From the IMG/VR virus record IMGVR_UViG_3300031841_005609, positions 42,203-106,202 of that record: a DNA stretch of 64,000 bases, one strand, 5' to 3'. This document shows positions 1-64,000 of this stretch, piece by piece. The position numbers were made by a program, and so were the translations under genes. The notes below the pieces were generated by a model that saw only the letters and a program-made list of their open reading frames with translations, was not told where the DNA came from and made no database searches. Source of the DNA: a virus. Within the stretch, counting starts at the first letter, position 1. Every line of letters begins with the position of its first letter.

Positions 1-2
1 CT

Positions 3-1151
3 TTAAGGAACTCTGTTTATCAGGGGTGGATTGATGACTTTGACCCTTTTCCAGTCCCAAAGATCGATAGCCCTCTCTTAAGAGATGTCACCTTAGTACC
101 GGCAGGAGTTCCATCTCAAGAAGATTCAGTAAAGACAGACTATGATCTTTCTTTTGTCGGGTACATCATAGAGAGATATTCGGGATCATCAACTATTCTT
201 GACAATGAGCCCGATGCAATTTATAAAATAGACACACCGTCTGCCGGAGTATTCATAGATACAGAAGTCTTATACGGTATACCTTACACATACACCCTAA
301 GATACATTTTCAAGATCAGCTATGGAATACCTGACCAATTTTTGCCTGACAAGTCTACTAGGTATACTAATTTCTTAACAAGCGAATTAAGCGACCCTGC
401 TTCGACAAGCATTATCGACAGAGAACCGCCAGATGAACCTGAAGCTGTCTTTTATAGATTTAATTTTATGAATAAAAAAGGTCTCTTCATAACCTGGCAA
501 TTGCCGACAACACCGCAAAGAGACGTTAAATATTTTCAAATCTTTCGAAGATCCAGCATGGATGAACCTTTTACATGTATCGGCGAGATAGATTTTGATA
601 ACTCTTTCGTAAAGACTGCTCGAACAGAAAAAGTTAGAGAGGACAGAGTTATAAAGAAAAAAGGCTCGTTTTCTTTTTTTGAAGACCCGGACTTTAAGAA
701 TGACAGTTCTTTTATATACGCAGTCGCTGCAGTAGATGCTCATGGTTTTACGTCAGGTTATAGCGCACAAACTCGAGTTTCTTTTATAAAGCATTCAAAT
801 TCTTTGTCTTTGACTCCCATTTCCATAGGCGGAGCTCCAAAGCAGTATCCTAATTTTTACATGGATCCGGATGAAGATCCGAACACTTTTGTCAACACAA
901 TAACCCAGGATACCATAAAAACTAGCGGATTTAAAAAACTTACTATTTATTTCGATCCAGATGCACGATACATAAAGCAATCTGAGATTGAGGGAGTCAA
1001 GCACGTTTTTCCTTGTGAGAACGGAGGTTCTAACTTTTCTCCTAACTCTCCCGAAGGTGTCTTCAAAATGACTTTTCTAGATATAGATAGACAGAAGTCA
1101 AAAACTTTGGAGCTAGGAATCACAGAGGCACCAGAGGAAATCTTTAGTTAG
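3..1151 (+). CDS. 5'-truncated virion structural protein with fibronectin-III-like repeats
   Basis: The frame is open from nt 3 (LRNSVYQGW...), so the ORF extends upstream of the tracked TTG at 342. Two FN3-like patterns are present (VGYIIERY..FIDTEVLYGIPYTY; ITWQLP..KYFQIFR..FEDPDF..FIYAVAAVD). Confidence 0.6.
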   Translation, partial: LRNSVYQGWIDDFDPFPVPKIDSPLLRDVTLVPAGVPSQEDSVKTDYDLSFVGYIIERYSGSSTILDNEPDAIYKIDTPSAGVFIDTEVLYGIPYTYTLRYIFKISYGIPDQFLPDKSTRYTNFLTSELSDPASTSIIDREPPDEPEAVFYRFNFMNKKGLFITWQLPTTPQRDVKYFQIFRRSSMDEPFTCIGEIDFDNSFVKTARTEKVREDRVIKKKGSFSFFEDPDFKNDSSFIYAVAAVDAHGFTSGYSAQTRVSFIKHSNSLSLTPISIGGAPKQYPNFYMDPDEDPNTFVNTITQDTIKTSGFKKLTIYFDPDARYIKQSEIEGVKHVFPCENGGSNFSPNSPEGVFKMTFLDIDRQKSKTLELGITEAPEEIFS

Positions 1152-1177
1152 TAGTTTACCGATACTAGAGAAGCAAT

Positions 1178-1185
1178 ATATTTAT
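1178..1185 (+). promoter_or_regulatory. Putative late promoter ATATTTAT
   Basis: Intergenic motif that recurs upstream of many structural genes (see findings). Confidence 0.55.
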
Positions 1186-1233
1186 CAGAGAGATTCGTTT
1201 TGAAAAACAGTTTTCAAAAATCAGGAGACATCA

Positions 1234-1935
1234 ATGGGATTTTTAGATCATTCCACTAACAACATTATAATAGACGCAGTTTTAACAGATAAGGGCAGAC
1301 AGCGTCTTGCTGAAAATAACGGACAATTTAGCATTCAGTTCTTCTCTCTTGCCGATGATGAAGTTGACTACGGAATCATAAAGAAGTTTGGAAGAATAGT
1401 CGGCAAAGAAAAGATCGTAAAAAACACTCCGATCTTCGAAGCGCAGACAAAACAAAATTCAGCGCTTAAGTACAGGATGCTCACTCTTCCTGACCCTACT
1501 ATCTTTAAGATGCCTTCTATGTCTCTGGTTACTGTCAACACCTCAAACGTAGTTTCTTTTTCTGGGACAGTAGTAGGTGGAAATTTAGCGACTCAAAACA
1601 TTGTAATAAAACAGGCTATCGGGAACGAACAGGATCTTCCTCCGAATCTAAACGATTCTTCTTACACTGTCTATGTCAACGACAGGTTTGTGTCCGTTTC
1701 GGGTAACCCTCTAGGATCTCCGGATCCGATGACGAAAATAAGAGCTTATACAGTCTTCTCTGAAGACACAGGCACTGTAAGCTTTGATATAGAACCAGTA
1801 CCAACAAATCAACTTACTTCTACTGTTTTTGCCACATATGGAGTTTCAGGAACAATAACAACACCGGTTTCTGTAGTAGGTGATCAAACAGGTCTTAGGC
1901 TTGATTTTAAAGTTGCAATAAGCCAAGGAAGCTGA
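1234..1935 (+). CDS. Baseplate/tail-tip structural protein (N-terminus resembles tail-collar/fibre DUF3751-like start)
   Basis: SD AGGAG. DAVLTDKGRQRLA motif, beta-rich Ser/Thr/Val C-terminus, structural context. Confidence 0.5.
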   Translation: MGFLDHSTNNIIIDAVLTDKGRQRLAENNGQFSIQFFSLADDEVDYGIIKKFGRIVGKEKIVKNTPIFEAQTKQNSALKYRMLTLPDPTIFKMPSMSLVTVNTSNVVSFSGTVVGGNLATQNIVIKQAIGNEQDLPPNLNDSSYTVYVNDRFVSVSGNPLGSPDPMTKIRAYTVFSEDTGTVSFDIEPVPTNQLTSTVFATYGVSGTITTPVSVVGDQTGLRLDFKVAISQGS

Positions 1936-1968
1936 TTTTTCTAAAGTCGAATTAGGAGCAAAAAAAAG

Positions 1969-3201
1969 ATGGCAATAGCAGGCGGCAGTTTTAAGAAGAT
2001 ATCGCCCAACGATATTAAAACCAGACAAACAACCTTGAATCAACTGGTTGATGTAATACAAGAAGATGTCTCAGGATCCAATACTCGACGAAAATACCAA
2101 GTCTTTGTTACTGGCGGCGTCGGCCCTGGAGTGACCAGCTCTCTTTATCAGACAGTTTACGACCAGAACTTTACTCTTCAGACAGCAAACCCAATATTTG
2201 ACATGACTGTGGGAATCAATGAAAACTCTTCTACAGTCACAGGAAATGCATCAGAGGATGGTTCAACGAAAAAGACTTTTCCTTCTTCTTCACTCATGAT
2301 GAGAGAAAAGATCGATATCTATCGACAGCACGCAGCATGGCTTCTTGGCAATGCAGATTCTCAGTTTAAAGCTCCGTTTGGAAATTCTGATGCTTCGACT
2401 ATAAATCACGCTCTCTTTCTCGACATAAAAAGGCTTTTCTCTAGAGATGGATTGAAGCAAAACACGTTTGCAGCAAAAATGTATAGATCTGCGTCACTGG
2501 TTCTTTCGGGAGGCATGCCTCCTAACCTATGGACCACTTCTGAGCTAGGATCTACGATCTTTACAGATAATCCTGCCGTTACAACAGACTACCAAGGTTC
2601 GAAAGTAGGAGACATCAAGAATTCAGCAAATGCTAGTGAAGAAGCAGTTGGATTGATCTTCTACGACAAGGGTGCGGTTGTCCTAGACATGGACAAGGTT
2701 TTCTCAGGATCTCAAAGAATGTCCGGCACTATGAAGGCCATGTCAAACGTATCATCTGTGAACGGAGACACAGTCTCTGCTGGATATACCATCCTAGGAG
2801 CTAAAGGCACTGCATCTCCTGCTGCGAAATTTATACCTGACTTTTTGGTTTCTGGATCCGTCGATCAGATAATTGATCACATTGCTTCTACCCGATTCTC
2901 TTCGGGAAGTTTGACTTCCATGACATTCCAAAACAAAACTAGTATTAACTCAACATTGATCTTCTGTAGAGCAACAGCCGACGAGTTTAACTACTCTTCG
3001 AACCCCACATTTACAGACGAGAACGGAAACATCGTCGTAATAGACGAGGCTCAAAATGAAATTCAGAGATCCTTTACTTTTCCAACAACTGTAGGTCTTC
3101 ACGATCAGTTTGGCGACACCCTCGCAGTTGCAAAATTCTCTAGACCAATAGAGAAGAATGACGAAAAAGACATAACTTTTAGAATTAGACTTGACTTCTA
3201 G
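1969..3201 (+). CDS. Virion structural protein (baseplate/tail fibre attachment type)
   Basis: SD AGGAG. C-terminal NYSSNPTF...TTVGLHD...LAVAKFSRPIEK..FRIRLDF module shared with the next gene. Confidence 0.55.
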   Translation: MAIAGGSFKKISPNDIKTRQTTLNQLVDVIQEDVSGSNTRRKYQVFVTGGVGPGVTSSLYQTVYDQNFTLQTANPIFDMTVGINENSSTVTGNASEDGSTKKTFPSSSLMMREKIDIYRQHAAWLLGNADSQFKAPFGNSDASTINHALFLDIKRLFSRDGLKQNTFAAKMYRSASLVLSGGMPPNLWTTSELGSTIFTDNPAVTTDYQGSKVGDIKNSANASEEAVGLIFYDKGAVVLDMDKVFSGSQRMSGTMKAMSNVSSVNGDTVSAGYTILGAKGTASPAAKFIPDFLVSGSVDQIIDHIASTRFSSGSLTSMTFQNKTSINSTLIFCRATADEFNYSSNPTFTDENGNIVVIDEAQNEIQRSFTFPTTVGLHDQFGDTLAVAKFSRPIEKNDEKDITFRIRLDF

Positions 3202-3254
3202 AAGTTTAACAAGAGACCTCTTCTCTATGCGAATCGCTTCTAGGAAAAAAGGCT

Positions 3255-5753
3255 ATGTCGATCATAAAATTTTCACGTGACAACTTCGAAAATTATGAAC
3301 TAGTCGCTCGACCTGAAAAAGTATTTAGATCATCTTCTGACGGAGGCCTAGAAGGAGATATTCTTCTCATGAAGGATGCTTCTCCGAGCCTGAAAGATAT
3401 TTCTAGAAAAGAAGTCGTAACAAGCTCCATAAAAAAGGGGAAGACCTGGAAAGGTCTAAATCAGTATGATGATTCTGTCTCCGATAGTTTCGTAGACCTT
3501 TTTTCTGCAGGAGGTCCTGCATCAGAAGAAGCCCTTAGACTTGTAAATCAGACAAAAACAGGTCTCAGATACAGAAAGCGTCAGGAGATTTTCAGGACTA
3601 TTCCAGGGACTCAGTTTAACAAAACTTATCTTAAGAAAAGAGTTGTCAAGAATAACTTAATGCCTTACTATAGAGCGTTCTACGAATCTATGGAGTGGGC
3701 TTATACAAACTATCATTGCTTAAACTTTTTTGAAAACACTAACGTTCCTTCTGAGTCTGCTTTGATCTATCCTGCTTTGACAGAATCGTCAGGAGAAAGT
3801 TCATACGCTCCTTCCTCCAGTTTTACGATAGAGTTTTACGTAAAACCGAGAGAAAACAGTGATGCTATAAGGGCAGGCTCAGAAGTTTCTCCTGGAACGA
3901 TACTTCACATGTCATCTTGCTATGCGGTCAGTCTTGTTACAGGTTCTTCTACTGGTCCGGACGGAAAGCCTGATGGGTATAGAGTATTACTTCAACTAAG
4001 TGAAAGCGCGGACATAAACCCATCTAATTGCATAGTCTCAAGTAATCAAGTGTCTGCGGGGAACACGAGCTGTGACAAGAGCTTCATATTCGCCTCATCA
4101 GACAACTCTCTTTCTAGAGATGTTTGGAGTCATGTTGCAATAAGGTGGCCCGGGTCGTCTAACAACATGGGATCGGGTTCTTTTGTAATTAACGGAAAGA
4201 AAGATTCTGATTTTGTAATAACATCTTCTATTGTCATGCAGACAACCACATCTATTGGCTCTAACCTAGGTAATCCTGATGCTGTTTTTATCGGAAACTA
4301 TTTTAGCGGAGAAAATTCAGGAAACTCTACAATCGCTAGGTTCTTTAACAATACTGCAGGAAGAGACGAAGGTGTTTCTCCGATCCTCAGTGGAGCACTA
4401 GGCGATATCGCAGATCCCGTTGGTTTCAAGTTCACTTCTCCTCTAAGGGCTGAGCTTCACGAAATAAAGATATTTGATAAATTTAGAAGCTTGCCCAATA
4501 TCAACAAAGATATGAAAACCGGCGTGAGCAAGATCGGATCAAGTCTTAAGTTTTATGTACCACCTTTCTTTATAAAGGAATCTAGAAGGAGAAACATTCT
4601 TCAGACTCCGTTTTTCACAGAGGTCGGTAAGACTGATGATCCTTTTAACATTCCTCTTTCTTTTGGACTTGGGTCTTTAGACATAAACGTCGAAAATTTC
4701 GTGAGAGAGATGGTTAAAAAAGAGTACCCAAGGCTCTGGAATTTAACAGCATCTGCTGACAACTCAGTAGCTTACGAAGAGGGGAAGACTTCAAACGATG
4801 TAATCTATGGTCGACAGGGTTCTGCTAGAAAAAGGTTGAGAACAGTAATGCCCTGTGATAACGGAATGTTCTATCCTGACTTTTCTTTTTTAAAGACTGG
4901 ATCGAACAGCTCGAGCAAGTTCACAGACAGCTATGGTTCTACTAGACTTGACCTAATAAGTCTGGAATCTATGGTGACTCCTAGCACTCTGTTAAAGGAT
5001 CTTGCCATCTTGGACGACTCTATATCTAGGACTCCCGGAGGAGATGGTTCTTTAGTGGGGGGACCTGCCTGGGGACAGATATCTGACGAAGGTTCCTCTC
5101 CTTTCGGCCCGAAATACTTTTTAAATGATCTTGTCGGAGCAAACCCACAGGACCCATCACTAGCCCCGGGAGCAATTCTTTCAGTCCTGCAAAGAACTGG
5201 AGACCCAAGCTCGAGTGAAGTTGTGATGTTTGATATATCCAATATGTTTTACGGAGATTCGATCACACCAGGCTCTCTTTTGATAGAAGATTTAGCACCA
5301 ACGGGATCTGAGGGAAGCTTTACTTTAAAGGTAAGAGATAACTCATATGGTAATCTATACAGGGCTGATGTGAAGAATCCCGAGAAGGCAGCAAGGTGGG
5401 CGTCTGTCGGTAACGTTTTTTACGAAGAAGGAATCGTGCTAATCAAGTCTCCTCATCTAGCTTTTTTCGGAAAAGAAGACTTTAGAATAACTTTCAAGGG
5501 AGAGAAAACTGTTTACGTTCTCGAGATAATTGTACCAGTCGAAGCTTCAAAGCATAATTCCTCATCAAACCCCACATACAAAGATCTGTCTCCCACAGAC
5601 TATTCTAACGAGACCTCCAGAAAATTTACGTACATATCGTCTATTAACTTACATGATGACAATCTTAATGTTATAGGGAAAGCAAATTTAAGTCAGCCTT
5701 TCTTGAAAAGAAACGAAGACAAAGTCGTCATAAAGTTAAGGATGGATTTTTGA
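3255..5753 (+). CDS. LamG/concanavalin-like domain virion protein
   Basis: LamG-type strands (SFTIEFYVKP, WSHVAIRW, VFIGNY, LHEIKIFD) plus the same C-terminal module (SSSNPTY...ISSINLHD...KANLSQP..IKLRMDF). Confidence 0.6.
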   Translation: MSIIKFSRDNFENYELVARPEKVFRSSSDGGLEGDILLMKDASPSLKDISRKEVVTSSIKKGKTWKGLNQYDDSVSDSFVDLFSAGGPASEEALRLVNQTKTGLRYRKRQEIFRTIPGTQFNKTYLKKRVVKNNLMPYYRAFYESMEWAYTNYHCLNFFENTNVPSESALIYPALTESSGESSYAPSSSFTIEFYVKPRENSDAIRAGSEVSPGTILHMSSCYAVSLVTGSSTGPDGKPDGYRVLLQLSESADINPSNCIVSSNQVSAGNTSCDKSFIFASSDNSLSRDVWSHVAIRWPGSSNNMGSGSFVINGKKDSDFVITSSIVMQTTTSIGSNLGNPDAVFIGNYFSGENSGNSTIARFFNNTAGRDEGVSPILSGALGDIADPVGFKFTSPLRAELHEIKIFDKFRSLPNINKDMKTGVSKIGSSLKFYVPPFFIKESRRRNILQTPFFTEVGKTDDPFNIPLSFGLGSLDINVENFVREMVKKEYPRLWNLTASADNSVAYEEGKTSNDVIYGRQGSARKRLRTVMPCDNGMFYPDFSFLKTGSNSSSKFTDSYGSTRLDLISLESMVTPSTLLKDLAILDDSISRTPGGDGSLVGGPAWGQISDEGSSPFGPKYFLNDLVGANPQDPSLAPGAILSVLQRTGDPSSSEVVMFDISNMFYGDSITPGSLLIEDLAPTGSEGSFTLKVRDNSYGNLYRADVKNPEKAARWASVGNVFYEEGIVLIKSPHLAFFGKEDFRITFKGEKTVYVLEIIVPVEASKHNSSSNPTYKDLSPTDYSNETSRKFTYISSINLHDDNLNVIGKANLSQPFLKRNEDKVVIKLRMDF

Positions 5754-6301
5754 TAATACTTGGACTAGATATATCAACATCAGTGACAGCCTACACAGTC
5801 TTAGACTCAGAAAGACCTCCAGGGCAAAGGCTTGTCCTTTCTGAAGGAATACACCTTTCTAAAATAAAAGATTCTTACGCCAAGTCCTGCAAGGTCAGGG
5901 ATGAGTTTAGAAAGCTATCTGAGAAGTGGAAAGTTGACAAGATAATCGTAGAAGAGTCTTTACAGTCTTTTAGATCTGGTCTTTCTTCTGCGAAAACCCT
6001 TTCTGCCTTGACTAGATTTAATGGAATTGTAAGTTTTTTCGCTCAAGATATCTTTGAAGCCCCGTGTGAAAGAATAAACGTAAATTCAGCTCGCTCTAGA
6101 CTCGGAATTAAGATAGACCGAAAGTCTTCTGTCTCTAGTAAGGAACAGGTTAGAGACTGGGTCATGAACCACGAAGACTTTAAGAACTTTCCGTGGCCTA
6201 CAAAGACTTTGAAATCGGGACCAAGAAAAGGCCTTACAATATACGATGTTTCTTGTCAAGATATTGCAGATAGTGCCGTGATGGCTCTTTGTAGCACTTA
6301 A
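5750..6301 (+). CDS. RuvC-like Holliday junction resolvase
   Basis: ILGLDISTS (catalytic D), IIVEE, and C-terminal DIADS: the RNase H-fold RuvC acidic tetrad. Confidence 0.85.
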   Translation: MIILGLDISTSVTAYTVLDSERPPGQRLVLSEGIHLSKIKDSYAKSCKVRDEFRKLSEKWKVDKIIVEESLQSFRSGLSSAKTLSALTRFNGIVSFFAQDIFEAPCERINVNSARSRLGIKIDRKSSVSSKEQVRDWVMNHEDFKNFPWPTKTLKSGPRKGLTIYDVSCQDIADSAVMALCST

Positions 6302-6330
6302 TTGAACACTTCGCTCCTTAATCATATTAT
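6302..6330 (+). promoter_or_regulatory. Sigma70-like promoter TTGAAC-17-TATTAT
   Basis: Hexamers at 6302-6307 and 6325-6330; the ATG at 6337 suggests a leaderless mRNA. Confidence 0.5.
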
Positions 6331-6336
6331 TCATTG

Positions 6337-7275
6337 ATGATTAGGGAAAAAGCAAAAAACACTTTGGTGCGAGCTTTCGGATCCGGATTCTTATCAAGAG
6401 ACGGAGTCAATTTTGCTGTCTCTTGTCCCGAGTGCGATTCCACTAGATCAAAGAAAAAGTTCTCTGTAAGGCTTGATGACTACAGATATCATTGTTGGGT
6501 CTGTGGAATCAAAGGCAAGAACGTTTGGCTTTACCTAAGAAAGAAACTCGGCTTTAGAGACATTGATGAAAGTCTGCTCAAGCCAATAAAAGATACTTCT
6601 GAAGAAGAAGTTAGCGAGTCTATCTACTTGCCTAAAGACTTTGTTCCTCTGTTTAGAAAGACTCGAGACCCTGACGTAAAAGCCGTTCTAAACTATATCA
6701 AAAAACGCGGCTACACTTCAGCTGACATATACAGGTGGAGAATAATGACCACAACCACAGGTAGGTTTAGAAGAAGGGCAATCATTCCTTCTTTCGACGA
6801 TCAAGGTGAGGTAAACTACTATGTTGGTAGATCCATCGATGACGGAAGTTTTAAGTATCTTAACGCTAAAGTACCTAAGCGGGAAATCGTATTTAATGAA
6901 ATAGATATTGACTGGTCTAAGCCAGTTGTGCTAGTAGAGGGCGTTTTTGACGCAATGAAGTGTCCGGACAACACAATACCAGTCCTGGGCTCTTCGCTGT
7001 CAGTTAAGTCTAGGCTTTTTAGAAAGCTCATGAAGCATCAGTCTGATGTAATTGTTTCTTTCGATCCGGATCTGAAGGAAAAAGCCCTTGTTTTGGCAAA
7101 CAACCTGTACGAAGCCGGATGCAAAGTAAGGGTTTGCTTTGCCCCTGAGGGTCACGACTTAGGATCTCAGACTAAGTCTCAAAACAAAGCGCTCTTGAGA
7201 TCATCTAAGATTTACACTCCTTATTCTAAGCTCGAGCATAGAATCAACCTAATAAGAAGCGGAACTATTATATGA
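6337..7275 (+). CDS. DNA primase (Zn finger + TOPRIM), gp61/DnaG-like
   Basis: CPEC..HCWVC zinc finger, RAIIP..YYVGRSI, KYLN, LVEGVFDA and FDPD TOPRIM motifs. Confidence 0.9.
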   Translation: MIREKAKNTLVRAFGSGFLSRDGVNFAVSCPECDSTRSKKKFSVRLDDYRYHCWVCGIKGKNVWLYLRKKLGFRDIDESLLKPIKDTSEEEVSESIYLPKDFVPLFRKTRDPDVKAVLNYIKKRGYTSADIYRWRIMTTTTGRFRRRAIIPSFDDQGEVNYYVGRSIDDGSFKYLNAKVPKREIVFNEIDIDWSKPVVLVEGVFDAMKCPDNTIPVLGSSLSVKSRLFRKLMKHQSDVIVSFDPDLKEKALVLANNLYEAGCKVRVCFAPEGHDLGSQTKSQNKALLRSSKIYTPYSKLEHRINLIRSGTII

Positions 7276-10200
7276 CTTATAAGTTTGCTCATTTTGCTGA
7301 TGTTCACTGGCGAGGTTTAACTCGCCACAAAGAATACAGGCGATCTTTCGAAGACGCTTTTGACAAAATGAGAAGAGAAAATCTCGACGGAATATTCATC
7401 GTAGGTGACATCGTCCATTCAAAAACCCAGGGAATCTCTCCTGAACTCATAGATAACCTTTGCTGGTGGTTTAATGAAATGGCCTCCATAGCTCCTGTCT
7501 ACGTGACTCTAGGAAATCATGACGGCCTAATCATGAACAAGGATAGAGAAGACGCTATAAGCCCTATAGTGAGAGCCATAAACAATCCGAACATCTTTCT
7601 TTCTAAGCATTCCGAAGTGTTCTTTGTAGGTGATGATATTGCCGTAACGAACTTTAGCTGTTTCGACGAAGAGAACTGGGAAAAATTTAAGCCGAAGAGA
7701 GGTAAGATAAACATAGCTCTTTTTCACGGAGCTGTTACTGGAAGTGAAACTGATATCAACTGGGAGCTAGACGGAGAAGTTGATGAAGGTTTTTTCAAAG
7801 GTTTTGACTTTGCTTTTCTCGGAGACATCCACAAGCATCAGTACCTTGACAAAGAAAAAAGAATATCTTATTGCGGAAGTACAATTCAGCAGAATTTTGG
7901 AGAAGACCCTGGAAAGGGTTTCATGATATGGGAGATAGACTCTAAGAAAAAGTTCTCTTCTAGACATGTTGAAGTCTTGCATGACATGCCTTATGTCACC
8001 ATAGATTGGAAAGGTAATGTAGGAGACACTTTAGACGAGGCAGAAAAGCACCCAGATCGAGCCAGGTTTAGAATTAGAACCAGTGTTCCGATAAGCCAGG
8101 GAGAGATAAAACAAATCTATTCTGCTCTCAAAGAGTTCAAGTCAGCCTCTGAAATCGTAATGAAGCAAGATTTCGCGAGACCAGAATTAGTGCTTGAGGA
8201 AAACACTCTGAGGAAGAAGATGAATCTCAGAGATCCAAGCTCAGTCTCAATGATGGTGAAGGAATACTATACTAAAGCTGGACTAAGTGACAGAGTGAAC
8301 ACGAAGCTGGAAGATCTAGTTCAGAGGTTCTGGAAGCATGTCTCTAAAGTAGAAGCGCCTCAAAGCGGACAGTGGTCGATAAGATCTCTAGAGTTTGATA
8401 ATCTTTTCGGATACGGAAAAGGAAACAAGATAAACTTTGATGAGATAGACGGCATTACCGGAATATTCGGGAAGAATAGGATAGGAAAGTCTTCTATATG
8501 TGGTGCAATCATGTACACTCTGTTCAATACAACAGACAGAGGCTCTATTTCAAATCTTCATGTCATAAACTCTAGAAAAGGTCATTGTAAGTCTTCTGCT
8601 ATCATCTCTAAAAGAGGAAAGTTTTATAAGATCGAGAGACAATCAATAAAGAAAGAGTCCAGGGCTGGAAAACTCTCTGTCTCAACACAGTTAAACTTGC
8701 TTGAAATAGATCAGGATGGAAACGTTATAAAAGATCTTTGTGGTGAACAAAGAAGAGAAACAGAAAAAACTCTTAAGAATCTTGTAGGTAACGCAGAAGA
8801 TTTTCTTCTAACCAGCTTTGCATCTCAAGGTGCTATGAATTCTTTTCTAAGCCAAAAAGCTTCTTCTAGAAAGTCAGTTCTTAGTAATTTTTTAGATCTT
8901 GACGTGTTTGATCAGCTTAATGACGCCGCTAAAGCTGAGTCTTCTGGAATTAAGCAAATGATAAAGAATGCTCCCGATAGAGATTACGATTTGTCGATTG
9001 TCGAGACTAAGAACAAGCTCAATGCTAAGATGGCTGAGAGAGATGGTCTTTATGAAAGCTTAGATCTTCTAAGGGGAAGGATAAGAGATCTAGATCTTAG
9101 TCTTGAAACAAGAGACGACAATAACCTGGTAACTCAACAAGACCTAGATGATCAAACAAAAAGAGTTCGATCCTTGCGAGACAGAAAAAAAGGTCTAGAA
9201 ATCAAAGTAGAAAAGCTTGAAAAAGATCTCGTTGAGATATCTTCGAAGACCGACCGAATCCAGGAGATTAAGTCAACTTTTCCGATAGAAGACTTGAAGG
9301 TAACGCTCGCTGAAGAGAAAAGCCTAGACGAATCATCAGTTCAGATAAAACATAAGCTTGACAAGGAAAAGCAGACACTCAAAATAATAAACAATCAGGT
9401 TGATGTTTTAAATCAAGTTCCCTGTGAAGACAAGTTTCCTGATTGTAAGTTTATAGTTGAGGCTCACAAAGCAAAGAAGAAATTAAAGGGAAAAGAGAAG
9501 ATAATAGAAAGTCTGTCAGAAGATCTAAAGGTCACGAAGGCTCAGTTAAGAAAACTTCAGGCAAAAGAGCTTGACAAAAAGCTTGACAAATACAATGACC
9601 TTATTTCTTCTTTCGGAGAGCTTTCTCTAGAGAAGAATGATATAACATTAAGCCTTTCTTCTGCTAAGAACGATCTTGAAAAGACAAATGATTCTCTTGT
9701 CAGAGAAGTTAAGGTTCTCGACGAAATGAAAGTCAATCTTTCCACTGATGACAAAGCCGAACAGATAAGTGAAATGAGAAGCAAGCTAAGGGATCTTAAG
9801 TCAGCTCAGGTAGACATGGAAGAAAAATATTCTCGTCTTTCTGAGGATGTAGGTTTGCTTCAAGCCAGAGTTTCAAAGCTTTCTGAAGAAAAAGAAGAGT
9901 ACGAAGCTCTCATAGAGAATTGGAGAGTTTACGAGCTTTTCCTTCAAGCCACTTCTAAAAATGGCCTGCCGCTAGAGATAATCAGATCTAGAATTCCTGA
10001 AATCAATCTTGAGATAGCCTCTATTCTGCAGGGAGTTACAGGGTTTACTGTTGAATTAGAATCTTTCGAAGGATCTAACGATATGGACATTTTTATTAAC
10101 TACGGAGACTCTAAGAGAATAATTGAATGTTGCAGCGGGATGGAAAAAATGATGTCCGCTCTTGCTATAAGAGTTGCACTAACGAACGTCTCAGAGCTTT

Positions 10201-10406
10201 CCAAGTCAAACATATTCATGATAGATGAGGGTTTTGGGGCTCTGGATTCTGGCAATGTAGAAGCATGCAGCAGATTTCTTGAGTCTCTAAAGAAGTGGTT
10301 CAGAACTATTATGATAATCTCTCACGTTGATGCCGTTAAAGACGCGGTCGACAACGTCTTGGAAATAGGTAAGGACGGAAAAGATGCGTTTATCAGACAG
10401 GAATGA
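7272..10406 (+). CDS. Fused Mre11/SbcD nuclease - Rad50/SbcC ATPase (gp47-gp46-like)
   Basis: Metallophosphoesterase motifs DVH, GD, GNHD, HG, GDIH. Walker A GKNRIGKS, long coiled coil, signature CSGMEK, Walker B IDEGFG and ISH, all in one ORF. Confidence 0.92.
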   Translation: MTYKFAHFADVHWRGLTRHKEYRRSFEDAFDKMRRENLDGIFIVGDIVHSKTQGISPELIDNLCWWFNEMASIAPVYVTLGNHDGLIMNKDREDAISPIVRAINNPNIFLSKHSEVFFVGDDIAVTNFSCFDEENWEKFKPKRGKINIALFHGAVTGSETDINWELDGEVDEGFFKGFDFAFLGDIHKHQYLDKEKRISYCGSTIQQNFGEDPGKGFMIWEIDSKKKFSSRHVEVLHDMPYVTIDWKGNVGDTLDEAEKHPDRARFRIRTSVPISQGEIKQIYSALKEFKSASEIVMKQDFARPELVLEENTLRKKMNLRDPSSVSMMVKEYYTKAGLSDRVNTKLEDLVQRFWKHVSKVEAPQSGQWSIRSLEFDNLFGYGKGNKINFDEIDGITGIFGKNRIGKSSICGAIMYTLFNTTDRGSISNLHVINSRKGHCKSSAIISKRGKFYKIERQSIKKESRAGKLSVSTQLNLLEIDQDGNVIKDLCGEQRRETEKTLKNLVGNAEDFLLTSFASQGAMNSFLSQKASSRKSVLSNFLDLDVFDQLNDAAKAESSGIKQMIKNAPDRDYDLSIVETKNKLNAKMAERDGLYESLDLLRGRIRDLDLSLETRDDNNLVTQQDLDDQTKRVRSLRDRKKGLEIKVEKLEKDLVEISSKTDRIQEIKSTFPIEDLKVTLAEEKSLDESSVQIKHKLDKEKQTLKIINNQVDVLNQVPCEDKFPDCKFIVEAHKAKKKLKGKEKIIESLSEDLKVTKAQLRKLQAKELDKKLDKYNDLISSFGELSLEKNDITLSLSSAKNDLEKTNDSLVREVKVLDEMKVNLSTDDKAEQISEMRSKLRDLKSAQVDMEEKYSRLSEDVGLLQARVSKLSEEKEEYEALIENWRVYELFLQATSKNGLPLEIIRSRIPEINLEIASILQGVTGFTVELESFEGSNDMDIFINYGDSKRIIECCSGMEKMMSALAIRVALTNVSELSKSNIFMIDEGFGALDSGNVEACSRFLESLKKWFRTIMIISHVDAVKDAVDNVLEIGKDGKDAFIRQE

Positions 10407-10635
10407 AGTATATTTTATCGAAGATGGAGACAGGGTGCATTCATTCTGCCCTGTTTGTGGTTTTCTGGCTAGAGATTCCGAAGACTTGGATATCATACAA
10501 AAAGAAAAAGCCTGTAGAGAATGTACTGGTAATTTCAAATACTTAGATCTAGAGTCCTGGGAAAGAGGAGATCGACCTACAAGAGAAGAAGCTAGGTCTA
10601 AAATACATTTTCATAGTGGAGAAAGTACAAAATGA
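10384..10635 (+). CDS. Small zinc-finger protein
   Basis: CPVC and CREC pairs; overlaps both neighbours. Confidence 0.6.
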   Translation: MRLSDRNEVYFIEDGDRVHSFCPVCGFLARDSEDLDIIQKEKACRECTGNFKYLDLESWERGDRPTREEARSKIHFHSGESTK

Positions 10636-10997
10636 ATAAACTAGAATTAGTTGCAAGACTTGTTGATAACACATACAACCCAGTGTCAAAGTCGGGTACG
10701 TATTCAATTAAGACTTCCATGCAGGGAAGCAGGCTTGTTGTAAAGTTTAGCACGATAGTTAACTTTGCTTCTGAGGCATCTTTAAGACCTCAAGTTCAAT
10801 CATCAAAAGAACACGCCGTTCAGCTTATAAAAGACTTTATTGCAAACCTTAAGAAAAACTACAAGGCAGAGACAGGAGAAGCTCTAAAGGTTGAAGATGA
10901 AGGCGGAGATGACAACATAGAGATGATTCAAGCAACTTCAAATTCACTCAGAAAAATAGCTTATTACAGATATAATCAGACTTTAGAGATATCTTAA
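10632..10997 (+). CDS. Hypothetical protein
   Basis: SD GGAG; fills the gap before the terminase. Confidence 0.7.
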   Translation: MNKLELVARLVDNTYNPVSKSGTYSIKTSMQGSRLVVKFSTIVNFASEASLRPQVQSSKEHAVQLIKDFIANLKKNYKAETGEALKVEDEGGDDNIEMIQATSNSLRKIAYYRYNQTLEIS

Positions 10998-11003
10998 CAG
11001 ACT

Positions 11004-12569
11004 ATGAACAAAAATCTTCAGGTCAAAGAGATAATAAAATGCGGAAAAGATCCGTCTTACTTTCTCAAAAAGTACATAAAGATTCAGCACCCTACTAAAG
11101 GTCTGGTCAACTTTGACACTTATGACTTTCAAGACGAGTGCCTGAAAGATTTCGTAGATCATAGATTCAATATCATCTTGAAGTCCAGGCAGCTAGGTAT
11201 ATCTACTTTGTCTGCTGCTTACGCCGTCTGGTTAGCTTATTTCTATAGAGACAAAAACATACTGATCATCGCAACCAAGCTTGCAGTTGCCCAGAACTTT
11301 ATCAAAAAAGTAAAAACAGCCCTTAGAGGTCTTCCCGGGTGGATGAACCTCACTGAAGTAGTAGGATCCAACAAGCAGGGCGTAGAGTTTAGTAACGGTT
11401 CTCAAATCAAAGCAGTACCCACTTCAGATGATGCAGGTCGCTCTGAAGCTTTGAGCCTCTTGATAATTGACGAAGCTGCGTTCATTAGAAACTTTGATGA
11501 ACTCTGGATGGGTTTGTATTCTACTCTATCCACAGGCGGTAGATCAATAATTCTTTCCACGCCGAATGGAGTCGGAGACAAGTACCATGAACTCTGCACA
11601 GACGCTCAGGCAGGAGAGAACGAGTTCAATCTAATCAAGCTTATGTGGGATGTCCACCCAGACAGAGACGAAGAGTGGTTCGCCACTGAGACTCGAAACA
11701 TGAGCAAGAAGCAAATAGCACAAGAGCTTATGTGTGACTTTGCAGCTTCAGGAGATACGTTTTTAAACGCTCCTGACCTTGAAACTCTGGCTCTTAGGGT
11801 AAAGACCCCTATTGAGAGATGGGGCCCTGATATGAATGTCTGGGTCTGGAAGTATTCTCTTACTGAGCACAAATATGTAGTCAGCGCCGATGTGTCAAGA
11901 GGTGACGCCGCCGACTATTCTACTTTTCACGTTTTAGATGTCAATTCAGGTGAGCAGGTAGCTGAATATAAGGGAAAGATTCCGCCTGACCAGTTTGCTG
12001 TTTTGCTAGCAGAGGCCGGAAAGAGGTATAATAATGCCTTAGTTTGTCCAGAAAACAACACGTATGGCTATGCAGTCATAATGAAGCTTGTCGAACTAGG
12101 GTACACAAACCTGTATTACAAGAACGAAAAGGACAAACTTAGTGCCCTCTACACAGGAAACAACCAGATATCTAAGATAGGCTTCTCCACAAACGCCCAA
12201 TCGAGAGGACAGATACTTACTAAACTAGAAGAGGTGCTAAGAAACAACTCAGTAGCTTTTTATTCTTCTCGTCTCGTTGACGAATTGAAGACTTTTGTCT
12301 GGAAGGGACAGAAAGCGCAGGCTCAAAAAGGCAAAAATGACGATCTTGTCATGGCAGCTGCAATTGGAACGTGGCTTTTCGATTCAGATCCCAAGGTAAA
12401 TTCTCAAACAACGGATCTTAACAAGGCTATGCTTGATGGCTTTGCTGTCAACAGAAGAGAGTACGGTCAAAAGAAAAGTCCGTGGAGCCGATTCGGGTGG
12501 AACAATCCGAATCGAACGTATCCTTCGAAGTCCGGACCTCACGGCGATGATTTTGACTGGATTTTATAG
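11004..12569 (+). CDS. Terminase large subunit (gp17-like)
   Basis: KSRQLGIST Walker A, LLIIDEAAF Walker B, LSTPNG, nuclease DVSRG..DYS, ENN and DDLVMA. Confidence 0.95.
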   Translation: MNKNLQVKEIIKCGKDPSYFLKKYIKIQHPTKGLVNFDTYDFQDECLKDFVDHRFNIILKSRQLGISTLSAAYAVWLAYFYRDKNILIIATKLAVAQNFIKKVKTALRGLPGWMNLTEVVGSNKQGVEFSNGSQIKAVPTSDDAGRSEALSLLIIDEAAFIRNFDELWMGLYSTLSTGGRSIILSTPNGVGDKYHELCTDAQAGENEFNLIKLMWDVHPDRDEEWFATETRNMSKKQIAQELMCDFAASGDTFLNAPDLETLALRVKTPIERWGPDMNVWVWKYSLTEHKYVVSADVSRGDAADYSTFHVLDVNSGEQVAEYKGKIPPDQFAVLLAEAGKRYNNALVCPENNTYGYAVIMKLVELGYTNLYYKNEKDKLSALYTGNNQISKIGFSTNAQSRGQILTKLEEVLRNNSVAFYSSRLVDELKTFVWKGQKAQAQKGKNDDLVMAAAIGTWLFDSDPKVNSQTTDLNKAMLDGFAVNRREYGQKKSPWSRFGWNNPNRTYPSKSGPHGDDFDWIL

Positions 12570-12624
12570 TTTAGGTTTGAATCCTTCTGAATACAATAAT
12601 TATGAAGTGCAATAGGAGTGTTTC

Positions 12625-14553
12625 ATGTCTGAGCAGGCAAGTTTATTTACTAGACTAACAAAACTTTTTAGATCAGGCCCCGTTGTAAAAAGAAGAGTTA
12701 GAAACGTTAAGACAGCTGGAGCTTCTACAGCCCTAGAGGTTTTTAAAAGAGCACACAGCGATGTATACAATAGCACGCTAAGTGCTTACGGAGCTTTCGA
12801 TAGAATGGCTCGCTATAGCGACTTCAGTGAAATGGAGTCAACTCCAGAAATAGCATCTGCTCTTGACATCTACGCAGAAGAGACCGTTTCTTCCGACGAA
12901 AAAGGACAAGTCCTACACATCTATTCAGAGAACAGAAAGGTTCAAGAAATCCTGGAGAACCTTTTTCACGACGTCCTTAACGTAGAATTCAATTTAGTAA
13001 TGTGGGTAAGAAATCTTTGTAAGTACGGAGACTTTTTTCTTTTTAACGACATACATCCTGATTATGGTGTGATCAATGCTTACCCAATATCGATAAGCGA
13101 AATGGAAAGAGAAGAGGGGTTCGACACGAAAGATCCCTCTGCAGTTCGATTCCGATGGGTGACTCAAGGAAATCAAGTTTTAGAAAACTGGCAAGTATCA
13201 CACTTCAGGCTCTTGGGCAACGACGCTTTTCTTCCCTATGGATCCTCCGTGTTAGAGGCCGCCAGAAGAATTTGGAGACAGTTAATCCTCATTGAAGATG
13301 CCATGCTCGTTTACAGAGTAATTAGAGCTCCGGAAAGAAGAGTATTTTATTTAGATGTAGGTAATGTACCGCCAGAAGATGTTTCGAACTATATCGAACA
13401 GGCTCAAACAAGCTTAAAAAGAAACCAAGTCGTAGACAAGTCTAACGGACAGGTCGACATAAGATACAACCCGCTTTCTGTAGATGAAGATTACTTCTTG
13501 CCCGTTAGAGGTGGTGAAAGCGGAACGAGAATTGATACTCTTGCTGGCGGCCAAAATACAGCTGCCATAGAAGATGTCGAATACATACAGAAGAAGCTGT
13601 TTGCAGCTCTCAAAATACCCAAAGCTTATCTGGGATATGACGAGGAAGTCGGAGCCAAGGCTACGCTTGCCCAAGAAGATATAAGGTTTAGCAGGTCAAT
13701 CCAGCGGATTCAAAAGACAATATTGTCTGAGCTTAACAAGCTCGCGATGATTCACCTCTATTGTCATGGTTACGAAGGAGAAGATCTCGTTGAGTTTGAT
13801 CTAAGGCTGTCTAATCCCTCATCGATCGCCCAACAACAAAAGCTCGAGCTTATAAGATCTAGATTTGAGATAGCAGGTTCAGCACCTGAAGGATCTGTCG
13901 ACAGGTCCTGGATTCAAAAAAATGTTTTAGGTCTTACTGACGAAGAGATAGAAAAAATTCACGAAGGACGTCTCGAAGACAAGCTTAGAGATCTCGAGGT
14001 CGAAGCAGTTCAAGCACCTGAAGCTGAAGGCGCTCCCGCCGGCGAAGCTGGTGATGAAGGCGGAGAAGAACCCGCCGAAGACGAAGGAGAAGATCTCTTC
14101 GCCGGCGATAGAAAAGATGATGAACTTTTGACCGCTTTGCCCGCAAGAAAAGACAAAAAAGAAGAGTCTGAAGATGATGATCACCCTGTCCTTTCTATAC
14201 AGGATCTAGATGCTCCTGTTAAAGCAGACAGACAGATTCGAAATGCCTTTGGCCAGAAGATAAAAAAGTCTAGAAAGGTAACAGCTGGACCTGGGTCTAC
14301 TCACATGCCGGATTTTGTTAAAATGACTTCAACTGGAAAAGCAGGCAGAAAACAAGACACGATGAACAAACCTTTTGATAACGATTTTCTAAAAGATCCA
14401 TTTTCAGAATCAATGTCGAGTTTTTCTCCTCCGAGGCTTACTTATGATTTAGTAAACACTCTTAACTCGATGGGAGACAAAATACAGGTTAAGAGACAAA
14501 AGCTATTGTCAGAAATTGATGAAAAACAAGGAGACCCTAATGGCGAAGCATAA
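12625..14553 (+). CDS. Portal protein (gp20-like) with long acidic C-terminal extension
   Basis: EDAMLVYRVIRAPERRVFYLDVGN, EDYFLPVRG, DVEYIQKKLFAALKIP and EDIRFSR are characteristic gp20 motifs. Confidence 0.95.
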   Translation: MSEQASLFTRLTKLFRSGPVVKRRVRNVKTAGASTALEVFKRAHSDVYNSTLSAYGAFDRMARYSDFSEMESTPEIASALDIYAEETVSSDEKGQVLHIYSENRKVQEILENLFHDVLNVEFNLVMWVRNLCKYGDFFLFNDIHPDYGVINAYPISISEMEREEGFDTKDPSAVRFRWVTQGNQVLENWQVSHFRLLGNDAFLPYGSSVLEAARRIWRQLILIEDAMLVYRVIRAPERRVFYLDVGNVPPEDVSNYIEQAQTSLKRNQVVDKSNGQVDIRYNPLSVDEDYFLPVRGGESGTRIDTLAGGQNTAAIEDVEYIQKKLFAALKIPKAYLGYDEEVGAKATLAQEDIRFSRSIQRIQKTILSELNKLAMIHLYCHGYEGEDLVEFDLRLSNPSSIAQQQKLELIRSRFEIAGSAPEGSVDRSWIQKNVLGLTDEEIEKIHEGRLEDKLRDLEVEAVQAPEAEGAPAGEAGDEGGEEPAEDEGEDLFAGDRKDDELLTALPARKDKKEESEDDDHPVLSIQDLDAPVKADRQIRNAFGQKIKKSRKVTAGPGSTHMPDFVKMTSTGKAGRKQDTMNKPFDNDFLKDPFSESMSSFSPPRLTYDLVNTLNSMGDKIQVKRQKLLSEIDEKQGDPNGEA

Positions 14554-15361
14554 CAAGAAGCGCAACGTCGGTCTACTACATGAACAGCTTATTAGGCATG
14601 CTAGTAGAATGACAGTCGAGGGCAGTGTCGAAAAAGCTCAAGATGCAGTCGACATTGTGACTAGGCATTTTAAAAGAGGATCTGAGACCCTGAGAGAATT
14701 CAGGCTTTTTAGCTCTCTTATCCACACTAAGGTTGATTCCAAAGACCTTGCTCAAAGAATCGTTGCTGAAAGCAGAAGAGCATGCATGGATCATGACTCC
14801 GAAAAGCTCCGAAGAGAAAAATCTTTGCTCATAAAAGATATCAATCATCTTTTGAACGAGGAGAGCTTTTACGATCAAAGGATTCCGACCTATAGAATAT
14901 TCGCAACAGTTCAGGCTCTACTCAATGAGTGGCGAGGAGCATCAAGACTCACACCTGCCGAAATTGTAAAGTATGAATCACGGTTGGTTGATCACTTGAC
15001 TCGGCAGGAAGCTGAGAATGAACTCCAGAGATCAGAAAACGCCGATCCTTTAGTACTAAACATAATGATCGAGAAGTTCAACAAGAAGTATGGAAAGACA
15101 CTCTCAGAAGATCAAAGAAAGATTCTTGAGCTCAGGCTTATGAACAAAAACGAAGAAGCTGTTGTTTTGATGGAGTCTGTCAAGAAAAAGACGCTAGCAT
15201 CAATCGATCGATTCTATGAATCTCTTGAAAACGAATATCTTGGAAAGAAAAGAGATGTTCTCGTTGAGAGAGTTACAAATTTTCAGCCAGACGAAACAGA
15301 TGAATCAGTGGCAAAAGCTCTTTCTCTGGCAAATCTTTTATCAGAACTGGAGGCGGAATAA
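14540..15361 (+). CDS. Conserved hypothetical head-module protein
   Basis: SD AGGAG precedes ATG 14540 (MAKHNKKRNVG). Helical protein between portal and protease. Confidence 0.7.
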   Translation: MAKHNKKRNVGLLHEQLIRHASRMTVEGSVEKAQDAVDIVTRHFKRGSETLREFRLFSSLIHTKVDSKDLAQRIVAESRRACMDHDSEKLRREKSLLIKDINHLLNEESFYDQRIPTYRIFATVQALLNEWRGASRLTPAEIVKYESRLVDHLTRQEAENELQRSENADPLVLNIMIEKFNKKYGKTLSEDQRKILELRLMNKNEEAVVLMESVKKKTLASIDRFYESLENEYLGKKRDVLVERVTNFQPDETDESVAKALSLANLLSELEAE

Positions 15362-15972
15362 TGGGCGACAGAAAACTACTGACAGAATGGTTGGCATTTG
15401 ATTACTCTCCTGAGATGATCAAAGAGTCAAGAGAGGCCAATGGCGGGAAACTAATGATGAAAGGTATTTTGCAAAAAGCAGATACTCTTAATCAGAACGG
15501 AAGAATCTATCCCATTGAAATACTTGACAGAGAAGTGAGAAACTACCAGAAGTTTATTAAGGAAAATCGCGCTCTTGGAGAATGTGATCATCCCGACAGC
15601 TCTGTGGTCGAACTTAAGAACGCATCACACATCGTTCGAGAAGCTTACATGAATGATGGTGTATGTTACGGAGTTGTGGAACTGCTGGATACACCAAGCG
15701 GAAAGATATTACAAAGTCTGGTAGAATCAGGCGTAACTTTGGGAATCTCATCAAGAGGCGTTGGATCAACTCGCCGTGAAGGTGATTACGATGTGGTTCA
15801 AGACGATTTTCAATTGATTTGCTGGGATTTCGTTTCAGAACCTTCTACACCAGGCGCCTTCATGATGAAAGAAGGAAAAGATTTTACGCGCGAAGATCTG
15901 AACAGACACTTTACTAAAACCGATAGAGTTGATAGGTTGGTCAACGATATCATTTCTTGGGAGAATGACTAA
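15361..15972 (+). CDS. Prohead core protease (gp21-like)
   Basis: NQNGRIYP, ALGECDHP, SH, TPSGKIL, GISSRGVGS and DFVSEPS. Confidence 0.95.
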   Translation: MGDRKLLTEWLAFDYSPEMIKESREANGGKLMMKGILQKADTLNQNGRIYPIEILDREVRNYQKFIKENRALGECDHPDSSVVELKNASHIVREAYMNDGVCYGVVELLDTPSGKILQSLVESGVTLGISSRGVGSTRREGDYDVVQDDFQLICWDFVSEPSTPGAFMMKEGKDFTREDLNRHFTKTDRVDRLVNDIISWEND

Positions 15973-16328
15973 TGGGACATTGGGTAGGACCAGGTATCGG
16001 AGATGTGGGATCTTATCAGGTCTCAGGAACTCCTTTTGTTTTTAATGCAACACAGAATCAGACCAAAACAGCAACTTTAGACTATGTGACGTCAGAGATA
16101 CAAGTCAATGTAGTTGGCACTGGTAACACAATATCTTTTGGAGATGCCGATACAACTACGTACACTTTACCTGCAGGTCTTTCTACCTTTCGTGTTAGGT
16201 GTAAGTCAATTCAAGTTATAGTTGCTAACACTTTGAACAACACAGTTTCTGTTTGTGCTTCTCTAACAGGCATCGAAGCAAAACACCTTGACCAGCATGA
16301 TCAGGACGATTACGGAACAGTCGCGTAA
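15972..16328 (+). CDS. Hypothetical beta-rich head-associated protein
   Basis: Translationally coupled to the protease; all-beta composition. Confidence 0.6.
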   Translation: MGHWVGPGIGDVGSYQVSGTPFVFNATQNQTKTATLDYVTSEIQVNVVGTGNTISFGDADTTTYTLPAGLSTFRVRCKSIQVIVANTLNNTVSVCASLTGIEAKHLDQHDQDDYGTVA

Positions 16329-16337
16329 GGATAGAAA

Positions 16338-16766
16338 ATGGCTAAGTTAACCAAAACTGCACTTAAGTCTCTTGTGAAGGAATGTTTGGTCGAGATTCTC
16401 GCTGAAGGAATCGGGTCAACAGCAACTTTGCAAGAAGGTGTGAAAAAATCATCTGTAAGCGTTGAAGCAAGAAGACGAGCAGAAGAGAAAAGATTGGAAC
16501 AACATCGGAAAAAATTTGAAGTAAAAGTTGACAACACTGTCTCCGACCTAACAGATGATCCGATCATGCAGTCTATTTTTGCTGAGACAGCTAAAACCAC
16601 ACTCCAAGAGCAGATGCAGCACGATTCAAGACCGGGAGCCACCACAGCTCAGCCAACCCCGGAAATGATGTCTGGCAAAGCATCAGGGATAGATCTTGGT
16701 AATATATTTGACGGAGCTTCTTCAAATTGGTCTGAGCTTGCTTTCGCAGAAAAGAAAGCTCGATAA
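16338..16766 (+). CDS. Hypothetical protein (possible internal head protein)
   Basis: N-terminal KLTKTALKSLVKE helix; head module position. Confidence 0.65.
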   Translation: MAKLTKTALKSLVKECLVEILAEGIGSTATLQEGVKKSSVSVEARRRAEEKRLEQHRKKFEVKVDNTVSDLTDDPIMQSIFAETAKTTLQEQMQHDSRPGATTAQPTPEMMSGKASGIDLGNIFDGASSNWSELAFAEKKAR

Positions 16767-16828
16767 CTGAGTTAACGAATACCTATAGAATAGAGAGGCA
16801 TCTCTCTAAAAGTCTAGGAGAAAACAAG

Positions 16829-17116
16829 ATGGCAAAAAGAGTAAGAAAGCTCACAGCGGAATCCCTCAGAAGAATGATTCAGCAAGAAGCTCGTAAGCTT
16901 CAAAAAGAATCATCAGATCCTTTCGCTGCCGGAGTTGAGAAAATAGAAAAGGTTTCAGCAGAAGAAGTTGATGCTGATGAGATCGCTGGATCTCTTGAAA
17001 AAGATATCGATTATGTCAAGGCTCTTAAGATTCATGAGAAAAGATTGACCGATAAGCTTAAGAAGATTCAAGAAGCTAAAAACCTTCTTTCAAAAAGAAT
17101 TTCTAAAAACATATAA
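16829..17116 (+). CDS. Hypothetical coiled-coil protein (possible internal head protein)
   Basis: SD AGGAG; KLTAESLRRMIQQE helix. Confidence 0.7.
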   Translation: MAKRVRKLTAESLRRMIQQEARKLQKESSDPFAAGVEKIEKVSAEEVDADEIAGSLEKDIDYVKALKIHEKRLTDKLKKIQEAKNLLSKRISKNI

Positions 17117-17132
17117 GTTCGAGGAGTAGAAA

Positions 17133-17606
17133 ATGCCAACACACAAGCAAGGAACAGTAAGCCCACCGATAACTGAAAGAGGTTTGGGAAAAGCCGGCTC
17201 AAACGATCACTCTGCGATGTTCGGCACTAGTCCAATTCACTCCGGTGAAATGACTCCTGAATCAATAGCTCAGCAATACCAGCAAGAGATTCTGGACGGC
17301 ACAATTAATGACGGCGGTCACACTTTCGGAACCTATGATCCAAATTATCCAGATGCTCCTAACATGGATGATGTTGAGACAGGCGGAGGAGGTCTTCCGG
17401 CCAGCCCATACGTTCCAAACCCTGTGTCCCCCGGGGAGGGATCTGTCGATCCTTCTGATCAAGCTGAGGCTCCTGACGGTTTCGGTGAAACTCCAAGCGC
17501 CACACCCTTCGTAGGTGTAGGATCTCAGCTCTCACCAAAAGCATCTTCAGAGGCTATTGCAAGACAGACTCTTGGAGACTACGGCTTAGGCAAGAGCTCC
17601 AACTAA
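17133..17606 (+). CDS. Pro/Gly-rich hypothetical virion protein, paralogue A
   Basis: SD GAGGAG; co-linear similarity with the next ORF. Confidence 0.7.
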   Translation: MPTHKQGTVSPPITERGLGKAGSNDHSAMFGTSPIHSGEMTPESIAQQYQQEILDGTINDGGHTFGTYDPNYPDAPNMDDVETGGGGLPASPYVPNPVSPGEGSVDPSDQAEAPDGFGETPSATPFVGVGSQLSPKASSEAIARQTLGDYGLGKSSN

Positions 17607-17617
17607 AAGAGAGATAA

Positions 17618-18121
17618 ATGCCCACAGGAAACCAAAACGTTCTTGAGAATGAATTTCCAAACTACGGAAAGACTGGCATTCATTCGAGATCAAATCAAGA
17701 ACGTTTGGCTTCTGCTTTCCCCGACAGCCCTGTACACGACCCGTCTGTTACTTCTTCAACCATAAGAGAATACTACTTTTATGAAGTTCTCTCCGGAGAA
17801 TACGATCCTGACTCTGGTTTTACTCAAAGCAATTACGACTACTCAGAGGCTCCCGAAATTCCTAATACAACGGCTCCTGATGGCGAATCATCTCCCGGAA
17901 ATCCAGGGTCTACAATAGTCTCCTCCGGAAAAGGTCCGAATGTAGCTACTCTCAATAGAAACAATTTACAAACCAATACCTCTCCGATGGTTGAGATAGA
18001 AAACGCTTCTGAGCCTCCCTTTTCAGGTCTTGGTTCTGGAGAAGATCCGAGCGAAACATCTTCTAGAATATCTTCACAAAATTTTGTCACGGGCTTACCG
18101 ATGGGCAAATCATCTGAGTAG
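17618..18121 (+). CDS. Pro/Ser-rich hypothetical virion protein, paralogue B
   Basis: MPT start, SPVH, EVLSG, Y.EAP, PF.G.GS and the GKSS end are shared with the previous ORF. Confidence 0.7.
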   Translation: MPTGNQNVLENEFPNYGKTGIHSRSNQERLASAFPDSPVHDPSVTSSTIREYYFYEVLSGEYDPDSGFTQSNYDYSEAPEIPNTTAPDGESSPGNPGSTIVSSGKGPNVATLNRNNLQTNTSPMVEIENASEPPFSGLGSGEDPSETSSRISSQNFVTGLPMGKSSE

Positions 18122-18124
18122 CCC

Positions 18125-18712
18125 ATGCCTTCTACGAAAATACCAAAGTCAGTAGGTGAACCTTCTATATCACGGCATGATTCAAGATCAGATCTAGGGT
18201 ATGGTAGAATATCAAATAAATTTCACAAGCCCAGAAAAGAGTCTGGAACATTTCCTTACCTAGTAGACCAATACTCAGAAATAGACTGGGAAGACGAAGA
18301 AACTCACGCCGCTATTGAAAAAAAGATTCAGAAGCATCAAAGGTCAGATCCTTTCATGAAGAAGTCAACAAGTCCTTTTTACTTTGCTGCTGGAAATACT
18401 AAACTTTCTGATTGTTTCCAAAGAACAGAAGAAGTCTTGGAAGAAATTCACTCTCTTGGAGATTCAATGTCCCCGATTCCTCATTTGACAAAAAAGAGAA
18501 GAGAGATGTCAGGTGGCTCCAGTGTCCATTCAGGCGGAATTAGCAGCTCAAGCGCCAAAAGAACCGGTTCTGAAAAGGGATATGCGTCAGCTCCTCCTGA
18601 TATAAAATATGACAAAAATGACAACGATCATAACGAAGTAATATTTAATCTAGAAGACCTCGTCAAAAAATTGCAATTAAAGACTGGGAATTTTAGGTAC
18701 CGAAAAACATAG
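18125..18712 (+). CDS. Hypothetical protein
   Basis: Compact ORF in the head operon. Confidence 0.65.
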   Translation: MPSTKIPKSVGEPSISRHDSRSDLGYGRISNKFHKPRKESGTFPYLVDQYSEIDWEDEETHAAIEKKIQKHQRSDPFMKKSTSPFYFAAGNTKLSDCFQRTEEVLEEIHSLGDSMSPIPHLTKKRREMSGGSSVHSGGISSSSAKRTGSEKGYASAPPDIKYDKNDNDHNEVIFNLEDLVKKLQLKTGNFRYRKT

Positions 18713-18737
18713 TTAACGACAGACAAGGTGATCATAG

Positions 18738-20342
18738 ATGAGCAAAACGTTGTTTGAAGAGGCGGTCGCAGACGCCAATAAACTTAGAGAGCTAGCTGAA
18801 GAAACCGCTAAAAATAAAGTGGTCGAAGCAGTCATGCCTCAAATTAGAGACATGATAAATAAAAAGATCTTAGGTGAAGACCTCGACGTTGAGCAAGATA
18901 TCGATGATCTAGATCTTTCTCTAGAGCCTGAGCCTGAAGCAGATGCTTCTGAGCCTGTAAAGGTAGGGTTAGACACTGGGGGCGAAGGATCTGCTGTTAG
19001 CATCAACGTAGATGGTGACGTTGAGATTGATCTCGAAGTAGATGCAGGTGAAAAAGAGGAAGAATTAGTTATGGATCAAGCCATGGCTGAAGCTTTGACT
19101 CGTCTCATTAGAGGTGAGGCCTCTGAAAAGTCCGAACTGGAAGTTAAAATTGACAAACTTTCCGAAAACGTAAACAAACTTGCAAGCGTTTTAAAAATAG
19201 TTAAAAGATCAGATTTAAATGAAAGTCAAGTTAGCAGACTTAAAATAAGCTATCTTTATTGTCTTAGAGAGGCGATAAAATTAAAATCAGGGATAATACT
19301 TACAGAAGATACGACTCAAGAGAGGCTTGAGCGAAGACTGACAGAAACAATTAAGGAGATAAGGAACATGTCGAAGTCAAATCGTCGCAATATTTTCGAC
19401 TTCCTCTTCGAAGGTGAAGATGAGAAGAAGAAAATGGAGGAACTCGAAGAGGCCGAGCTTTCCCTTGAGCTTTCGGCCGATGAACAAGAAGAGCTCGCAG
19501 ATGCAGAGGATGCAGATGCAGTTGGTGATGCCTTAGAAGATATCTTAGGGGATATTGAACTTTCTTTAGGTGGTGGCGAAGAAGAAGCTGCTGAAGAAGA
19601 AGAAGGCGAAGAAGAAGGTGAAGAAGAAGCTGAAGACGAGGAAGTCGAAGTAGCTGAAGACGAAGACCTTGAGGAAGCCGATCACATGGAAGGCGCTTAC
19701 ATGGATGAGGGCGAAGACATGGATGAAGTTTACGAAATAGACGAGAACATGTTGAGAGCTGAGCTTTCTAAGATGCTCAACGAAGACGATGCAGTTGATG
19801 CTGATCCTGCACTCGCTCACGGTGGCGAAGAAATAGGCGATGTTCTTCTTGATGTTTCCGAAGACGATTTGATTAACGCTCTTGCTGATGAGCTTGGGTC
19901 TGTTGCTGATAACGGAGCTGCAGCACCTGCAGTTGCAGAAGGTAGACAGATGAGAAAGCTTCGAAGAGCTCTTAAGGAATCTCAAAATCAGAACGCTCAG
20001 TACAAGAGAGCAGTAACAGAGCTTAAGGGGCAACTTGTTGAAATGAATCTTTTCAACGCAAAGCTTCTTTATGCCAACAAGCTGATGCAGAATAAGGACC
20101 TTTCAATGAAGCAGCAAAAGGCTATCGTTGAGGCACTTGATAACGCACAGACACTTCGAGAGGCGAAGCTTCTTTTCAAGAGCTTGACTGAATCTCTCAA
20201 CAGAAGATCTAAGAAGACTATGAACGAAGGTTCTTTGCGAACAAGCGGTTCATCTTCTAGAACTACTCGATCTTCTGCACCTAAGAACACTAACAATGCC
20301 GAAGCGGATCGATGGGCGATCCTCGCTGGCTTAGCTAAATAA
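18738..20342 (+). CDS. Prohead scaffold/core protein (gp22-like), with probable internal start at 19368
   Basis: Highly acidic; C-terminal coiled coil LVEMNLFNAKLLYANKL..DRWAILAGL; directly upstream of the major capsid gene. Confidence 0.8.
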   Translation: MSKTLFEEAVADANKLRELAEETAKNKVVEAVMPQIRDMINKKILGEDLDVEQDIDDLDLSLEPEPEADASEPVKVGLDTGGEGSAVSINVDGDVEIDLEVDAGEKEEELVMDQAMAEALTRLIRGEASEKSELEVKIDKLSENVNKLASVLKIVKRSDLNESQVSRLKISYLYCLREAIKLKSGIILTEDTTQERLERRLTETIKEIRNMSKSNRRNIFDFLFEGEDEKKKMEELEEAELSLELSADEQEELADAEDADAVGDALEDILGDIELSLGGGEEEAAEEEEGEEEGEEEAEDEEVEVAEDEDLEEADHMEGAYMDEGEDMDEVYEIDENMLRAELSKMLNEDDAVDADPALAHGGEEIGDVLLDVSEDDLINALADELGSVADNGAAAPAVAEGRQMRKLRRALKESQNQNAQYKRAVTELKGQLVEMNLFNAKLLYANKLMQNKDLSMKQQKAIVEALDNAQTLREAKLLFKSLTESLNRRSKKTMNEGSLRTSGSSSRTTRSSAPKNTNNAEADRWAILAGLAK

Positions 20343-20351
20343 GGAGAAAAA

Positions 20352-22220
20352 ATGTCTACATTTTCACTCGAACAGCTGACAGAGGGGATCCGTCAGAGGC
20401 ATCTAGGATCTCAGAACCGTGAGCTGACAGAAAAATGGGCGAGAACTGGTCTTCTCAAGGGTCTTGACGGTGTCAAGCGTGAGAACATGGCTCGCCTCAT
20501 GGAGAACCAGGCCGCCCAGGTTCTTAAGGAGCAGTCATCCCTTTCAAACGGCGGTGGTGGTCTTGCCAACAGCGGCGACATGCGTGGTTTCACGAACATC
20601 GCATTCCCAATTGTTCGTCGCGTATTCGGTGGTTTGATCGCAAATGACCTAGTTTCAATCCAGCCAATGAGCCTTCCGTCCGGACTCTTGTTCTACTTGG
20701 ATTACACACGTCCAGGTTTGACAAGCATCCACGAAGACGGAGTGCATGTAATAAGCTCAGGTTCTTCTGCTTACGGAGATCCAGTTGGAAGCTCAGTCCA
20801 GACAGGTGCCGATGGAAAAGGAGGTCTCTACGACCTTGCTGGAAGCGCCTATTCTAGAGTTCACAGTGCCCAAGACGGGATAACCATATCAAACTCAGGT
20901 TCATTCTCAGGCGCCGACGGCGCATGGAGAGATCACCCAGGCGATGATGCAGCCACTCACCATGAAAGAGTAGTTGCGGCCACCGGTTCTGACGGAAAGG
21001 CGATCCAGTTTGATCCCCAGCTTACTAGCTTGATTGAAGCAAGAACGCACGCTTTTGACATTAAGTTTATCTCTCTTGCGACGGGTTACACAAATGCAGA
21101 CACATCTCTTGTCAAGGAGTGGGGATTGGACGGCGGTACTTGTGGAGCTATCGATAGTGCAATTCAGACAGGGAACAGCAAGAACGTTCGTAGATTAAAT
21201 CAGCTGGTTACCTGGGATGGAACGAATTATGAGCCTGCCCCTCTAGGTGTACCTGGAGAAACAGCGAACCTTCACTTGTTGACAGTATGTTCTTCATCAA
21301 TTCGTACTGCTCCAGGTCTTGGAAACGCTGCAAACGACACGCCTCCTACGAAACTTACTTTCCCGATCAAAGATTCTCTCACATCAGGAAACGGAAGCTC
21401 AGTTGTTGTTCCTTCTTTCGAGTCGGACTTCGGATCAACTCCATCGCCGGCGATTCCAGAGATCGACATCAAGGTTGAGGCTCTTCCTGTTGTAGCTCAG
21501 TCCAGAAAGCTTCGAGCTCGATGGTCACCAGAGCTCGCTCAGGATCTCAATGCATACCACAGTCTTGATGCAGAAGTAGAGCTCACTCAAATTCTCTCAG
21601 AGCAGATCGCTCTTGAGATCGACAGAGAGGTTCTTAACGATCTTCTCACACAAGCTGGTGCAGCTAACTACTACTGGTCAAGAGCTCCTGGTCGATTCCT
21701 CAACAAGGAGACAGGTGCTGTTCAAGACTCTGGTTTCGCTTCTTTCACAGGAACAGTTCGCGAATGGTATGAGACACTTGTTGAAACCATCATTGATGTC
21801 GCTAACCAGATCCACAGAAAGACGCTTAGAGGATCTGCTAACTTCATTGTTGTTGGTCCGGATGTTGCAACAATTCTCGAAGCCTCAGTTCTCTACAAGC
21901 CATCATACAGCTTGGACGGCGACGGCCAGGTGAGCGGAATGGTTATTGGTGCAGAAAAGGTTGGTACTTTGAGCAACCGATTCACAGTCTACAAGGACCC
22001 ATACTTCCCAAGAAATAAGGTTCTCGTAGGTTACAAGGGCGGAAGCTACTTGGAGACAGGCTATGTCTATGCTCCTTATGTACCTTTGATTGTTACACCA
22101 ACAATCTTCGCTCCTGAAGATTTCACTCCTCGTAAGGGCGTTATGACTCGTTACGGCAAGAAGATGGTTCGAGCCGACTTCTACGGAACAGTTACGTGCG
22201 CTGACATGAGCGTGATCTAA
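20352..22220 (+). CDS. Major capsid protein (gp23-like), copy 1
   Basis: FPIVRRVFGGLIANDLVSIQPM..PSGL.FYLD, RKLRARWSPELAQDL, EIDRE, YAPYVPL, FTPRKGVMTRY. Confidence 0.95.
   Translation: MSTFSLEQLTEGIRQRHLGSQNRELTEKWARTGLLKGLDGVKRENMARLMENQAAQVLKEQSSLSNGGGGLANSGDMRGFTNIAFPIVRRVFGGLIANDLVSIQPMSLPSGLLFYLDYTRPGLTSIHEDGVHVISSGSSAYGDPVGSSVQTGADGKGGLYDLAGSAYSRVHSAQDGITISNSGSFSGADGAWRDHPGDDAATHHERVVAATGSDGKAIQFDPQLTSLIEARTHAFDIKFISLATGYTNADTSLVKEWGLDGGTCGAIDSAIQTGNSKNVRRLNQLVTWDGTNYEPAPLGVPGETANLHLLTVCSSSIRTAPGLGNAANDTPPTKLTFPIKDSLTSGNGSSVVVPSFESDFGSTPSPAIPEIDIKVEALPVVAQSRKLRARWSPELAQDLNAYHSLDAEVELTQILSEQIALEIDREVLNDLLTQAGAANYYWSRAPGRFLNKETGAVQDSGFASFTGTVREWYETLVETIIDVANQIHRKTLRGSANFIVVGPDVATILEASVLYKPSYSLDGDGQVSGMVIGAEKVGTLSNRFTVYKDPYFPRNKVLVGYKGGSYLETGYVYAPYVPLIVTPTIFAPEDFTPRKGVMTRYGKKMVRADFYGTVTCADMSVI
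20436..20494 (+). repeat. 59-nt tract identical to 22603-22661
   Basis: Direct comparison of the two capsid genes. A second identical 54-nt tract is 20540-20593 = 22707-22760. Confidence 0.9.
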
Positions 22221-22242
22221 AAGAAGTACGACTTCTAACTAA

Positions 22243-22270
22243 AGGGAGGCTTTTTGCCTCCCTTTTTTTA
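22243..22270 (+). terminator. Rho-independent terminator after capsid copy 1
   Basis: AGGGAGGC-TTTTT-GCCTCCCT followed by a T run. Confidence 0.9.
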
Positions 22271-22287
22271 TTTTTGAAATCGAGTTC

Positions 22288-22295
22288 ATATTTAT
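22288..22295 (+). promoter_or_regulatory. Putative late promoter for capsid copy 2
   Basis: ATATTTATTAACA, identical to the element at 25505-25517. Confidence 0.6.
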
Positions 22296-22518
22296 TAACA
22301 TGCTAGTGAAAAGTTTCACTAGAAAGTGCTTTGCGAAATGGCTGATGAGAATCTGATGCCGCGAGCTTTTGGTGGTTTGAGCATGGTGCAAAAGCCACAA
22401 AACAGAGGATGGATAACCCTGGAATGTCGCCCCGGCAAAAAGCCTAGTGGGGTCGGTCGATGAGTTTTGAACATCCGCTGAAACGATGATAAAGACATTA
22501 CTTATTAAGGAGAAAAAA

Positions 22519-24435
22519 ATGTCAACATTTTCATTGGAGCAGCTGACGGAAGGAATCCGAAGCCGACACCTCGGGTCACAAAACCGACAGCTTGTTGAAA
22601 AGTGGGCGAGAACTGGTCTTCTCAAGGGTCTTGACGGTGTCAAGCGTGAGAACATGGCTCGTCTTATGGAGAATCAGGCGTCACAGGTTCTTAAGGAACA
22701 ATCAAGCCTTTCAAACGGCGGTGGTGGTCTTGCCAACAGCGGCGACATGCGTGGTTTCACAAACATCGCATTCCCGATCGTAAGAAGAGTTTTCGGCGGC
22801 CTTATTGCTAACGATCTCGTAAGCATTCAGCCCATGAGCCTTCCTTCAGGTCTCTTGTTCTACTTGGATTACACAAGAGGAACCGAAGTTGGATCTTCTG
22901 ACAACCCAGTATATAGCAGTGGCGACTCAGTATACAACAGCCCAGTTGGCAAAGGCGTTCAGAGTGGATCTCTCGCAGTTGGTGGACAGTATGACTTGGC
23001 TGGAAGTGGTTACACCAGAGTTCATGAAACAAACGAAGACGTCGACTTAGGCACCGATGGTCTTGCTGCTCTTTCAAGAATTTTTACCATGGACGCAAAC
23101 GGTGATGCTACAGTAGCAACTGCTGCTCAGCTGGATCCAGTCGCGACCACAGGTCGTGCGGGTAAGCTTCTTCAGTTTGATCCACAGATCATAAAGCAGC
23201 TTGACGAAGGAACTGCTGAATATCACTTCATGCTTATTCCTCTGACCACTGACTGCTTCGGCTCAAACTTTGACACGACTCTTGTGAAGGAAGTTGGACT
23301 AGTTGTTCACACCGCCCTGCCGTCAGATGTTCTTCTCAACGTAGACAGCTCTGTACAAAGCGGTTCAACTAGAAACGTTAGACGTTTGAATCAGCTTGTT
23401 ACAGTTACTGGTGGAACTGACGCCGCCGCACTTACTACTGATAACATCGAGGCTCTGACTTCTACCCCGCTTGCTCAAGTTGGCGACACCGGTGCATGTT
23501 TGCTCATGGTTGTTCGACACAAGCCAGGTTCAACGTTCGCTGCTAGCGATCTTAACGATGGCGATCACATCGGAATCACCTATCCTGTTGCAGACAAGTT
23601 AGAGTCAGGAAGCGGCAGCTCAGTTGTTGTTCCTTCTTTCGAGTCTAACTTCGGAGCAACTCCATCACCTGAGATCCCAGAGATCGACATTAAGGTTGAG
23701 GCTTTGCCAGTTGTAGCTCAGTCACGTAAGTTGCGAGCACGTTGGTCACCAGAGCTTGCTCAGGATCTTAATGCATACCACAGCCTTGACGCTGAGGTTG
23801 AGTTGACACAGATCCTTTCAGAGCAGATCGCTCTTGAGATCGATAGAGAAGTTCTTAACGACCTTCTTACCCAGGCGGGAGCTGCTAACTACTACTGGTC
23901 ACGTGCACCAGGTCGTTTCTTGAACAAGGAGACAGGTTCAGTTTCAAGCATCGGTACTTTCACCGGTACGGTTCGTGAGTGGTATGAGACTCTCGTAGAG
24001 ACGATTATCGACGTTGCAAACCAGATCCACAGAAAGACACTGCGTGGTTCCGCAAACTTCATCGTTGTTGGACCAGACGTTGCTACTATCCTTGAAGCAA
24101 GCGTTCTCTACAAGCCATCATACAGCCTCGACGGTGACGGACAGGTTAGTGGTATGGTGATCGGAGCTGAGAAGGTTGGTACCCTTTCAAATCGTTTCAC
24201 GGTTTACAAGGATCCTTACTTCCCACGCAACAAGGTTCTTGTTGGATACAAGGGCGGAAGCTACCTTGAGACTGGTTACGTATACGCTCCATACGTACCT
24301 CTCATCGTTACTCCAACGATCTTCGCACCTGAGGACTTCACCCCACGTAAGGGTGTCATGACTCGCTACGGTAAGAAGATGGTTCGAAGTGACTTCTACG
24401 GTACCGTTACATGCGCCGACATGAGCGTGATCTAA
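22519..24435 (+). CDS. Major capsid protein (gp23-like), copy 2
   Basis: Same motifs as copy 1. The start is placed at 22519 (TAAGGAG + A-rich spacer + MSTFSLEQL), not at the tracked 22486. Confidence 0.95.
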   Translation: MSTFSLEQLTEGIRSRHLGSQNRQLVEKWARTGLLKGLDGVKRENMARLMENQASQVLKEQSSLSNGGGGLANSGDMRGFTNIAFPIVRRVFGGLIANDLVSIQPMSLPSGLLFYLDYTRGTEVGSSDNPVYSSGDSVYNSPVGKGVQSGSLAVGGQYDLAGSGYTRVHETNEDVDLGTDGLAALSRIFTMDANGDATVATAAQLDPVATTGRAGKLLQFDPQIIKQLDEGTAEYHFMLIPLTTDCFGSNFDTTLVKEVGLVVHTALPSDVLLNVDSSVQSGSTRNVRRLNQLVTVTGGTDAAALTTDNIEALTSTPLAQVGDTGACLLMVVRHKPGSTFAASDLNDGDHIGITYPVADKLESGSGSSVVVPSFESNFGATPSPEIPEIDIKVEALPVVAQSRKLRARWSPELAQDLNAYHSLDAEVELTQILSEQIALEIDREVLNDLLTQAGAANYYWSRAPGRFLNKETGSVSSIGTFTGTVREWYETLVETIIDVANQIHRKTLRGSANFIVVGPDVATILEASVLYKPSYSLDGDGQVSGMVIGAEKVGTLSNRFTVYKDPYFPRNKVLVGYKGGSYLETGYVYAPYVPLIVTPTIFAPEDFTPRKGVMTRYGKKMVRSDFYGTVTCADMSVI

Positions 24436-24460
24436 TAAAAATTTAGATCAAAATGTATCT

Positions 24461-24494
24461 GGGGCGTCCTGAAAAGGACGCCCCTTTTTTTTTT
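24461..24494 (+). terminator. Rho-independent terminator after capsid copy 2
   Basis: GGGGCGTCCT-GAAA-AGGACGCCCC followed by T10. Confidence 0.95.
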
Positions 24495-24532
24495 GAAGCG
24501 ACCTTGAAATTCTTTAGATACTTAAAAGAGTT

Positions 24533-25081
24533 ATGTCTAAAAAGTCAAAAAAATCAAGCAGTCTAGAAAGTCTTCGAAAACTTGTTGATAATCTAACTGA
24601 TAGAGACGTTCAGATCAAAAGAGACTTTCGACTTTTCGAGTCGTTTCTTGAGAACTTCCCCATCCCAGTCACCATGTGGTCTGCAAACTTAGACGGACTA
24701 GTCTTGAACAAAAAAGACAGAGGTTTCTTTTGCAAGACGGGAGACAAGATTGAAGATCTGTTTTCTTGTGAGTCTCTTGCAGACACTGTTTTCAAAAAAC
24801 ACAAGGAAGCTCTTTCCGGAGAGCCTAACAGCACTTTGATTCAAAAGATGGAAAAAACTTTCTATGTAACAGTTGCTCCTCGACATGATAACGATAACAT
24901 TGTCATAGGAGTTTCTGGAATTGCGTGGGATGTATCTTCTAACAGTTTCATATTAGATACATTGATCGACATTAAAAATGTCACAGAGACGAAATCTGGG
25001 ACTTTTGAAGAGATTAATGAAAAAGCTTCTAAAGCTATTGAAAAGAGTAGACTTTTTCTTCTAGCAAAGGAGGGCAAGTAA
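24533..25081 (+). CDS. PAS/PAC-domain protein
   Basis: Coiled coil, then FLENFPIPVTMWSANLDG...HKEALSGEP...FYVTVAPRHDNDNIVIGVSGIAWDVS, the typical PAS/PAC pattern. Confidence 0.75.
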   Translation: MSKKSKKSSSLESLRKLVDNLTDRDVQIKRDFRLFESFLENFPIPVTMWSANLDGLVLNKKDRGFFCKTGDKIEDLFSCESLADTVFKKHKEALSGEPNSTLIQKMEKTFYVTVAPRHDNDNIVIGVSGIAWDVSSNSFILDTLIDIKNVTETKSGTFEEINEKASKAIEKSRLFLLAKEGK

Positions 25082-25082
25082 G

Positions 25083-25415
25083 ATGTCATCTGATTCAAAC
25101 CAAAATGGATGGAATGAATATTCTAGACTGGTTTTAAAAGAACTTGAAAATCTTGCAGACAACATTGACGGTCTCAAGGAAGAGCTTCAAGAAGTCAAGC
25201 AAGAAATTGCCAAGATGCAAGTTCGAGAAGACAAGGTAGATGAGCTTAAGACCTGGAAAGAGAAAGTAGACGAAGTAGTTTCTCCAACCCAGCTGTCCAA
25301 TCTTGTCAAAGAAGTCGAAGAGCTTAAGATGTTCAAGACCAAGGCAATCACCACATTTGCAGTCGTTCAGTTCTTGATGGCTCTTTGGGCTTGGTCTCAA
25401 AAATTTATGCAATAA
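25083..25415 (+). CDS. Coiled-coil protein with C-terminal hydrophobic helix (holin/XhlA-like architecture)
   Basis: Heptad repeats followed by AITTFAVVQFLMALWAW. Confidence 0.55.
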   Translation: MSSDSNQNGWNEYSRLVLKELENLADNIDGLKEELQEVKQEIAKMQVREDKVDELKTWKEKVDEVVSPTQLSNLVKEVEELKMFKTKAITTFAVVQFLMALWAWSQKFMQ

Positions 25416-25530
25416 ATTTCTTAAGCATAGGTTGAACTAATCAGCCCAGCGATCATGCGAAATCTTTCAACAATTAAAGACCCAGATAATTGCAAGTCGA
25501 CTCGATATTTATTAACAGTGAGGTGTGTAA

Positions 25531-26700
25531 ATGTCTAGATTTGTCGACATATTGAATCCAACTCCTTTTGGATTTTTTGACTCTGAGATTGCTTTTCAAA
25601 ACGAAGCCGATTCTGTCGTCACTTTCATAAAGAGAAAGCTTGGTGATGATATCCTTAGTGTTGAACTAACCAAGCGACAGATCTGGGCCTGCCTTGAAGA
25701 ATCCGCTTTGGAATACAGCTCGATCATAAATCAGTATCAGGCAAAGTCTCAGCTTGCGAATCTTCTAGGGGGACCAACAGGTTCACTGGATGGTGTAGAG
25801 CAAAAGTTTCCAAGAGAAAATCTAGAGTTTATGCTTCGAAGAGCTGAACCCTATTCTATGGAAGCGGGTCTCGGCGGTGTTTATAACATGCTTTCCGGAT
25901 CTATTGCTCTCGAAAAAGGAAAGCAGGACTACGATCTGTATTCAGATCTCAAAGGAGCCGATGGCAACGCTCTATTCGATAATGCTGCTAACAATCCGAA
26001 AACTAAGATGAAAGTGATGGAAGTTTTTCACTTCAGCCCACAGGCTGCATATCGATTTTTCGATACAACTTCTGCTATCAACTATCTTAACAACGAATTT
26101 AGCTTTGAGTCATTTACACCAGAGACAGTCTTTTATGTGCTACCAGTTTTTGAGGATGTTCTCCGAGGCGGAATGCTTGATATGTCCTCGAGAGTTAGAA
26201 GAAGTAACTTTTCATATAAAATAACTGGAACAAAGATAAGAATCTTTCCGATTCCCACGAGTACAAACCCACAGAATCTTTTTATAAGAGTTCACTTTTC
26301 GCCTGATCCACTTAAGCCGGCTTTTAAAGATGCCTCTATTGAGGGCATTAGCAATCTTTCCAACATTCCGTATGGAAGACTTGAATATTCTAGAATTAAT
26401 TCTATTGGAAGGCAATGGATCAGACAGTATGCCCTTGCTCTTTCTCGAGAGTTACTAGGGTTGGTTAGATCTAAATTTTCAACAGTACCTATTCCTGGTT
26501 CTGATCTTCAGTTGAACGGAACAGAGTTAATATCCCAGGGAAGAGAGGACAAAGAAAACTTAAAGACAAAACTAGGAGAAATGCTAGACGAGCTAACATA
26601 TGACAAGATGCTTGAGTCAGAAGCGGCAGCTAGCGAAAATCTTACCAGAATTCTTAAAGCTATTCCGATGCCAAACGGAAAAGCAATTTCAATGGGTTAA
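25531..26700 (+). CDS. Neck/head-tail adaptor (gp13-like)
   Basis: IKRKLG..LSVELT..Q, WIRQYALAL.RELLGLVRSKF...PG...LNG..L..G: the gp13 pattern. Confidence 0.8.
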   Translation: MSRFVDILNPTPFGFFDSEIAFQNEADSVVTFIKRKLGDDILSVELTKRQIWACLEESALEYSSIINQYQAKSQLANLLGGPTGSLDGVEQKFPRENLEFMLRRAEPYSMEAGLGGVYNMLSGSIALEKGKQDYDLYSDLKGADGNALFDNAANNPKTKMKVMEVFHFSPQAAYRFFDTTSAINYLNNEFSFESFTPETVFYVLPVFEDVLRGGMLDMSSRVRRSNFSYKITGTKIRIFPIPTSTNPQNLFIRVHFSPDPLKPAFKDASIEGISNLSNIPYGRLEYSRINSIGRQWIRQYALALSRELLGLVRSKFSTVPIPGSDLQLNGTELISQGREDKENLKTKLGEMLDELTYDKMLESEAAASENLTRILKAIPMPNGKAISMG

Positions 26701-26706
26701 CAATAG

Positions 26707-27375
26707 ATGGCTAGACTTTTTATAACCCCACGAGAAATAGATCTGATATCAGACTTGACCAAAGAGGTCATCAAAGATGTCGCTGGTCAAAAAGTCTATT
26801 ACTACAGGGTTAGAGAAGACTTAAGCAACGTTCATGACGTGTACGAAGAGTCACCTGACAAAGTTTTTGACCCTCCTATCGAAGTTGAAGCAAGAGTTGA
26901 ATATCTACCAGAAGAAATAAGAACGAATCGTTTTGGCGGAGAAGAGTTTTACTCTATTAACGTTTTCTTTCATGAACGAGATCTCCTAGACAGAGATATT
27001 GATGTTCGAACCGGTGATTACTTTAGCTACGGAGACACTTTTTTCGAAATAACCAGTGCTATCGTTGAGTCAAACGTTTACGGACAGATTGAGCATGCTA
27101 TTGGAGTTAAAGTAACCGGAAAGCAGGCGAGAATCGGACAAATAGATAAGACTCCTAACGGACCTACTAGCGAGCAATACACCGATGAGGATGCTGTTCA
27201 AGAGACTTTCGTTCAACAGAGAGGCTTCGAGGAGAACAGGCTTGGGCCCACCGAAGACAAGAGACAACTTCAGGAAGACGGAAAGCTTGACAAGCCTTTG
27301 ACGGGACCTCAAGAAGTTTCACCTCGAGCAGACAAAGAAGATGAAGTGAAGTCTTCTTTTTATGATGAGATTTAA
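26707..27375 (+). CDS. Neck/head closure protein (gp14-like)
   Basis: GQKVYYY...DVYEES..KVF..P..GDYF..FFEI; follows the gp13-like gene. Confidence 0.7.
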   Translation: MARLFITPREIDLISDLTKEVIKDVAGQKVYYYRVREDLSNVHDVYEESPDKVFDPPIEVEARVEYLPEEIRTNRFGGEEFYSINVFFHERDLLDRDIDVRTGDYFSYGDTFFEITSAIVESNVYGQIEHAIGVKVTGKQARIGQIDKTPNGPTSEQYTDEDAVQETFVQQRGFEENRLGPTEDKRQLQEDGKLDKPLTGPQEVSPRADKEDEVKSSFYDEI

Positions 27376-27377
27376 AA

Positions 27378-28664
27378 ATGTCGACTCGATACTATAAAAA
27401 CAAAAACGATGGGACTTCAAGATCTGCTGGATACGAAGGTTCGAACATACCTGACGACTTTAATGTTCCTTCGTGTACTATAGAGGATGTTGACAGAGCT
27501 CTTTTCGATCTCTTTGACAAGCAGCTTCCGTTTACATACAAGCATAAAGAAGGTACTAAAAGAGCTCCGGTTATATTCGCATCAGGCGAAAGATTTGCCG
27601 TCCTTAGGAGAAAAGAACCCTTAAGGGACAAGTCAGGGGCTCTTGTTCTTCCGCTTGTCTCTATAATGAGAACAGGAATATCTCAGGTTCCTACGATGGG
27701 AGCTGGAACATCTCAGAATACTCCTCACGTCGTGAAGAGAAAGCTTTCAAAAGATGACCCTGAGTATCAAAGGCTTCTAAACAAAAGGGGACTAAGAAAC
27801 TCCGACGACCTTCCGTCTAAGAATTCTCTTGCTGATCCTGAGAATCCCGTAAAAGAAAAGGCTGCTCCTGGAAAGAACGCTTCCAGAAGAGACATACCTT
27901 CTAGGAGAGACACGAACGATATCGGAAATCCTCTAGGTCAGAACATCTATGAGATCATTGAGATACCGCCGCCGAAATATTTTACTGCATCTTACGAGAT
28001 AACACTCTGGTCACAGTACACTCTTCAGATGAACGATATGATAACGGCTCTCATGTCCCTATATCAGTCGTATTCTCAGAGAACCTTTCAGCTTGAGACA
28101 GACAAGGGATACTGGTTTGTAGGCTACGCCGGAGAGGACCTCAATCCTGGTAACAACTTTGATGATTTCACAGATAGTGAAAGAATAGTCAGGTACACAT
28201 TTACTATGACAGTCCCGGGCTATCTTGTCAATCCCCAGTTCCCCGGAAGTCAAAACGGAGTGAGAAGATATGTTTCTGCTCCTGAGATATCTTTTGATGC
28301 AATCCTCTCTGCTGGAGAGTTTGAACCTTTCACCCAGGAAGGACCAATTTCCGGAAATCCTTCTGATCATGTCCTTGAGGACTTGAGAACTGTTGATGAA
28401 CCGCTCCCTGGCCAGCAAATAGGGTCGACAAATTTTGCAGCTTCAGATTCTCGTGGCATATTTAGAAAAAGACAAGGTTCTCAATCGGTCGATTCAGCTC
28501 TAAAGCAAACGTCGATTGGGGGCACTTTCACTGACGATAATAGGACAAAAATTATTCAATATGATAGAGATCCTTTCACCGGAAAGAAGATTAGAAAATC
28601 TCTCCATGTCAAAAACAGAACGAATAGAATGGGAGAGACGGTTTTGAGAGAGACTCTTGATTAG
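27378..28664 (+). CDS. Tail terminator/sheath stabiliser (gp15-like)
   Basis: APVIFASGER, LVLPLVSIMR, PKYFTASYEITLWSQY..QMN; precedes the sheath genes. Confidence 0.65.
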   Translation: MSTRYYKNKNDGTSRSAGYEGSNIPDDFNVPSCTIEDVDRALFDLFDKQLPFTYKHKEGTKRAPVIFASGERFAVLRRKEPLRDKSGALVLPLVSIMRTGISQVPTMGAGTSQNTPHVVKRKLSKDDPEYQRLLNKRGLRNSDDLPSKNSLADPENPVKEKAAPGKNASRRDIPSRRDTNDIGNPLGQNIYEIIEIPPPKYFTASYEITLWSQYTLQMNDMITALMSLYQSYSQRTFQLETDKGYWFVGYAGEDLNPGNNFDDFTDSERIVRYTFTMTVPGYLVNPQFPGSQNGVRRYVSAPEISFDAILSAGEFEPFTQEGPISGNPSDHVLEDLRTVDEPLPGQQIGSTNFAASDSRGIFRKRQGSQSVDSALKQTSIGGTFTDDNRTKIIQYDRDPFTGKKIRKSLHVKNRTNRMGETVLRETLD

Positions 28665-28719
28665 AATTTTGAAACGAACATGATAATTAAAAGATGCATA
28701 GAACGTTCTAGGAGATACA

Positions 28720-31700
28720 ATGGCTGAGCAAACATTTAGATCACCCGGGTTTTTTGAACAGGAAATTGACCTTTCTGCTAGGCAAATAGCTCCTGTCGGA
28801 ACACCCGCTGGAGTCATAGGTACATCAGAATTTGGACCCGCATTTGTTCCAGTAACGGTAGGATCTTTCGCCGATTTTGAATCACGTTTTGGTACGCTAC
28901 ACCCAGACAGATTCGGACCTTATGCCGTAAGAGAATTTTTAAAGCACAGATCAGCTTTAACCTATCTTAGAGTTTTGGGAGCTGGAGCCAATGAGACCTC
29001 CACAGACATCCAGAACACTGAGCAGTACGGTTACGTTAAAAACGCCGGCTTCCGACTTACCGGTTCTTTGATGACTGACACTGATGGCGAAGGCGCTGAT
29101 GATCTTGCATTTCAGGGCGGTGTTGCTATTATATCTGCTAAACACACGCCCGTTGCTCACGAAGCGGCCAGCTATAGCTTATATACAGATAATGCTAGTA
29201 TTAGTAACAACACTGACGCTCATCTGGTCAGAGGCGTTGTCTTCTTAACAACTGGTTCTAAGCTCCAGATTCTTGATCACGATCAAAACTGGTCAATCGT
29301 AAATTCAAGAGCCGCCGGCGCTGAGGTCGGTGCCATTGGTGGTCTTTCAGATCAGAAATATTTTAAGCTTGCGATCAGCTCTTCTGCTGGAGCTTCTTTT
29401 TCAAATGATGAAGGAGTCCCGGGAATTAGAATTCTTACCGCATCCCTTGATCCGAACGACGGACAGTACATCGGCAAAGTTCTAAACACAAATCCACAGA
29501 ATTTTCAGAAGGAGCAACACCTTCTCTACTTAGACTATGCAGTTGAGCACGAACTCGCTCCTGTTACTGTAACCCCAGGAACAGACACAGTTGCAGTTCT
29601 TTCTGGTACGATAAATACTTCTACTAGAAACTCACTAAGATATGACAACATTGTAGGTCGTTACGACACGAGATACACAACTCCTCGAACTACAAGCTTT
29701 ATATCACAACCTTTCGGAAAGAAGGAGTTTGATCTCTTTCACTTTGAGACAATTTCTGATGGTGCTTATGCAAACGATAAATTTAAGGTCTCTATAGCTA
29801 ATCTTCGGGCTTCGACGGATCCGAACGATGCTTACGGAACTTTTGAAGTCCAGGTAAGACTCTTCGATGACAAAGATACATCTACTGAGATCATCGAGAG
29901 ATATCCTGAATGTAGTCTCAACCCAAGAAGCGATAGATACGTTGCTAGAGTTATTGGTGACAAAAAGGTTAGATACGATTTCGATCAGGAAGATCCTTCG
30001 GAAAGACGTCTTGTAATAACAGGAAAATATCCAAACCTTTCTTCTAGAATTAGAATCCAAATGAACGCTGGGATAGAAGCCGGCGAAGTTCCTGCAACTG
30101 CGCTTCCTTTTGGTTTTAGAGGAATACCGGTTCTAAAGACCAACAATTCTTTGACTGATGGTCTTACTGGACTCACCGACTCTGAGTCAAGAGCTTTGGG
30201 GGAAACAGTCCCAGACAATAGAAAGACACACAGGCTTAATTCTAACACTGATGCTGTTGCGCTAACAAGAGCAATAGTTCCTCCGATGCCGTATAGATTT
30301 AAGGTAACTAGAGGGGAAGCATCTTCTGATTCTACACCTGGTTTCGTTGGAACTCCTGGAACAAACGAAAGAGTTGACGGAAGATATTATTGGGGTGTTA
30401 ATTCATTAAGAATTCCAACTGCAGGATCTACTACAAATCCTGTCCTCAATTCAAACGCAGGAAACACGGTTAATCCTCTCGTTAGGGCTTATACCAAGTT
30501 CCAAGGAATTGAGAAGCTGGATGCACTTGTTTCTGGTTCTGCTGCTGATGAATTTAACTCAAACAAGTTCACGCTTGCAAGAGTTGCCTTCTCAAACAAA
30601 ACGGCAAACAACTCTCTATATGATGTTTTCTCAGCCTTTACTGGATCAGCTCCGGAGCACATGCTTGAAGCTGCTTACATCAGAGACGGACAGCCGGATA
30701 GAAACACGTATGTTGTGGATGATAGAGTCGCCGCAGGAAATAGATTTACTCTCGCTTCTTTGATTCACACTAGCTCGGTTCTCTTTAACAGATTCACCTC
30801 TTACGCTAAGTTTACCAACGTGTTCCACGGCGGATTCGACGGGCTTAATATCCTAGACAGAGATCTCTCGCTATTCAGGGATAAGGCGTTCTCAGTAGAC
30901 GCCGGAGGTAAATCAGTTGAAACAGGAATGAATATCGGTCTCGCTGATGTTGATTCAAAGAACCAGGGTGGTTCCGGAAGAAGAAGCAACAGTAACGCAT
31001 CTATGAGAAGAGCTGTTGATATCATGACTGATCCGATGTCTTCGAACATCAACATCCTTGCAATACCGGGCGTAAGAGAAACATTCGTATCGGATCACGC
31101 CCTTGAGAAGACCAGAGATTATTCGAAGGCTATGTACTTGCTAGATACTCTAAAGTACGATGAAAACGGAAATAGACTTTACGACGACAGCAAGGCTCGA
31201 GTGGATGTGAGAGAAACATCAGAGCAGTTCGAGAGCAGAGCTATCGACAACAACTACGCAGCTACATACTTCCCAGATGTTTTTATACAGGATCCTATTA
31301 ACAACAGAAATGTTAAGGTTCCTGCTTCGGTAGCGGCTTTGGGAACGTTGGCTTTCAACGACAGAGTTTCTTTCCCTTGGTTCGCACCTGCTGGTTTTAA
31401 TCGAGGTGGAATGGACTTCGTTGTAAATGTCGAAAACAGACTCACTTCTGGAGACAGAGACACACTGTATGATGCAAGAATGAATCCTATAGCTGTTTTC
31501 CCGAACACTGGTTTCGTTATCTTCGGGCAGAAAACTCTGCAGTTTACAAAGTCTGCTCTCGACAGAGTCAACGTTAGACGCCTGATGCTAGAGATTAAAC
31601 GACAGGTTACTGGAGTGGCTGAAAGATTCTTGTTCGAGCCGAACAACGCTACGACTCGATCTAGGTTCGTAAGCCAGATAACTCCACTTCTTGGACTCAT

Positions 31701-31875
31701 CCAGTTGCAGGCAGGTATAGAGCAATTTAAGGTTATCTGTGATGCTTCCAATAACACCTCTGAAGAGGTCGAGCAAAACAGAATGAATGGACGAATCGTT
31801 GTTGTACCTACTAGAGCGGTTGAATTTATCTCAATCGACTTTATCATAACAAATAGCGGCGTGTCCTTTGAGTAA
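28720..31875 (+). CDS. Tail sheath protein 1 (gp18-like)
   Basis: SPG..EQEIDLS, GPAFVPV, WFAPAGFNRG, FGQKTL, DRVNVRRL, PTRAVEFI. Confidence 0.95.
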   Translation: MAEQTFRSPGFFEQEIDLSARQIAPVGTPAGVIGTSEFGPAFVPVTVGSFADFESRFGTLHPDRFGPYAVREFLKHRSALTYLRVLGAGANETSTDIQNTEQYGYVKNAGFRLTGSLMTDTDGEGADDLAFQGGVAIISAKHTPVAHEAASYSLYTDNASISNNTDAHLVRGVVFLTTGSKLQILDHDQNWSIVNSRAAGAEVGAIGGLSDQKYFKLAISSSAGASFSNDEGVPGIRILTASLDPNDGQYIGKVLNTNPQNFQKEQHLLYLDYAVEHELAPVTVTPGTDTVAVLSGTINTSTRNSLRYDNIVGRYDTRYTTPRTTSFISQPFGKKEFDLFHFETISDGAYANDKFKVSIANLRASTDPNDAYGTFEVQVRLFDDKDTSTEIIERYPECSLNPRSDRYVARVIGDKKVRYDFDQEDPSERRLVITGKYPNLSSRIRIQMNAGIEAGEVPATALPFGFRGIPVLKTNNSLTDGLTGLTDSESRALGETVPDNRKTHRLNSNTDAVALTRAIVPPMPYRFKVTRGEASSDSTPGFVGTPGTNERVDGRYYWGVNSLRIPTAGSTTNPVLNSNAGNTVNPLVRAYTKFQGIEKLDALVSGSAADEFNSNKFTLARVAFSNKTANNSLYDVFSAFTGSAPEHMLEAAYIRDGQPDRNTYVVDDRVAAGNRFTLASLIHTSSVLFNRFTSYAKFTNVFHGGFDGLNILDRDLSLFRDKAFSVDAGGKSVETGMNIGLADVDSKNQGGSGRRSNSNASMRRAVDIMTDPMSSNINILAIPGVRETFVSDHALEKTRDYSKAMYLLDTLKYDENGNRLYDDSKARVDVRETSEQFESRAIDNNYAATYFPDVFIQDPINNRNVKVPASVAALGTLAFNDRVSFPWFAPAGFNRGGMDFVVNVENRLTSGDRDTLYDARMNPIAVFPNTGFVIFGQKTLQFTKSALDRVNVRRLMLEIKRQVTGVAERFLFEPNNATTRSRFVSQITPLLGLIQLQAGIEQFKVICDASNNTSEEVEQNRMNGRIVVVPTRAVEFISIDFIITNSGVSFE

Positions 31876-31916
31876 AGAATAAGTAAGAATATGCAGCAAT
31901 TTCAGGAGAAAGCTCA

Positions 31917-34900
31917 ATGGCAGAGTTAACATTTAAGAGCCCGGGCGTAAGCACCAGAGAAATAGATCTCAGCGGTCCAACAGCGATCCAACCTACAGGA
32001 GTTCCTGCAGGAGTTATCGGAACCGCCGTTAGAGGACCTGCTTTCGTTCCAGTTACTGTGGCAACCTTTCAGGACTTCGTTGCCAAGTTCGGAAACACAG
32101 ACGGAGAGAAATTTGGACCTCTAGCCATGAACGAATGGTTGCGAAGTGCAAACGCCGGAACATACGTTAGAATCCTAGGTATCGGTGATGGTAAGAAGAG
32201 AACTTCTGCAGGCGCCAATGCAGGTAAGGTTACCAACGCAGGGTTCGTCGTCGGCGGACAAACCGTCCAAGGCAACGGGTTTATGGGGAACAATCCATAC
32301 TCTGATCACGCAACGTCTGATAAAGCTGGTCCCTTAGGAAGAACTTACTTCTTAGGAGCATTTCACTCTGCTTCAGCCGGAAGCTCTTTTCTCTCAGAAG
32401 CAGGTCTTCAAGGCGGCACAAGAGGCACCCCGGCATCTGCTACCTTTGCTGCTCTCGGCGGCGGAGCCGATCGAATTAAGATAATCTGGAGAGATCCTAA
32501 TACAAAGGCCGGAAACGGAAAGCGAATAGAGCTTAGGGTCAACGCCGCGGCCGCTCAAGGCGCCGGCGCATTCGCAGTCGATTTCGACAGCCCACAAGAC
32601 AAGCTTCGAATAACTGTTAGATTGAACTCCGACGAACTCGGATTTGGAACAATAGCTGAGCTCGTTGAGCTTATCAACACCGGTGACATCGCCACTCCCG
32701 GCATGACTGCTTTAACTGTAGACGATACAGAAGGCTTAAGACAGAAGATCCGAGCTGAAATCGTTGGTGATGACGGATCTGAAGTTCTTCTAGATGGAGA
32801 TGATGAAATTATTACTCTCTCGGGCGGAACGGCTGGTAACTTTGCTGCTTCTCCTATAATCAGAGGCGTCTTGATGGCACCTTCTGGCGTCAACATCACA
32901 ATGAGTACTTCTACTGTTGCAGATGCTAACAATATAGTGAAATCAGACGCCAACGAGGCCGGCGGCGGACCTTTCGGAGATGTTAATGTAGGATCAGCAA
33001 AACAGGAATTTGCTCTCTTGCTTAATGGGCACAAGAAGTCAGATCTTTCTACAAACGTGATCACTGCTTCTTTTGATCCGAGCGCACCGAACTACATCAC
33101 TAAGGTCATCAATACTGATCCTACCAAGATAGAAGAGCAGGGAATATACCTTCACTCTGCTTACGACATCTATCAAACTCAGGCTATAATCACAGGATCA
33201 GGTGTGACAGGCCACCTTGACACCGACAAGATTCGATACGAATCTGCGTTCTTGCTGTCGGGATCTGGGGGAAGAGACTCGGGTACAGCAGCTACGTCTA
33301 CTTCGATCGGCGTGCCAAACTTTGAAAACTTTCAAGATAGATTTACAACTGCTTTCTCTCCTTTTGTCATGTCACAGAAGTTCGGCGGAAAGAATGAAAA
33401 TCTCTTTAGAATCCACGCGTTAGATGACGGAAGAGCTGGGTCTGATGCATTCAAGATTACGATTGATGGAATACAGGCATCAACAAACGAAAATGATCCA
33501 TACGGTAAGTTTAACCTACAGGTTCGCTTCTTATCAGACTCTGATGCTGAGCCTGTCGTTCTAGAGTCGTTCCGAGGCCTGGATCTTAATCCTTCAAGTG
33601 AGAACTTCATTGGAAGAAGAATCGGTGATCGACATACATTCTACGATTTCGATAAATCGGCAGGAGCTCAAAAGATTGTTGTTGACGGAACTTATCCAAA
33701 CGTTTCAAACTACATTAGAGTAGAACTTGATCCTTCGGTGAGCGATGGAACAGCTAACAAGGAATCAGTCCCTGTCGGTTTCCGAGGCTTACATCACCTT
33801 GTGACTTCTGGATCAACGATATCTGTCGGAGACGCAAATACAGCTACGGGCGGTCTTGCAATCTTGACGGGATCTCACATCAATGCCAAGGCTGCTGGTT
33901 TCCAGCTATATAATTCTCCGAATTCACCAGCGCTTCAGAAAATAAATCAACCACCTGTCCCGATGCGTGAATCTGTTGCTGTAGGCGTCTCACCAAAGAA
34001 GACCGTTAATGCCAAGCTCACGTGGGGTGTTCAGTTCGAAAAGAAAGATTCGATCACAGAACCCAACAGAAGCCAGGTGCTGAATGATTCAATTAGAAGT
34101 TTTACCAAGTATTTCCCGTCTTTCCACACTGTTGATCAAAACGCGATCGTAGGAGACAATGAGGGAACACCTGATGTTGCTGGTTGCGTTCTTGACGCAG
34201 ACAGATATAACAACAATGCCTTCAGTCTTGAGAAGATTCAAATCGTCACGACTGCTGCTGATAAGCCTGATGCACAACAATGGGCTGCAGCCCTCTATAG
34301 AAGAAACGGACAGGCTTCGGATTCAATTCTTGATGTCGATGGTGTTTCTACCACAGACACCAGGCTCATAAATCCTGCAGTTGACTTTAAGGTTCTTTCC
34401 GCTCGAAAGTTCCTCAAGTTTACCTTCCCACTCCAGGGTGGATTCGATGGTGTAAACATTTTCGACAAGGATAAGTCAAAGTTCACTGACGCAGCTCTCA
34501 GAAGAGAGATGGACGATTCTTCAAACCAGGGCGGAAAAGAAGGACCAACTGTTGGAGCTTACAGAAAAGCGATATCAGTCATGGAAGAAAAGACTGATGT
34601 CGACATCCAGCTTCTTGCAATTCCAGGCGTTAGACACGAATCAGTCACAGACTTTGCAATAGACTCTGTTGAAAGAAGATTTGATGCACTTTACATTATG
34701 GATCTTGAGGAACGAGACACACTCAATAATCCGATCACAGGATCAGGTTCCGTAATTAACGTGAAGAATACTGTTGATAGACAAGCTGCGAGAAACATGG
34801 ATTCTTCTTTCGCTGCAACTTACTTCCCGGATGTTGTTATAACTGATCCTGCAACGCAGACAAACGTACAATGTCCGCCTTCTGTTGCGGTTCTTGGTGC

Positions 34901-35435
34901 TTTTGCTTTCAACGATTCAGTGGCACATCCTTGGTTCGCTCCGGCTGGTTTCAACCGCGGTGCTCTTTCAACGACAATAGAGTCGCAGGTTAAGCTTAAT
35001 AGAGACAATCTTGATGATCTCTACGAAGTAGATATCAATCCGATCACCGCATTCCCATCAACACCGGGAGTTATCGTTTTCGGACAGAAGACCCTGTTAG
35101 CTGCACAAAGTGCTCTTGACAGAGTCAACGTAAGAAGACTGCTGATTGACGTTAGAAGAAAAGTTAAGAACGTCGCCAACTCACTTCTCTTCGAACCAAA
35201 CAGAGAAGATACATTGGCCAAGTTCAGCAACGCTGTTACACCAATTCTTTCGAGAATCCAGCAACAGCAAGGTCTTGATAGATTTAGAGTTCAGATAGAC
35301 ACCACAACAACTACGCAGGCTGACGTTGAGAACAACACGATAAGAGGAAAGATCTTCTTACAGCCTACGAGATCTGTTGAGTTCATCTCACTCGATTTCG
35401 TTGTTACCAACGCTGGACAATTTGAACAGGCTTAA
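31917..35435 (+). CDS. Tail sheath protein 2 (gp18-like)
   Basis: Same sheath motifs, plus an extra internal domain. Confidence 0.95.
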   Translation: MAELTFKSPGVSTREIDLSGPTAIQPTGVPAGVIGTAVRGPAFVPVTVATFQDFVAKFGNTDGEKFGPLAMNEWLRSANAGTYVRILGIGDGKKRTSAGANAGKVTNAGFVVGGQTVQGNGFMGNNPYSDHATSDKAGPLGRTYFLGAFHSASAGSSFLSEAGLQGGTRGTPASATFAALGGGADRIKIIWRDPNTKAGNGKRIELRVNAAAAQGAGAFAVDFDSPQDKLRITVRLNSDELGFGTIAELVELINTGDIATPGMTALTVDDTEGLRQKIRAEIVGDDGSEVLLDGDDEIITLSGGTAGNFAASPIIRGVLMAPSGVNITMSTSTVADANNIVKSDANEAGGGPFGDVNVGSAKQEFALLLNGHKKSDLSTNVITASFDPSAPNYITKVINTDPTKIEEQGIYLHSAYDIYQTQAIITGSGVTGHLDTDKIRYESAFLLSGSGGRDSGTAATSTSIGVPNFENFQDRFTTAFSPFVMSQKFGGKNENLFRIHALDDGRAGSDAFKITIDGIQASTNENDPYGKFNLQVRFLSDSDAEPVVLESFRGLDLNPSSENFIGRRIGDRHTFYDFDKSAGAQKIVVDGTYPNVSNYIRVELDPSVSDGTANKESVPVGFRGLHHLVTSGSTISVGDANTATGGLAILTGSHINAKAAGFQLYNSPNSPALQKINQPPVPMRESVAVGVSPKKTVNAKLTWGVQFEKKDSITEPNRSQVLNDSIRSFTKYFPSFHTVDQNAIVGDNEGTPDVAGCVLDADRYNNNAFSLEKIQIVTTAADKPDAQQWAAALYRRNGQASDSILDVDGVSTTDTRLINPAVDFKVLSARKFLKFTFPLQGGFDGVNIFDKDKSKFTDAALRREMDDSSNQGGKEGPTVGAYRKAISVMEEKTDVDIQLLAIPGVRHESVTDFAIDSVERRFDALYIMDLEERDTLNNPITGSGSVINVKNTVDRQAARNMDSSFAATYFPDVVITDPATQTNVQCPPSVAVLGAFAFNDSVAHPWFAPAGFNRGALSTTIESQVKLNRDNLDDLYEVDINPITAFPSTPGVIVFGQKTLLAAQSALDRVNVRRLLIDVRRKVKNVANSLLFEPNREDTLAKFSNAVTPILSRIQQQQGLDRFRVQIDTTTTTQADVENNTIRGKIFLQPTRSVEFISLDFVVTNAGQFEQA

Positions 35436-35487
35436 AACTAAGCTATAGAATATTTAATTAAGAAATCGCTCTCAAGGAGACAATAAA

Positions 35488-35976
35488 ATGGCAGAGACAC
35501 TATCAGTTACCGACATGCTCCCAAATAAGTTCGAGCCCAAGCGAAAGTTCAGATGGGTTTTCGCTATAGAGGGAATCGACTCATTTTTGATGAAAACGGC
35601 AGCACGACCTTCAATCACAACAGAAGAGGTCGAGGTACCTTTTATTAACCACACCCGATACGTTGCAGGAAAGACAAAGTTTGAAGCGTTGTCAGTAACT
35701 CTGCACGACCCAATCGCTCCATCAGGCGCACAGCAGGTTATGGAATGGGTAAGAACTCACTTCGAATCTGTGTCAGGTCGTGGCGGATATGCAGATTTCT
35801 ACAAGAGAGATTGCCAGCTTAAGCTTCTCGATCCTGTTGGAACTGTTGTTGAGCTTTGGGACATCAAAGGCGCTTTCTTGACCGCTGCATCTTTCGGGGA
35901 TCTTGACTACGGTGCTTCGGATCCAACCGAAATCTCTTTGACTATCCGATTCGATAACTGCGTACTTCAGTACTAA
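35488..35976 (+). CDS. Tail tube protein (gp19-like)
   Basis: EPKRKFRW..RPSI..EVPFIN..YVAGK..WVR..YKRD..W.IKGAF..GDLDY; follows the sheaths. Confidence 0.9.
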   Translation: MAETLSVTDMLPNKFEPKRKFRWVFAIEGIDSFLMKTAARPSITTEEVEVPFINHTRYVAGKTKFEALSVTLHDPIAPSGAQQVMEWVRTHFESVSGRGGYADFYKRDCQLKLLDPVGTVVELWDIKGAFLTAASFGDLDYGASDPTEISLTIRFDNCVLQY

Positions 35977-35985
35977 TTTCCTCCA

Positions 35986-36013
35986 AGCCCGGCTCTGCCG
36001 GGCTCTTATTTTC
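35986..36013 (+). terminator. Probable terminator after the tube gene
   Basis: AGCCCGGC-TCT-GCCGGGCT followed by a T-rich tract. Confidence 0.75.
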
Positions 36014-36225
36014 TTCTTAGCTTCTAGTTTTGTCTCTAGAGCTGTTTTTTAGAAGTCTATGTAAGAAAACCTTTCTTTTCTAGAAAATCACACCAGAGCT
36101 GAACCTTTAGCCCTCAGCTGTAAGAAAGTATCAACTCGTAATATTTTATATTCGATGATCAAATTTCATTTACAACAAAAATATCGATACTAAACTTAGT
36201 AATATAAAAATCGCGAGGTAAAAAC

Positions 36226-37083
36226 GTGTCAAACGAACAACGTCAAAACAATGAAGTCTTTAGCGCTGCTCAAGCTAGTCAAACAGGCTTCAGAACATCT
36301 AACGTCATGAAAGACGACTTCGGCTACGAAGTTCCAACCGAAGCAGTTCCGCTTCCTTCTGCTGGAAAGGTCTATCCTCCAGAATCAGGTTTGTACTCTC
36401 AGGAAATGATCGAGATCAAAGCAATGACAGCAAAGGAAGAAGATATTCTTACTTCTAGAGCTTTGATTAAAAAAGGTACTGTTATCACTGAGCTCATTAA
36501 GTCTTGCTTGATTGACAAGACAGTTGATGTAGACACGATGATCGCCGGCGACCGAAACGCAGTTATGACAGCTCTTAGAGTTACGGGGTACGGATCAGAG
36601 TATAATGCTCAAGTTTCTTGTCCTGAGTGTGGAGAATCTTCAAAACAAGACTTTAGCTTGACAGATCTTCCGATTAAGCGACTTAATATTTCTCCGGTTG
36701 CCGAAGGAGCAAACCTCTTCGAGTTTAAGTTGCCCCTTACTCAAAAAACAGTTCAGTTTAAGTTCCTGACCGGTAAGGACGAAACCGAAATGGCGACCAT
36801 CGCAGAGCGCCGCAAGAAGCAAGGTCAAAAAACCGACAGTTTGGTTACATCAAGACTTGTTCATTCAATCGTTTCAATTGAAGGGATAACCGATAGAAAC
36901 AAGATTGGAATGTTTATAAAGAACATGCCTGCTAGAGATTCTCTTGCTCTTCGACGTCACATCGACGACAATGAACCTGGCATTTCAATGAAGTCATGGA
37001 TGGAATGCCCACACTGTGATGAACACTCGGAGGTAAATTTGCCCTTAGGGGCTTCGTTTTTTTGGCCTGACGCCGAACGATAA
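36226..37083 (+). CDS. Baseplate hub/tail assembly chaperone (gp26-like)
   Basis: GTG start after GAGGT. LPSAG..Y, MTAKEEDIL, GDRNA..ALR..GYG, two CPxC motifs and an FFWP end. Confidence 0.8.
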   Translation: MSNEQRQNNEVFSAAQASQTGFRTSNVMKDDFGYEVPTEAVPLPSAGKVYPPESGLYSQEMIEIKAMTAKEEDILTSRALIKKGTVITELIKSCLIDKTVDVDTMIAGDRNAVMTALRVTGYGSEYNAQVSCPECGESSKQDFSLTDLPIKRLNISPVAEGANLFEFKLPLTQKTVQFKFLTGKDETEMATIAERRKKQGQKTDSLVTSRLVHSIVSIEGITDRNKIGMFIKNMPARDSLALRRHIDDNEPGISMKSWMECPHCDEHSEVNLPLGASFFWPDAER

Positions 37084-37327
37084 AGAAGTTTATCTGGAGC
37101 AGATATGGGGGCTCATGTACTATATGGGCTTCACATACTCTGATGCGTACAACTTACCTGTATGGAAAAGAATCTGGTTCATCAACAGAACGGTTGAGGA
37201 ATTTAAAAAGTCCTCTGAGAACGGAAGCCCACCAGCTTCTAAAGCCGCCCACCAAAACACACCTGATCAAAGAGCTTTAATGGGCTTGAGGCCCGATGCA
37301 CCCGCCAGGCTGAGAAGGTTTACGTGA
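37058..37327 (+). CDS. Tail assembly chaperone C-terminal extension, probably reached by frameshift
   Basis: The +1 frame is open from 37049 across the T7 run (37057-37063): FFGLTPNDKEVYLEQIWGLMYYMGFTYSDAYNLPVWKRIWFI. It lies directly upstream of the tape measure gene. Confidence 0.65.
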   Translation, partial: FFGLTPNDKEVYLEQIWGLMYYMGFTYSDAYNLPVWKRIWFINRTVEEFKKSSENGSPPASKAAHQNTPDQRALMGLRPDAPARLRRFT

Positions 37328-37414
37328 GACCTACTTTAAGCAGAATCTCTTCTGTAGCAAAGTGCGATACTCGCATATTTATCACAGAACAGTCGTAAAC
37401 TTTCCGGGAAGAGC

Positions 37415-40400
37415 ATGGCAGATCTAAACGAACAATTGAGACTACAAACTGAGCTAAACAAAGTAATAGCTCAGAGACAAGCTCTCATTGACAAGCAGTC
37501 TGCATCCCTTCGACAGCAAGCTCAGATATCAAAAGAGATATGCAAAGCCCTTGAGTGCGGCAGTCTTGAAGACGGAATTAAAAAAAGCAGAGACTTTGGA
37601 AGCTCTCTTGATCAAGCTGCAGAAAAAGCCGAAAAAGCCTCCCAGAAGAACCAGGGTTTCGCGGATTCTATAAAGCAATCTGGTGAGAACGCCAAAGGTG
37701 CTACGAGTCGGTTTAAAAGACTTTTCAAAGCCATTTCCAACAATGCAGTCAAGATAGGTTTTACTCTTGGGCTCATGAAGGGCTTCGGAAATGCGTTTAA
37801 GTCCATTACCAACCTTGGAAAAGGTTTGGTTCGCGGCTTCATGGCGATAACTAGAGGTGCATTCAATCTAGGCAAAGCTATCATTAAGATTCCGTTCCAG
37901 ATAATGGGAAATCTTATGCAGATGGCCCAGCAAGGTGGGATATCTCCTTTCAGGCAAGCACTAGAAAAACTCAGAGGAGAAATGGGTGACCTTGCGTCTG
38001 GTCCTGCGAGAGATGTCGTCAACTCTGTTTATAACATAAGAAAGACTTTCAACGACTCTTCTCAGAGTGCAGTTGGTTTTGGAAGAATCTTTGGGTATGG
38101 TCAGGAAGGTCTGGCCAAGGCTCTAGAGTTCTCCATGGAAGCTGCCAAGGGTATAGGCCCTGTTTTCCATACAATGACAGAGGAGTTTAAGGAGAACGCC
38201 GGCAAACTCGCGATGTTCCAGAAAGGTCTGGGTCTTACGTCTGAGCAAATGGGTGATGTTGTAGCAAGAGCAAAAGCCGCAGGAGAAGACTATAACAAAG
38301 TTTTCGCTGAGATGGAACACTACTCTCACCATCTAGGAAAAGCTTTTAACATCTCCTCAAAGGCAATCAGCCGAGACGTTGGCGAGATGAGAATGGATAT
38401 TGAGCGATTCGGCTTTGCCAGCGTTAAGTCTCTCACAGAGACCGCTGTTCAAACCAAGCGCTTGGGCATCACGATGAAGACCCTTCAGGGCGTTATCGAT
38501 AAGTTTGACAATTTCGAAGATGCTGCTCGATCTGCTGCACGCCTAAGAAGGCAGTTCGGAATCATGATTGACGCTCGCAAGATGGTCGGCATGTCTGGTA
38601 TCGAAAGACTCGAGTACATAAAGAAGCAGTTTGCTGCTTCTGGAAAAGATATCACCAAGATGGGCCGAATTGAGATGAAATACCTCAAAGAAGCCACCGG
38701 CATGGATGCAGCTCAACTTGCTGCTCTTACTGGAAAAGCGAACAAGAATAAATCTCTTAACGATGTCAAGAAAGCAGGCGCAAAAGCACAGGCGAAGGAA
38801 ATAAGTCAAGCTAAGTCGATGCTCCGACTTTCAAAGGCAATCGAGAAGCAGCTGCAGTCAGGCAACACGTCCTACAGGAGTTTCTTTGGAGCATTCTTAG
38901 GAGGATTCCAGAAGGGCGTTATGAGAGCTGGTCCGTTCCGAAAGATGCTAAGAAATCTTGCCAAGTCAATCAGGGTCGTTGAAATGTCCGGACGCCGGGT
39001 AGGTAGAATGTTCGTCAGAATGTTCCCTGGGATGAAGGACATGGTCGAGGGCCTGCAAAAGCTTTTTAATCCCGGAAGATTCAGGCCTTTCATGGGAGAG
39101 ATTGAGTCTCACTTTAAGACTCTGTTTACTGCTCTTAGCGCTTCTCCTACCGAAGTTTCCGCTGCAATGGAGAACTTCTTCTCCGGGATCACCGAATCTT
39201 ATAAGAAATTCTTCAAGTCAGGCGGCCCCGGGGCAAAACAGTTTGCAAGCGGTTTTGATACATTCGTGACCGTCATAGGAAATGTCGGTCTTAAGCTTGT
39301 TGCAAAAACATCGGAAATTGCTGCAAACATGATCAACGCTCTTGCTGATGGCCTTCAGAAGATCAACACTTCGAAAATCATGTCGGGAGGGGAGACAGCG
39401 GCAGAGATCGCCGGCGAAGGTCTATCTAGCAGGTTCGGAGCAGGCTTTTCAAACTTGTTTACTGTTCTAAAGGACAAGCTGTTTCCTGCACTCGGAAGAA
39501 TATTCTCAGAGATGATCCCGTTTGTCATGCGAGGCCTCTTTAACCTCATGGACAAAGTCAAGCAATATTTCAAAGACAACTCAAAGGAGCTAGGTAAAAA
39601 GATTGGAGAGGCTCTTAAAAGCACATTTTTTGTCTTGATAGAGCTCTTCAAAAATATGCCTTGGGAAGCTCAAGCTCTGATCATAGCTAAGATCTTCGGA
39701 GGAGCTCTTCTCGCAGCGCTCATTGCGTCACTTCCAGGATTGTTAGCCTCCGGCTTCAGTATGATCGCTCCAGCTATCGGAGCTGCCCTTACTGGCCCAA
39801 TCGGTATCGGTGTAGCAATGGCACTTGCAGGTGCTGCCATGGAAACCAAGATAAAAGAGCACACCGGAAAACTGGAAAAAGAATATGGAACACAAATAGG
39901 AAGAGTCGCCGGAGGGCTTACAGCTCTCGTGGATACAGTTACTTTCGGATTGATCCCAGAATCTGCGATGACCTCAATCGGAACCTTCCTCGGTGACAGT
40001 TTGGGGTCTATAAAAAATGTCATGGACTCTCTTGGTTTGGGTGTGCTCTTCGATGGAGCCGCAGATGCCGCTAGCGGCTTTTTTAAGACTGTTGAGGGCC
40101 TAGGAGAGGTTCTAAAGGGAATTTTTACCCTCGACTTCGAAAAGGTCGTGAGCGGCTTTAAAAACATCGGCCGCGGAGTCACTCGCTACTTTATCGGCTC
40201 CATTAAGTTTGCTATCGGTAAAATACTGGCAATTCCAGGCGTACTCTGGGCTGCAGTCAAGCAGATACCAAACGTCATTTCTGCAATCCCAGATATGATA
40301 TTCGGCGTAATCAAATCAGCCGGAGCATTCATTTACGGATTCTTTGATGAGCTAGGAATATTTCCTAAGGAGACCCTCGATCAAGTCGCAGGCTTCTTTT

Positions 40401-41755
40401 CTTCTGCTTTTGACACCATATACTCAATAGTCAGCGGAGTTTTCGACGGAATAGCACTTATTTTTGAAGGTCTCATAAAAGTAGTGTCTTGGGTTGGTTC
40501 GGGAATCTGGTCGGGTCTTAGCTGGGTTTTTGAAAAGCTCTGGGGAGCAGTTAAGTGGGTTGGAGGCCTCATCGGGGACATGATAGGCGGCCTTTTTGGT
40601 TTTTTCAAGAAAATCGGAAGTGCTATATGGTCCGTCTTCGAAGCACCTATCAATTGGATATCAGAGAAAGTCAAGTACTGGCTTAACAAGCTTCCTGGCT
40701 GGGCCAAGAAAAGGCTGGGAATAGGATCAGAGCTTGAGGAAGCAGCCTCAGAGGCTGCTGAACCCGTTGCTAAAAACGCTACAAAGGCAATCAAAGACGA
40801 GGTTCCAAACATGGTTGGAGCTTATAGCGGAGGCCTCGACCAAATGCAGTCACTGGCTTCGGGAGCAGATCTCGGGATGTCCATTGAGGTCACTCCGGAG
40901 TTCAAGGGCAACATGACAACCGACGCCAGGACTTTGATGTCTCTAGACCCGAGTGATAAGCTTGCAGTTAAGGTCGAAAAACTAGAGGACATGAAGAAGG
41001 TAGTCGATAACCTAAAAAAGCTTCAGGGGCTTCCCAAAGAGCTCGAGACAATGAAGAAGAAGTTTGACAAGATCGATCCGGACAAAATTGGGGCCTCTAT
41101 CATCAACCTCTTTGGCAAGATTGACGAGATCATGTATTACATCACGAATGAGATCACAACAAGAGGATACTCAACTGCAGGTGTAACTTTCGATACTTCG
41201 ATTATCGAAACTTTTGAGGGTATAAAGAAGCTAAGAGAATCACTGGACAAGGTGCTTGGCAAGGGCACCTTAAGTCAAAAGACTATAAACCTTAGAAAAG
41301 AAAACATCTCAAACGCTATAGACGCTGTGAGCGAACTAACCTACAAGGTATCGGGAGCGACAATTTACGGGGAAATGAACCCGTTTATAGAAGCCACAAT
41401 GGCTCTTCAGGGAACTCTAGAGGGAATACACGGTGAAGGAGGTCTTCTGTCTTCTGTTCCGAAGTCTATTGCAAGGAAAGTAAAGACAGCCAAGAAATCT
41501 ATAGACGAGGTTGGGAATATGATCGCCAAGATAAATAAGAGCAAGAACCTTAAGATAGCGGTTGCACTTGGTGACAAGATGTCTCAGAACGGAAAAGTAG
41601 CGATCACGATTGACAAGACTCAAATAAACTTGAACCTCAAGGTTGATATAAATGCTAGGAAGTTCGCACAAAAGCTTATTCAGGCTGATCTTAAGCCTTC
41701 ACAAAAAGGTAAGCAACGACTTGCCACGACTGACGACATCAAGGCTGCTAAGTAA
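37415..41755 (+). CDS. Tape measure protein
   Basis: 1446 aa, helical, Ala/Gly-rich, with periodic aromatic residues and hydrophobic segments; follows the chaperones. Confidence 0.9.
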   Translation: MADLNEQLRLQTELNKVIAQRQALIDKQSASLRQQAQISKEICKALECGSLEDGIKKSRDFGSSLDQAAEKAEKASQKNQGFADSIKQSGENAKGATSRFKRLFKAISNNAVKIGFTLGLMKGFGNAFKSITNLGKGLVRGFMAITRGAFNLGKAIIKIPFQIMGNLMQMAQQGGISPFRQALEKLRGEMGDLASGPARDVVNSVYNIRKTFNDSSQSAVGFGRIFGYGQEGLAKALEFSMEAAKGIGPVFHTMTEEFKENAGKLAMFQKGLGLTSEQMGDVVARAKAAGEDYNKVFAEMEHYSHHLGKAFNISSKAISRDVGEMRMDIERFGFASVKSLTETAVQTKRLGITMKTLQGVIDKFDNFEDAARSAARLRRQFGIMIDARKMVGMSGIERLEYIKKQFAASGKDITKMGRIEMKYLKEATGMDAAQLAALTGKANKNKSLNDVKKAGAKAQAKEISQAKSMLRLSKAIEKQLQSGNTSYRSFFGAFLGGFQKGVMRAGPFRKMLRNLAKSIRVVEMSGRRVGRMFVRMFPGMKDMVEGLQKLFNPGRFRPFMGEIESHFKTLFTALSASPTEVSAAMENFFSGITESYKKFFKSGGPGAKQFASGFDTFVTVIGNVGLKLVAKTSEIAANMINALADGLQKINTSKIMSGGETAAEIAGEGLSSRFGAGFSNLFTVLKDKLFPALGRIFSEMIPFVMRGLFNLMDKVKQYFKDNSKELGKKIGEALKSTFFVLIELFKNMPWEAQALIIAKIFGGALLAALIASLPGLLASGFSMIAPAIGAALTGPIGIGVAMALAGAAMETKIKEHTGKLEKEYGTQIGRVAGGLTALVDTVTFGLIPESAMTSIGTFLGDSLGSIKNVMDSLGLGVLFDGAADAASGFFKTVEGLGEVLKGIFTLDFEKVVSGFKNIGRGVTRYFIGSIKFAIGKILAIPGVLWAAVKQIPNVISAIPDMIFGVIKSAGAFIYGFFDELGIFPKETLDQVAGFFSSAFDTIYSIVSGVFDGIALIFEGLIKVVSWVGSGIWSGLSWVFEKLWGAVKWVGGLIGDMIGGLFGFFKKIGSAIWSVFEAPINWISEKVKYWLNKLPGWAKKRLGIGSELEEAASEAAEPVAKNATKAIKDEVPNMVGAYSGGLDQMQSLASGADLGMSIEVTPEFKGNMTTDARTLMSLDPSDKLAVKVEKLEDMKKVVDNLKKLQGLPKELETMKKKFDKIDPDKIGASIINLFGKIDEIMYYITNEITTRGYSTAGVTFDTSIIETFEGIKKLRESLDKVLGKGTLSQKTINLRKENISNAIDAVSELTYKVSGATIYGEMNPFIEATMALQGTLEGIHGEGGLLSSVPKSIARKVKTAKKSIDEVGNMIAKINKSKNLKIAVALGDKMSQNGKVAITIDKTQINLNLKVDINARKFAQKLIQADLKPSQKGKQRLATTDDIKAAK

Positions 41756-41776
41756 AACTAGGGACTGATACTAGAT

Positions 41777-42070
41777 ATGGAAATAAACGAAGCGATTAAA
41801 AAGTTAAGGGCTCAAAAAAACGAGGAAGGAACTCCCGGTTTCATGATATACAGGCTTCTCGAGAACGCTCATCCAGTTGTCAGAGAGGTCATAGAATACC
41901 AGGCTGCCCAGGCTCTTCGAGCCGGCGAAACTGTAGGTGAAGCATTCAGAGAAGCTTCTGCTACAAAAGAAGGCAGAGACTTTTTAGAAAAGAAGTTTTC
42001 TGAGCTTTCATCAAAAATAAACGCAGCTACTTCTTTTGAAAATGAAGAAACTGGAGATGAAGATGACTGA
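41777..42070 (+). CDS. Hypothetical protein
   Basis: Short ORF filling the gap after the tape measure gene. Confidence 0.6.
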   Translation: MEINEAIKKLRAQKNEEGTPGFMIYRLLENAHPVVREVIEYQAAQALRAGETVGEAFREASATKEGRDFLEKKFSELSSKINAATSFENEETGDEDD

Positions 42071-45000
42071 GAGCAGTAAAAGAGAGACTCTAGGAAACCT
42101 TATGAAACGTCCTGAAGAGTCTGAGTCTTCTGCTGCATCTAGAGCGTATGCTAATTCTTCTATTCCGGGAGGTCCCGATCAAGATCTTGTCGAGGAACAT
42201 CTCGACACTCTGAGAAAATATGCTGAGTCTCAAACAGAAGGAAACACGTTTAGACCGAGCACTGCAGAGATAGTCGCACCAGACCTTTCATCAGGCGTTC
42301 TCTCACAGACAACATCAGGCTTTCTTGTCAGAGCAAGCTCAATTGATCCCGATACCAAAGCCTACTATGAGTCTTCTGATTCTGGTATTTTCGTATCAAC
42401 CGATTCATTAATAGACTTCGGTGGAAAAAAGTTCTCGAAAAATTCTCAAGCCCAATCAGGGCCCGATGTTCTCACAGGTCACGACCTTCTTATCAGCGAG
42501 GCTGAAAGCAAACACAAATCTCCTCGGCCAGGCAGCGCCTATCGAGATCTCACTCGAATCGACCCAGCGACGACTCCGAATCGTCCAATTGCAGCTGCAG
42601 TATATCAGAGCCTGATTAATCACAATGTGTATCACCCTTCTGACAGTTCTCCGTTTTTGGATTATAGACCGTCTGTCGAAGGAGAAGGAGCTTTTTCAAA
42701 CGGAATATTCTCTTTTCAAAAAGAGCTAGGTGTTTTTAATAAAAATGCCGACAGAATATCAATTAAGGAATTGAGAAAAGTTGCAGGAGACCTTCTACTC
42801 AAGGCTCAATCGATATCAGACGGAGACGCGAAAACTGTCATTGACAGTTTCGCTGATAATGGTTTTTTCGGAAGCACACTTGATAAGTTAGTTCTACTTC
42901 CTCACACAACTCAGGTAGGTTCCGGGCAAATATCTGTAGAGAAATTGCGGGCAAGAGTTAGAAAAGCCGAAGAAATGTCATCAGGATTCGACGAAGCCGG
43001 AACATATAGCGGACAGGACGATTTATTGCTTGTTCAGACATTTAAAACAGGCATGGCGGATCAAGGAAAAGATCCGTTCATTAGCTCTCTTACGAAAGCA
43101 GATTCCGCAAGCTCTTATGGTACATTAAACTCTCCCGCAGAGCCTTTCAACGGACCCTTTCCTGCTGGTATGATAATGCCCGTAGTATACTCTATAGTTG
43201 CGGTAGGTATATTCGGCTTGATGCTTCCAGGCGTCATTTCTACTTTGTCTGATGGCCACCCTGAGCATGTAAGGGATCCAGAAAGCCCCCAGACTCTAGC
43301 CCTAGGAAGAAACTACACCACCGACGCCGGCATCGGGACAAAGACTCTTGAGCTTTTTGGGTTTCCTAGAATGGAAAACACTGGATTCTTTAGCAACATT
43401 GCTGCGGGCATGATGTCGTTTTACGGATTTCCTGATCCTATAACTCCTTTCTCTCTGTTTGGGCCTGACTTTATAGACAGTCTTGTCAATGTTCTCTTTG
43501 CTCCTGGGTACTATCTGGTTATCACGAAAGGAATTCTCAGAGATATCTCAAAGATAACTGAGGCTTTTTCCAACATCAATACGTCTTCTGGAGTTTTCGG
43601 TGCTGTGACTTCTTTTTTTGTTGCAGTAGAGTCAATATTCACTTCTTTTACGTTTAAGTTTTTCGTCACGATGGCAAAGACGGGCCAGCAAATTATGAAA
43701 GGTCTGTTGCAGCCCGGAAGAGACGGACATGGTGGTTTGGTTCCGACATACAACGATCAGAAAAATACTCGACCTGAGTCTCTCACGGGAAGAAACAGGC
43801 TTGCTTATTCTAGGATTCATACCTCTCGAGAGGATGCCGAGTCGCCATTATCCCTCAGGAAACACATGGCTGCTTGGCTTTCAAACGAAGTTCACGCAGC
43901 TCTCTCAACACAAAAGCTTCCGGCGTCTCCGGAAGGTGAAGGTGAGCCTGTCAAAGTTCTCGAGTCTCATGTTGCTGAAAAAACCCCGATCAGACTTACT
44001 GCAAAGCAAGTTGAGTACGTAGAAGATATCATTGATGCCGAATATGTTCCGTTTTCAATACAGGACTTGAGAACGAACGAAATATTCAGCATGCCTGCTT
44101 TTATAACTAGCATATCTGATGATTTTGCAGTCCAGCATGGTACTTCTCACGGATACGGAAGAACTGATCCCGTCTATTCTTACGCAAAAACTGTGAGAAG
44201 CATAAATCTTGTTTTTGACATGATAGCAATGAACGAGAGAGATCATAACTATCTCTATATTCTTTTAAATAAACTCACTGCGATGTGCTATCCGCAGAGA
44301 GATGCTGGCCTGATAAGAGCCCAGGAGAACGGACAGTTTTTCTCTCAGCCGTTTTCACAGACTCCAACTGCTTCTCCTGTCGTTAGAATAAGACTAGGTG
44401 ATCTCCTTGCTTCGAATAAGTCCGCTCGAGCAATGGAAAATATCTTCGGCGGACCCGATATTCTAGGCTTAAAAGCTGAAAAGACCGCCAACTTGAGTCA
44501 AAAGTCACAAGATCTTACTGCAAAAAGAAGAGAAAACCTCTTAAAGGTAGGAGAAGAAAAAGCAAAGCTCTATAAGCAGTTCGCTGAAGGTCAAATTGAC
44601 CCCGGGACTGAGATAGTGATCCCTGCAGGAACAACTTTAGCACTTAGGGGATCTGATAAGTTTGCCACCTTTAGAACTCTTTTACCCGCTCAGGTCAAGA
44701 TCAAGGGTACTGAAGAGTTTTCTGGCTCCCCTGACAATGTCAATCTAGGACAAAAAGCTGGTGACGGAGAGGCCAAAGAAGCTCTCTATCAAATAGAGCT
44801 CCCGAAAGAAATTACCGAAAACCGAAAGCAGGCATATAATTTCGGAGGAGTCACGCTTGCTGCTCTCGTCAACAACTCAGAAGGCGGTGGATTACTAGGA
44901 GGGCTTCTAGGCAACGACTCCGGACCAACAGTCTTCATAAAGAAGTCTACAAAGATTGATATCTTTGATGAAGATGTCCTGAAATCACTCCAGCTTAATG

Positions 45001-45422
45001 ACGAAGACCGCCGACCCTTTGACGAAGTTCAGAAATTTCTTGATCCCGAGACCAATCCTGTTGTTAGATCCATAAATAACGGATCTCCGGGAAGAGGCTT
45101 AGCGGGCGTAATAACTCAGCTTTCTCTTTCTTATGAAGGCTCCATTTGGGGAACTGGAGAAGAATCCAGGCTGCAGGGTTTAAAAGCTCCCAAAAGAATT
45201 CAAGTCACTTTAGCATTCGCTCCCATTCATGATCTTCCGTTGGGTCTTACATCAACGGGTGATCTTTTTGCACCTTCACATCCCGTCGGATCTTATTCCA
45301 GAAAGACGTTCGACGGAAAGAAAGCTGCTCATGAAAAGTACTTCAAAGAAAATATAAAAAAGGCTAATAATTTAAACGAGAAGAAACTTAAAGATCCGAC
45401 TGAGACTTCTCTTTCTTTTTAG
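42063..45422 (+). CDS. Large baseplate protein with tube-initiator-like domain and hydrophobic segments
   Basis: SD GGAG before ATG 42063. AFITSISDDF..YGRTDPVYSY..RSINLVF..LTAMCYP..PVVRIRLGDL..GVITQLSLSY..PKRIQVTLAF (gp48/gp54-type fold). Confidence 0.65.
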   Translation: MTESSKRETLGNLMKRPEESESSAASRAYANSSIPGGPDQDLVEEHLDTLRKYAESQTEGNTFRPSTAEIVAPDLSSGVLSQTTSGFLVRASSIDPDTKAYYESSDSGIFVSTDSLIDFGGKKFSKNSQAQSGPDVLTGHDLLISEAESKHKSPRPGSAYRDLTRIDPATTPNRPIAAAVYQSLINHNVYHPSDSSPFLDYRPSVEGEGAFSNGIFSFQKELGVFNKNADRISIKELRKVAGDLLLKAQSISDGDAKTVIDSFADNGFFGSTLDKLVLLPHTTQVGSGQISVEKLRARVRKAEEMSSGFDEAGTYSGQDDLLLVQTFKTGMADQGKDPFISSLTKADSASSYGTLNSPAEPFNGPFPAGMIMPVVYSIVAVGIFGLMLPGVISTLSDGHPEHVRDPESPQTLALGRNYTTDAGIGTKTLELFGFPRMENTGFFSNIAAGMMSFYGFPDPITPFSLFGPDFIDSLVNVLFAPGYYLVITKGILRDISKITEAFSNINTSSGVFGAVTSFFVAVESIFTSFTFKFFVTMAKTGQQIMKGLLQPGRDGHGGLVPTYNDQKNTRPESLTGRNRLAYSRIHTSREDAESPLSLRKHMAAWLSNEVHAALSTQKLPASPEGEGEPVKVLESHVAEKTPIRLTAKQVEYVEDIIDAEYVPFSIQDLRTNEIFSMPAFITSISDDFAVQHGTSHGYGRTDPVYSYAKTVRSINLVFDMIAMNERDHNYLYILLNKLTAMCYPQRDAGLIRAQENGQFFSQPFSQTPTASPVVRIRLGDLLASNKSARAMENIFGGPDILGLKAEKTANLSQKSQDLTAKRRENLLKVGEEKAKLYKQFAEGQIDPGTEIVIPAGTTLALRGSDKFATFRTLLPAQVKIKGTEEFSGSPDNVNLGQKAGDGEAKEALYQIELPKEITENRKQAYNFGGVTLAALVNNSEGGGLLGGLLGNDSGPTVFIKKSTKIDIFDEDVLKSLQLNDEDRRPFDEVQKFLDPETNPVVRSINNGSPGRGLAGVITQLSLSYEGSIWGTGEESRLQGLKAPKRIQVTLAFAPIHDLPLGLTSTGDLFAPSHPVGSYSRKTFDGKKAAHEKYFKENIKKANNLNEKKLKDPTETSLSF

Positions 45423-45437
45423 TGAGGCAAACAAGAT

Positions 45438-45728
45438 ATGGTCTCTAGATATACAAACGATGATCCCATAAGGGATGGGAAAGTAAGAAGAACAGCCACA
45501 GCTGTCGACAGAATTAGAACTGCTGTCCGACGGGGCTCCTTTCAAACAACTGAAAGAGTACTAAAAGAGGGAGAACGTCTCGATCAAATAGCAGGCCAGC
45601 TTTACGGGGATGGATCTCTTTGGTGGGTAATAGCTGCTACTTCGAACATAGGCTGGCACCTTCAGGCACCCCCGGGAACAATTCTAAGAGTCCCCTTAAA
45701 CATTTCTGATGTCCTGAGGTATGTCTAA
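45438..45728 (+). CDS. LysM/tail-X-like baseplate protein (gp53-like)
   Basis: GERLDQIAGQLYGDGSLWWVIA..N....PGTILRVP. Confidence 0.85.
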   Translation: MVSRYTNDDPIRDGKVRRTATAVDRIRTAVRRGSFQTTERVLKEGERLDQIAGQLYGDGSLWWVIAATSNIGWHLQAPPGTILRVPLNISDVLRYV

Positions 45729-48700
45729 TGGATCCAATGTCAAAGGTTAGAAGAGCCCGACTAGATCAAGCTGTCAAAGAGTTGTTAGACTTTCAGGGCT
45801 CTAGGGGACCTATTCTTCAGGCGACAGATGGAGTTGACGTAGAGACTGCTAAGAAAAAAAGACAAAGCAATACTGCTGCAAGCAAGATAGCAAGAGATTT
45901 CTTGAGGCAAGGAGAGATTATTGAGACCGTAGGCAGACTTGTTGAAAAGTGCGAAGAAACTTTAGGGAAAGATCTCGCTGCTTATGAAGAGCTTGGAATA
46001 ATAATCACTCCAAGCAGTGAAGATTCTAAGTCAGGAGATAGATCAGCAGCGTCAGGGTCAGGAAAACCCGGGATCAACATAATAGATTCAATGCTATGTA
46101 ACAGCAATACGGATCAAGGGGTTGACAAGCCCACATCAGGAAAAGCATACACGGTTCTTAACGATCTCACTCCTACGAACACGAAGGGCTCGAAGACAGT
46201 TGATGACGGAGTTCCTGAGTTTCACATAATTCAGGTGATGAACCCAGAGCATACTCCGGCTTCTCTAAACACTGAAATATGTACCGTTGCAATGAATCAG
46301 CTTCCAACTGTCGAGCTCTCTAAGGCAGTTCCTTTTCTAAACATAGAGTTTCTTGCGAACGAGGGCGTTAAAGCGGCTGGTAAAGCAAACAAAACGAGAG
46401 GTATAACAACTAGTAGATTTCTTCTTGGAAAGAACTTAGGTGAAAAAAGTAAGTACAGAGATTTTGTTCTAGCTGAATTCTTGCCCGTTACAGACTTTGC
46501 AGAGTCTGATCCTGAAAGTGAATCTGTGATCGCCGGCATGGATCTTTTCACTTCTCCTCAAACGATGGTGCCCGTTGACGCTTTTGAAGTTGGGACTAAG
46601 TCTTATAAAGATCCCTTTAGACCTTTTATGTCCATTGATAGCTTTGTTTTGACTGCTAATTCTCCAAAGTACGGAATGGATCCCAATGCAGCAGATGTAA
46701 GTGCTACTATAGAAATAATTCTTCATGACAGAGCTAGGCTACAAGATATTCAAGAGCTCGTAACTCCTGGTGGATTCTCCGCCGGCGGAAGAATGAGGAT
46801 AACATATGGGTTTGCTCATCCTGACGGAAGCTTTGCAAGACCTTCAGACGCTCAAAAGCAAAAAGCCCTTTACGGTCAAATAATAGACGGTCTGAGAGTT
46901 TCTGAGCTTTTTAATGTTTACAGCTCAGAGTTTAATATGACAGAAGACGGAGAAGTGAAGATAACAGTCTCGGCTATGTCAAACTCTTCTGAGACAGGAT
47001 TCGCAGCTTTGAATATCACAGATGCCTGGGACGGATCAGCTACTTTTACCGAGATAGCTAGAAAGTTTAAAGAGCTCAAATATCTCATAACGGATTTGAG
47101 CGCTAGAGATAATATGAAAGAGATCGTCGTCCCCACTATTTTTGGAACCAATGGTGATATCGGGGGCTCTGCGATAGACAAAAAGACTCTAGCAACGATC
47201 ACATCATACATCAACGCTATAGTAGCAAAAACCGCAGATACAGAAGCAACCCAGACCACGGCAAAGATCAAAGAAATCTCAGATGCTCTCTTTAAAGATA
47301 CAAAAGGTGATCTTTCTATTGCAAAGGCATCCACGAACAGGGAATCTGTTCTCAAGTCTATTCTGACTTATTTAAGGTATTCCCCAGATCCTTTCGGTCG
47401 ACCGATGATGAAAGGAACCCCTTCTGTCACGAACATCAAACCTACACGAGGATTCACAGACAAGCAAGTCCAGACCGGTAAAGCAAAGACCAGAAAAGAA
47501 ACTCAGAAAAAGCATGTTACTTTTGGAAAGGCGTTGGCTGCTTTGATCGGAATACCTATGCAGAAGGCATATGCTGGGAAAGCTTACGAAATCCAGATGA
47601 TATTCTATGGTTTTAACGATTCAGCGGGAGGAGTTCAAGACTATAACATAGCTTCGTTTCCCATTCAATATGATGACCTTGAGAAAGTTTTGACTAGTGA
47701 GTTTAAGAAAAATACCACTCTAAGCTTGGGCCAAGTTCTCTCTCTTTTAAATTCTAACTTTCTACAAAAAGAAGATTCTCCTGCTTACGGAGTTGGAAAC
47801 ATCCCCAAGAACGTAACTCAGCAACAGGCTCTGAACGAGATGTACGGTCTTAAGCCTATTTTTCCACATTCAGAATTTAGACTTCCTCAGATAGGTGTTT
47901 CCCTTAGGTCTTTTACTGGAACTGCAGATGGAAACAATCCGAACAAGACTATCATAAGGATAGAAATCTATGATGCTCGCTGTGGTGTCTTAAGTGCCTC
48001 TAGAAGACTTCTTAAGGCAGCCTCTAGAGATGGCTTTTTCTATAGTTTTTCAAGGCAAACTCAAAAACCGTCACCTGGGAAGCACAGCGCTGGAATGAAT
48101 CACGAGAAACGAATAGCTGAAGCCGAGAAGGTGATAGAACCCTATCTTGCTGACGTGTCCAAGACTGAGATCGAAAAAGCACTGAAAAAAGCCGAGCCTG
48201 GAACAACCCTTGAAGCTCTCATCAAAGCCATCGCAGAAGATGTCAAGACTGTAAAGCTCACAAAACATGGTGTGGTAAGTCTGTTAAAAGAAACTTTTCC
48301 GTCTCTTGTTTATGGCTCTGATTCAACAGGAATAATATCTGCAGACGTCTCCTCTTTTAAAGATGAAGGTGCAGTTGAGCTGGCGATCGCTAGAGAAAAC
48401 GACGCCGTAAAAAAAACCAAAGTAGCATCTTCTGAAATCGTCTCCCAGGTCTATCCTGTTGAGTGTAAATTAAATACTCTTGGTTGCCCATTTTTTAATT
48501 TTTCCCAACAGTATTTTATTGATTTTGGAACAGGCACCTCTATCGACAACATATACGGTGTCAATACAGTTGAGCATACCCTCTCAGCAGGAGAGTTTAA
48601 AACTAGCTTAAGCCTCATGCAGGAAGACACATTTCCTGTTCTTATAACTCCGGAGTCTGGAATTGCTGATCTTCTAGTTGCTTCCCTTCTTGCTCTTCCC

Positions 48701-48730
48701 ATAGAAAAAGCTCAAGACGAGAAAAAATAG
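45728..48730 (+). CDS. Baseplate hub protein (gp27/GpD-like)
   Basis: MRITYGF; C-terminal LNTLGCP...FIDFGTGTSIDNIYGVNTVEHTLSAGEFKTSL; follows the LysM gene. Confidence 0.6.
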   Translation: MDPMSKVRRARLDQAVKELLDFQGSRGPILQATDGVDVETAKKKRQSNTAASKIARDFLRQGEIIETVGRLVEKCEETLGKDLAAYEELGIIITPSSEDSKSGDRSAASGSGKPGINIIDSMLCNSNTDQGVDKPTSGKAYTVLNDLTPTNTKGSKTVDDGVPEFHIIQVMNPEHTPASLNTEICTVAMNQLPTVELSKAVPFLNIEFLANEGVKAAGKANKTRGITTSRFLLGKNLGEKSKYRDFVLAEFLPVTDFAESDPESESVIAGMDLFTSPQTMVPVDAFEVGTKSYKDPFRPFMSIDSFVLTANSPKYGMDPNAADVSATIEIILHDRARLQDIQELVTPGGFSAGGRMRITYGFAHPDGSFARPSDAQKQKALYGQIIDGLRVSELFNVYSSEFNMTEDGEVKITVSAMSNSSETGFAALNITDAWDGSATFTEIARKFKELKYLITDLSARDNMKEIVVPTIFGTNGDIGGSAIDKKTLATITSYINAIVAKTADTEATQTTAKIKEISDALFKDTKGDLSIAKASTNRESVLKSILTYLRYSPDPFGRPMMKGTPSVTNIKPTRGFTDKQVQTGKAKTRKETQKKHVTFGKALAALIGIPMQKAYAGKAYEIQMIFYGFNDSAGGVQDYNIASFPIQYDDLEKVLTSEFKKNTTLSLGQVLSLLNSNFLQKEDSPAYGVGNIPKNVTQQQALNEMYGLKPIFPHSEFRLPQIGVSLRSFTGTADGNNPNKTIIRIEIYDARCGVLSASRRLLKAASRDGFFYSFSRQTQKPSPGKHSAGMNHEKRIAEAEKVIEPYLADVSKTEIEKALKKAEPGTTLEALIKAIAEDVKTVKLTKHGVVSLLKETFPSLVYGSDSTGIISADVSSFKDEGAVELAIARENDAVKKTKVASSEIVSQVYPVECKLNTLGCPFFNFSQQYFIDFGTGTSIDNIYGVNTVEHTLSAGEFKTSLSLMQEDTFPVLITPESGIADLLVASLLALPIEKAQDEKK

Positions 48731-48732
48731 CT

Positions 48733-48760
48733 TTGTAAAAAACAAATATTTTTTTATACT
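48733..48760 (+). promoter_or_regulatory. Sigma70-like promoter TTGTAA-16-TATACT
   Basis: The ATG lies 6 nt downstream (48767), suggesting a leaderless mRNA. Confidence 0.55.
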
Positions 48761-48766
48761 CTGAGT

Positions 48767-49903
48767 ATGGATCTAATATACAGACAGTCAGATGGGTTCG
48801 AGTGCTCTCTCGGAGAGTTCGACAGTGGAGAAGAAAGAATTTATTTTTCTCTTGATGAAAGGCTAGACGACGTCAAAGACTTTCTCAGAATAGTAAAGGA
48901 GTCTGTTGATACTCTCGATTTTCCCTATCTTAAGATGCAAGAGACTTTGTCCCTAAGCGGGTCTGAGATCTTTAGAGCTTTACCAGCTCAGAAAAGAAAC
49001 GCGATGTGTGAAAGAGTATATCAGGCTCTTAAAAAGTCGCTGGCTGTCAAAGAAAATGAAGTCTATCTCTCTTCTTACATTGAGCAAAAGAACTTTCTAA
49101 GAAGCTTGAAAATGCCAGTTTTCTGCCCAGAAAAGACAAAGGTTTTGTGCAGTAAAATAGATCACGAAAACACCCGAAAAAGAGTTGCTTCCATAGATAA
49201 GGCAGATCAAAAGACTCAGTATAGCATGTCTGGGACTGTGACAGGTCGTCTTGTTGTAACTAAAGGACCAAATATATTGACTCTTCCGTCGTCAGTCAGA
49301 GGATGCATCAAATCGATGTATTCATCTGGAAAAATTCTTCAGATCGATCTAACAGCGGCAGAACCTTTTCTCGCCCTTCTCAGGGCTGGAAAAGAGCCGC
49401 CCGAAGATATCTATTCGCATGTAGCAGATCACGTCCTAGAAGGAAAAGTCTCTAGATCTGAAGCTAAGCTAGTAACCCTTTCAGCACTGTATGGACAGTC
49501 TTCTTCTAACTTGTCTAAAAAGCTTCCTGAGTCTATAAACGCTAGAGACGTAATATCTCGAACAAAAGAATATTTTGAGTCAAAAAGATTAGCCTCAGAG
49601 TTGTCTCATGCAAACAGATCCGGAAATTTTAGAAATATACTCGGACGACCAATTTTTCTAGAAGATGCTCGAGATAGCCTTCTTATAAGCTACTATCTTC
49701 AGAGTTCCATAGCTGAATGCTCTATTCTTCTCTTTTCTGATTTTTACAAGAAGTTTAGATCAGTCATGAAACCGTACTATGTCATACACGATGCTCTTAT
49801 CTTCGATGCAGAAGAAGAGTTTAGCCGGCGCCTCCTTCAAAAAGAGTCCATAACTCTTTCTCTTGGTACATGGAAATTTAAAGCTAAAGTGTCTGAGGTC
49901 TAG
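48767..49903 (+). CDS. Short family A DNA polymerase (polymerase domain only)
   Basis: TVTGRL, motif A DLTAAEP, motif B RSEAKLVTLSALYG, YYLQSS, motif C VIHDALIFD. No exonuclease domain is evident. Confidence 0.8.
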   Translation: MDLIYRQSDGFECSLGEFDSGEERIYFSLDERLDDVKDFLRIVKESVDTLDFPYLKMQETLSLSGSEIFRALPAQKRNAMCERVYQALKKSLAVKENEVYLSSYIEQKNFLRSLKMPVFCPEKTKVLCSKIDHENTRKRVASIDKADQKTQYSMSGTVTGRLVVTKGPNILTLPSSVRGCIKSMYSSGKILQIDLTAAEPFLALLRAGKEPPEDIYSHVADHVLEGKVSRSEAKLVTLSALYGQSSSNLSKKLPESINARDVISRTKEYFESKRLASELSHANRSGNFRNILGRPIFLEDARDSLLISYYLQSSIAECSILLFSDFYKKFRSVMKPYYVIHDALIFDAEEEFSRRLLQKESITLSLGTWKFKAKVSEV

Positions 49904-49919
49904 AATATTTAAGAAAGAT

Positions 49920-50462
49920 ATGAAAAAGCACTACGAAAAAATCATTAAAGAGTCTATTAGAAGAATTCTTCTAGAAGAAACTGAAGCTTCCCAAGAAGAA
50001 AAAGCTTCTGAGCCGAAAGAGAAAAAGTCTTCATCTTCTGCTGATATTCTAACAAAAGGAGCTTTTGGTTCTGGGGGAAGATCTAAGTCGTTCGTAGCTG
50101 GTGCTAAGGCTCGAGCAGAAAAAGATCCAAAGGGTTTGCTTAAAGATCTTGGGATAACTGGCCCTCCTGGGGGATCTTCTGATTTAGATAGAGTCCTGAG
50201 AATACTAAACGGTGCTATTCACTCAAACAGTGTGATGTCACAAGCCTACGCCGGCGCTTCTCTTGGGAAAGATGTTCCTTCCGGGGGAGATAAATCTGTA
50301 AGAGTCATAGGTGTCAACTTAGGAGAGTTAGACCGAAAAAATGGGGTAAGGTTTCTTGCTCACACTCTTAGAGCAGCCAAAAACGCCGGATTTCTCTCCC
50401 TGAGCAAATCAGTTCAGTTCGGTCAGGGTGATTCTTTTCCAATTATCATCTCTTCTGTTTGA
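49920..50462 (+). CDS. Hypothetical protein (late-promoter motif upstream)
   Basis: ATATTTA at 49905; N-terminal IIKESIRRILLEE helix. Confidence 0.65.
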   Translation: MKKHYEKIIKESIRRILLEETEASQEEKASEPKEKKSSSSADILTKGAFGSGGRSKSFVAGAKARAEKDPKGLLKDLGITGPPGGSSDLDRVLRILNGAIHSNSVMSQAYAGASLGKDVPSGGDKSVRVIGVNLGELDRKNGVRFLAHTLRAAKNAGFLSLSKSVQFGQGDSFPIIISSV

Positions 50463-50506
50463 ACATCTTCTATTCCTTTCTTACATTTGTCTGGAAAGGA
50501 ATAAAA

Positions 50507-51076
50507 ATGGATACAGAAAAACTTCTCTCTAATTTCGAAAAATTTGCCTCGCTTCTTAAAAAGTATTTCCCTGAAGAGGGAACAGAAAGATTTCTGGAAG
50601 ACTTTGGTGTAAGATTAACTACTTGTCCTCGAGGCTTAACTTCAAAAGATGGAGGAGATCATGGCGGTCTTATATCTCACGCTTTGAGGACTGCTTTAGT
50701 GGCATCAAGTCATTCGAAGCTCGTCGAAGACTCTCTTCCTGATCATGATCTAGATAGAAAAAGCGTCGCAAGGGTATGTCTGGTTCATGAGCTAGGGAAG
50801 CTAGGAACTCAAGAAAAAGAACTGTATATAGTCCAGGAATCTCAATGGCACAAAGAGAAGCTAGGACAAAATTTTAAGTACAACGATGAGTGTCCAAAGA
50901 TGACGTCATCTCACAGGACGCTGTTTCTTCTTCAGAGCTATGGAATGACCTTGACCGACGAGGAGTGGATAGCTGTTTTAACAAGTCAGGGCATGCAATA
51001 TACAGAAAACAGCTTTTACGGTAACTCACTTCCGACTGTTGCAAAAATTCTTCATTTTGCAAAGTCTATGGCCTAG
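50507..51076 (+). CDS. HD-superfamily (YhaM-like) protein, degenerate
   Basis: HGGLISHALR, LVHELGKLG, SHRTLFLLQ..LTDEEW. Promoter TTGAAC-17-TACATT at 50459-50487; SD AAGGA. Confidence 0.65.
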   Translation: MDTEKLLSNFEKFASLLKKYFPEEGTERFLEDFGVRLTTCPRGLTSKDGGDHGGLISHALRTALVASSHSKLVEDSLPDHDLDRKSVARVCLVHELGKLGTQEKELYIVQESQWHKEKLGQNFKYNDECPKMTSSHRTLFLLQSYGMTLTDEEWIAVLTSQGMQYTENSFYGNSLPTVAKILHFAKSMA

Positions 51077-51095
51077 CTAGATAATACTTAAAGAT

Positions 51096-51353
51096 ATGGA
51101 AAAGCTTCGAGAGATAATTAGAAAAATCCTGATAGAAAACTATCTTGAAGAAAAAGAAGAGCTCTTGACTGAGCCCGATGAGGCAGAAGGAAGAGAAGAA
51201 GAAGAAGTTTCATCGGGAGGAGTTGCAGGAGTATCTGTACCTCTCGGAGCTGGACCGAATTTTCCAAACAAGACTAAGAGAAAAAAGGGCGTTAAGTCAC
51301 CTTTGGCATCTGCAATGTCTTCGTTTGGAAATGCCCGGTCATCTAAAAAATAA
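51096..51353 (+). CDS. Small hypothetical protein (late-promoter motif upstream)
   Basis: ATACTTA at 51084; MEKLREIIRKILIE. Confidence 0.65.
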   Translation: MEKLREIIRKILIENYLEEKEELLTEPDEAEGREEEEVSSGGVAGVSVPLGAGPNFPNKTKRKKGVKSPLASAMSSFGNARSSKK

Positions 51354-51359
51354 AACTAC

Positions 51360-51388
51360 TTGAACATTTCGTCGTAGGACGTTAAACT
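51360..51388 (+). promoter_or_regulatory. Sigma70-like promoter TTGAAC-17-TAAACT
   Basis: Located upstream of the SSB gene. Confidence 0.55.
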
Positions 51389-51440
51389 AGAAACACAACT
51401 GCCAAATTGCACATTGCAAATTGAAAAACTGGAGGTAAAC

Positions 51441-52268
51441 ATGGCAATTGACCTAGATGCTATTCGTAACAAGCTAAACCAGCTTTCTGGTAACAACTCA
51501 AAAAGAAGCACAATGTGGCGTCCCCAGGAGGGCGAAGAAGTCACAGTTCGACTTCTTTCATTTCCTGATAATGATGGACAGCCCTTCCAAGAACGATGGT
51601 TCTATTATAACATCGGCAACAACCCAGGCCTTCTCGCCCCGTACCAGTTCGGAAAGAACGACCCTATTCAAGAGCTTATTACGAAGCTGCGTGATGACGG
51701 ATCTAAAGAGTCTTACGAGCTTGCAAAGAAACTGTACCCGAAAATGCGGTGTTATGCTCCTGTCATAGTCAGAGGTGAGGAAGAAAAAGGTGTTAGAATC
51801 TGGGCATTCGGGAAAACGGTATATCAGTCTCTTCTCAACATCATGCTTGATGAGGACTATGGTGATATCACCGATCCATCTCACGGGAGAGACGTAAAGG
51901 TAATCTGCACGAAAGCTCCTGGTCGTATGTGGGCTTCCACAGAAGTCCGACCAAGAGGAAAGAGCAGCAAGCTTTCAGAGAGCTCCGCCGAGGCAAAAGA
52001 CTGGATTAAGAACATTCCCAATCTTGATGAAGTGTTCACGCTGAAGACATACGAAGAGCTTGAGCAGATTGTCACCAGCTGGCTGAATGGATCAGATGAA
52101 TCTGACCAAGAATCAGGCCTTGGTACTTCTAGAGGAGGATCAACTTCTTCTACTCCTTCTTCTGCTCCCACGACCTCCGACGATTTCGACGACACTCCTT
52201 CCTCTTCTACGGATACAAAAAAGTACAAAAGTCTAGATGAAGCTTTTGCTGATCTAGAAGATCTCTAA
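51441..52268 (+). CDS. Single-stranded DNA-binding protein (gp32-like)
   Basis: SD GGAGG. W.P..VRLL, V.IW.FGK.VY, YGDITDP..GRD and an acidic tail ending AFADL. Confidence 0.85.
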   Translation: MAIDLDAIRNKLNQLSGNNSKRSTMWRPQEGEEVTVRLLSFPDNDGQPFQERWFYYNIGNNPGLLAPYQFGKNDPIQELITKLRDDGSKESYELAKKLYPKMRCYAPVIVRGEEEKGVRIWAFGKTVYQSLLNIMLDEDYGDITDPSHGRDVKVICTKAPGRMWASTEVRPRGKSSKLSESSAEAKDWIKNIPNLDEVFTLKTYEELEQIVTSWLNGSDESDQESGLGTSRGGSTSSTPSSAPTTSDDFDDTPSSSTDTKKYKSLDEAFADLEDL

Positions 52269-52280
52269 GAAACATATTAA

Positions 52281-52310
52281 AAAGCGGCTTCGGCCGCTTT
52301 ATTTTTTTAT
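52281..52310 (+). terminator. Rho-independent terminator
   Basis: AAAGCGGC-TTCG-GCCGCTTT followed by a T run. Confidence 0.92.
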
Positions 52311-52374
52311 TTGCTGTACACTTATAGTGTCGTGAATATGATCTATATGCTACCTTTTTAAACTAGGATAACAA

Positions 52375-53571
52375 ATGGCTAAGAAAAATAATTTGAAGAA
52401 ATCTGATAACTTTACGTCTGACCTTATTTCTTCTCTTAACAAAGAGCATGGTTCTAAGGTTGCATATAACCTAGCTTACGATGATTCACCTACTCACGTT
52501 AAGAGATGGATAAGCACTGGCTCGAGGCTTCTCGACTACATTGTTGCCAACAGAAACGAAGGTGGACTTCCTGAAGGAAGAATAGTTGAGATCTTTGGTC
52601 CTCCCTCTATTGGAAAATCTCACATAGCAATACAGATCGCCAGGTCAACCCAGACAATGGGCGGAATTGTTGTTTACATCGACACAGAAAACGCAACATC
52701 TGTGGAAAACCTTTCTCTTTTAGGTGTAGACATCACTAAGAGGTTTGTCTATGTTGATACTCATTGTACTGAAGAAGTACTCTCTATCGCTGAGTCTACT
52801 ATCTTAAAAGCCAAGGCCATGGACAAGGATGTACCAATTACTATCATATGGGATTCTGTTGCGGCTTCTTCCCCGAAAGCTGAGCTCATAGGTGACTATG
52901 ATAAGGAGTCGATAGGTCTTCAAGCTCGAGCAATCTCAAAGGGCATGAGGAAGATAACAGGTGTTATTGCAAATCAAAACGTCCTGTTTATCTGTCTCAA
53001 CCAGATCAGAACAAATGTGGGTGTGATGTACGGTGATCCAACAACTACACCTGGAGGTAAAGCAATTCCTTTTCATTCATCTGTTCGAATCAAGCTTGGC
53101 GCCGGACAGCAAATAACCAATAAAGACAAGGAAGTTGTAGGTATCAACGTAAGAGCAAAGACTATAAAGAACAAAGTGTCGCCACCTTTTAGAGAGTGTA
53201 TGTTTGAAATTCACTTTGGAAAAGGAATAGTTGAGCATGAACAGATCTTCGACGTTCTTAGAAAGAACGGTCCCGAAACCACAGATGACGGAAAAGTAGT
53301 TCAGGTTGGAGGAAACGGAGCTTGGAAGACTCTTACGGTTCACGATGAAAAAACCGGGGAAGTATCAATCGAGAAAAAGTTCTACAAAAATGACTTTGGC
53401 GATATCTTAAGAGATCCTGAATACTCAGCTTTCTGTGACTTTTTACTTGAAAGAGCTATGGTTAAAATCATGAGAAACAATGATCACATGTCTATTGATC
53501 ACGAGTCTTATGAAGAAGTAAGAGCTATCGCGATGGACCTTGAGTCTGAGATTTTAGACCCGGAGGCCTGA
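52375..53571 (+). CDS. recA: RecA/UvsX recombinase
   Basis: GGLPEGRIVEIFGPPSIGKS, YIDTE, WDSVAA, GLQAR, NQIR, TTPGGKA, KNKVSPPF. Confidence 0.95.
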   Translation: MAKKNNLKKSDNFTSDLISSLNKEHGSKVAYNLAYDDSPTHVKRWISTGSRLLDYIVANRNEGGLPEGRIVEIFGPPSIGKSHIAIQIARSTQTMGGIVVYIDTENATSVENLSLLGVDITKRFVYVDTHCTEEVLSIAESTILKAKAMDKDVPITIIWDSVAASSPKAELIGDYDKESIGLQARAISKGMRKITGVIANQNVLFICLNQIRTNVGVMYGDPTTTPGGKAIPFHSSVRIKLGAGQQITNKDKEVVGINVRAKTIKNKVSPPFRECMFEIHFGKGIVEHEQIFDVLRKNGPETTDDGKVVQVGGNGAWKTLTVHDEKTGEVSIEKKFYKNDFGDILRDPEYSAFCDFLLERAMVKIMRNNDHMSIDHESYEEVRAIAMDLESEILDPEA

Positions 53572-54530
53572 TGTCTTCTCGACCCATTCTCCTTGTGGAT
53601 GGATTAAATCTTTTCATGCAGCATTTCGTTGCAAACCCTACCATGAGCTCTCATGGAAATCACGTCGGCGGCGTCGTCGGTTTTATGAAAGCACTGGGTC
53701 ATCTTTCCGATAGAACAGGACCGAAGAAGATCGTAGTAGTCTGGGAAGGTGGAGGTTCTTCTAGAAAAAGAGCCATCTACAAAAACTACAAATCAGGAAG
53801 AAGACCTCAGAAGCTCAATAGATATTATGGCGGTGAAATACCGGACACAGTTCAAAACAGAGACGATGAATTGTCAATGCTGATATCACTTCTAGGTCAC
53901 ACGCCCATAGAACAGATGTATATACCTGACTGTGAGGCTGACGATGTCATAGGCTATATATCTAGATACTGCTTCCCAGATGATAGAATAGTTATAGTCT
54001 CTTCCGACAAAGATCTATATCAGCTTCTCTCTTCTAGGGTGATTCAATGGTCTCCAGGACAAAAGTCATTCATAAATCTTAAAGACGTGAAAGAGAAGTT
54101 TGGCATTCATGTAAATAACTTTTGTACAGCTCGATCATTTATAGGAGATCCCTCAGACAACTTGAAAGGAGTTCCTCGAGTTGGGTTTGCTTCACTCTCT
54201 AAGAGGTTTCCAGAGCTTCAGGAAAAAGAACATGTAAGTGTTCTAGACATAGTGAAATCTTCTGAAAAAATGCTTGAAAAAAGCAGCCTGAAGATATACA
54301 CTAACATAGTTGAGAATTCTGAGGTAGCTAGAAGGAATTGGAGAATAATGTTTCTTGATATAAACAACCTTTCAGCGTCTCAGATCCAGAAAATAACATC
54401 AGGGCTTGAGAGCAAAGAAAGCTCTTTGAGTAAGATGGATTTAATAAGAGACATGATCCGATACGGGATCAATAACTTTGATGTTGACAAATTTTTCGCT
54501 TCTTTAAGAGCATCTATTCGGAGAAACTAA
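53571..54530 (+). CDS. 5'-3' exonuclease/flap endonuclease (T4 RNase H / Pol I N-terminal type)
   Basis: LLVDG, YKSGR, EADDVIG, SSDKDLYQL, GDPSDNLKGV..VG. Confidence 0.92.
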   Translation: MSSRPILLVDGLNLFMQHFVANPTMSSHGNHVGGVVGFMKALGHLSDRTGPKKIVVVWEGGGSSRKRAIYKNYKSGRRPQKLNRYYGGEIPDTVQNRDDELSMLISLLGHTPIEQMYIPDCEADDVIGYISRYCFPDDRIVIVSSDKDLYQLLSSRVIQWSPGQKSFINLKDVKEKFGIHVNNFCTARSFIGDPSDNLKGVPRVGFASLSKRFPELQEKEHVSVLDIVKSSEKMLEKSSLKIYTNIVENSEVARRNWRIMFLDINNLSASQIQKITSGLESKESSLSKMDLIRDMIRYGINNFDVDKFFASLRASIRRN

Positions 54531-55931
54531 ATGGAAGACCACTACGGCAGCACTGAACATCATTTTGCTAAATACGGAAAAGCTTTCCAAGAGAAGATTT
54601 TCCAAAGCTTGATGACTGACAAAGAATGGGCTGCTCAGATGATCGAAATCATGAACCCCATGTTTTTTGACATAAAGTACTTGCAATATTTGAGTGAAAA
54701 GTTCTATGCTTATTATATGAAGTATAAGTGCTTTCCTACACTTGGTCTTCTTGTCACCATAATAAAGGATGATCTAGGTCAGAAAGACGACACCATACTT
54801 CGAGATCAAATAATAGAGTTTCTTCACAGGGTAAAAGCGAGTCCAAGTCTTTCTGATCTTGAATATGTCAAGGACAAGACGCTTGACTTTTGCAGAAAGC
54901 AGGCGTTTAAAGACGCGCTAGAACAATCTGTTGAGCTAATTCAGACTGAAAAGTTTGACTCTGTTTTGACTATCATGAGGAAAGCAGTTTCCGTAGGACT
55001 TCCATCGAGTACAGGTCATGATTTTTTCGAAGATGTAGAAGCCAGGTTTGTCAAGATCAATCGACAGGTTTGCCCAACAGGTCTTGCAAAGCTAGATGAC
55101 AAGGATATTCTTCGAGGCGGTCTAGGAAGAGGTGAAATAGGTGTTGTCACAGCCAACACCGGCGTTGGCAAGTCTCACTGGTTGGTTGCTATGGGTGCTA
55201 ACGCAATGAGGGTCGGGAAAAACGTCCTTCACTATACGTTTGAGCTTACTGAGCATGCTGTTGGTCTAAGATATGATGCTAACTTGTGCGGAATACCTGC
55301 AAACGAAGTCCAAGACAGGAAAGATGAAGTTGTAAGCAAATACAAAGACATGGATCTAGGGAGGCTTATCATCAAAGAGTATCCCACAGGGTCAGCTACT
55401 ACGCTTACTATAAGGAACCACGTTGAAAAGCTCATGCTCAAAGGCTTCATTCCCTCGATAATAGTGATTGACTATGCTGACATTATGAGGTCTACAAAGT
55501 CATATGATTCTCTTCGTCATGAGCTTAAGCTTATCTACGAGGAACTTAGAAATCTTGCGATGGAGCTCAACATACCGGTTTGGACTGCATCACAAGCCAA
55601 CAGAGACTCAGCAAAGTCCGATATTGTCGGGCTTGAAAACATGTCGGAAGCATATGGAAAAGCAATGGTTGCGGACTGTGTTATCTCTTTGTCTAGAAAG
55701 CCGACTGAGAAAGCCACGGGAGCTGGCCGACTTTTTGTTGCAAAGAATAGAGCGGGAAGAGATGGAATAGTTTTTCCGTTACACATAGATACTGCAATGA
55801 GTAGATTTCAAATACTTGACGAGTCTGCTTTAACACTTGACGAAGCAGTAAAACAAACAAACTCAGAAATGAAAGACCTCTTAAAAAAGAAGTGGGCCGA
55901 AGTAAACGGAGGAAAAGAAGATGAAAATTAA
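54531..55931 (+). CDS. Replicative helicase (gp41/DnaB-like)
   Basis: ANTGVGKS, IKEYP, IDYAD, WTASQANR, KNRAG. Confidence 0.92.
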   Translation: MEDHYGSTEHHFAKYGKAFQEKIFQSLMTDKEWAAQMIEIMNPMFFDIKYLQYLSEKFYAYYMKYKCFPTLGLLVTIIKDDLGQKDDTILRDQIIEFLHRVKASPSLSDLEYVKDKTLDFCRKQAFKDALEQSVELIQTEKFDSVLTIMRKAVSVGLPSSTGHDFFEDVEARFVKINRQVCPTGLAKLDDKDILRGGLGRGEIGVVTANTGVGKSHWLVAMGANAMRVGKNVLHYTFELTEHAVGLRYDANLCGIPANEVQDRKDEVVSKYKDMDLGRLIIKEYPTGSATTLTIRNHVEKLMLKGFIPSIIVIDYADIMRSTKSYDSLRHELKLIYEELRNLAMELNIPVWTASQANRDSAKSDIVGLENMSEAYGKAMVADCVISLSRKPTEKATGAGRLFVAKNRAGRDGIVFPLHIDTAMSRFQILDESALTLDEAVKQTNSEMKDLLKKKWAEVNGGKEDEN

Positions 55932-56421
55932 AATGACCCTTTCCCAGCAAGCTGTAGATATTTTTGGAAAAATAGGAATTGACCCATTCAAGTACGGGCC
56001 TGCGTACAACGGTGAATCAGTCGGTCTCGATCTTTATAATACAGGCCCAGAAGTGAAGCTTCCGGGAAGAAATAAGTGGACGGCTTTTGGAGAGCCTGCT
56101 ATTATGATCCCGACGGGAGTCCGCGTAGTTCTTCCGAAGGGTACTGTCGGCTTGATCAAAGAGCGAGGATCTGTTACTAAAACAGGCCTGGTTGCAAGAG
56201 CAGGCGTTATTGATCCGGGATACACAGGTGAAATTTTTGTTAACCTAATAAATGTAGGGGAAAAAGATACAATTTTACCTCCTGGCGCAAAACTGCCAGT
56301 ACAATTAGTGACCATGTTGTGCTTCCATGATTACGAAACTGTTTCTTATCCTGAATACTTAAAACTTACCGAAGACAGTTCACGAGCGCAAGGAAGTCTA
56401 GGCAGCTCAGACAAGCAATAA
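55921..56421 (+). CDS. dut: Trimeric dUTPase
   Basis: GLDL, ERGS, GVIDPGYTGE, PVQL, RAQGSLGSS. Confidence 0.9.
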   Translation: MKIKMTLSQQAVDIFGKIGIDPFKYGPAYNGESVGLDLYNTGPEVKLPGRNKWTAFGEPAIMIPTGVRVVLPKGTVGLIKERGSVTKTGLVARAGVIDPGYTGEIFVNLINVGEKDTILPPGAKLPVQLVTMLCFHDYETVSYPEYLKLTEDSSRAQGSLGSSDKQ

Positions 56422-56431
56422 AGGATAAGAA

Positions 56432-57406
56432 ATGACCAATTTTGTTGAACCAATTTTGACACCAAACCCAAAGAGATTCGTAATCTATCCAATTCAGCAT
56501 GATGGAATCTGGACAGAGTTTAAAAGACAAGAAGCAAGTTTTTGGACAGCCGAAGAGATCGATCTTTCACAAGACATGATCGATTGGCAAAAGTTGTCTG
56601 ATGACGAAAGACATTTTATAAAACATGTTCTTGCTTTTTTCGCTGCAAGCGATGGAATTGTAAACGAAAATCTCTGCTATAGGTTTGCAAATGAGGTTCA
56701 ATATCCTGAGGCTCGTGCATCATATACGTTTCAGGCGGCCATGGAAACCATTCATAGCGAAACCTATAGCCTTCTGATTGACACTTACGTTAACGACGAA
56801 GAAGAAAAGCTGACCTTGCTAAATGCTCTCGAGACTCTTCCTTCTGTAAGAAAGAAAGCGGACTGGGCTCTTAAATGGATCGACAGTTCAGACTCATTCG
56901 CGGAGAGGTTGATTGCTTTCTCAGCAGTTGAAGGAATCTTTTTTAGCGGAAGTTTCTGTGCGATTTACTGGCTCAAGCATAGAGGATTAGGCATGCCAGG
57001 CTTGACTTTCTCAAATGAGTTAATCAGTCGAGATGAAGCGATGCATACAGATTTTGCTGTAATGCTATATAGGGATCACATCCTTGATAAGCTGTCAACT
57101 GAAAGAATCACAGAGATCATCACAAACGCCGTTGAGATCGAGAAAGAATTTATCTGCGAGTCACTACCAGTTTCTCTAATTGGTATGAATTCTAGGATGA
57201 TGTCGGAATACATTGAGTTCGTAGCCGATAGACTTTTATCAGATCTCGGCGTTCCCAAGCACTTCGGAACAAAGAATCCTTTTCCGTGGATGGAAATGCT
57301 GGGTCTTGAAGGAAAAACAAATTTCTTCGAAAGAAGAGTTTCTGAATACGCAAAAGCCGGTGTAACAACTGGTAACAATGACCTGAATTGGAATGAGGAC
57401 TTTTAA
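56432..57406 (+). CDS. nrdB: Ribonucleotide reductase class Ia beta subunit
   Basis: [53 protein letters not shown]. Confidence 0.97.
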
Positions 57407-59760
57407 TGGACCAGTACGTTATCAAGAGTGATGGATCTAAAGAAAGAATCAAGTTCGATAAAATAACGTCAAGAATCAAGAATCAGTGCAAAGGGTTAAA
57501 CAACAAGTTTGTTGTACCTACTGAGGTCACAAGAAGAGTTGCAGAATCTGTAGTTGATGGTATCACTACGGAACAGATCGATGGTATCATCGCAAACGAA
57601 GCGGCTCGACTTGTAACCACACACCCAGATTACTCGATCTTGGCGGCTCGGATCTTGATTTCTCGATGGCAGAAGAACATACCCTTAAGTTTTTCTGATA
57701 ACATCGAGAGTTTATATGATCACATCGATCCATCAACCGGCAAGCACGCACCTCTCGTCAGTAGAGAGATAAGAGATCTGGTATCCAAGCCAGCGATCGC
57801 CAGGCGTGTTGATCGCGCAATCGTGCATGACCGAGATTTTGACATCGATTACTTTGGAATCGTTACTCTGAAAAGAGGATATCTGAAGCAAGATGACAAG
57901 AACATGCTTGAAACACCGCAGTTCATGTGGATGCGAGTTGCGTTAGGTATCCACGGTGAGGATATTCAGGCTGCAATTAGGTGTTACGATTCGATGTCCA
58001 CTGGCTTGTACACACACGCAACACCAACTCTGTTCAACGCCGGAACACCTCGACCTCAGATGTCCTCTTGTTTCTTGCAATCGATGAGAGGTGATTCTAT
58101 AAAGGGAATCTTCGAAACCTTTCTGGACATGGCGGAGATCTCTAAGCACGCTGGTGGAATCGGTGTTCACATCCATGATATCCGCGCGAAGGGAACTTAC
58201 ATCGCAGGTACAGGTGGAAAGAGTAACGGAATCGTCCCCATGCTGCGCGTAATGAACGAAGAAGCGCGTTATGTAGATCAAGGTGGAGGAAAGAGAAAAG
58301 GTTCTTTCGCTGTGTATCTGGAACCCTGGCATGCCGATATTCAGGACTTCCTTGAGTTGAAGAAGAACCACGGTAAAGAAGAGATGCGCGCTCGCGACCT
58401 TTTCTACGCCCTTTGGGTTCCTGATCTCTTCATGGAACGTGTTAAGAACGATGAACAATGGACACTTATGTGTCCAAAACAATCGCCTGGCCTTTCAGAT
58501 TGTTGGGGTGATGCGTTCAATACTCTTTACAAGAAGTACGAAGAAGAAGGAAAGTACGTTCAGCGTGTTTCTGCCCGCGAGTTGTGGGTCCAGATCATCA
58601 AGGCGCAAATCGAAACGGGAACACCTTACATTCTTTACAAAGATGCGGCAAACGCTAAATCAAATCAGAAGAATTTAGGAACAATCAAGTCCTCGAATCT
58701 TTGTACTGAGATCATCGAATACTCGGCACCTGATGAAACGGCTGTTTGTAACCTCGCTTCTATCGCCCTCTCAAAATTTGTGGTGAGAGGAAAAGTAGAT
58801 TACGAGAAGTTGAAAGATACTGCGTACGAAGTAACCCAGAATCTGAATCGAGTGATTGATAGAAACTATTACCCAACCGAATCTGCGAAACGTTCAAACA
58901 TGCGGCATCGACCAATTGGTATCGGTGTTCAAGGTTTAGCGGATGTGTTCGCCTTGATGAAGATAGATTTTGATTCTGAAGAGGCGAAAGAGATCAACAG
59001 AAGGATGTTTGCTGCAATTTACTATGGTTCATTGGATGCAAGCGCGGATTTCTCTAAGGCCAATTCTCCGTACGAAACGTATGAGGGTTCACCCGCATCT
59101 GAAGGTATCCTACAGTTCGATCTTTGGGGTGTGGAACCCGTTTCTGATTGGGATTGGGGTAAACTCAAGAACAAGATCAAGAAGAACGGATTGGCCAATT
59201 CTCTTCTTCTGGCACCCATGCCAACAGCGAGTACAAGCCAGATCCTTGGAAACAACGAATGTTTCGAACCGTTCACATCGAATCTTTACGTTCGAAGAGT
59301 TCTGTCCGGAGAATTCGTACTGGTAAACAAACACCTTGTTCGTGATCTTATCGATGTTGGAATCTGGGATGAAAACCTCAAGGATGAAATCATTCTGAAC
59401 AACGGTTCCGTTCAAGGAATCAACAGAATTCCAGAAGAGATTCGAAACAGATATCGAACGGTTTGGGAAATGTCCATGAAATCGATCATTGATATGGCGG
59501 CTGATCGTGGACCTTACATTTGTCAATCTCAATCGATGAACCTTTTCTTACCAGAACCTACTGTGGGTAAGGTAAACTCCATGCACTTCTACGCATGGGA
59601 AAAGGGATTAAAAACAGGAATGTACTATCTCAGGTCGAAACCTGCGGGAAGTGCGAAGAAAATTACAGTTGAAAAGAAACCAGAAAACACGCAACAAGAA
59701 GTTGATGCAGTTGCATGTTCTATCGAAAACCCAGATGATTGCCTGATGTGCGGGAGTTAA
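57406..59760 (+). CDS. nrdA: Ribonucleotide reductase class Ia alpha subunit with ATP cone
   Basis: N-terminal VIKSDG ATP cone, ATPTLFNAG, SSCFL, SNLCTEI, CNLAS, APMPTAS, GMYYLR, C-terminal CLMC. Confidence 0.97.
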   Translation: MDQYVIKSDGSKERIKFDKITSRIKNQCKGLNNKFVVPTEVTRRVAESVVDGITTEQIDGIIANEAARLVTTHPDYSILAARILISRWQKNIPLSFSDNIESLYDHIDPSTGKHAPLVSREIRDLVSKPAIARRVDRAIVHDRDFDIDYFGIVTLKRGYLKQDDKNMLETPQFMWMRVALGIHGEDIQAAIRCYDSMSTGLYTHATPTLFNAGTPRPQMSSCFLQSMRGDSIKGIFETFLDMAEISKHAGGIGVHIHDIRAKGTYIAGTGGKSNGIVPMLRVMNEEARYVDQGGGKRKGSFAVYLEPWHADIQDFLELKKNHGKEEMRARDLFYALWVPDLFMERVKNDEQWTLMCPKQSPGLSDCWGDAFNTLYKKYEEEGKYVQRVSARELWVQIIKAQIETGTPYILYKDAANAKSNQKNLGTIKSSNLCTEIIEYSAPDETAVCNLASIALSKFVVRGKVDYEKLKDTAYEVTQNLNRVIDRNYYPTESAKRSNMRHRPIGIGVQGLADVFALMKIDFDSEEAKEINRRMFAAIYYGSLDASADFSKANSPYETYEGSPASEGILQFDLWGVEPVSDWDWGKLKNKIKKNGLANSLLLAPMPTASTSQILGNNECFEPFTSNLYVRRVLSGEFVLVNKHLVRDLIDVGIWDENLKDEIILNNGSVQGINRIPEEIRNRYRTVWEMSMKSIIDMAADRGPYICQSQSMNLFLPEPTVGKVNSMHFYAWEKGLKTGMYYLRSKPAGSAKKITVEKKPENTQQEVDAVACSIENPDDCLMCGS

Positions 59761-59761
59761 A

Positions 59762-60364
59762 TTGAAATACACAACAACGATATCAAATCTAATCAAAGAA
59801 GTAGAACTAAGGAAGAACCCAGTAATCATTCGAGTGAATAAGTTTACTGAGGAATCCGCAAAGGAATTCGCACTCCAGATGGCGCAAGCACACAACACTG
59901 GACAGAAGGTGATTCCTGTGGTAATCGATTCGTACGGTGGACAAGTTTATTCTCTCATGTCCATGATCGCTGCGATCAAGGATTCTGAACTTCCAGTTGC
60001 AACTATCGTTGAAGGCAAAGCGATGAGTTGTGGTGCGGTTCTCTTTTCTTTTGGTAAAGAAGGTTACCGTTTCATGGATCGAAACGCAACTGTGATGATC
60101 CACGATGTAAGTTCAATGGATTTTGGCAAGGTTGAAGAACTCAAAGCGGGTGCGAAAGAAGCGGATCGTTTGAATACAATCATCTACACAATGATGGCGC
60201 AAAACTGCGGCAAGAAAGATGATTACTTCATGAAGATTGTAGATAAGAAGAAGCACGCAGATTGGTTCCTCGATGCGGATGAGGCGCAAAAACACAACAT
60301 GGCGAATCACCTCAGAATCCCAACACTTCGAATCAATGTAAACGTGGAGTACGATTTTGATTGA
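59762..60364 (+). CDS. clpP: ClpP-like serine protease subunit
   Basis: IDSYGG, AMSCG (Ser), MIHD (His), DWFLDADEA (Asp); TTG start. Confidence 0.88.
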   Translation: MKYTTTISNLIKEVELRKNPVIIRVNKFTEESAKEFALQMAQAHNTGQKVIPVVIDSYGGQVYSLMSMIAAIKDSELPVATIVEGKAMSCGAVLFSFGKEGYRFMDRNATVMIHDVSSMDFGKVEELKAGAKEADRLNTIIYTMMAQNCGKKDDYFMKIVDKKKHADWFLDADEAQKHNMANHLRIPTLRINVNVEYDFD

Positions 60365-61097
60365 AACTAAACTCGTAAACCATGTAGATCTTTATGGCGA
60401 TGAGATCGGATCTGTTGAGTACGTTCAACACATGGGAACTGATCTCACAATCGTGAACAGTGCGAGAGTTAGTTTTGGTAAAGAGAAAGAAATTCTCGAC
60501 GATCGCGATGAGAAGTTAATCAAGTACTTGGCGGAACACAAACACACATCAACGTTTGAACACAACGTGATCACCTTTAGATTTAAGGTACCGCTGTTTG
60601 TGCGATCTCAACATCACCGCCATCGAACTTGGTCATACAACGAGATCAGCCGAAGGTACACCGATGTGAACATAGAGTTCTACGAACCACACCAGTTTAG
60701 AACTCAACACAAATCGAATCGGCAAGCCAGTAACGAAGAGTACGTAAATCCGAATCTGAACACTTCGATCGTGGGTAAAACTACGGTTCCGGTTTCACCT
60801 AATCTGGCTGCCGATGCGGTTCGGTTTCACCACCAAAGAAGTTTGCGGTTGTTTGAACAGTTGATCGAGAACGGTGTGTGTAGAGAACAAGCACGAGGAG
60901 TTCTACCTCAGAACCTCTACACAGAGTACTACGGAACCACAAATCTTTCGAATCTCTTGAAGTTTATCGAACTGAGAGTTCACGAAGGCGCCCAGTGGGA
61001 GATCCAACAAGTTGCGATGGCTTGTTTAGAAATCGCAAAATCACGTTGGCCGATTGCGGTTCAAGCGTACCAGGATGCGTTGTTCGAACATAATTAA
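60357..61097 (+). CDS. thyX: Flavin-dependent thymidylate synthase
   Basis: ARVS, HTSTFEH, RHRTWSYNEISRRY, EQARGVLP, AQWEI. Confidence 0.95.
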   Translation: MIETKLVNHVDLYGDEIGSVEYVQHMGTDLTIVNSARVSFGKEKEILDDRDEKLIKYLAEHKHTSTFEHNVITFRFKVPLFVRSQHHRHRTWSYNEISRRYTDVNIEFYEPHQFRTQHKSNRQASNEEYVNPNLNTSIVGKTTVPVSPNLAADAVRFHHQRSLRLFEQLIENGVCREQARGVLPQNLYTEYYGTTNLSNLLKFIELRVHEGAQWEIQQVAMACLEIAKSRWPIAVQAYQDALFEHN

Positions 61098-61101
61098 GTT
61101 C

Positions 61102-61890
61102 ATGGAAAAGAAAGTTCAAGGTTACATCAAGCCCGATTCAGCGTTTAAAACCCTCGACCAGTGGGAAGAAATCGCGTACTACCTCTTGGATCTACAGGGA
61201 AGAGGTTTGGATACTCGGGGAGGTTCCATCGGATGTAAGGTCCAACCCTGTTCACAAGAAGATATCGATATTTTCCTCGCGATGGTGAAGGAAAACTTCA
61301 TGTATCTAGAAACTGATGTGGATCGATACGATCTCTTAACGATGAAGAACGTATTGGATTTCATCGAAGATTTCGTGAATCACAGGGTTTGGTCCTTCAG
61401 AAGAGAATACGGTTCGTACTTCCCGGCGATTTCAAAACTGAGGTTCGCGTTCTTTTATTCCCGCGGCGATATGGAACCTTACGTTCTTTTGGATGATGAA
61501 TTTACCACTCAGATCTACGGATCCACGTACAATCCGAAAACAGTTACACACTACACCTCAGAGGATGGATTACAGAGGTTGATCGATTCGATCGCATCAG
61601 GTCCTGAGTTTGATATCTCGGCGTTTACCACTATGGAACGGCCGTTTTTCCGTAAGGAATCCAATGTACTGGTAACTCTGATTGGAAACGTACGGGCGGG
61701 ATTCCGTAGTGATGTCAAATCTTACGCAACTGATACGGGCCGCCGCGCTTGTAACATGTACAGAATGGAATACCCAGGCGCGAAGATAAACCTCTGTTAT
61801 GATCTTTCAGATTGTGATGAACCCACCGAAACGAGTTTATGGAACGAGTACATCGTTACCCCCATCAAAATTTTGGCTGTTAAAAAATAG
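61102..61890 (+). CDS. Hypothetical protein, possible ADP-ribosyltransferase-like C-terminal domain
   Basis: VTHYTS..GL, DISAFT and WNEY spaced like the ART-fold H/S/E strands. Confidence 0.5.
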   Translation: MEKKVQGYIKPDSAFKTLDQWEEIAYYLLDLQGRGLDTRGGSIGCKVQPCSQEDIDIFLAMVKENFMYLETDVDRYDLLTMKNVLDFIEDFVNHRVWSFRREYGSYFPAISKLRFAFFYSRGDMEPYVLLDDEFTTQIYGSTYNPKTVTHYTSEDGLQRLIDSIASGPEFDISAFTTMERPFFRKESNVLVTLIGNVRAGFRSDVKSYATDTGRRACNMYRMEYPGAKINLCYDLSDCDEPTETSLWNEYIVTPIKILAVKK

Positions 61891-61892
61891 AA

Positions 61893-61920
61893 ATGTAAAT
61901 TCCATCTATTTTGATACAAT
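61893..61920 (+). promoter_or_regulatory. Sigma70-like promoter ATGTAA-16-TACAAT
   Basis: The ATG lies 7 nt downstream (61928), suggesting a leaderless mRNA. Confidence 0.5.
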
Positions 61921-61927
61921 CTTATAG

Positions 61928-62386
61928 ATGTATCGAGTAGAAAACAAATGGAAACCACCCCGATCTCCTATCGGCATGCTGCAAGAAGATATGTGGCCCG
62001 ATGAGTGGAAGATCCTTGTTGTGTGTTCACTTCACAACCAAACTTCACGCAAGCAAGTAGACAAGGTTTACGAAGAACTATTCGAAACATACCCAAATCC
62101 CACGGCGATGTCCGAAGCGGTTCATGAAGAACTAGTCCAGATCATTCGCCCACTGGGGTTCTATAATCGTAGGGCCCGCGCCCTCGTTCGCATGTCCAAA
62201 GATTTCCTGGAAAAAGATTGGAACCGCGCTTCCGAACTTTACGGGTGCGGAAAGTACGCGGATGATTGTTACCGAGTTTTTTGTACGGGTGAGTGGCAAT
62301 CTGTAGAACCAACAGATCACTCTCTCAATGATTACGTTGATTGGATGAGAAAGAATCACGATAAACAATGCAGGGAACTAAGATAG
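61928..62386 (+). CDS. HhH-GPD DNA glycosylase, MBD4-like
   Basis: WKPPRSP..LQE..W..L...NQT, PLG.Y..RA, ELYGCGKYADD.YR.FC..W..V.P.DH.L..Y..W matches the MBD4 catalytic domain pattern. Confidence 0.88.
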   Translation: MYRVENKWKPPRSPIGMLQEDMWPDEWKILVVCSLHNQTSRKQVDKVYEELFETYPNPTAMSEAVHEELVQIIRPLGFYNRRARALVRMSKDFLEKDWNRASELYGCGKYADDCYRVFCTGEWQSVEPTDHSLNDYVDWMRKNHDKQCRELR

Positions 62387-62395
62387 GACTAAAAC

Positions 62396-62512
62396 AGGAG
62401 TGAGGCGGTATTACGCAGGGTTCTACTGAGACGATATACGACCCGGTCCGAGGAATGAGAGTCTTACAAGGGAATACTCGGCCACTTGCAGGTGAGAACC
62501 CTGTCACTCCTT
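62396..62512 (+). ncRNA. tRNA-like RNA with expanded anticodon loop and long variable arm
   Basis: Acceptor AGGAGTG/CACTCCT; D-arm GCG/CGC; stem GGGTT/GACCC; arm CCGAG/CTCGG; T-arm GCAGG-TGAGAAC-CCTGT. Confidence 0.6.
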
Positions 62513-62574
62513 CTTTTTGGTATATTTGCATGCTGCGTTCGATATATTTATCTTTACGATCCGGAGGTTAAACG

Positions 62575-62880
62575 ATGAAAATCACAAAGCGACAACTTAG
62601 AAATATTATCAGAGAAGCAATGGACTACGATCCGCTTGGAGATGGTGGCGTTCCTCATGTCGGCGCTGGTCCCAAGTATGCCTTGGCCTTTGTCGATGCC
62701 GCATATGGTGACCGAAGAATGGAATTGGTCGTCAGAGAAGAGGATATGGAACTGGCTCGCGAGGTGATGAAAAAGATGCGAAAGCAAGGCCAGGTATCAG
62801 GTGTGCAACCGACTCGACAAAAGTTTGATCCACGTGATGTCACCACTAGAGAAGATTTGGAGAGAATGCTAAGAACATGA
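62575..62880 (+). CDS. Small protein with MKITKRQLRNIIRE N-terminal motif
   Basis: ATATTTAT at 62544; SD GGAGG. Confidence 0.8.
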   Translation: MKITKRQLRNIIREAMDYDPLGDGGVPHVGAGPKYALAFVDAAYGDRRMELVVREEDMELAREVMKKMRKQGQVSGVQPTRQKFDPRDVTTREDLERMLRT

Positions 62881-62942
62881 AAATCATGCGCTAAAGTACT
62901 CTCCCCCTTTTGTCAAATAAAACCCTTCAAAACACTTTTCTC

Positions 62943-62972
62943 TTGTAAATACATCTACTCCCGAAATATAAT
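62943..62972 (+). promoter_or_regulatory. Sigma70-like promoter TTGTAA-18-TATAAT
   Basis: Near-consensus hexamers with an AT-rich upstream region. Confidence 0.65.
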
Positions 62973-62979
62973 TTTATCA

Positions 62980-63096
62980 AATGAAGTTACCCCGATTGTA
63001 AGGATGAAGCGGGAGAGGGATAAACTCCATGATTGCTAATCTGCGGGTGGGGCTGGAAACAGTCAGTTAGGTGGTCTGGTTGCCTAACACCTTTTT
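62980..63096 (+). ncRNA. Candidate structured leader or small RNA
   Basis: GC-rich non-coding stretch with three helices, a GAAA tetraloop and a terminator-like end. Confidence 0.45.
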
Positions 63097-63109
63097 GGGA
63101 GAGAAGAAA

Positions 63110-63523
63110 ATGAGCGGAGTATTATCATGGCGGGAAAAACAAGCTAACGAAATTAAAGAACTCAAAAAGCAAGTAGAAGAACTCAAGAAAGAGAATACAG
63201 AACTACAACGAGAGGTGTCAGTCCATAATTTTCTTGATACTGGTGTTCCACAAGAGCGACTTGATTATCAGCGAGAGTTAAAAAAAGAAATCATTCGCTT
63301 GAAATCACTTAATCGCAGAGCAGCAGACGAGATTAGAGATTTAGACAACATTATTATTGATTTTGTTGAAGGTAATGCTTTTCCTCAGAAGAACGAAGAT
63401 GACCTATGGGCAGGCGAAGCGTCAATCAACCTCCTAAACCGACTTGACGGGCGAACCAAAGGTGGTTATGTTGAGAACTATGAAGACCTTCTTTCAGAAA
63501 TGAAGGCGATTGACGGAGGGTAA
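63110..63523 (+). CDS. Hypothetical coiled-coil protein
   Basis: SD GGGAG before ATG 63110. Confidence 0.75.
   Translation: MSGVLSWREKQANEIKELKKQVEELKKENTELQREVSVHNFLDTGVPQERLDYQRELKKEIIRLKSLNRRAADEIRDLDNIIIDFVEGNAFPQKNEDDLWAGEASINLLNRLDGRTKGGYVENYEDLLSEMKAIDGG
63491..63518 (+). repeat. 28-nt direct repeat, copy 1
   Basis: CTTTCAGAAATGAAGGCGATTGACGGAG; 1 mismatch to 63781-63808. Confidence 0.9.
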
Positions 63524-63524
63524 A

Positions 63525-63803
63525 ATGAAAATAAAAACCACACCAGAATATGGAGTATCCAGAACCAGAAAGAAATTTCTGTGGCTTCCCAAAAAATTCT
63601 ACATCATTGAAAAAAGAGAGACAGGAAACAAAGAGGGAGCAACTCACATTACAAAATGCTGGGGGAAGACTGAAACCCTTTGGCTTGAAACAATTGAGAT
63701 TGATGAAGAGTGGAAAGAGGGCGGGGCACCAGAGGGTGTTGATTATTGGCAAATGACAGATTATCGAAGGCTTAATTTCGCTTTCAGAAATGAAAGCGAT
63801 TGA
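63525..63803 (+). CDS. Small hypothetical protein flanked by direct repeats
   Basis: SD GGAGG; RKKFLWLPK...LWLE motif. Confidence 0.75.
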   Translation: MKIKTTPEYGVSRTRKKFLWLPKKFYIIEKRETGNKEGATHITKCWGKTETLWLETIEIDEEWKEGGAPEGVDYWQMTDYRRLNFAFRNESD

Positions 63804-63808
63804 CGGAG
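63781..63808 (+). repeat. 28-nt direct repeat, copy 2
   Basis: CTTTCAGAAATGAAAGCGATTGACGGAG. Confidence 0.9.
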
Positions 63809-63816
63809 AATAAAGA

Positions 63817-64000
63817 ATGAAACAATGTCAGTTCATAAGAACCAATAACGAAGTAGGCTCTATTTTTGTTCCTATGCCTAACTCTTGGGAACGGCATCAG
63901 TGGCTGAAAGGTTATTTTGGAAAAGAGTGTTCTGTTGCTGGAAAAGAGTTGTGGAGCATCCTCACCAATAAATACGAAGTTATGGTTCTTACTGAAGAGA
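63817..64000 (+). CDS. Hypothetical protein, 3'-truncated by the window end
   Basis: SD GGAG inside the repeat; MKQCQFIRTNNEVGSIFVPMP... stays open to the end of the window. Confidence 0.65.
   Translation, partial: MKQCQFIRTNNEVGSIFVPMPNSWERHQWLKGYFGKECSVAGKELWSILTNKYEVMVLTEE

Follow-up and report, generated by a model that had tools for sequence, protein, structure and literature searches.

Why would a phage keep two major capsid genes side by side when their products are almost the same, except for one central domain? The question is raised by a 64,000-nucleotide stretch of DNA (the window), whose source is an uncultured giant T4-like phage with two intact gp23-type capsid genes in tandem (copy 1 and copy 2, Table 1). 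Our leading answer, to which we give a probability of roughly 0.4, is that both proteins would function in one shell, with copy 2 as the bulk hexon protein. Copy 1 would be a less abundant subunit specialised for certain positions, in all likelihood a young equivalent of gp24.

The two genes and their setting

The two tandem major capsid genes of the initial annotation are both real open reading frames, and both match Pfam Gp23 (PF07068; copy 1 with E 6.8e-76 and 256.5 bits, copy 2 with E 1.9e-76 and 258.4 bits, at a cut-off of 24.4). The capsid genes also match PHROG 138 (major head protein), and a PDB search with the capsid family profile finds chains of T4 gp23 (E ~1e-36). In Foldseek the copy 1 model matches T4 gp23 best (chains 7vrt, 6uzc and 5vf3, probability 1.0); the low TM-scores reflect the poor quality of the monomer model beyond the centre (pLDDT 64). 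Copy 2 stands as a gene on the plus strand, although probably not with the start at 22486 first given to it; the ATG listed in Table 1 is the most likely start, since it follows the AAGGAG-spacer-ATG arrangement and opens with MSTFSLEQ, as in copy 1 and the relatives. Both copies carry L-x-E motifs (e.g., LKE at aa 58-60), candidates for the L/I-x-E sites at which a prohead protease would take off the propeptide, preceding the segment that aligns to the start of mature T4 gp23.

Upstream of the pair lies a head module with the large terminase, the gp20 portal (PF07230) and the gp21 protease, and downstream a tail sheath gene. The stop of the putative scaffold gene is 9 nt upstream of the copy 1 start; its protein has no match in Pfam and PHROG searches, and a syntenic counterpart of 520 aa is present in L004, the nearest relative with a single capsid gene. 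No third gp23-like or gp24-like gene was found in the contig. Among isolated phages, none was found with DNA nearly identical to the window. The closest proteins come from an uncultured 484-kb phage (38%) and from Flavobacterium phage immuto (43%), so that there is no cultured model. In the literature we found nothing specific on duplicated gp23-type genes with matched cores.

Table 1. Features of the capsid gene pair and its surroundings, with positions in the window (L083 is the sister contig).
Feature	Position	Strand	Remarks
gp21-type protease	15361-15972		PF03420
Putative scaffold gene	18738..20342	+	534 aa; assigned by position only, between gp21-type protease and capsid gene
Major capsid gene copy 1	20352..22220	+	622 aa; the extra, more divergent paralog
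Conversion patch, copy 1 (donor side)	20436..20593	+	contains both identical tracts (59 nt and 54 nt)
Copy 1 central insertion domain	20712..21395	+	aa 121-348; 43% identical to copy 2 centre
Terminator-like hairpin and T run after copy 1	22241..22275 (hairpin 22241-22265)	+	10-bp stem, 6 G-C pairs
Candidate late-promoter motif for copy 2, ATATTTATTA	22288..22297	+	conserved in L083
Copy 2 leader	22298..22518	+	about 220 nt; identity with L083 about 96%
Major capsid gene copy 2	22519..24435	+	638 aa; ortholog of the sole L004 capsid gene
Conversion patch, copy 2 (acceptor side)	22603..22760	+	copy 2 agrees with copy 1 in this patch
Copy 2 central insertion domain	22879..23616	+	aa 121-366; 93% identical to that of L083
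Terminator-like hairpin and T run after copy 2	24461..24494 (hairpin 24461-24484)	+	10-bp stem, 8 G-C pairs

Matched cores and replaced centres

Over the whole protein the copies are 73% identical (BLASTP). The N-terminal 120 aa share 96.7% and the C-terminal ~278 aa 95.7%, and in the family alignment the core is 97.6% identical between the copies against 43% for the central insertion domain, in agreement with the near-identical ends and divergent centres described initially, whose limits were close to ours. The many synonymous differences reported for the C-terminal halves are also there: about half of the identical-residue codons differ, with a third-position identity of 0.54-0.60. For the core, dS between the copies is about 1.35 and dN/dS 0.034, and the proteins have diverged by 2.4%, no more than copy 2 has from L004, despite a four times higher dS. 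Low dN/dS together with a core identity of ~98% at such dS fits the earlier idea that both copies are under selection, and it indicates that the propeptide and the shell-forming core are kept about 98% alike by selection, with help from patches of gene conversion.

Such a patch is seen at the two identical tracts, which lie exactly where they had been placed (59 nt, 20436-20494 = 22603-22661; 54 nt, 20540-20593 = 22707-22760). Between the copies, dS is 0.255 over aa 29-81, while the flanks are saturated, and when the codons of the core were shuffled, an identical stretch of at least 59 nt came up in 20 of 20,000 trials and both tracts jointly in none of 20,000. In this patch copy 2 of the sister phage (contig L083) differs at about 12 sites, several of them matching L004. 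The tracts are best explained by a recent gene conversion, as had been suggested, and the pattern of sites in the sister and L004 gives its direction as copy 1 to copy 2, at a time after the split from the sister phage.

The centres behave very differently from the cores. Copy 2 and L004 are ~40% identical in the centre with dS 2.1, while the flanking cores are near-identical with dS 0.34, and the centre of copy 1 is 67% identical to that of the sister's copy 1 with dS 1.64, compared with 0.21 in the adjoining core. Synonymous divergence jumps sharply at the borders of the insertion domain, and the same decoupling of insertion domain and core is present in single-copy lineages. The pattern indicates that insertion domains are replaced as whole alleles between close relatives across the family; such a change is seen in copy 1 between the two sister phages and in copy 2 relative to L004. 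A donor of these alleles was not found among 160 relatives, each centre in the clade sharing only about 40-49% identity with any other centre in the sample. A diversity-generating retroelement was considered and rejected, as the 106-kb contig (38% complete) has no RVT_1 match, and the centres differ by indels and all kinds of base changes over about 700 nt, which is the wrong pattern, since adenine-specific differences from a template repeat would be expected.

As a working analogy, and not as a statement of family, the arrangement resembles the mosaicism of tail fibres and receptor-binding proteins, where conserved flanks also enclose highly divergent central alleles, although the part exchanged here is the insertion domain of a shell protein and not a host-recognition protein. 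The centre of copy 1 is modelled with a pLDDT of about 90 over aa 170-320, and the insertion domain of copy 2 with a pTM of 0.80. No solved structure matches the fold convincingly (best VIA Z 3.0; none in the Foldseek PDB search at E <= 0.001), which does not make the fold new, and a single BFVD match is an unnamed 523-aa protein (E 6e-4). Replacement of whole insertion alleles in a widespread aquatic phage family would bear on the use of g23 as a diversity marker, and on ideas of selection on the capsid surface.

Relatives and the origin of the pair

Over 8.6 kb the window and the independently assembled sister contig L083 are collinear (87.7% identity); in both, copy 1 is followed by the spacer (about 96% identical), by copy 2 and by the same downstream genes. 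A tandem pair is also present in a second lineage (L025 and L031, with the junction assembled in both), where it has been kept at similar divergence. In the survey of the window and 161 relatives, 3 of the 162 contigs have a pair (the window, L083 and L025), and in four relatives with a completeness of 75-93% there is a single gp23-type gene and no gp24-like gene; because of this, pairing is taken as the derived state.

In the tree of C-terminal cores, copy 2 groups with the sister's copy 2 and then with L004, while copy 1 and the sister's copy 1 form a separate group; dS to L004 is 0.34 for copy 2 and 1.33 for copy 1. By these relations copy 2 is the ortholog of the sole capsid gene of L004, and copy 1 an additional, anciently diverged gene, which may be an old paralog or a capture from a related phage; the two are not a simple in-situ duplicate. 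The flanking genes reach dS 0.75-1.66 across the window-sister split, and in both comparisons the flanks have diverged more than the capsid region itself, a pattern that fits an ancient duplication with later loss from L004 as well as foreign capture. Between the window and the sister, dN/dS is 0.10 for copy 2 and 0.047 for the C-terminal core of copy 1, at a dS of about 0.2, which indicates that purifying selection has acted on each of the copies ever since the split.

The promoter motif and leader of copy 2 and the terminator after each gene, all reported at first, are present at the level of motifs. In the window ATATTTATYA has 4 occurrences, where 0.21 would be expected; all are on the plus strand and between genes, and the motif also precedes other late structural genes. 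Both terminator-like hairpins are strong, the one after copy 1 is fully conserved in L083, and the intergenic region downstream of copy 2 is 90% identical to that of L004. The last 29 nt of the copy 2 leader (22490-22518) are 86% identical to positions 4640-4668 of L004, where the scaffold gene ends and the ribosome-binding site lies, and from this similarity it seems that copying or capture brought in a piece of an ordinary scaffold-capsid junction. A decayed scaffold gene was rejected as the source of the spacer, since only these 29 nt are alike and the other 270 nt have no match in 160 loci. The leader folds no better than its shuffles (z -0.76) and has no Rfam family above threshold; a small hairpin at 22303-22322 is the only one that keeps its stem in the sister. 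The ribosome-binding sites of copy 1 and copy 2 are alike and equally strong.

Possible roles of the two proteins

T4 gp24 is the textbook vertex specialist derived from a shell protein, and the T4 pair, in which gp23 and gp24 are only about 30% identical and the gp24 propeptide is short, is too old to show its beginnings. The pair in the window resembles it in several ways: gp23-family genes are adjacent, the module runs portal, protease, scaffold, capsid, the two proteins differ in the region of the insertion domain, and the second gene is dispensable in principle (bypass mutants in T4, single-gene relatives here). In contrast to T4, the cores are 98% identical, the full propeptide is common to both copies, patches are still homogenised by conversion, and the extra gene lies upstream of the main capsid gene and not downstream. 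Descent from the gp24 lineage would show itself in deep divergence and a short propeptide, while here the copies share 97.6% of the core and each has a full-length propeptide; with the pair also grouping apart from all other family members, it is regarded as young and independent in origin, unlike that of T4, and confined to a small clade. A gp24-like copy 1 would then most likely have evolved independently. T4 gp24, a paralog of gp23, is considered a late addition to the head, and bypass mutants do without it (PMC3012670); cyanomyoviruses and the Sinorhizobium phage PhiM9 are reported to have no gp24 (PMC2984593, PMC4621102). In these members of the T4 superfamily one protein serves hexons and pentons, and the close relatives here are like them, with one gp23-type gene and no gp24, while a second copy of full length has been gained in the window phage and in two further contigs.

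Both genes are probably late, and since propeptide and core are common to the two proteins, both would be expected to dock on the same scaffold, to be cut by the same prohead protease and to fit the same lattice. To judge from sequence, copy 1 is most likely a minor, possibly a vertex, subunit; that one copy is strictly the vertex protein, which the initial annotation had set against its own proposal of mosaic capsids, is a slightly favoured reading. As weak evidence for a minor role, the codon bias of copy 1 is weaker (ENC 46.5) than that of copy 2 (40.6), which lies at the median of 79 single-copy capsid genes (40.9); the sister's C-terminal cores have the same asymmetry, and the L025 pair does not. 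A stoichiometry of 1:20-30 is not suggested, because copy 1 is coupled to a presumably abundant scaffold gene and has an equally strong ribosome-binding site. If copy 1 is a minor subunit, the pair could be a natural early stage of capsid-protein subfunctionalisation, which is supported by the 98% core, the shared propeptide, ongoing conversion, a surface domain as the only difference and single-gene relatives for comparison; alternatively, it could be a two-component capsid surface.

A capsid with a mixed surface, in which both proteins are abundant in the hexons, either interchangeably or as separate capsomers, and two insertion domains are displayed, is nearly as likely as the minor subunit, and is a tentative reading too. 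The full propeptide and the 98% identical core of copy 1 mean that equivalent lattice positions fit at least as well as a vertex-only place, and the same ribosome-binding site in both copies, the coupling of copy 1 to the scaffold gene and the separate promoter motif of copy 2 would suit two abundant proteins. In such a capsid the pair, together with cassette-like replacement of domains, would diversify the surface under frequency-dependent selection, possibly driven by host defences that sense the capsid, by partners that bind its surface or by decoration proteins, and this agrees with the insertion alleles replaced on near-identical cores and with the same decoupling in single-copy lineages. 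The weaker codon bias of copy 1 speaks against it, as does the failure to find a donor allele among the 160 relatives.

Somewhat more doubtful is that the locus is a system for diversifying the capsid surface, with the core fixed by selection and conversion and the insertion cassettes recombined into a polymorphic two-component surface under an external driver. Insertion domains would then be exchanged by homologous recombination on conserved cores, and the driver might be an external partner, e.g., host defences that sense capsid proteins.

It seems unlikely that the pair is neutral or transitional. In this view related phages recombined during co-infection and left a 'heterozygous' intermediate of insertion-domain exchange, whose redundant copy would be lost by recombination between the conserved cores. 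Replacement of insertion domains throughout the family, the rarity of tandem pairs, the 29 nt resembling the end of the scaffold gene and the deletion sites offered by the identical tracts would all suit such an intermediate. However, both copies are intact, with dN/dS of 0.05-0.10 since the window-sister split, in which the flanks reached the high dS given above; the spacer is conserved with its own terminator and promoter motif, the paralogs stand at a dS of about 1.35 without decay, and a second lineage keeps a pair of similar divergence.

Even less probable is an alternative use of the genes, by which separate regulation would let one shell protein predominate according to host or conditions and the surface would be switchable and not mixed. 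The layout allows it, with copy 1 in a scaffold operon that ends at a terminator, and copy 2 with its own motif, ~220-nt leader and terminator, but the motif before copy 2 is that of other late structural genes and both genes look late, the leader neither folds better than shuffled sequence nor matches an RNA family, and no switch element (invertase, inverted repeats or riboswitch) was seen.

That an assembler joined two strain variants of one capsid gene is suggested by the metagenomic nature of the contig, by the two exact repeats common to the copies and by the L025 contig ending directly after its copy 2, and it is practically ruled out by the 270 nt of unique sequence in the junction, by the same junction, spacer and gene order in the 12% diverged sister contig, whose tandem layout answers the concern over strain chimeras raised in the initial annotation, and, in the other lineage, by L031, which independently spans the L025 junction.

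The capsid gene pair in its genomic setting

The window forms the terminal 64 kb of an IMG/VR viral contig that spans 106 kb, with completeness estimated at 38%, and carries a head module of T4 type, all of it on the + strand. Two of its genes, copy 1 and copy 2, belong to the family of gp23, the major capsid protein of T4: both match Pfam Gp23 (E about 1e-76), the profile of the capsid family matches the PDB chains of T4 gp23, and the best fold matches of the predicted structure of copy 1 are again T4 gp23. The start of copy 2 is most likely the ATG at 22519 and not 22486, because the AAGGAG-spacer-ATG arrangement and the MSTFSLEQ protein start found there are common to copy 1 and the relatives.

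Features of the head module, with positions in the window
Feature	Position	Strand	Remark
Large terminase	11004-12569	+	head module
gp20-type portal	12625-14553	+	head module
gp21-type prohead protease	15361-15972	+	head module
Several small genes	between protease and putative scaffold gene	+	head module
Putative scaffold gene, 534 aa	18738-20342	+	assigned by position only
Capsid copy 1, 622 aa	20352-22220	+	gp23-type
Capsid copy 2, 638 aa	22519-24435	+	gp23-type; most likely start
Neck genes	3' of capsid pair, before tail sheath	+	head module
Tail sheath	28720-31875	+	head module

The two copies are separated by a 298-nt spacer, unique in sequence except for its last 29 nt. A search with both insertion domains recovered IMGVR_UViG_3300012936_000333 (L083 and L084), the contig of a sister phage, which is collinear with window positions 20985-29614 at 87.7% identity and repeats the order of copy 1 (truncated by the contig end), spacer, copy 2 and five shared downstream genes. 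A tandem pair is also carried by a second and distant lineage, L025, where the two genes share 86% identity as proteins and 78% as DNA, with the differences mostly in the centre; a separate assembly, L031, contains the junction of this pair at 99.4% identity. An assembly artefact is thus ruled out by the unique spacer, the collinear sister contig and the re-assembled L025 junction; the strain-chimeric assembly that the initial annotation had named as the case against a true pair does not agree with a tandem order recurring in an independent contig. Two capsid copies are present in 3 of the 162 surveyed contigs (the window, the sister and L025), a set made up of the window and 161 relatives, with the best 80 each taken from IMG/VR and from metagenomes, of at least 600 relatives; 64 of the single-copy loci have both flanks long enough to reveal a second copy.

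Divergence, orthology and selection

Over their full length the two proteins are 73% identical, and the picture of near-identical ends around divergent centres, which the initial annotation had drawn, holds in numbers: identity is 96.7% over the first 120 aa and 95.7% over the last ~278 aa, while in the family alignment the conserved core reaches 97.6% and the centre 43%. The centre, which spans aa 121-348 of copy 1 and aa 121-366 of copy 2, lies at the site of the T4 gp23 insertion domain, flanked by two conserved blocks that align with gp23, and is the variable part across the whole capsid family. About half of the codons for identical residues differ (third-position identity 0.54-0.60), and the C-terminal core has a dS of 1.35 and a dN/dS of 0.034 by Nei-Gojobori counting, in line with the synonymous differences reported earlier for the C-terminal halves. 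Selection maintains both copies, as had also been proposed: between the window and the sister, dS is 0.22 and dN/dS 0.10 for copy 2, and 0.21 and 0.047 for the C-terminal core of copy 1, and neither copy has stop codons or frameshifts in either phage.

In the nucleotide tree of the C-terminal core, copy 2 of the sister and of the window pair with each other and then with L004, the nearest relative with a single capsid gene and with a gene order otherwise as in the window, and the two copies 1 form a separate pair. The dS of this core to the L004 capsid gene is 0.34 for copy 2 and 1.33 for copy 1, the intergenic region 3' of copy 2 is 90% identical with that 3' of the L004 capsid gene, and the 29 nt 5' of copy 2 look like the end of the L004 scaffold gene with its ribosome-binding site. 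From the tree, the dS values and the flanking sequence it follows that copy 2 is the resident ortholog and copy 1 the extra gene. Copy 1 may be either an old paralog lost by L004 or a capture from a related phage; both origins are compatible with flanks that in each comparison are far more diverged than the capsid genes (flanking-gene dS at least 1.5 or saturated against L004, and 0.75-1.66 against the sister).

Against both relatives, synonymous divergence of the capsid region (20352-24532) is well below that of the flanks 16829-20342 and 24533-31875, and the non-coding spacer is about 96% identical to that of the sister, compared with 81-92% for the downstream genes. Constraint from codon bias in a gene with high expression could account for this low divergence, as could recombination or a recent recombinational sweep. 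The scaffold gene of the window stops (20340-20352 region) about 12 nt sooner than that of L004 (4630-4668), and a GACATTAAAAAA-like stretch, absent from its end, is kept in the copy 2 leader, where it marks the 5' boundary of the copied or captured block.

Replacement of insertion domains and gene conversion

Between copy 2 and the L004 capsid gene, dS is 0.34 in the core and about 2.1 in the centre (dN 0.68); between the window and sister versions of copy 1 it is 0.21 in the core and 1.64 in the available part of the centre, which is 67% identical in protein. The copy 2 centres of the two phages are 93% identical. Family pairs with a core identity of at least 0.94 mostly have centres 60-90% identical; among copy 1, copy 2 and L004 the figure for the centres is 37-43%. 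The single-copy pairs L061-L056, L071-L058 and L015-L040 also have a synonymous divergence in the centre far exceeding that of the core, and since they show the same jump, the replacement of insertion-domain alleles is family-wide and independent of the tandem state. A search of 160 loci gave no donor allele. Because synonymous sites jump too, the pattern is better accounted for by recombination with unsampled alleles, by which insertion domains are swapped as alleles, than by rapid change of the protein. A diversity-generating retroelement does not fit.

The identical tracts of 59 and 54 nt lie exactly where the initial annotation had placed them, and the gene conversion suspected there is borne out. 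When the codons of the core were shuffled 20000 times, 20 of the shuffles gave a run of at least 59 nt and none gave both tracts together, and dS between the copies is 0.255 at residues 29-81, with the adjoining segments saturated. A comparison of single sites across nt 85-243 of the gene shows window copy 2 matching copy 1 nearly throughout, whereas copy 2 of the sister departs from copy 1 at about 12 sites, several of them agreeing with L004; conversion of the patch therefore ran from copy 1 into copy 2, in the window lineage, after its split from the sister. General constraint on DNA or RNA does not account for the tracts, because L004 differs freely within the converted stretch. Comparable stretches of identity, 107, 56 and 48 nt long, occur in the L025 pair.

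Expression signals and the role of the pair

Copy 1 starts 9 nt 3' of the scaffold stop, has no promoter motif of its own and ends in a strong terminator-like hairpin, and copy 2 is preceded by a candidate promoter motif, ATATTTATTA, in the spacer at 22288 and by a leader of about 220 nt, and followed by its own terminator hairpin; the earlier description of copy 1 as coupled to the scaffold and terminated, and of copy 2 as separately equipped, is reproduced at motif level. The leader is no more strongly folded than its shuffled counterparts, and no Rfam family matches it. Four occurrences of the motif ATATTTATYA are present in the window, where 0.21 would be expected (1178, 22288, 25505 and 37375, all + strand), each of them between genes and 5' of + strand genes; the motif is plausibly the late-promoter consensus of this phage group, a candidate counterpart of the T4 late promoter. 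Looser variants precede other structural genes. Directly 3' of the promoter motif, a hairpin at 22303-22322 has an 8-bp stem preserved in the sister, where one T-A pair reads T-G and the four-base loop differs at three positions; the hairpin may serve to stabilise the 5' end of the copy 2 transcript. In codon bias (ENC), copy 2 (40.6) is close to the median of 79 single-copy capsid genes (40.9), and copy 1 (46.5) exceeds their upper quartile; the sister C-terminal cores repeat this asymmetry, and the L025 pair is without it.

As propeptide and lattice-forming core are common to both proteins and both genes look late, the two would be expected to dock on one scaffold, to be cut by one protease and to fit one lattice, so that, by default, their co-assembly into a single shell is to be expected. 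Four relatives, 75-93% complete, have a single gp23-type gene each, and no gp24-like gene was found in them, which suggests that in this clade one protein normally makes both hexons and pentons. The same has been reported for PhiM9 (PMC4621102) and for cyanomyoviruses (PMC2984593), and T4 gp24, the vertex protein and a gp23 paralog, is itself regarded as a recent acquisition and can be bypassed (PMC3012670).

We slightly favour, with a probability of about 0.4, that the bulk of the hexons is built from copy 2 and that copy 1 is a minor, position-specialised subunit, i.e., a young and independent analogue of gp24. Copy 1 may work like gp24, although it is not a member of the gp24 lineage, since the tree pairs it with its own partner, its propeptide is retained in full and its core is 98% identical to that of the partner. 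Nearly as likely is a mixed surface bearing two insertion domains under diversifying selection. That the pair is a redundant recombination intermediate seems unlikely, as it fits poorly with long retention under purifying selection, and a conditional switch between the copies, which comes without a supporting element, is very improbable.

The literature searched yielded no account of pairs of gp23-type genes whose cores match and whose insertion domains have been exchanged. In a 318-kb relative (L009), a 229-aa ORF at 14389-15078 lies some 4.5 kb 3' of the capsid gene and shares 32% identity, in its N-terminus, with the propeptide region of the capsid protein, and in the same genome a 118-aa frame (G001:C1:103208-103336) matches positions 13-56 of the Gp23 profile; both may be small genes bearing a slice of the capsid protein.

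What the first reader, a model, noticed from the sequence alone, without database searches (positions are those of the whole stretch)
62396..62518. Non-canonical tRNA-mimic RNA with possible compensatory elbow changes and an alternative fold
Seen: a perfect 7-bp acceptor stem stacked on a 5-bp/7-nt T-arm, a 3-bp D-arm, a 5-bp anticodon-position stem closing a 17-nt loop, and a ~43-nt variable region with a CCGAG/CTCGG helix. The T-loop is TGAGAAC instead of TTCRA, and the D-loop (GTATTA) lacks the usual GG, consistent with a rewired elbow. No CCA is encoded, and a T-rich tract follows. GCAGGGTTCT (62415-62424) can alternatively pair with AGAACCCTGT (62495-62504) to form a rod. Established: T4 makes tRNA-like stable species I/II RNAs of unknown role. 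Inference: a non-decoding tRNA mimic, e.g. a decoy for anticodon nucleases or processing enzymes, or a bistable RNA.
Basis: partly seen in the sequence, partly recalled or inferred. Interest (0 to 1): 0.7.

Follow-up and report, generated by a model that had tools for sequence, protein, structure and literature searches.

The report
Non-decoding tRNA-shaped phage RNA module
The 117-base stretch is a real, conserved RNA of uncultured marine phages that folds like a long-armed tRNA but cannot read codons. The same module also sits in phage tRNA clusters, behind early promoters and inside phage tmRNA genes, and its job is unknown.

Summary
One correction: the 3' acceptor strand is 62505-62511, not 62506-62512. 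On its own the window copy is not convincing (fold z = -0.9; ARAGORN and Rfam find nothing). Pattern scans recovered about 83 distinct copies (68 unique sequences) in marine viral and metagenome contigs, none in GenBank phages or GTDB genomes.

All five cloverleaf helices carry compensatory changes (acceptor 7/7 pairs, D 1/3, anticodon-position 2/5, extra arm 5/7, T 3/5; 97% of cells paired). The alternative rod has none and is broken in most copies, so the tRNA-shaped fold is the conserved one. The T loop varies freely, canonical TTCAAAT included, against a constant D loop, so a "compensated elbow" is not supported.

The module occurs in four settings:
- directly behind sigma70-type promoters and before a leader/terminator module;
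- in phage tRNA arrays;
- as a clean insertion in a hairpin loop of phage tmRNA genes;
- as in this window, followed by a T-run and an inserted ORF cassette that separates it from its usual downstream partner (62977-63098).

The best reading is a stable, non-decoding, class-II-tRNA-derived RNA acting through two conserved loops. The function is inferred, not shown. The scan noted a member of this family before on other DNA (e1-5982686).

The parts
62396..62512 (+). tRNA-shaped RNA module (domain 1), with T62512 at the discriminator position.
   Evidence: Scores 142 bits against model R1, built from 68 unique homologues. The cloverleaf is 97% paired, with 19 pairs changed on both sides.
62396..62402 (+). 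Acceptor-like stem, 5' strand. It pairs with 62505-62511.
   Evidence: All 7 pairs show compensatory changes across the family.
62405..62416 (+). Short D-like arm: 3-bp stem GCG/CGC and 6-nt loop GTATTA without GG.
   Evidence: C-G changes to U-A in 4 copies. It reads ACG/CGU in the diverged copy L191.
62418..62444 (+). Anticodon-position arm: 5-bp stem closing a 17-nt loop (62423-62439). The loop's 5' part CTACTGA is conserved.
   Evidence: G-C changes to A-U at two pairs (L103, L109), and the stem reads GAGUU/GACUU in L191. The loop stays conserved in copies found by patterns that did not include it.
62446..62483 (+). Long extra (variable) arm: 7-bp stem (one mismatch in the window) and a 24-nt conserved loop (62453-62476).
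   Evidence: 5 of 7 pairs carry compensatory changes.
62488..62504 (+). T-like arm: 5-bp stem and 7-nt loop TGAGAAC. G62488-T62504 is a wobble pair.
   Evidence: 3 of 5 pairs are compensated, e.g. GCAGG/CCTGC to GTGGG/CCCAC and ATAGG/CCTAT. The loop consensus is U-N-N-R-A-A-Y.
62505..62511 (+). Acceptor-like stem, 3' strand.
62512..62976 (+). Inserted cassette that separates domain 1 from domain 2. It holds a T-run (62512-62518), a conserved 5' UTR, a 101-aa ORF (62575-62880) and a promoter-like site TTGTAA-18-TATAAT (62943-62972).
   Evidence: Relatives join 62511 directly to 62977. Contigs in public runs skip 465-466 nt at this place. The same cassette follows the element in L040 (3218 copy), L092 and other copies.
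62977..63098 (+). Domain 2, the usual downstream partner. It is a leader module with hairpin ACCCCG/CGGGT, a polymorphic 42-nt insert, CTGGAAACAG, and terminator 63066-63088 plus a T-run, just before the RBS of ORF 63110.
   Evidence: It is contiguous with domain 1 in about 50 of 83 instances, and it also occurs alone behind homologous promoters.
61928..62386 (+). Upstream HhH-GPD glycosylase gene. Its stop codon lies 9 nt before the element.
   Evidence: Pfam PF00730, E = 2.7e-12. Homology with the closest relative L002 ends at 62353, and L002 lacks the element.

Best explanation
The stretch 62396-62512 is one copy of a conserved RNA module of uncultured marine phages that is not in any catalogue searched here.

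Shown:
- It folds as a degenerate class II tRNA: a 7-bp acceptor stem stacked on a 5-bp T arm with a 7-nt T-loop-type loop, a 3-bp D stem, a 5-bp anticodon-position stem and a long extra arm.
- The anticodon loop is blown up to 17 nt and the D loop has no GG, so it cannot decode.
- The fold is under selection.
- The module is portable. It sits at the 5' end of early-type transcripts, in tRNA arrays, and in the loop of a pseudoknot hairpin of phage tmRNA.
- In this window it lies right after a glycosylase gene, and an inserted ORF cassette cuts it off from its usual leader partner.

Inferred mechanism:
- The tRNA frame serves as a scaffold. It lets the RNA be cut out or ended precisely and makes it stable. 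The 5' end would come from transcription start or RNase P; the 3' end from RNase E/Z-type cleavage or, in this window, from termination at the T-run.
- The two conserved loops, which can pair with each other, form the working surface. That surface would bind a host or phage factor in trans, as a decoy or sponge for a tRNA-binding or RNA-binding protein.
For: - Homologues: pattern scans of IMG/VR and JGI metagenomes gave about 83 distinct instances and 68 unique sequences.
- Structure: the cloverleaf is 97.0% paired against 91.5% in shuffles. 19 pairs change on both sides, and the covariation score is 0.243 against 0.139 (0 of 500 shuffles reach it). Every helix is compensated.
- A diverged tmRNA-borne copy (L191, 87.6 bits) compensates the acceptor, D and anticodon-position stems again.
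- tRNA likeness: the next-best hits of model R1 are real tRNAs. Acceptor plus T stem give 7 + 5 bp. The T loop keeps U at position 1 and A at position 5 in nearly all copies. A 3-bp GCG/CGC D stem and a GCAGG..CCTGC T arm are shared with a 93-nt long-armed tRNA-like gene of related phages.
- Loops: the two loops are conserved in copies found by patterns that did not include them. Loop-to-loop pairing reads AGAY/RUCU, with the pair at A2 columns 43/73 as CG 32, UG 22, UA 13 and other 1. In L191 it becomes CUGAC/GUCAG.
- Portability: there are tRNA arrays of 4-15 tRNAs on the same strand. Element-bearing tmRNAs are 460-490 nt, while 17 sister tmRNAs of 332-372 nt have a 7-nt loop at exactly that spot.
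- Promoters: 30 of 74 instances have a promoter matching at least 10 of 12 consensus positions within 60 nt, against 0.4% of shuffled flanks. In 23 of those 30 the -10 box ends 5-7 nt before acceptor base 1.
Against: - No expression, processing or binding data exist. The RNA-library material is assembled contigs only, and some include the -10 box.
- This window's copy has no recognisable promoter. Its T stem is weakened (G-T), and its minimum-energy fold is the rod, so this particular copy may be less functional than its relatives.
- Loop conservation is partly an effect of how copies were found: the metagenome pattern required both loops.
- Support for the loop-to-loop pairing rests on few independent changes.
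- Truncated copies exist (L076, L151), as expected for a module that also decays.
- The copies are closely related (84% mean column identity), so counts of compensatory cells overstate the number of independent events.
Confidence: 0.5

Rival explanations
1. It is a cis-acting structural module. The tRNA-shaped fold at the very 5' end of early transcripts, or between genes, protects the RNA from 5'-end-dependent decay, or it marks processing sites that separate transcript segments. It has no trans-acting role.
For: The predicted transcription start coincides with acceptor base 1 in 23 of 30 promoter-bearing instances. The module always lies on the coding strand upstream of genes or between RNA genes.
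Against: - The downstream genes are unrelated from locus to locus.
- The same module sits inside tmRNA and tRNA arrays, where no mRNA needs protecting.
- A purely structural cap does not explain the strong sequence conservation of two loops.
- Domain 2 functions without the module behind homologous promoters.
Confidence: 0.22
2. It is a selfish or relic sequence: a decayed class II tRNA gene carried around by cassette recombination in hyperplastic regions, of no use to the phage.
For: - Placement is mosaic. The closest relatives of both flanking genes lack it.
- It is present or absent at homologous promoters and in homologous tmRNAs.
- Truncated copies exist.
Against: Compensatory changes in all five helices and conserved loops show purifying selection on the RNA fold. 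The element is better conserved than the tmRNA sequences that carry it.
Confidence: 0.12
3. It is a bistable RNA or a large intrinsic terminator. The rod (62415-62424 with 62495-62504) closed by the acceptor stem and followed by TCTTTTT ends transcription of the glycosylase gene, or it switches with the cloverleaf.
For: The rod is the minimum-energy fold of the window copy. It is within about 1-1.5 kcal/mol of the cloverleaf in the TGAGAAC-loop subgroup. A T-run follows in 8 instances.
Against: - The rod helix has 0 compensatory changes, and 3 of its 8 pairs are often broken.
- The cloverleaf is more stable in 66 of 68 copies, by 7.5 kcal/mol on average.
- When the anticodon-position stem changes, the cloverleaf partner follows and the rod partner does not.
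- The T-run belongs to the inserted cassette and is absent from most copies.
Confidence: 0.08
4. It is a working tRNA with unusual loops, or a Y-RNA-like partner of a Ro (TROVE) protein.
For: It is cloverleaf-shaped and some copies have a canonical T arm. Jumbo phages with Ro/TROVE proteins and tRNA-like partners are described in PMC7824862.
Against: - The loop is 17 nt, against the 7 nt of a tRNA anticodon loop (own knowledge for the tRNA standard). A8 replaces U8, and there is no G18/G19.
- ARAGORN and the Rfam tRNA and other models are silent even at E up to 10.
- No TROVE gene is found in four records, including a 92%-complete genome with two copies.
- The 5' and 3' ends form the acceptor stem, unlike the topology of bacterial Y RNA (own knowledge).
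Confidence: 0.03

Closest known systems
Bacteriophage T4 species 1 RNA (rnaC, 139 nt; AF158101 70908-71046) and species 2 RNA (rnaD)
   Same: Both are phage-encoded, non-decoding RNAs of 115-140 nt. Both have a closing stem next to a T arm plus oversized extra arms. T4 rnaC has CCGGGTTCGAATCCCGG directly before its 3' strand. Relatives of this element lie in tRNA gene clusters, as rnaC and rnaD do. The function is unknown in both cases.
   Different: There is no sequence similarity and the arm layout differs. This family also occurs behind promoters and inside tmRNA genes, which I do not know of for the T4 RNAs. No CCA or processing data exist here.
Class II (long-variable-arm) bacterial and phage tRNAs (Leu, Ser, Tyr; Rfam RF00005)
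   Same: The order and sizes of the helices match: 7-bp acceptor, 3-bp D stem, 5-bp anticodon stem, long extra arm, 5-bp T stem with a 7-nt loop. Real tRNAs are the next-best hits of the family's model.
   Different: The anticodon-position loop is 17 nt. There is no U8, G18 or G19. T-loop positions 2-3 vary freely. The extra arm is about 38 nt with a conserved 24-nt loop. tRNA finders do not detect it.
tmRNA (RF00023): the pseudoknot region as a site of variable inserts
   Same: In eight instances the module is part of a tmRNA gene that Rfam recognises end to end. Domain 2 of the window begins with a hairpin (AATGAAGTTACCCCG..CGGGTGGG) that looks like the tmRNA hairpin carrying the insert (AATGGTTACCCCA..TGGGTGG).
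   Different: The module is not the tRNA-like domain of tmRNA. It has no G3-U70, no tag reading frame and no CCA. It is an extra branch that sister tmRNAs lack.
Bacterial Y RNA (YrlA) with Ro/Rsr
   Same: Both are tRNA-mimicking non-coding RNAs, and YrlA is also found in some phages (own knowledge; PMC7824862).
   Different: No Rfam match, no TROVE gene in the genomes searched, and a different topology.
Engineered tRNA scaffolds for expressing structured RNAs (own knowledge)
   Same: Both use a tRNA frame that carries foreign, structured loop payloads and relies on tRNA-like stability and processing.
   Different: This is only an analogy for the proposed mechanism. The element is natural and nothing here was tested.

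Membership tests
Canonical tRNA (RF00005) | Detected by tRNA finders or covariance models | tested here: not met
   ARAGORN found 0 genes in the window, and it did not call the element as a tRNA in any homologous locus; there it reported only other tRNA and tmRNA genes. Rfam gave no match even at E up to 10 on 400-520-nt stretches.
Canonical tRNA (RF00005) | 7-nt anticodon loop with U33 and a readable anticodon | tested here: not met
   The loop is 17 nt in the window and in nearly all copies, and 22 nt in L191.
Canonical tRNA (RF00005) | 7-bp acceptor stem stacked on a 5-bp T stem with a 7-nt T loop | tested here: met
   Both stems carry compensatory changes, and the loop consensus is U-N-N-R-A-A-Y.
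Canonical tRNA (RF00005) | Elbow nucleotides G18 G19 with T54-psi55-C56, plus U8 and A14 | tested here: not met
   Position 8 is A, and the D loop GTATTA has no GG. T-loop positions 2-3 vary (GA, TC, TT, AA, GG) with no matching change in the D loop.
Canonical tRNA (RF00005) | 3' CCA, encoded or added | tested here: inconclusive
   It is not encoded in any copy, whereas neighbouring real tRNAs in the arrays do encode it. Addition after transcription cannot be tested with contigs.
T4 species 1/2-type phage tRNA-like stable RNAs | Non-decoding RNA with acceptor-like stem and T arm, encoded among phage tRNA genes | tested here: met
   About 12 instances lie in arrays of 4-15 tRNAs on the same strand. 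The window copy itself is not in an array.
T4 species 1/2-type phage tRNA-like stable RNAs | Sequence homology to rnaC or rnaD | tested here: not met
   Only chance 7-9-nt matches were found.
T4 species 1/2-type phage tRNA-like stable RNAs | Accumulates as a discrete stable RNA processed by the tRNA maturation enzymes | not testable with these tools
   Only assembled contigs of RNA libraries were available.
Bacterial Y RNA (YrlA) / Ro system | Ro/TROVE protein gene in the same genome | tested here: not met
   PF05731 is absent from G000, G001 (92% complete, 2 copies of the element), G002 and G005. The controls ring.
tmRNA tRNA-like domain | G3-U70 alanine identity, encoded CCA end, and an associated tag reading frame | tested here: not met
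   The third acceptor pair is G-C or A-U, and there is no CCA. In tmRNA-borne copies the tmRNA's own ends supply these features.
Riboswitch or cis-regulatory leader | Constant association with one gene class and coupling to an expression platform | tested here: not met
   Downstream genes differ from locus to locus. The module occurs without domain 2 (tRNA arrays, tmRNA, this window), and domain 2 occurs without the module.
Intrinsic terminator | Stable hairpin directly followed by a U-run, conserved as such | tested here: not met
   The T-run follows in only 8 of 83 instances. The terminator scan does not call it.

The most novel reading that the evidence does not exclude
The module is a natural "tRNA scaffold" cassette. 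It would be a portable tRNA-shaped RNA that the host's RNase P and RNase Z/E cut out of whatever transcript carries it, including phage tmRNA. That cut would leave the tmRNA in two base-paired pieces. The released particle would have two loops kissing to form a binding site that titrates a host tRNA-binding or defence factor early in infection.
Probability: 0.15. Interest if true: 0.85.

Novelty: new variant of a known kind. Interest (0 to 1): 0.6.

Why it matters
Phage-encoded tRNA look-alikes have been known since the T4 species 1 and 2 RNAs, and their role is still open. This family gives that question an unusually good handle:
- There are dozens of natural variants with compensatory changes that fix the fold.
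- Two conserved loops point to a specific partner.
- The natural presence/absence pairs amount to ready-made controls. Examples are the same promoter with and without the module, and sister tmRNAs with a 7-nt loop or the whole module at one spot.

A tRNA-shaped domain plugged into the pseudoknot region of tmRNA is, as far as I know, not described. It would interest people who work on trans-translation and on RNA modularity.

The family is in neither Rfam 15 nor the GenBank phage collection searched here, so it is also a candidate new RNA family.

Tried and rejected
- ARAGORN and Rfam found nothing on the element. Rfam was run both at gathering scores and at E up to 10.
- blastn against 50,697 GenBank phages gave no match.
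- The loop pattern gave no match in one genome each of 185,579 GTDB species.
- Flanking-protein searches showed that the nearest relatives of both neighbouring genes (L002, L011) lack the element. Synteny therefore gave no homologues.
- The first exact 20-mer scan found nothing.
- Most hits of the rod-arm pattern were an unrelated 82-nt palindromic stretch, set aside.
- RNA-library runs X15-X18 are assembled contigs only. They hold relatives of domains 1 and 2, but some contigs include the promoter -10 box. They give no verdict on transcription, ends or CCA.
- T4 rnaC/rnaD show no sequence similarity.
- The Ro/TROVE partner idea was dropped because no such gene was found. A CCA-adding enzyme (PF01743) is present in only one of four records, so nothing follows from it.
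- Target-site duplication: an ATTGTAT repeat flanks the module in L058, but other copies do not repeat the pattern. It is not taken as evidence of transposition.
- The alignment with the L071 tmRNA was too divergent to place the insert. One search replaced it.
- ORFs in the element: a 68-aa minus-strand ORF, and an ATG-initiated plus-strand frame that exists only in the window copy. Relatives have TAA where the window has ATG.
- The Pfam search of the 101-aa cassette ORF gave no family.

Full report
**Setting.** The window is the last 64 kb of a 106-kb IMG/VR viral contig that CheckV estimates at 38% complete. Its capsid protein is most like that of T4-related myoviruses such as Flavobacterium phage immuto (43% identity). 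All genes near the finding are on the plus strand. The finding lies between an HhH-GPD glycosylase gene (61928-62386; Pfam E = 2.7e-12) and a 101-aa ORF with no known family (62575-62880).

**The observation.** There are two small corrections. The 3' acceptor strand is 62505-62511, with T62512 at the discriminator position. The first pair of the T-like stem is a G-T wobble (G62488-T62504).

Taken alone, the copy is unimpressive:
- ViennaRNA's best fold is the rod, not the cloverleaf, and its energy is within one standard deviation of shuffled sequence (z = -0.96 and -0.87).
- ARAGORN finds no tRNA in the window.
- Rfam finds nothing at gathering scores or at E up to 10.

**Finding relatives.** The closest relatives of both flanking genes lack the element.
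- In L002 (glycosylase 96% identical) an Fpg/Nei-like gene follows directly. DNA similarity ends at window 62353.
- In L011 (ORF 91% identical) another gene abuts the ORF.

The element therefore sits at a mosaic junction. DNA pattern scans then found it elsewhere:
- a pattern from the rod arms;
- a pattern from its 5' part;
- a pattern from the structured region after the ORF;
- a pattern made only of the two big loops, run on JGI metagenomes.

Together these gave about 83 distinct instances and 68 unique sequences. There were none among 50,697 GenBank phages or one genome each of 185,579 prokaryote species.

**Which fold is conserved.** On the 68-sequence alignment A2 the cloverleaf is paired in 97.0% of cells, against 91.5% after shuffling. 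Its covariation score is 0.243 against 0.139, and none of 500 shuffles reaches it. Pairs with changes on both sides are found in every helix:

| Helix | Pairs changed on both sides |
|---|---|
| Acceptor | 7 of 7 |
| D | 1 of 3 |
| Anticodon-position | 2 of 5 |
| Extra arm | 5 of 7 |
| T | 3 of 5 |

The rod helix has no such pair and is 83.6% paired. One of its pairs holds in only 9 of 68 copies. When the anticodon-position stem changes (L103, L109), its cloverleaf partner changes with it and its rod partner does not.

Constrained folding makes the cloverleaf more stable than the rod in 66 of 68 copies, by 7.5 kcal/mol on average. The window copy is one of the two exceptions: rod -32.2, cloverleaf -30.6 kcal/mol. 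The reasons are its TGAGAAC loop and the T at 62504.

One caveat applies. The copies are close relatives (84% mean column identity), so many of the compensated cells go back to few events. A more distant copy found later through its tmRNA host (L191, 87.6 bits) independently compensates the acceptor stem, the D stem (ACG/CGU) and the anticodon-position stem (GAGUU/GACUU).

**How tRNA-like it is.** The helix order and sizes are those of a class II tRNA. A covariance model built from the family (R1) finds real phage tRNAs as its next-best hits:
- Leu, Arg, Thr and Met in other jumbo-phage records;
- tRNA-Leu in L126.

About ten copies have the canonical T loop TTCAAAT. A 93-nt long-armed tRNA-like gene beside related phage tmRNAs shares the GGCGG..CGCA D arm and the GCAGG..CCTGC T arm.

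The defining decoding features are missing:
- The loop is 17 nt.
- Position 8 is A.
- The D loop has no GG.
- No CCA is encoded, while neighbouring true tRNAs do encode it.

The T loop varies at positions 2-3 while the D loop stays GTATTA.

**Contexts.**
- *(a) Promoter, element, domain 2.* About 50 instances read promoter, element, short linker, then a second structured module (domain 2) that ends in an intrinsic terminator just before an RBS. The genes after it differ from locus to locus. Thirty of 74 instances have a sigma70-type promoter matching at least 10 of 12 consensus positions within 60 nt, against 0.4% of shuffled flanks. In 23 of those 30 the -10 box ends 5-7 nt before the first acceptor base. 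The transcript would then start at the element's 5' end. Domain 2 also occurs alone behind homologous promoters (L060, L063, L068).
- *(b) tRNA arrays.* About 12 instances lie in arrays of 4-15 phage tRNA genes on the same strand.
- *(c) Inside tmRNA genes.* Eight instances lie inside phage tmRNA genes that Rfam recognises from end to end (84-97 bits; 460-490 nt against a 374-position model). A scan for this tmRNA clade found 17 sister genes of 332-372 nt without the element. The alignment shows that the element replaces the 7-nt loop of one hairpin (ACCCCA..TGGGT) in the pseudoknot region.
- *(d) T-run and ORF cassette.* Eight instances, including the window, have TCTTTTT and an ORF cassette after the element.

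**What is in the window.** In relatives, base 62511 is joined directly to 62977. Contigs in public runs show the same joint, skipping 465-466 nt. So 62512-62976 is an inserted cassette. It brings a T-run, a conserved 5' UTR, the 101-aa ORF and a new promoter-like site (TTGTAA-18-TATAAT, 62943-62972) for domain 2 (62977-63098).

The window's element has no recognisable promoter of its own and starts 9 nt after the glycosylase stop codon. It would be made by read-through and would need 5' processing. The own record holds only this one copy. A 92%-complete 281-kb relative holds two.

**Function.** Nothing here shows function. I favour a trans-acting stable RNA on a tRNA scaffold for three reasons:
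- Selection acts on the fold in all contexts, including ones with no mRNA to regulate.
- Two loops are conserved in sequence even in copies found without reference to them.
- The loops can pair with each other (AGAY with RUCU), and the diverged L191 copy keeps complementarity with different letters (CUGAC with GUCAG).

The rivals are a purely structural cis role, a selfish relic, and a rod or terminator switch, in that order of likelihood. A Ro/Y-RNA reading was tested and dropped because no TROVE gene was found. The paper search turned up no description of this family. A 2023 catalogue of candidate structured RNAs from IMG/VR (PMC10690425) may contain it, but I could not check by sequence.

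**Earlier notes of this scan.**
- One first-reader note on another genome (e1-5982686) describes the same family: the subgroup with GGTAAG/CTTACC in the extra arm, which I saw in tRNA arrays.
- Several follow-up reports describe other, unrelated non-decoding phage tRNA look-alikes and also name T4 rnaC as the closest known.
- Domain 2 of this window was noted separately (e1-6038918).

Noticed in passing
window 62977-63098 (promoter-like site 62943-62972): Domain 2 is a separate, widely reused leader module. It has a hairpin ACCCCG/CGGGT, a small GAAA hairpin and a terminator, followed by an RBS. A 42-nt insert (about 63001-63042) is present in some relatives and absent in others, and in contigs of public runs. 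The start of the module can be read as a mini-ORF (MKLPRL, stop), but the changes seen there keep the hairpin rather than the peptide. Its first hairpin resembles the tmRNA hairpin that carries the tRNA-like insert.
   Followed up: partly
window 62575-62880; L002 1854-2556; L040 about 3400-4000: There is a family of small ORFs that share a nearly identical N-terminus (MKITKRQLR..IIRE) and diverge afterwards. L002 has three tandem copies and L040 two. The window's record has one. No Pfam family matches. The shared 5' ends may serve as recombination points for cassette shuffling.
   Followed up: partly
window 62354 (junction); L002 3427 onward: Similarity to the closest relative stops 33 nt before the glycosylase stop codon. 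In L002 an Fpg/Nei-like gene (MPEGPEVKRM...) follows the glycosylase directly.
   Followed up: partly
L086, L091, L095, L107, L111, L118, L126, L153, L167: The hairpin GGCACACCGGTTAAAGTGTGCC recurs as a spacer between genes in phage tRNA arrays. It may be a processing or termination signal.
   Followed up: no
L186 3615-3707 (-), L198 7179-7271 (-), L200 4352-4444 (+): A 93-nt long-armed "tRNA-Asp(GTC)" by ARAGORN lies about 100 nt after a phage tmRNA. It has G instead of U at position 33. It may be another non-standard tRNA, and it shares its D and T arms with the element.
   Followed up: partly
L074, about 4171-4215 (-): A tRNA 5' half (GCGCCCGTAGCTCAGCTGGATAGAGCA...) ends abruptly a few bases before the element. 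This looks like a recombination scar in a tRNA region.
   Followed up: no
L151 10884-10984 (-); L076 243-346 (-): These are truncated copies of the element. L151 keeps only the 3' half in front of a normal domain 2. L076 (from a giant-virus bin) loses part of the big loop and the T arm.
   Followed up: partly
L189 (G001), L193 (G003) and other loci: Many large marine phages, including relatives of this one, encode a complete one-piece tmRNA of 332-372 nt.
   Followed up: partly
window 63066-63098 and 62512-62520: Both structured modules end with the same tail, C-TTTTT-GG.
   Followed up: no
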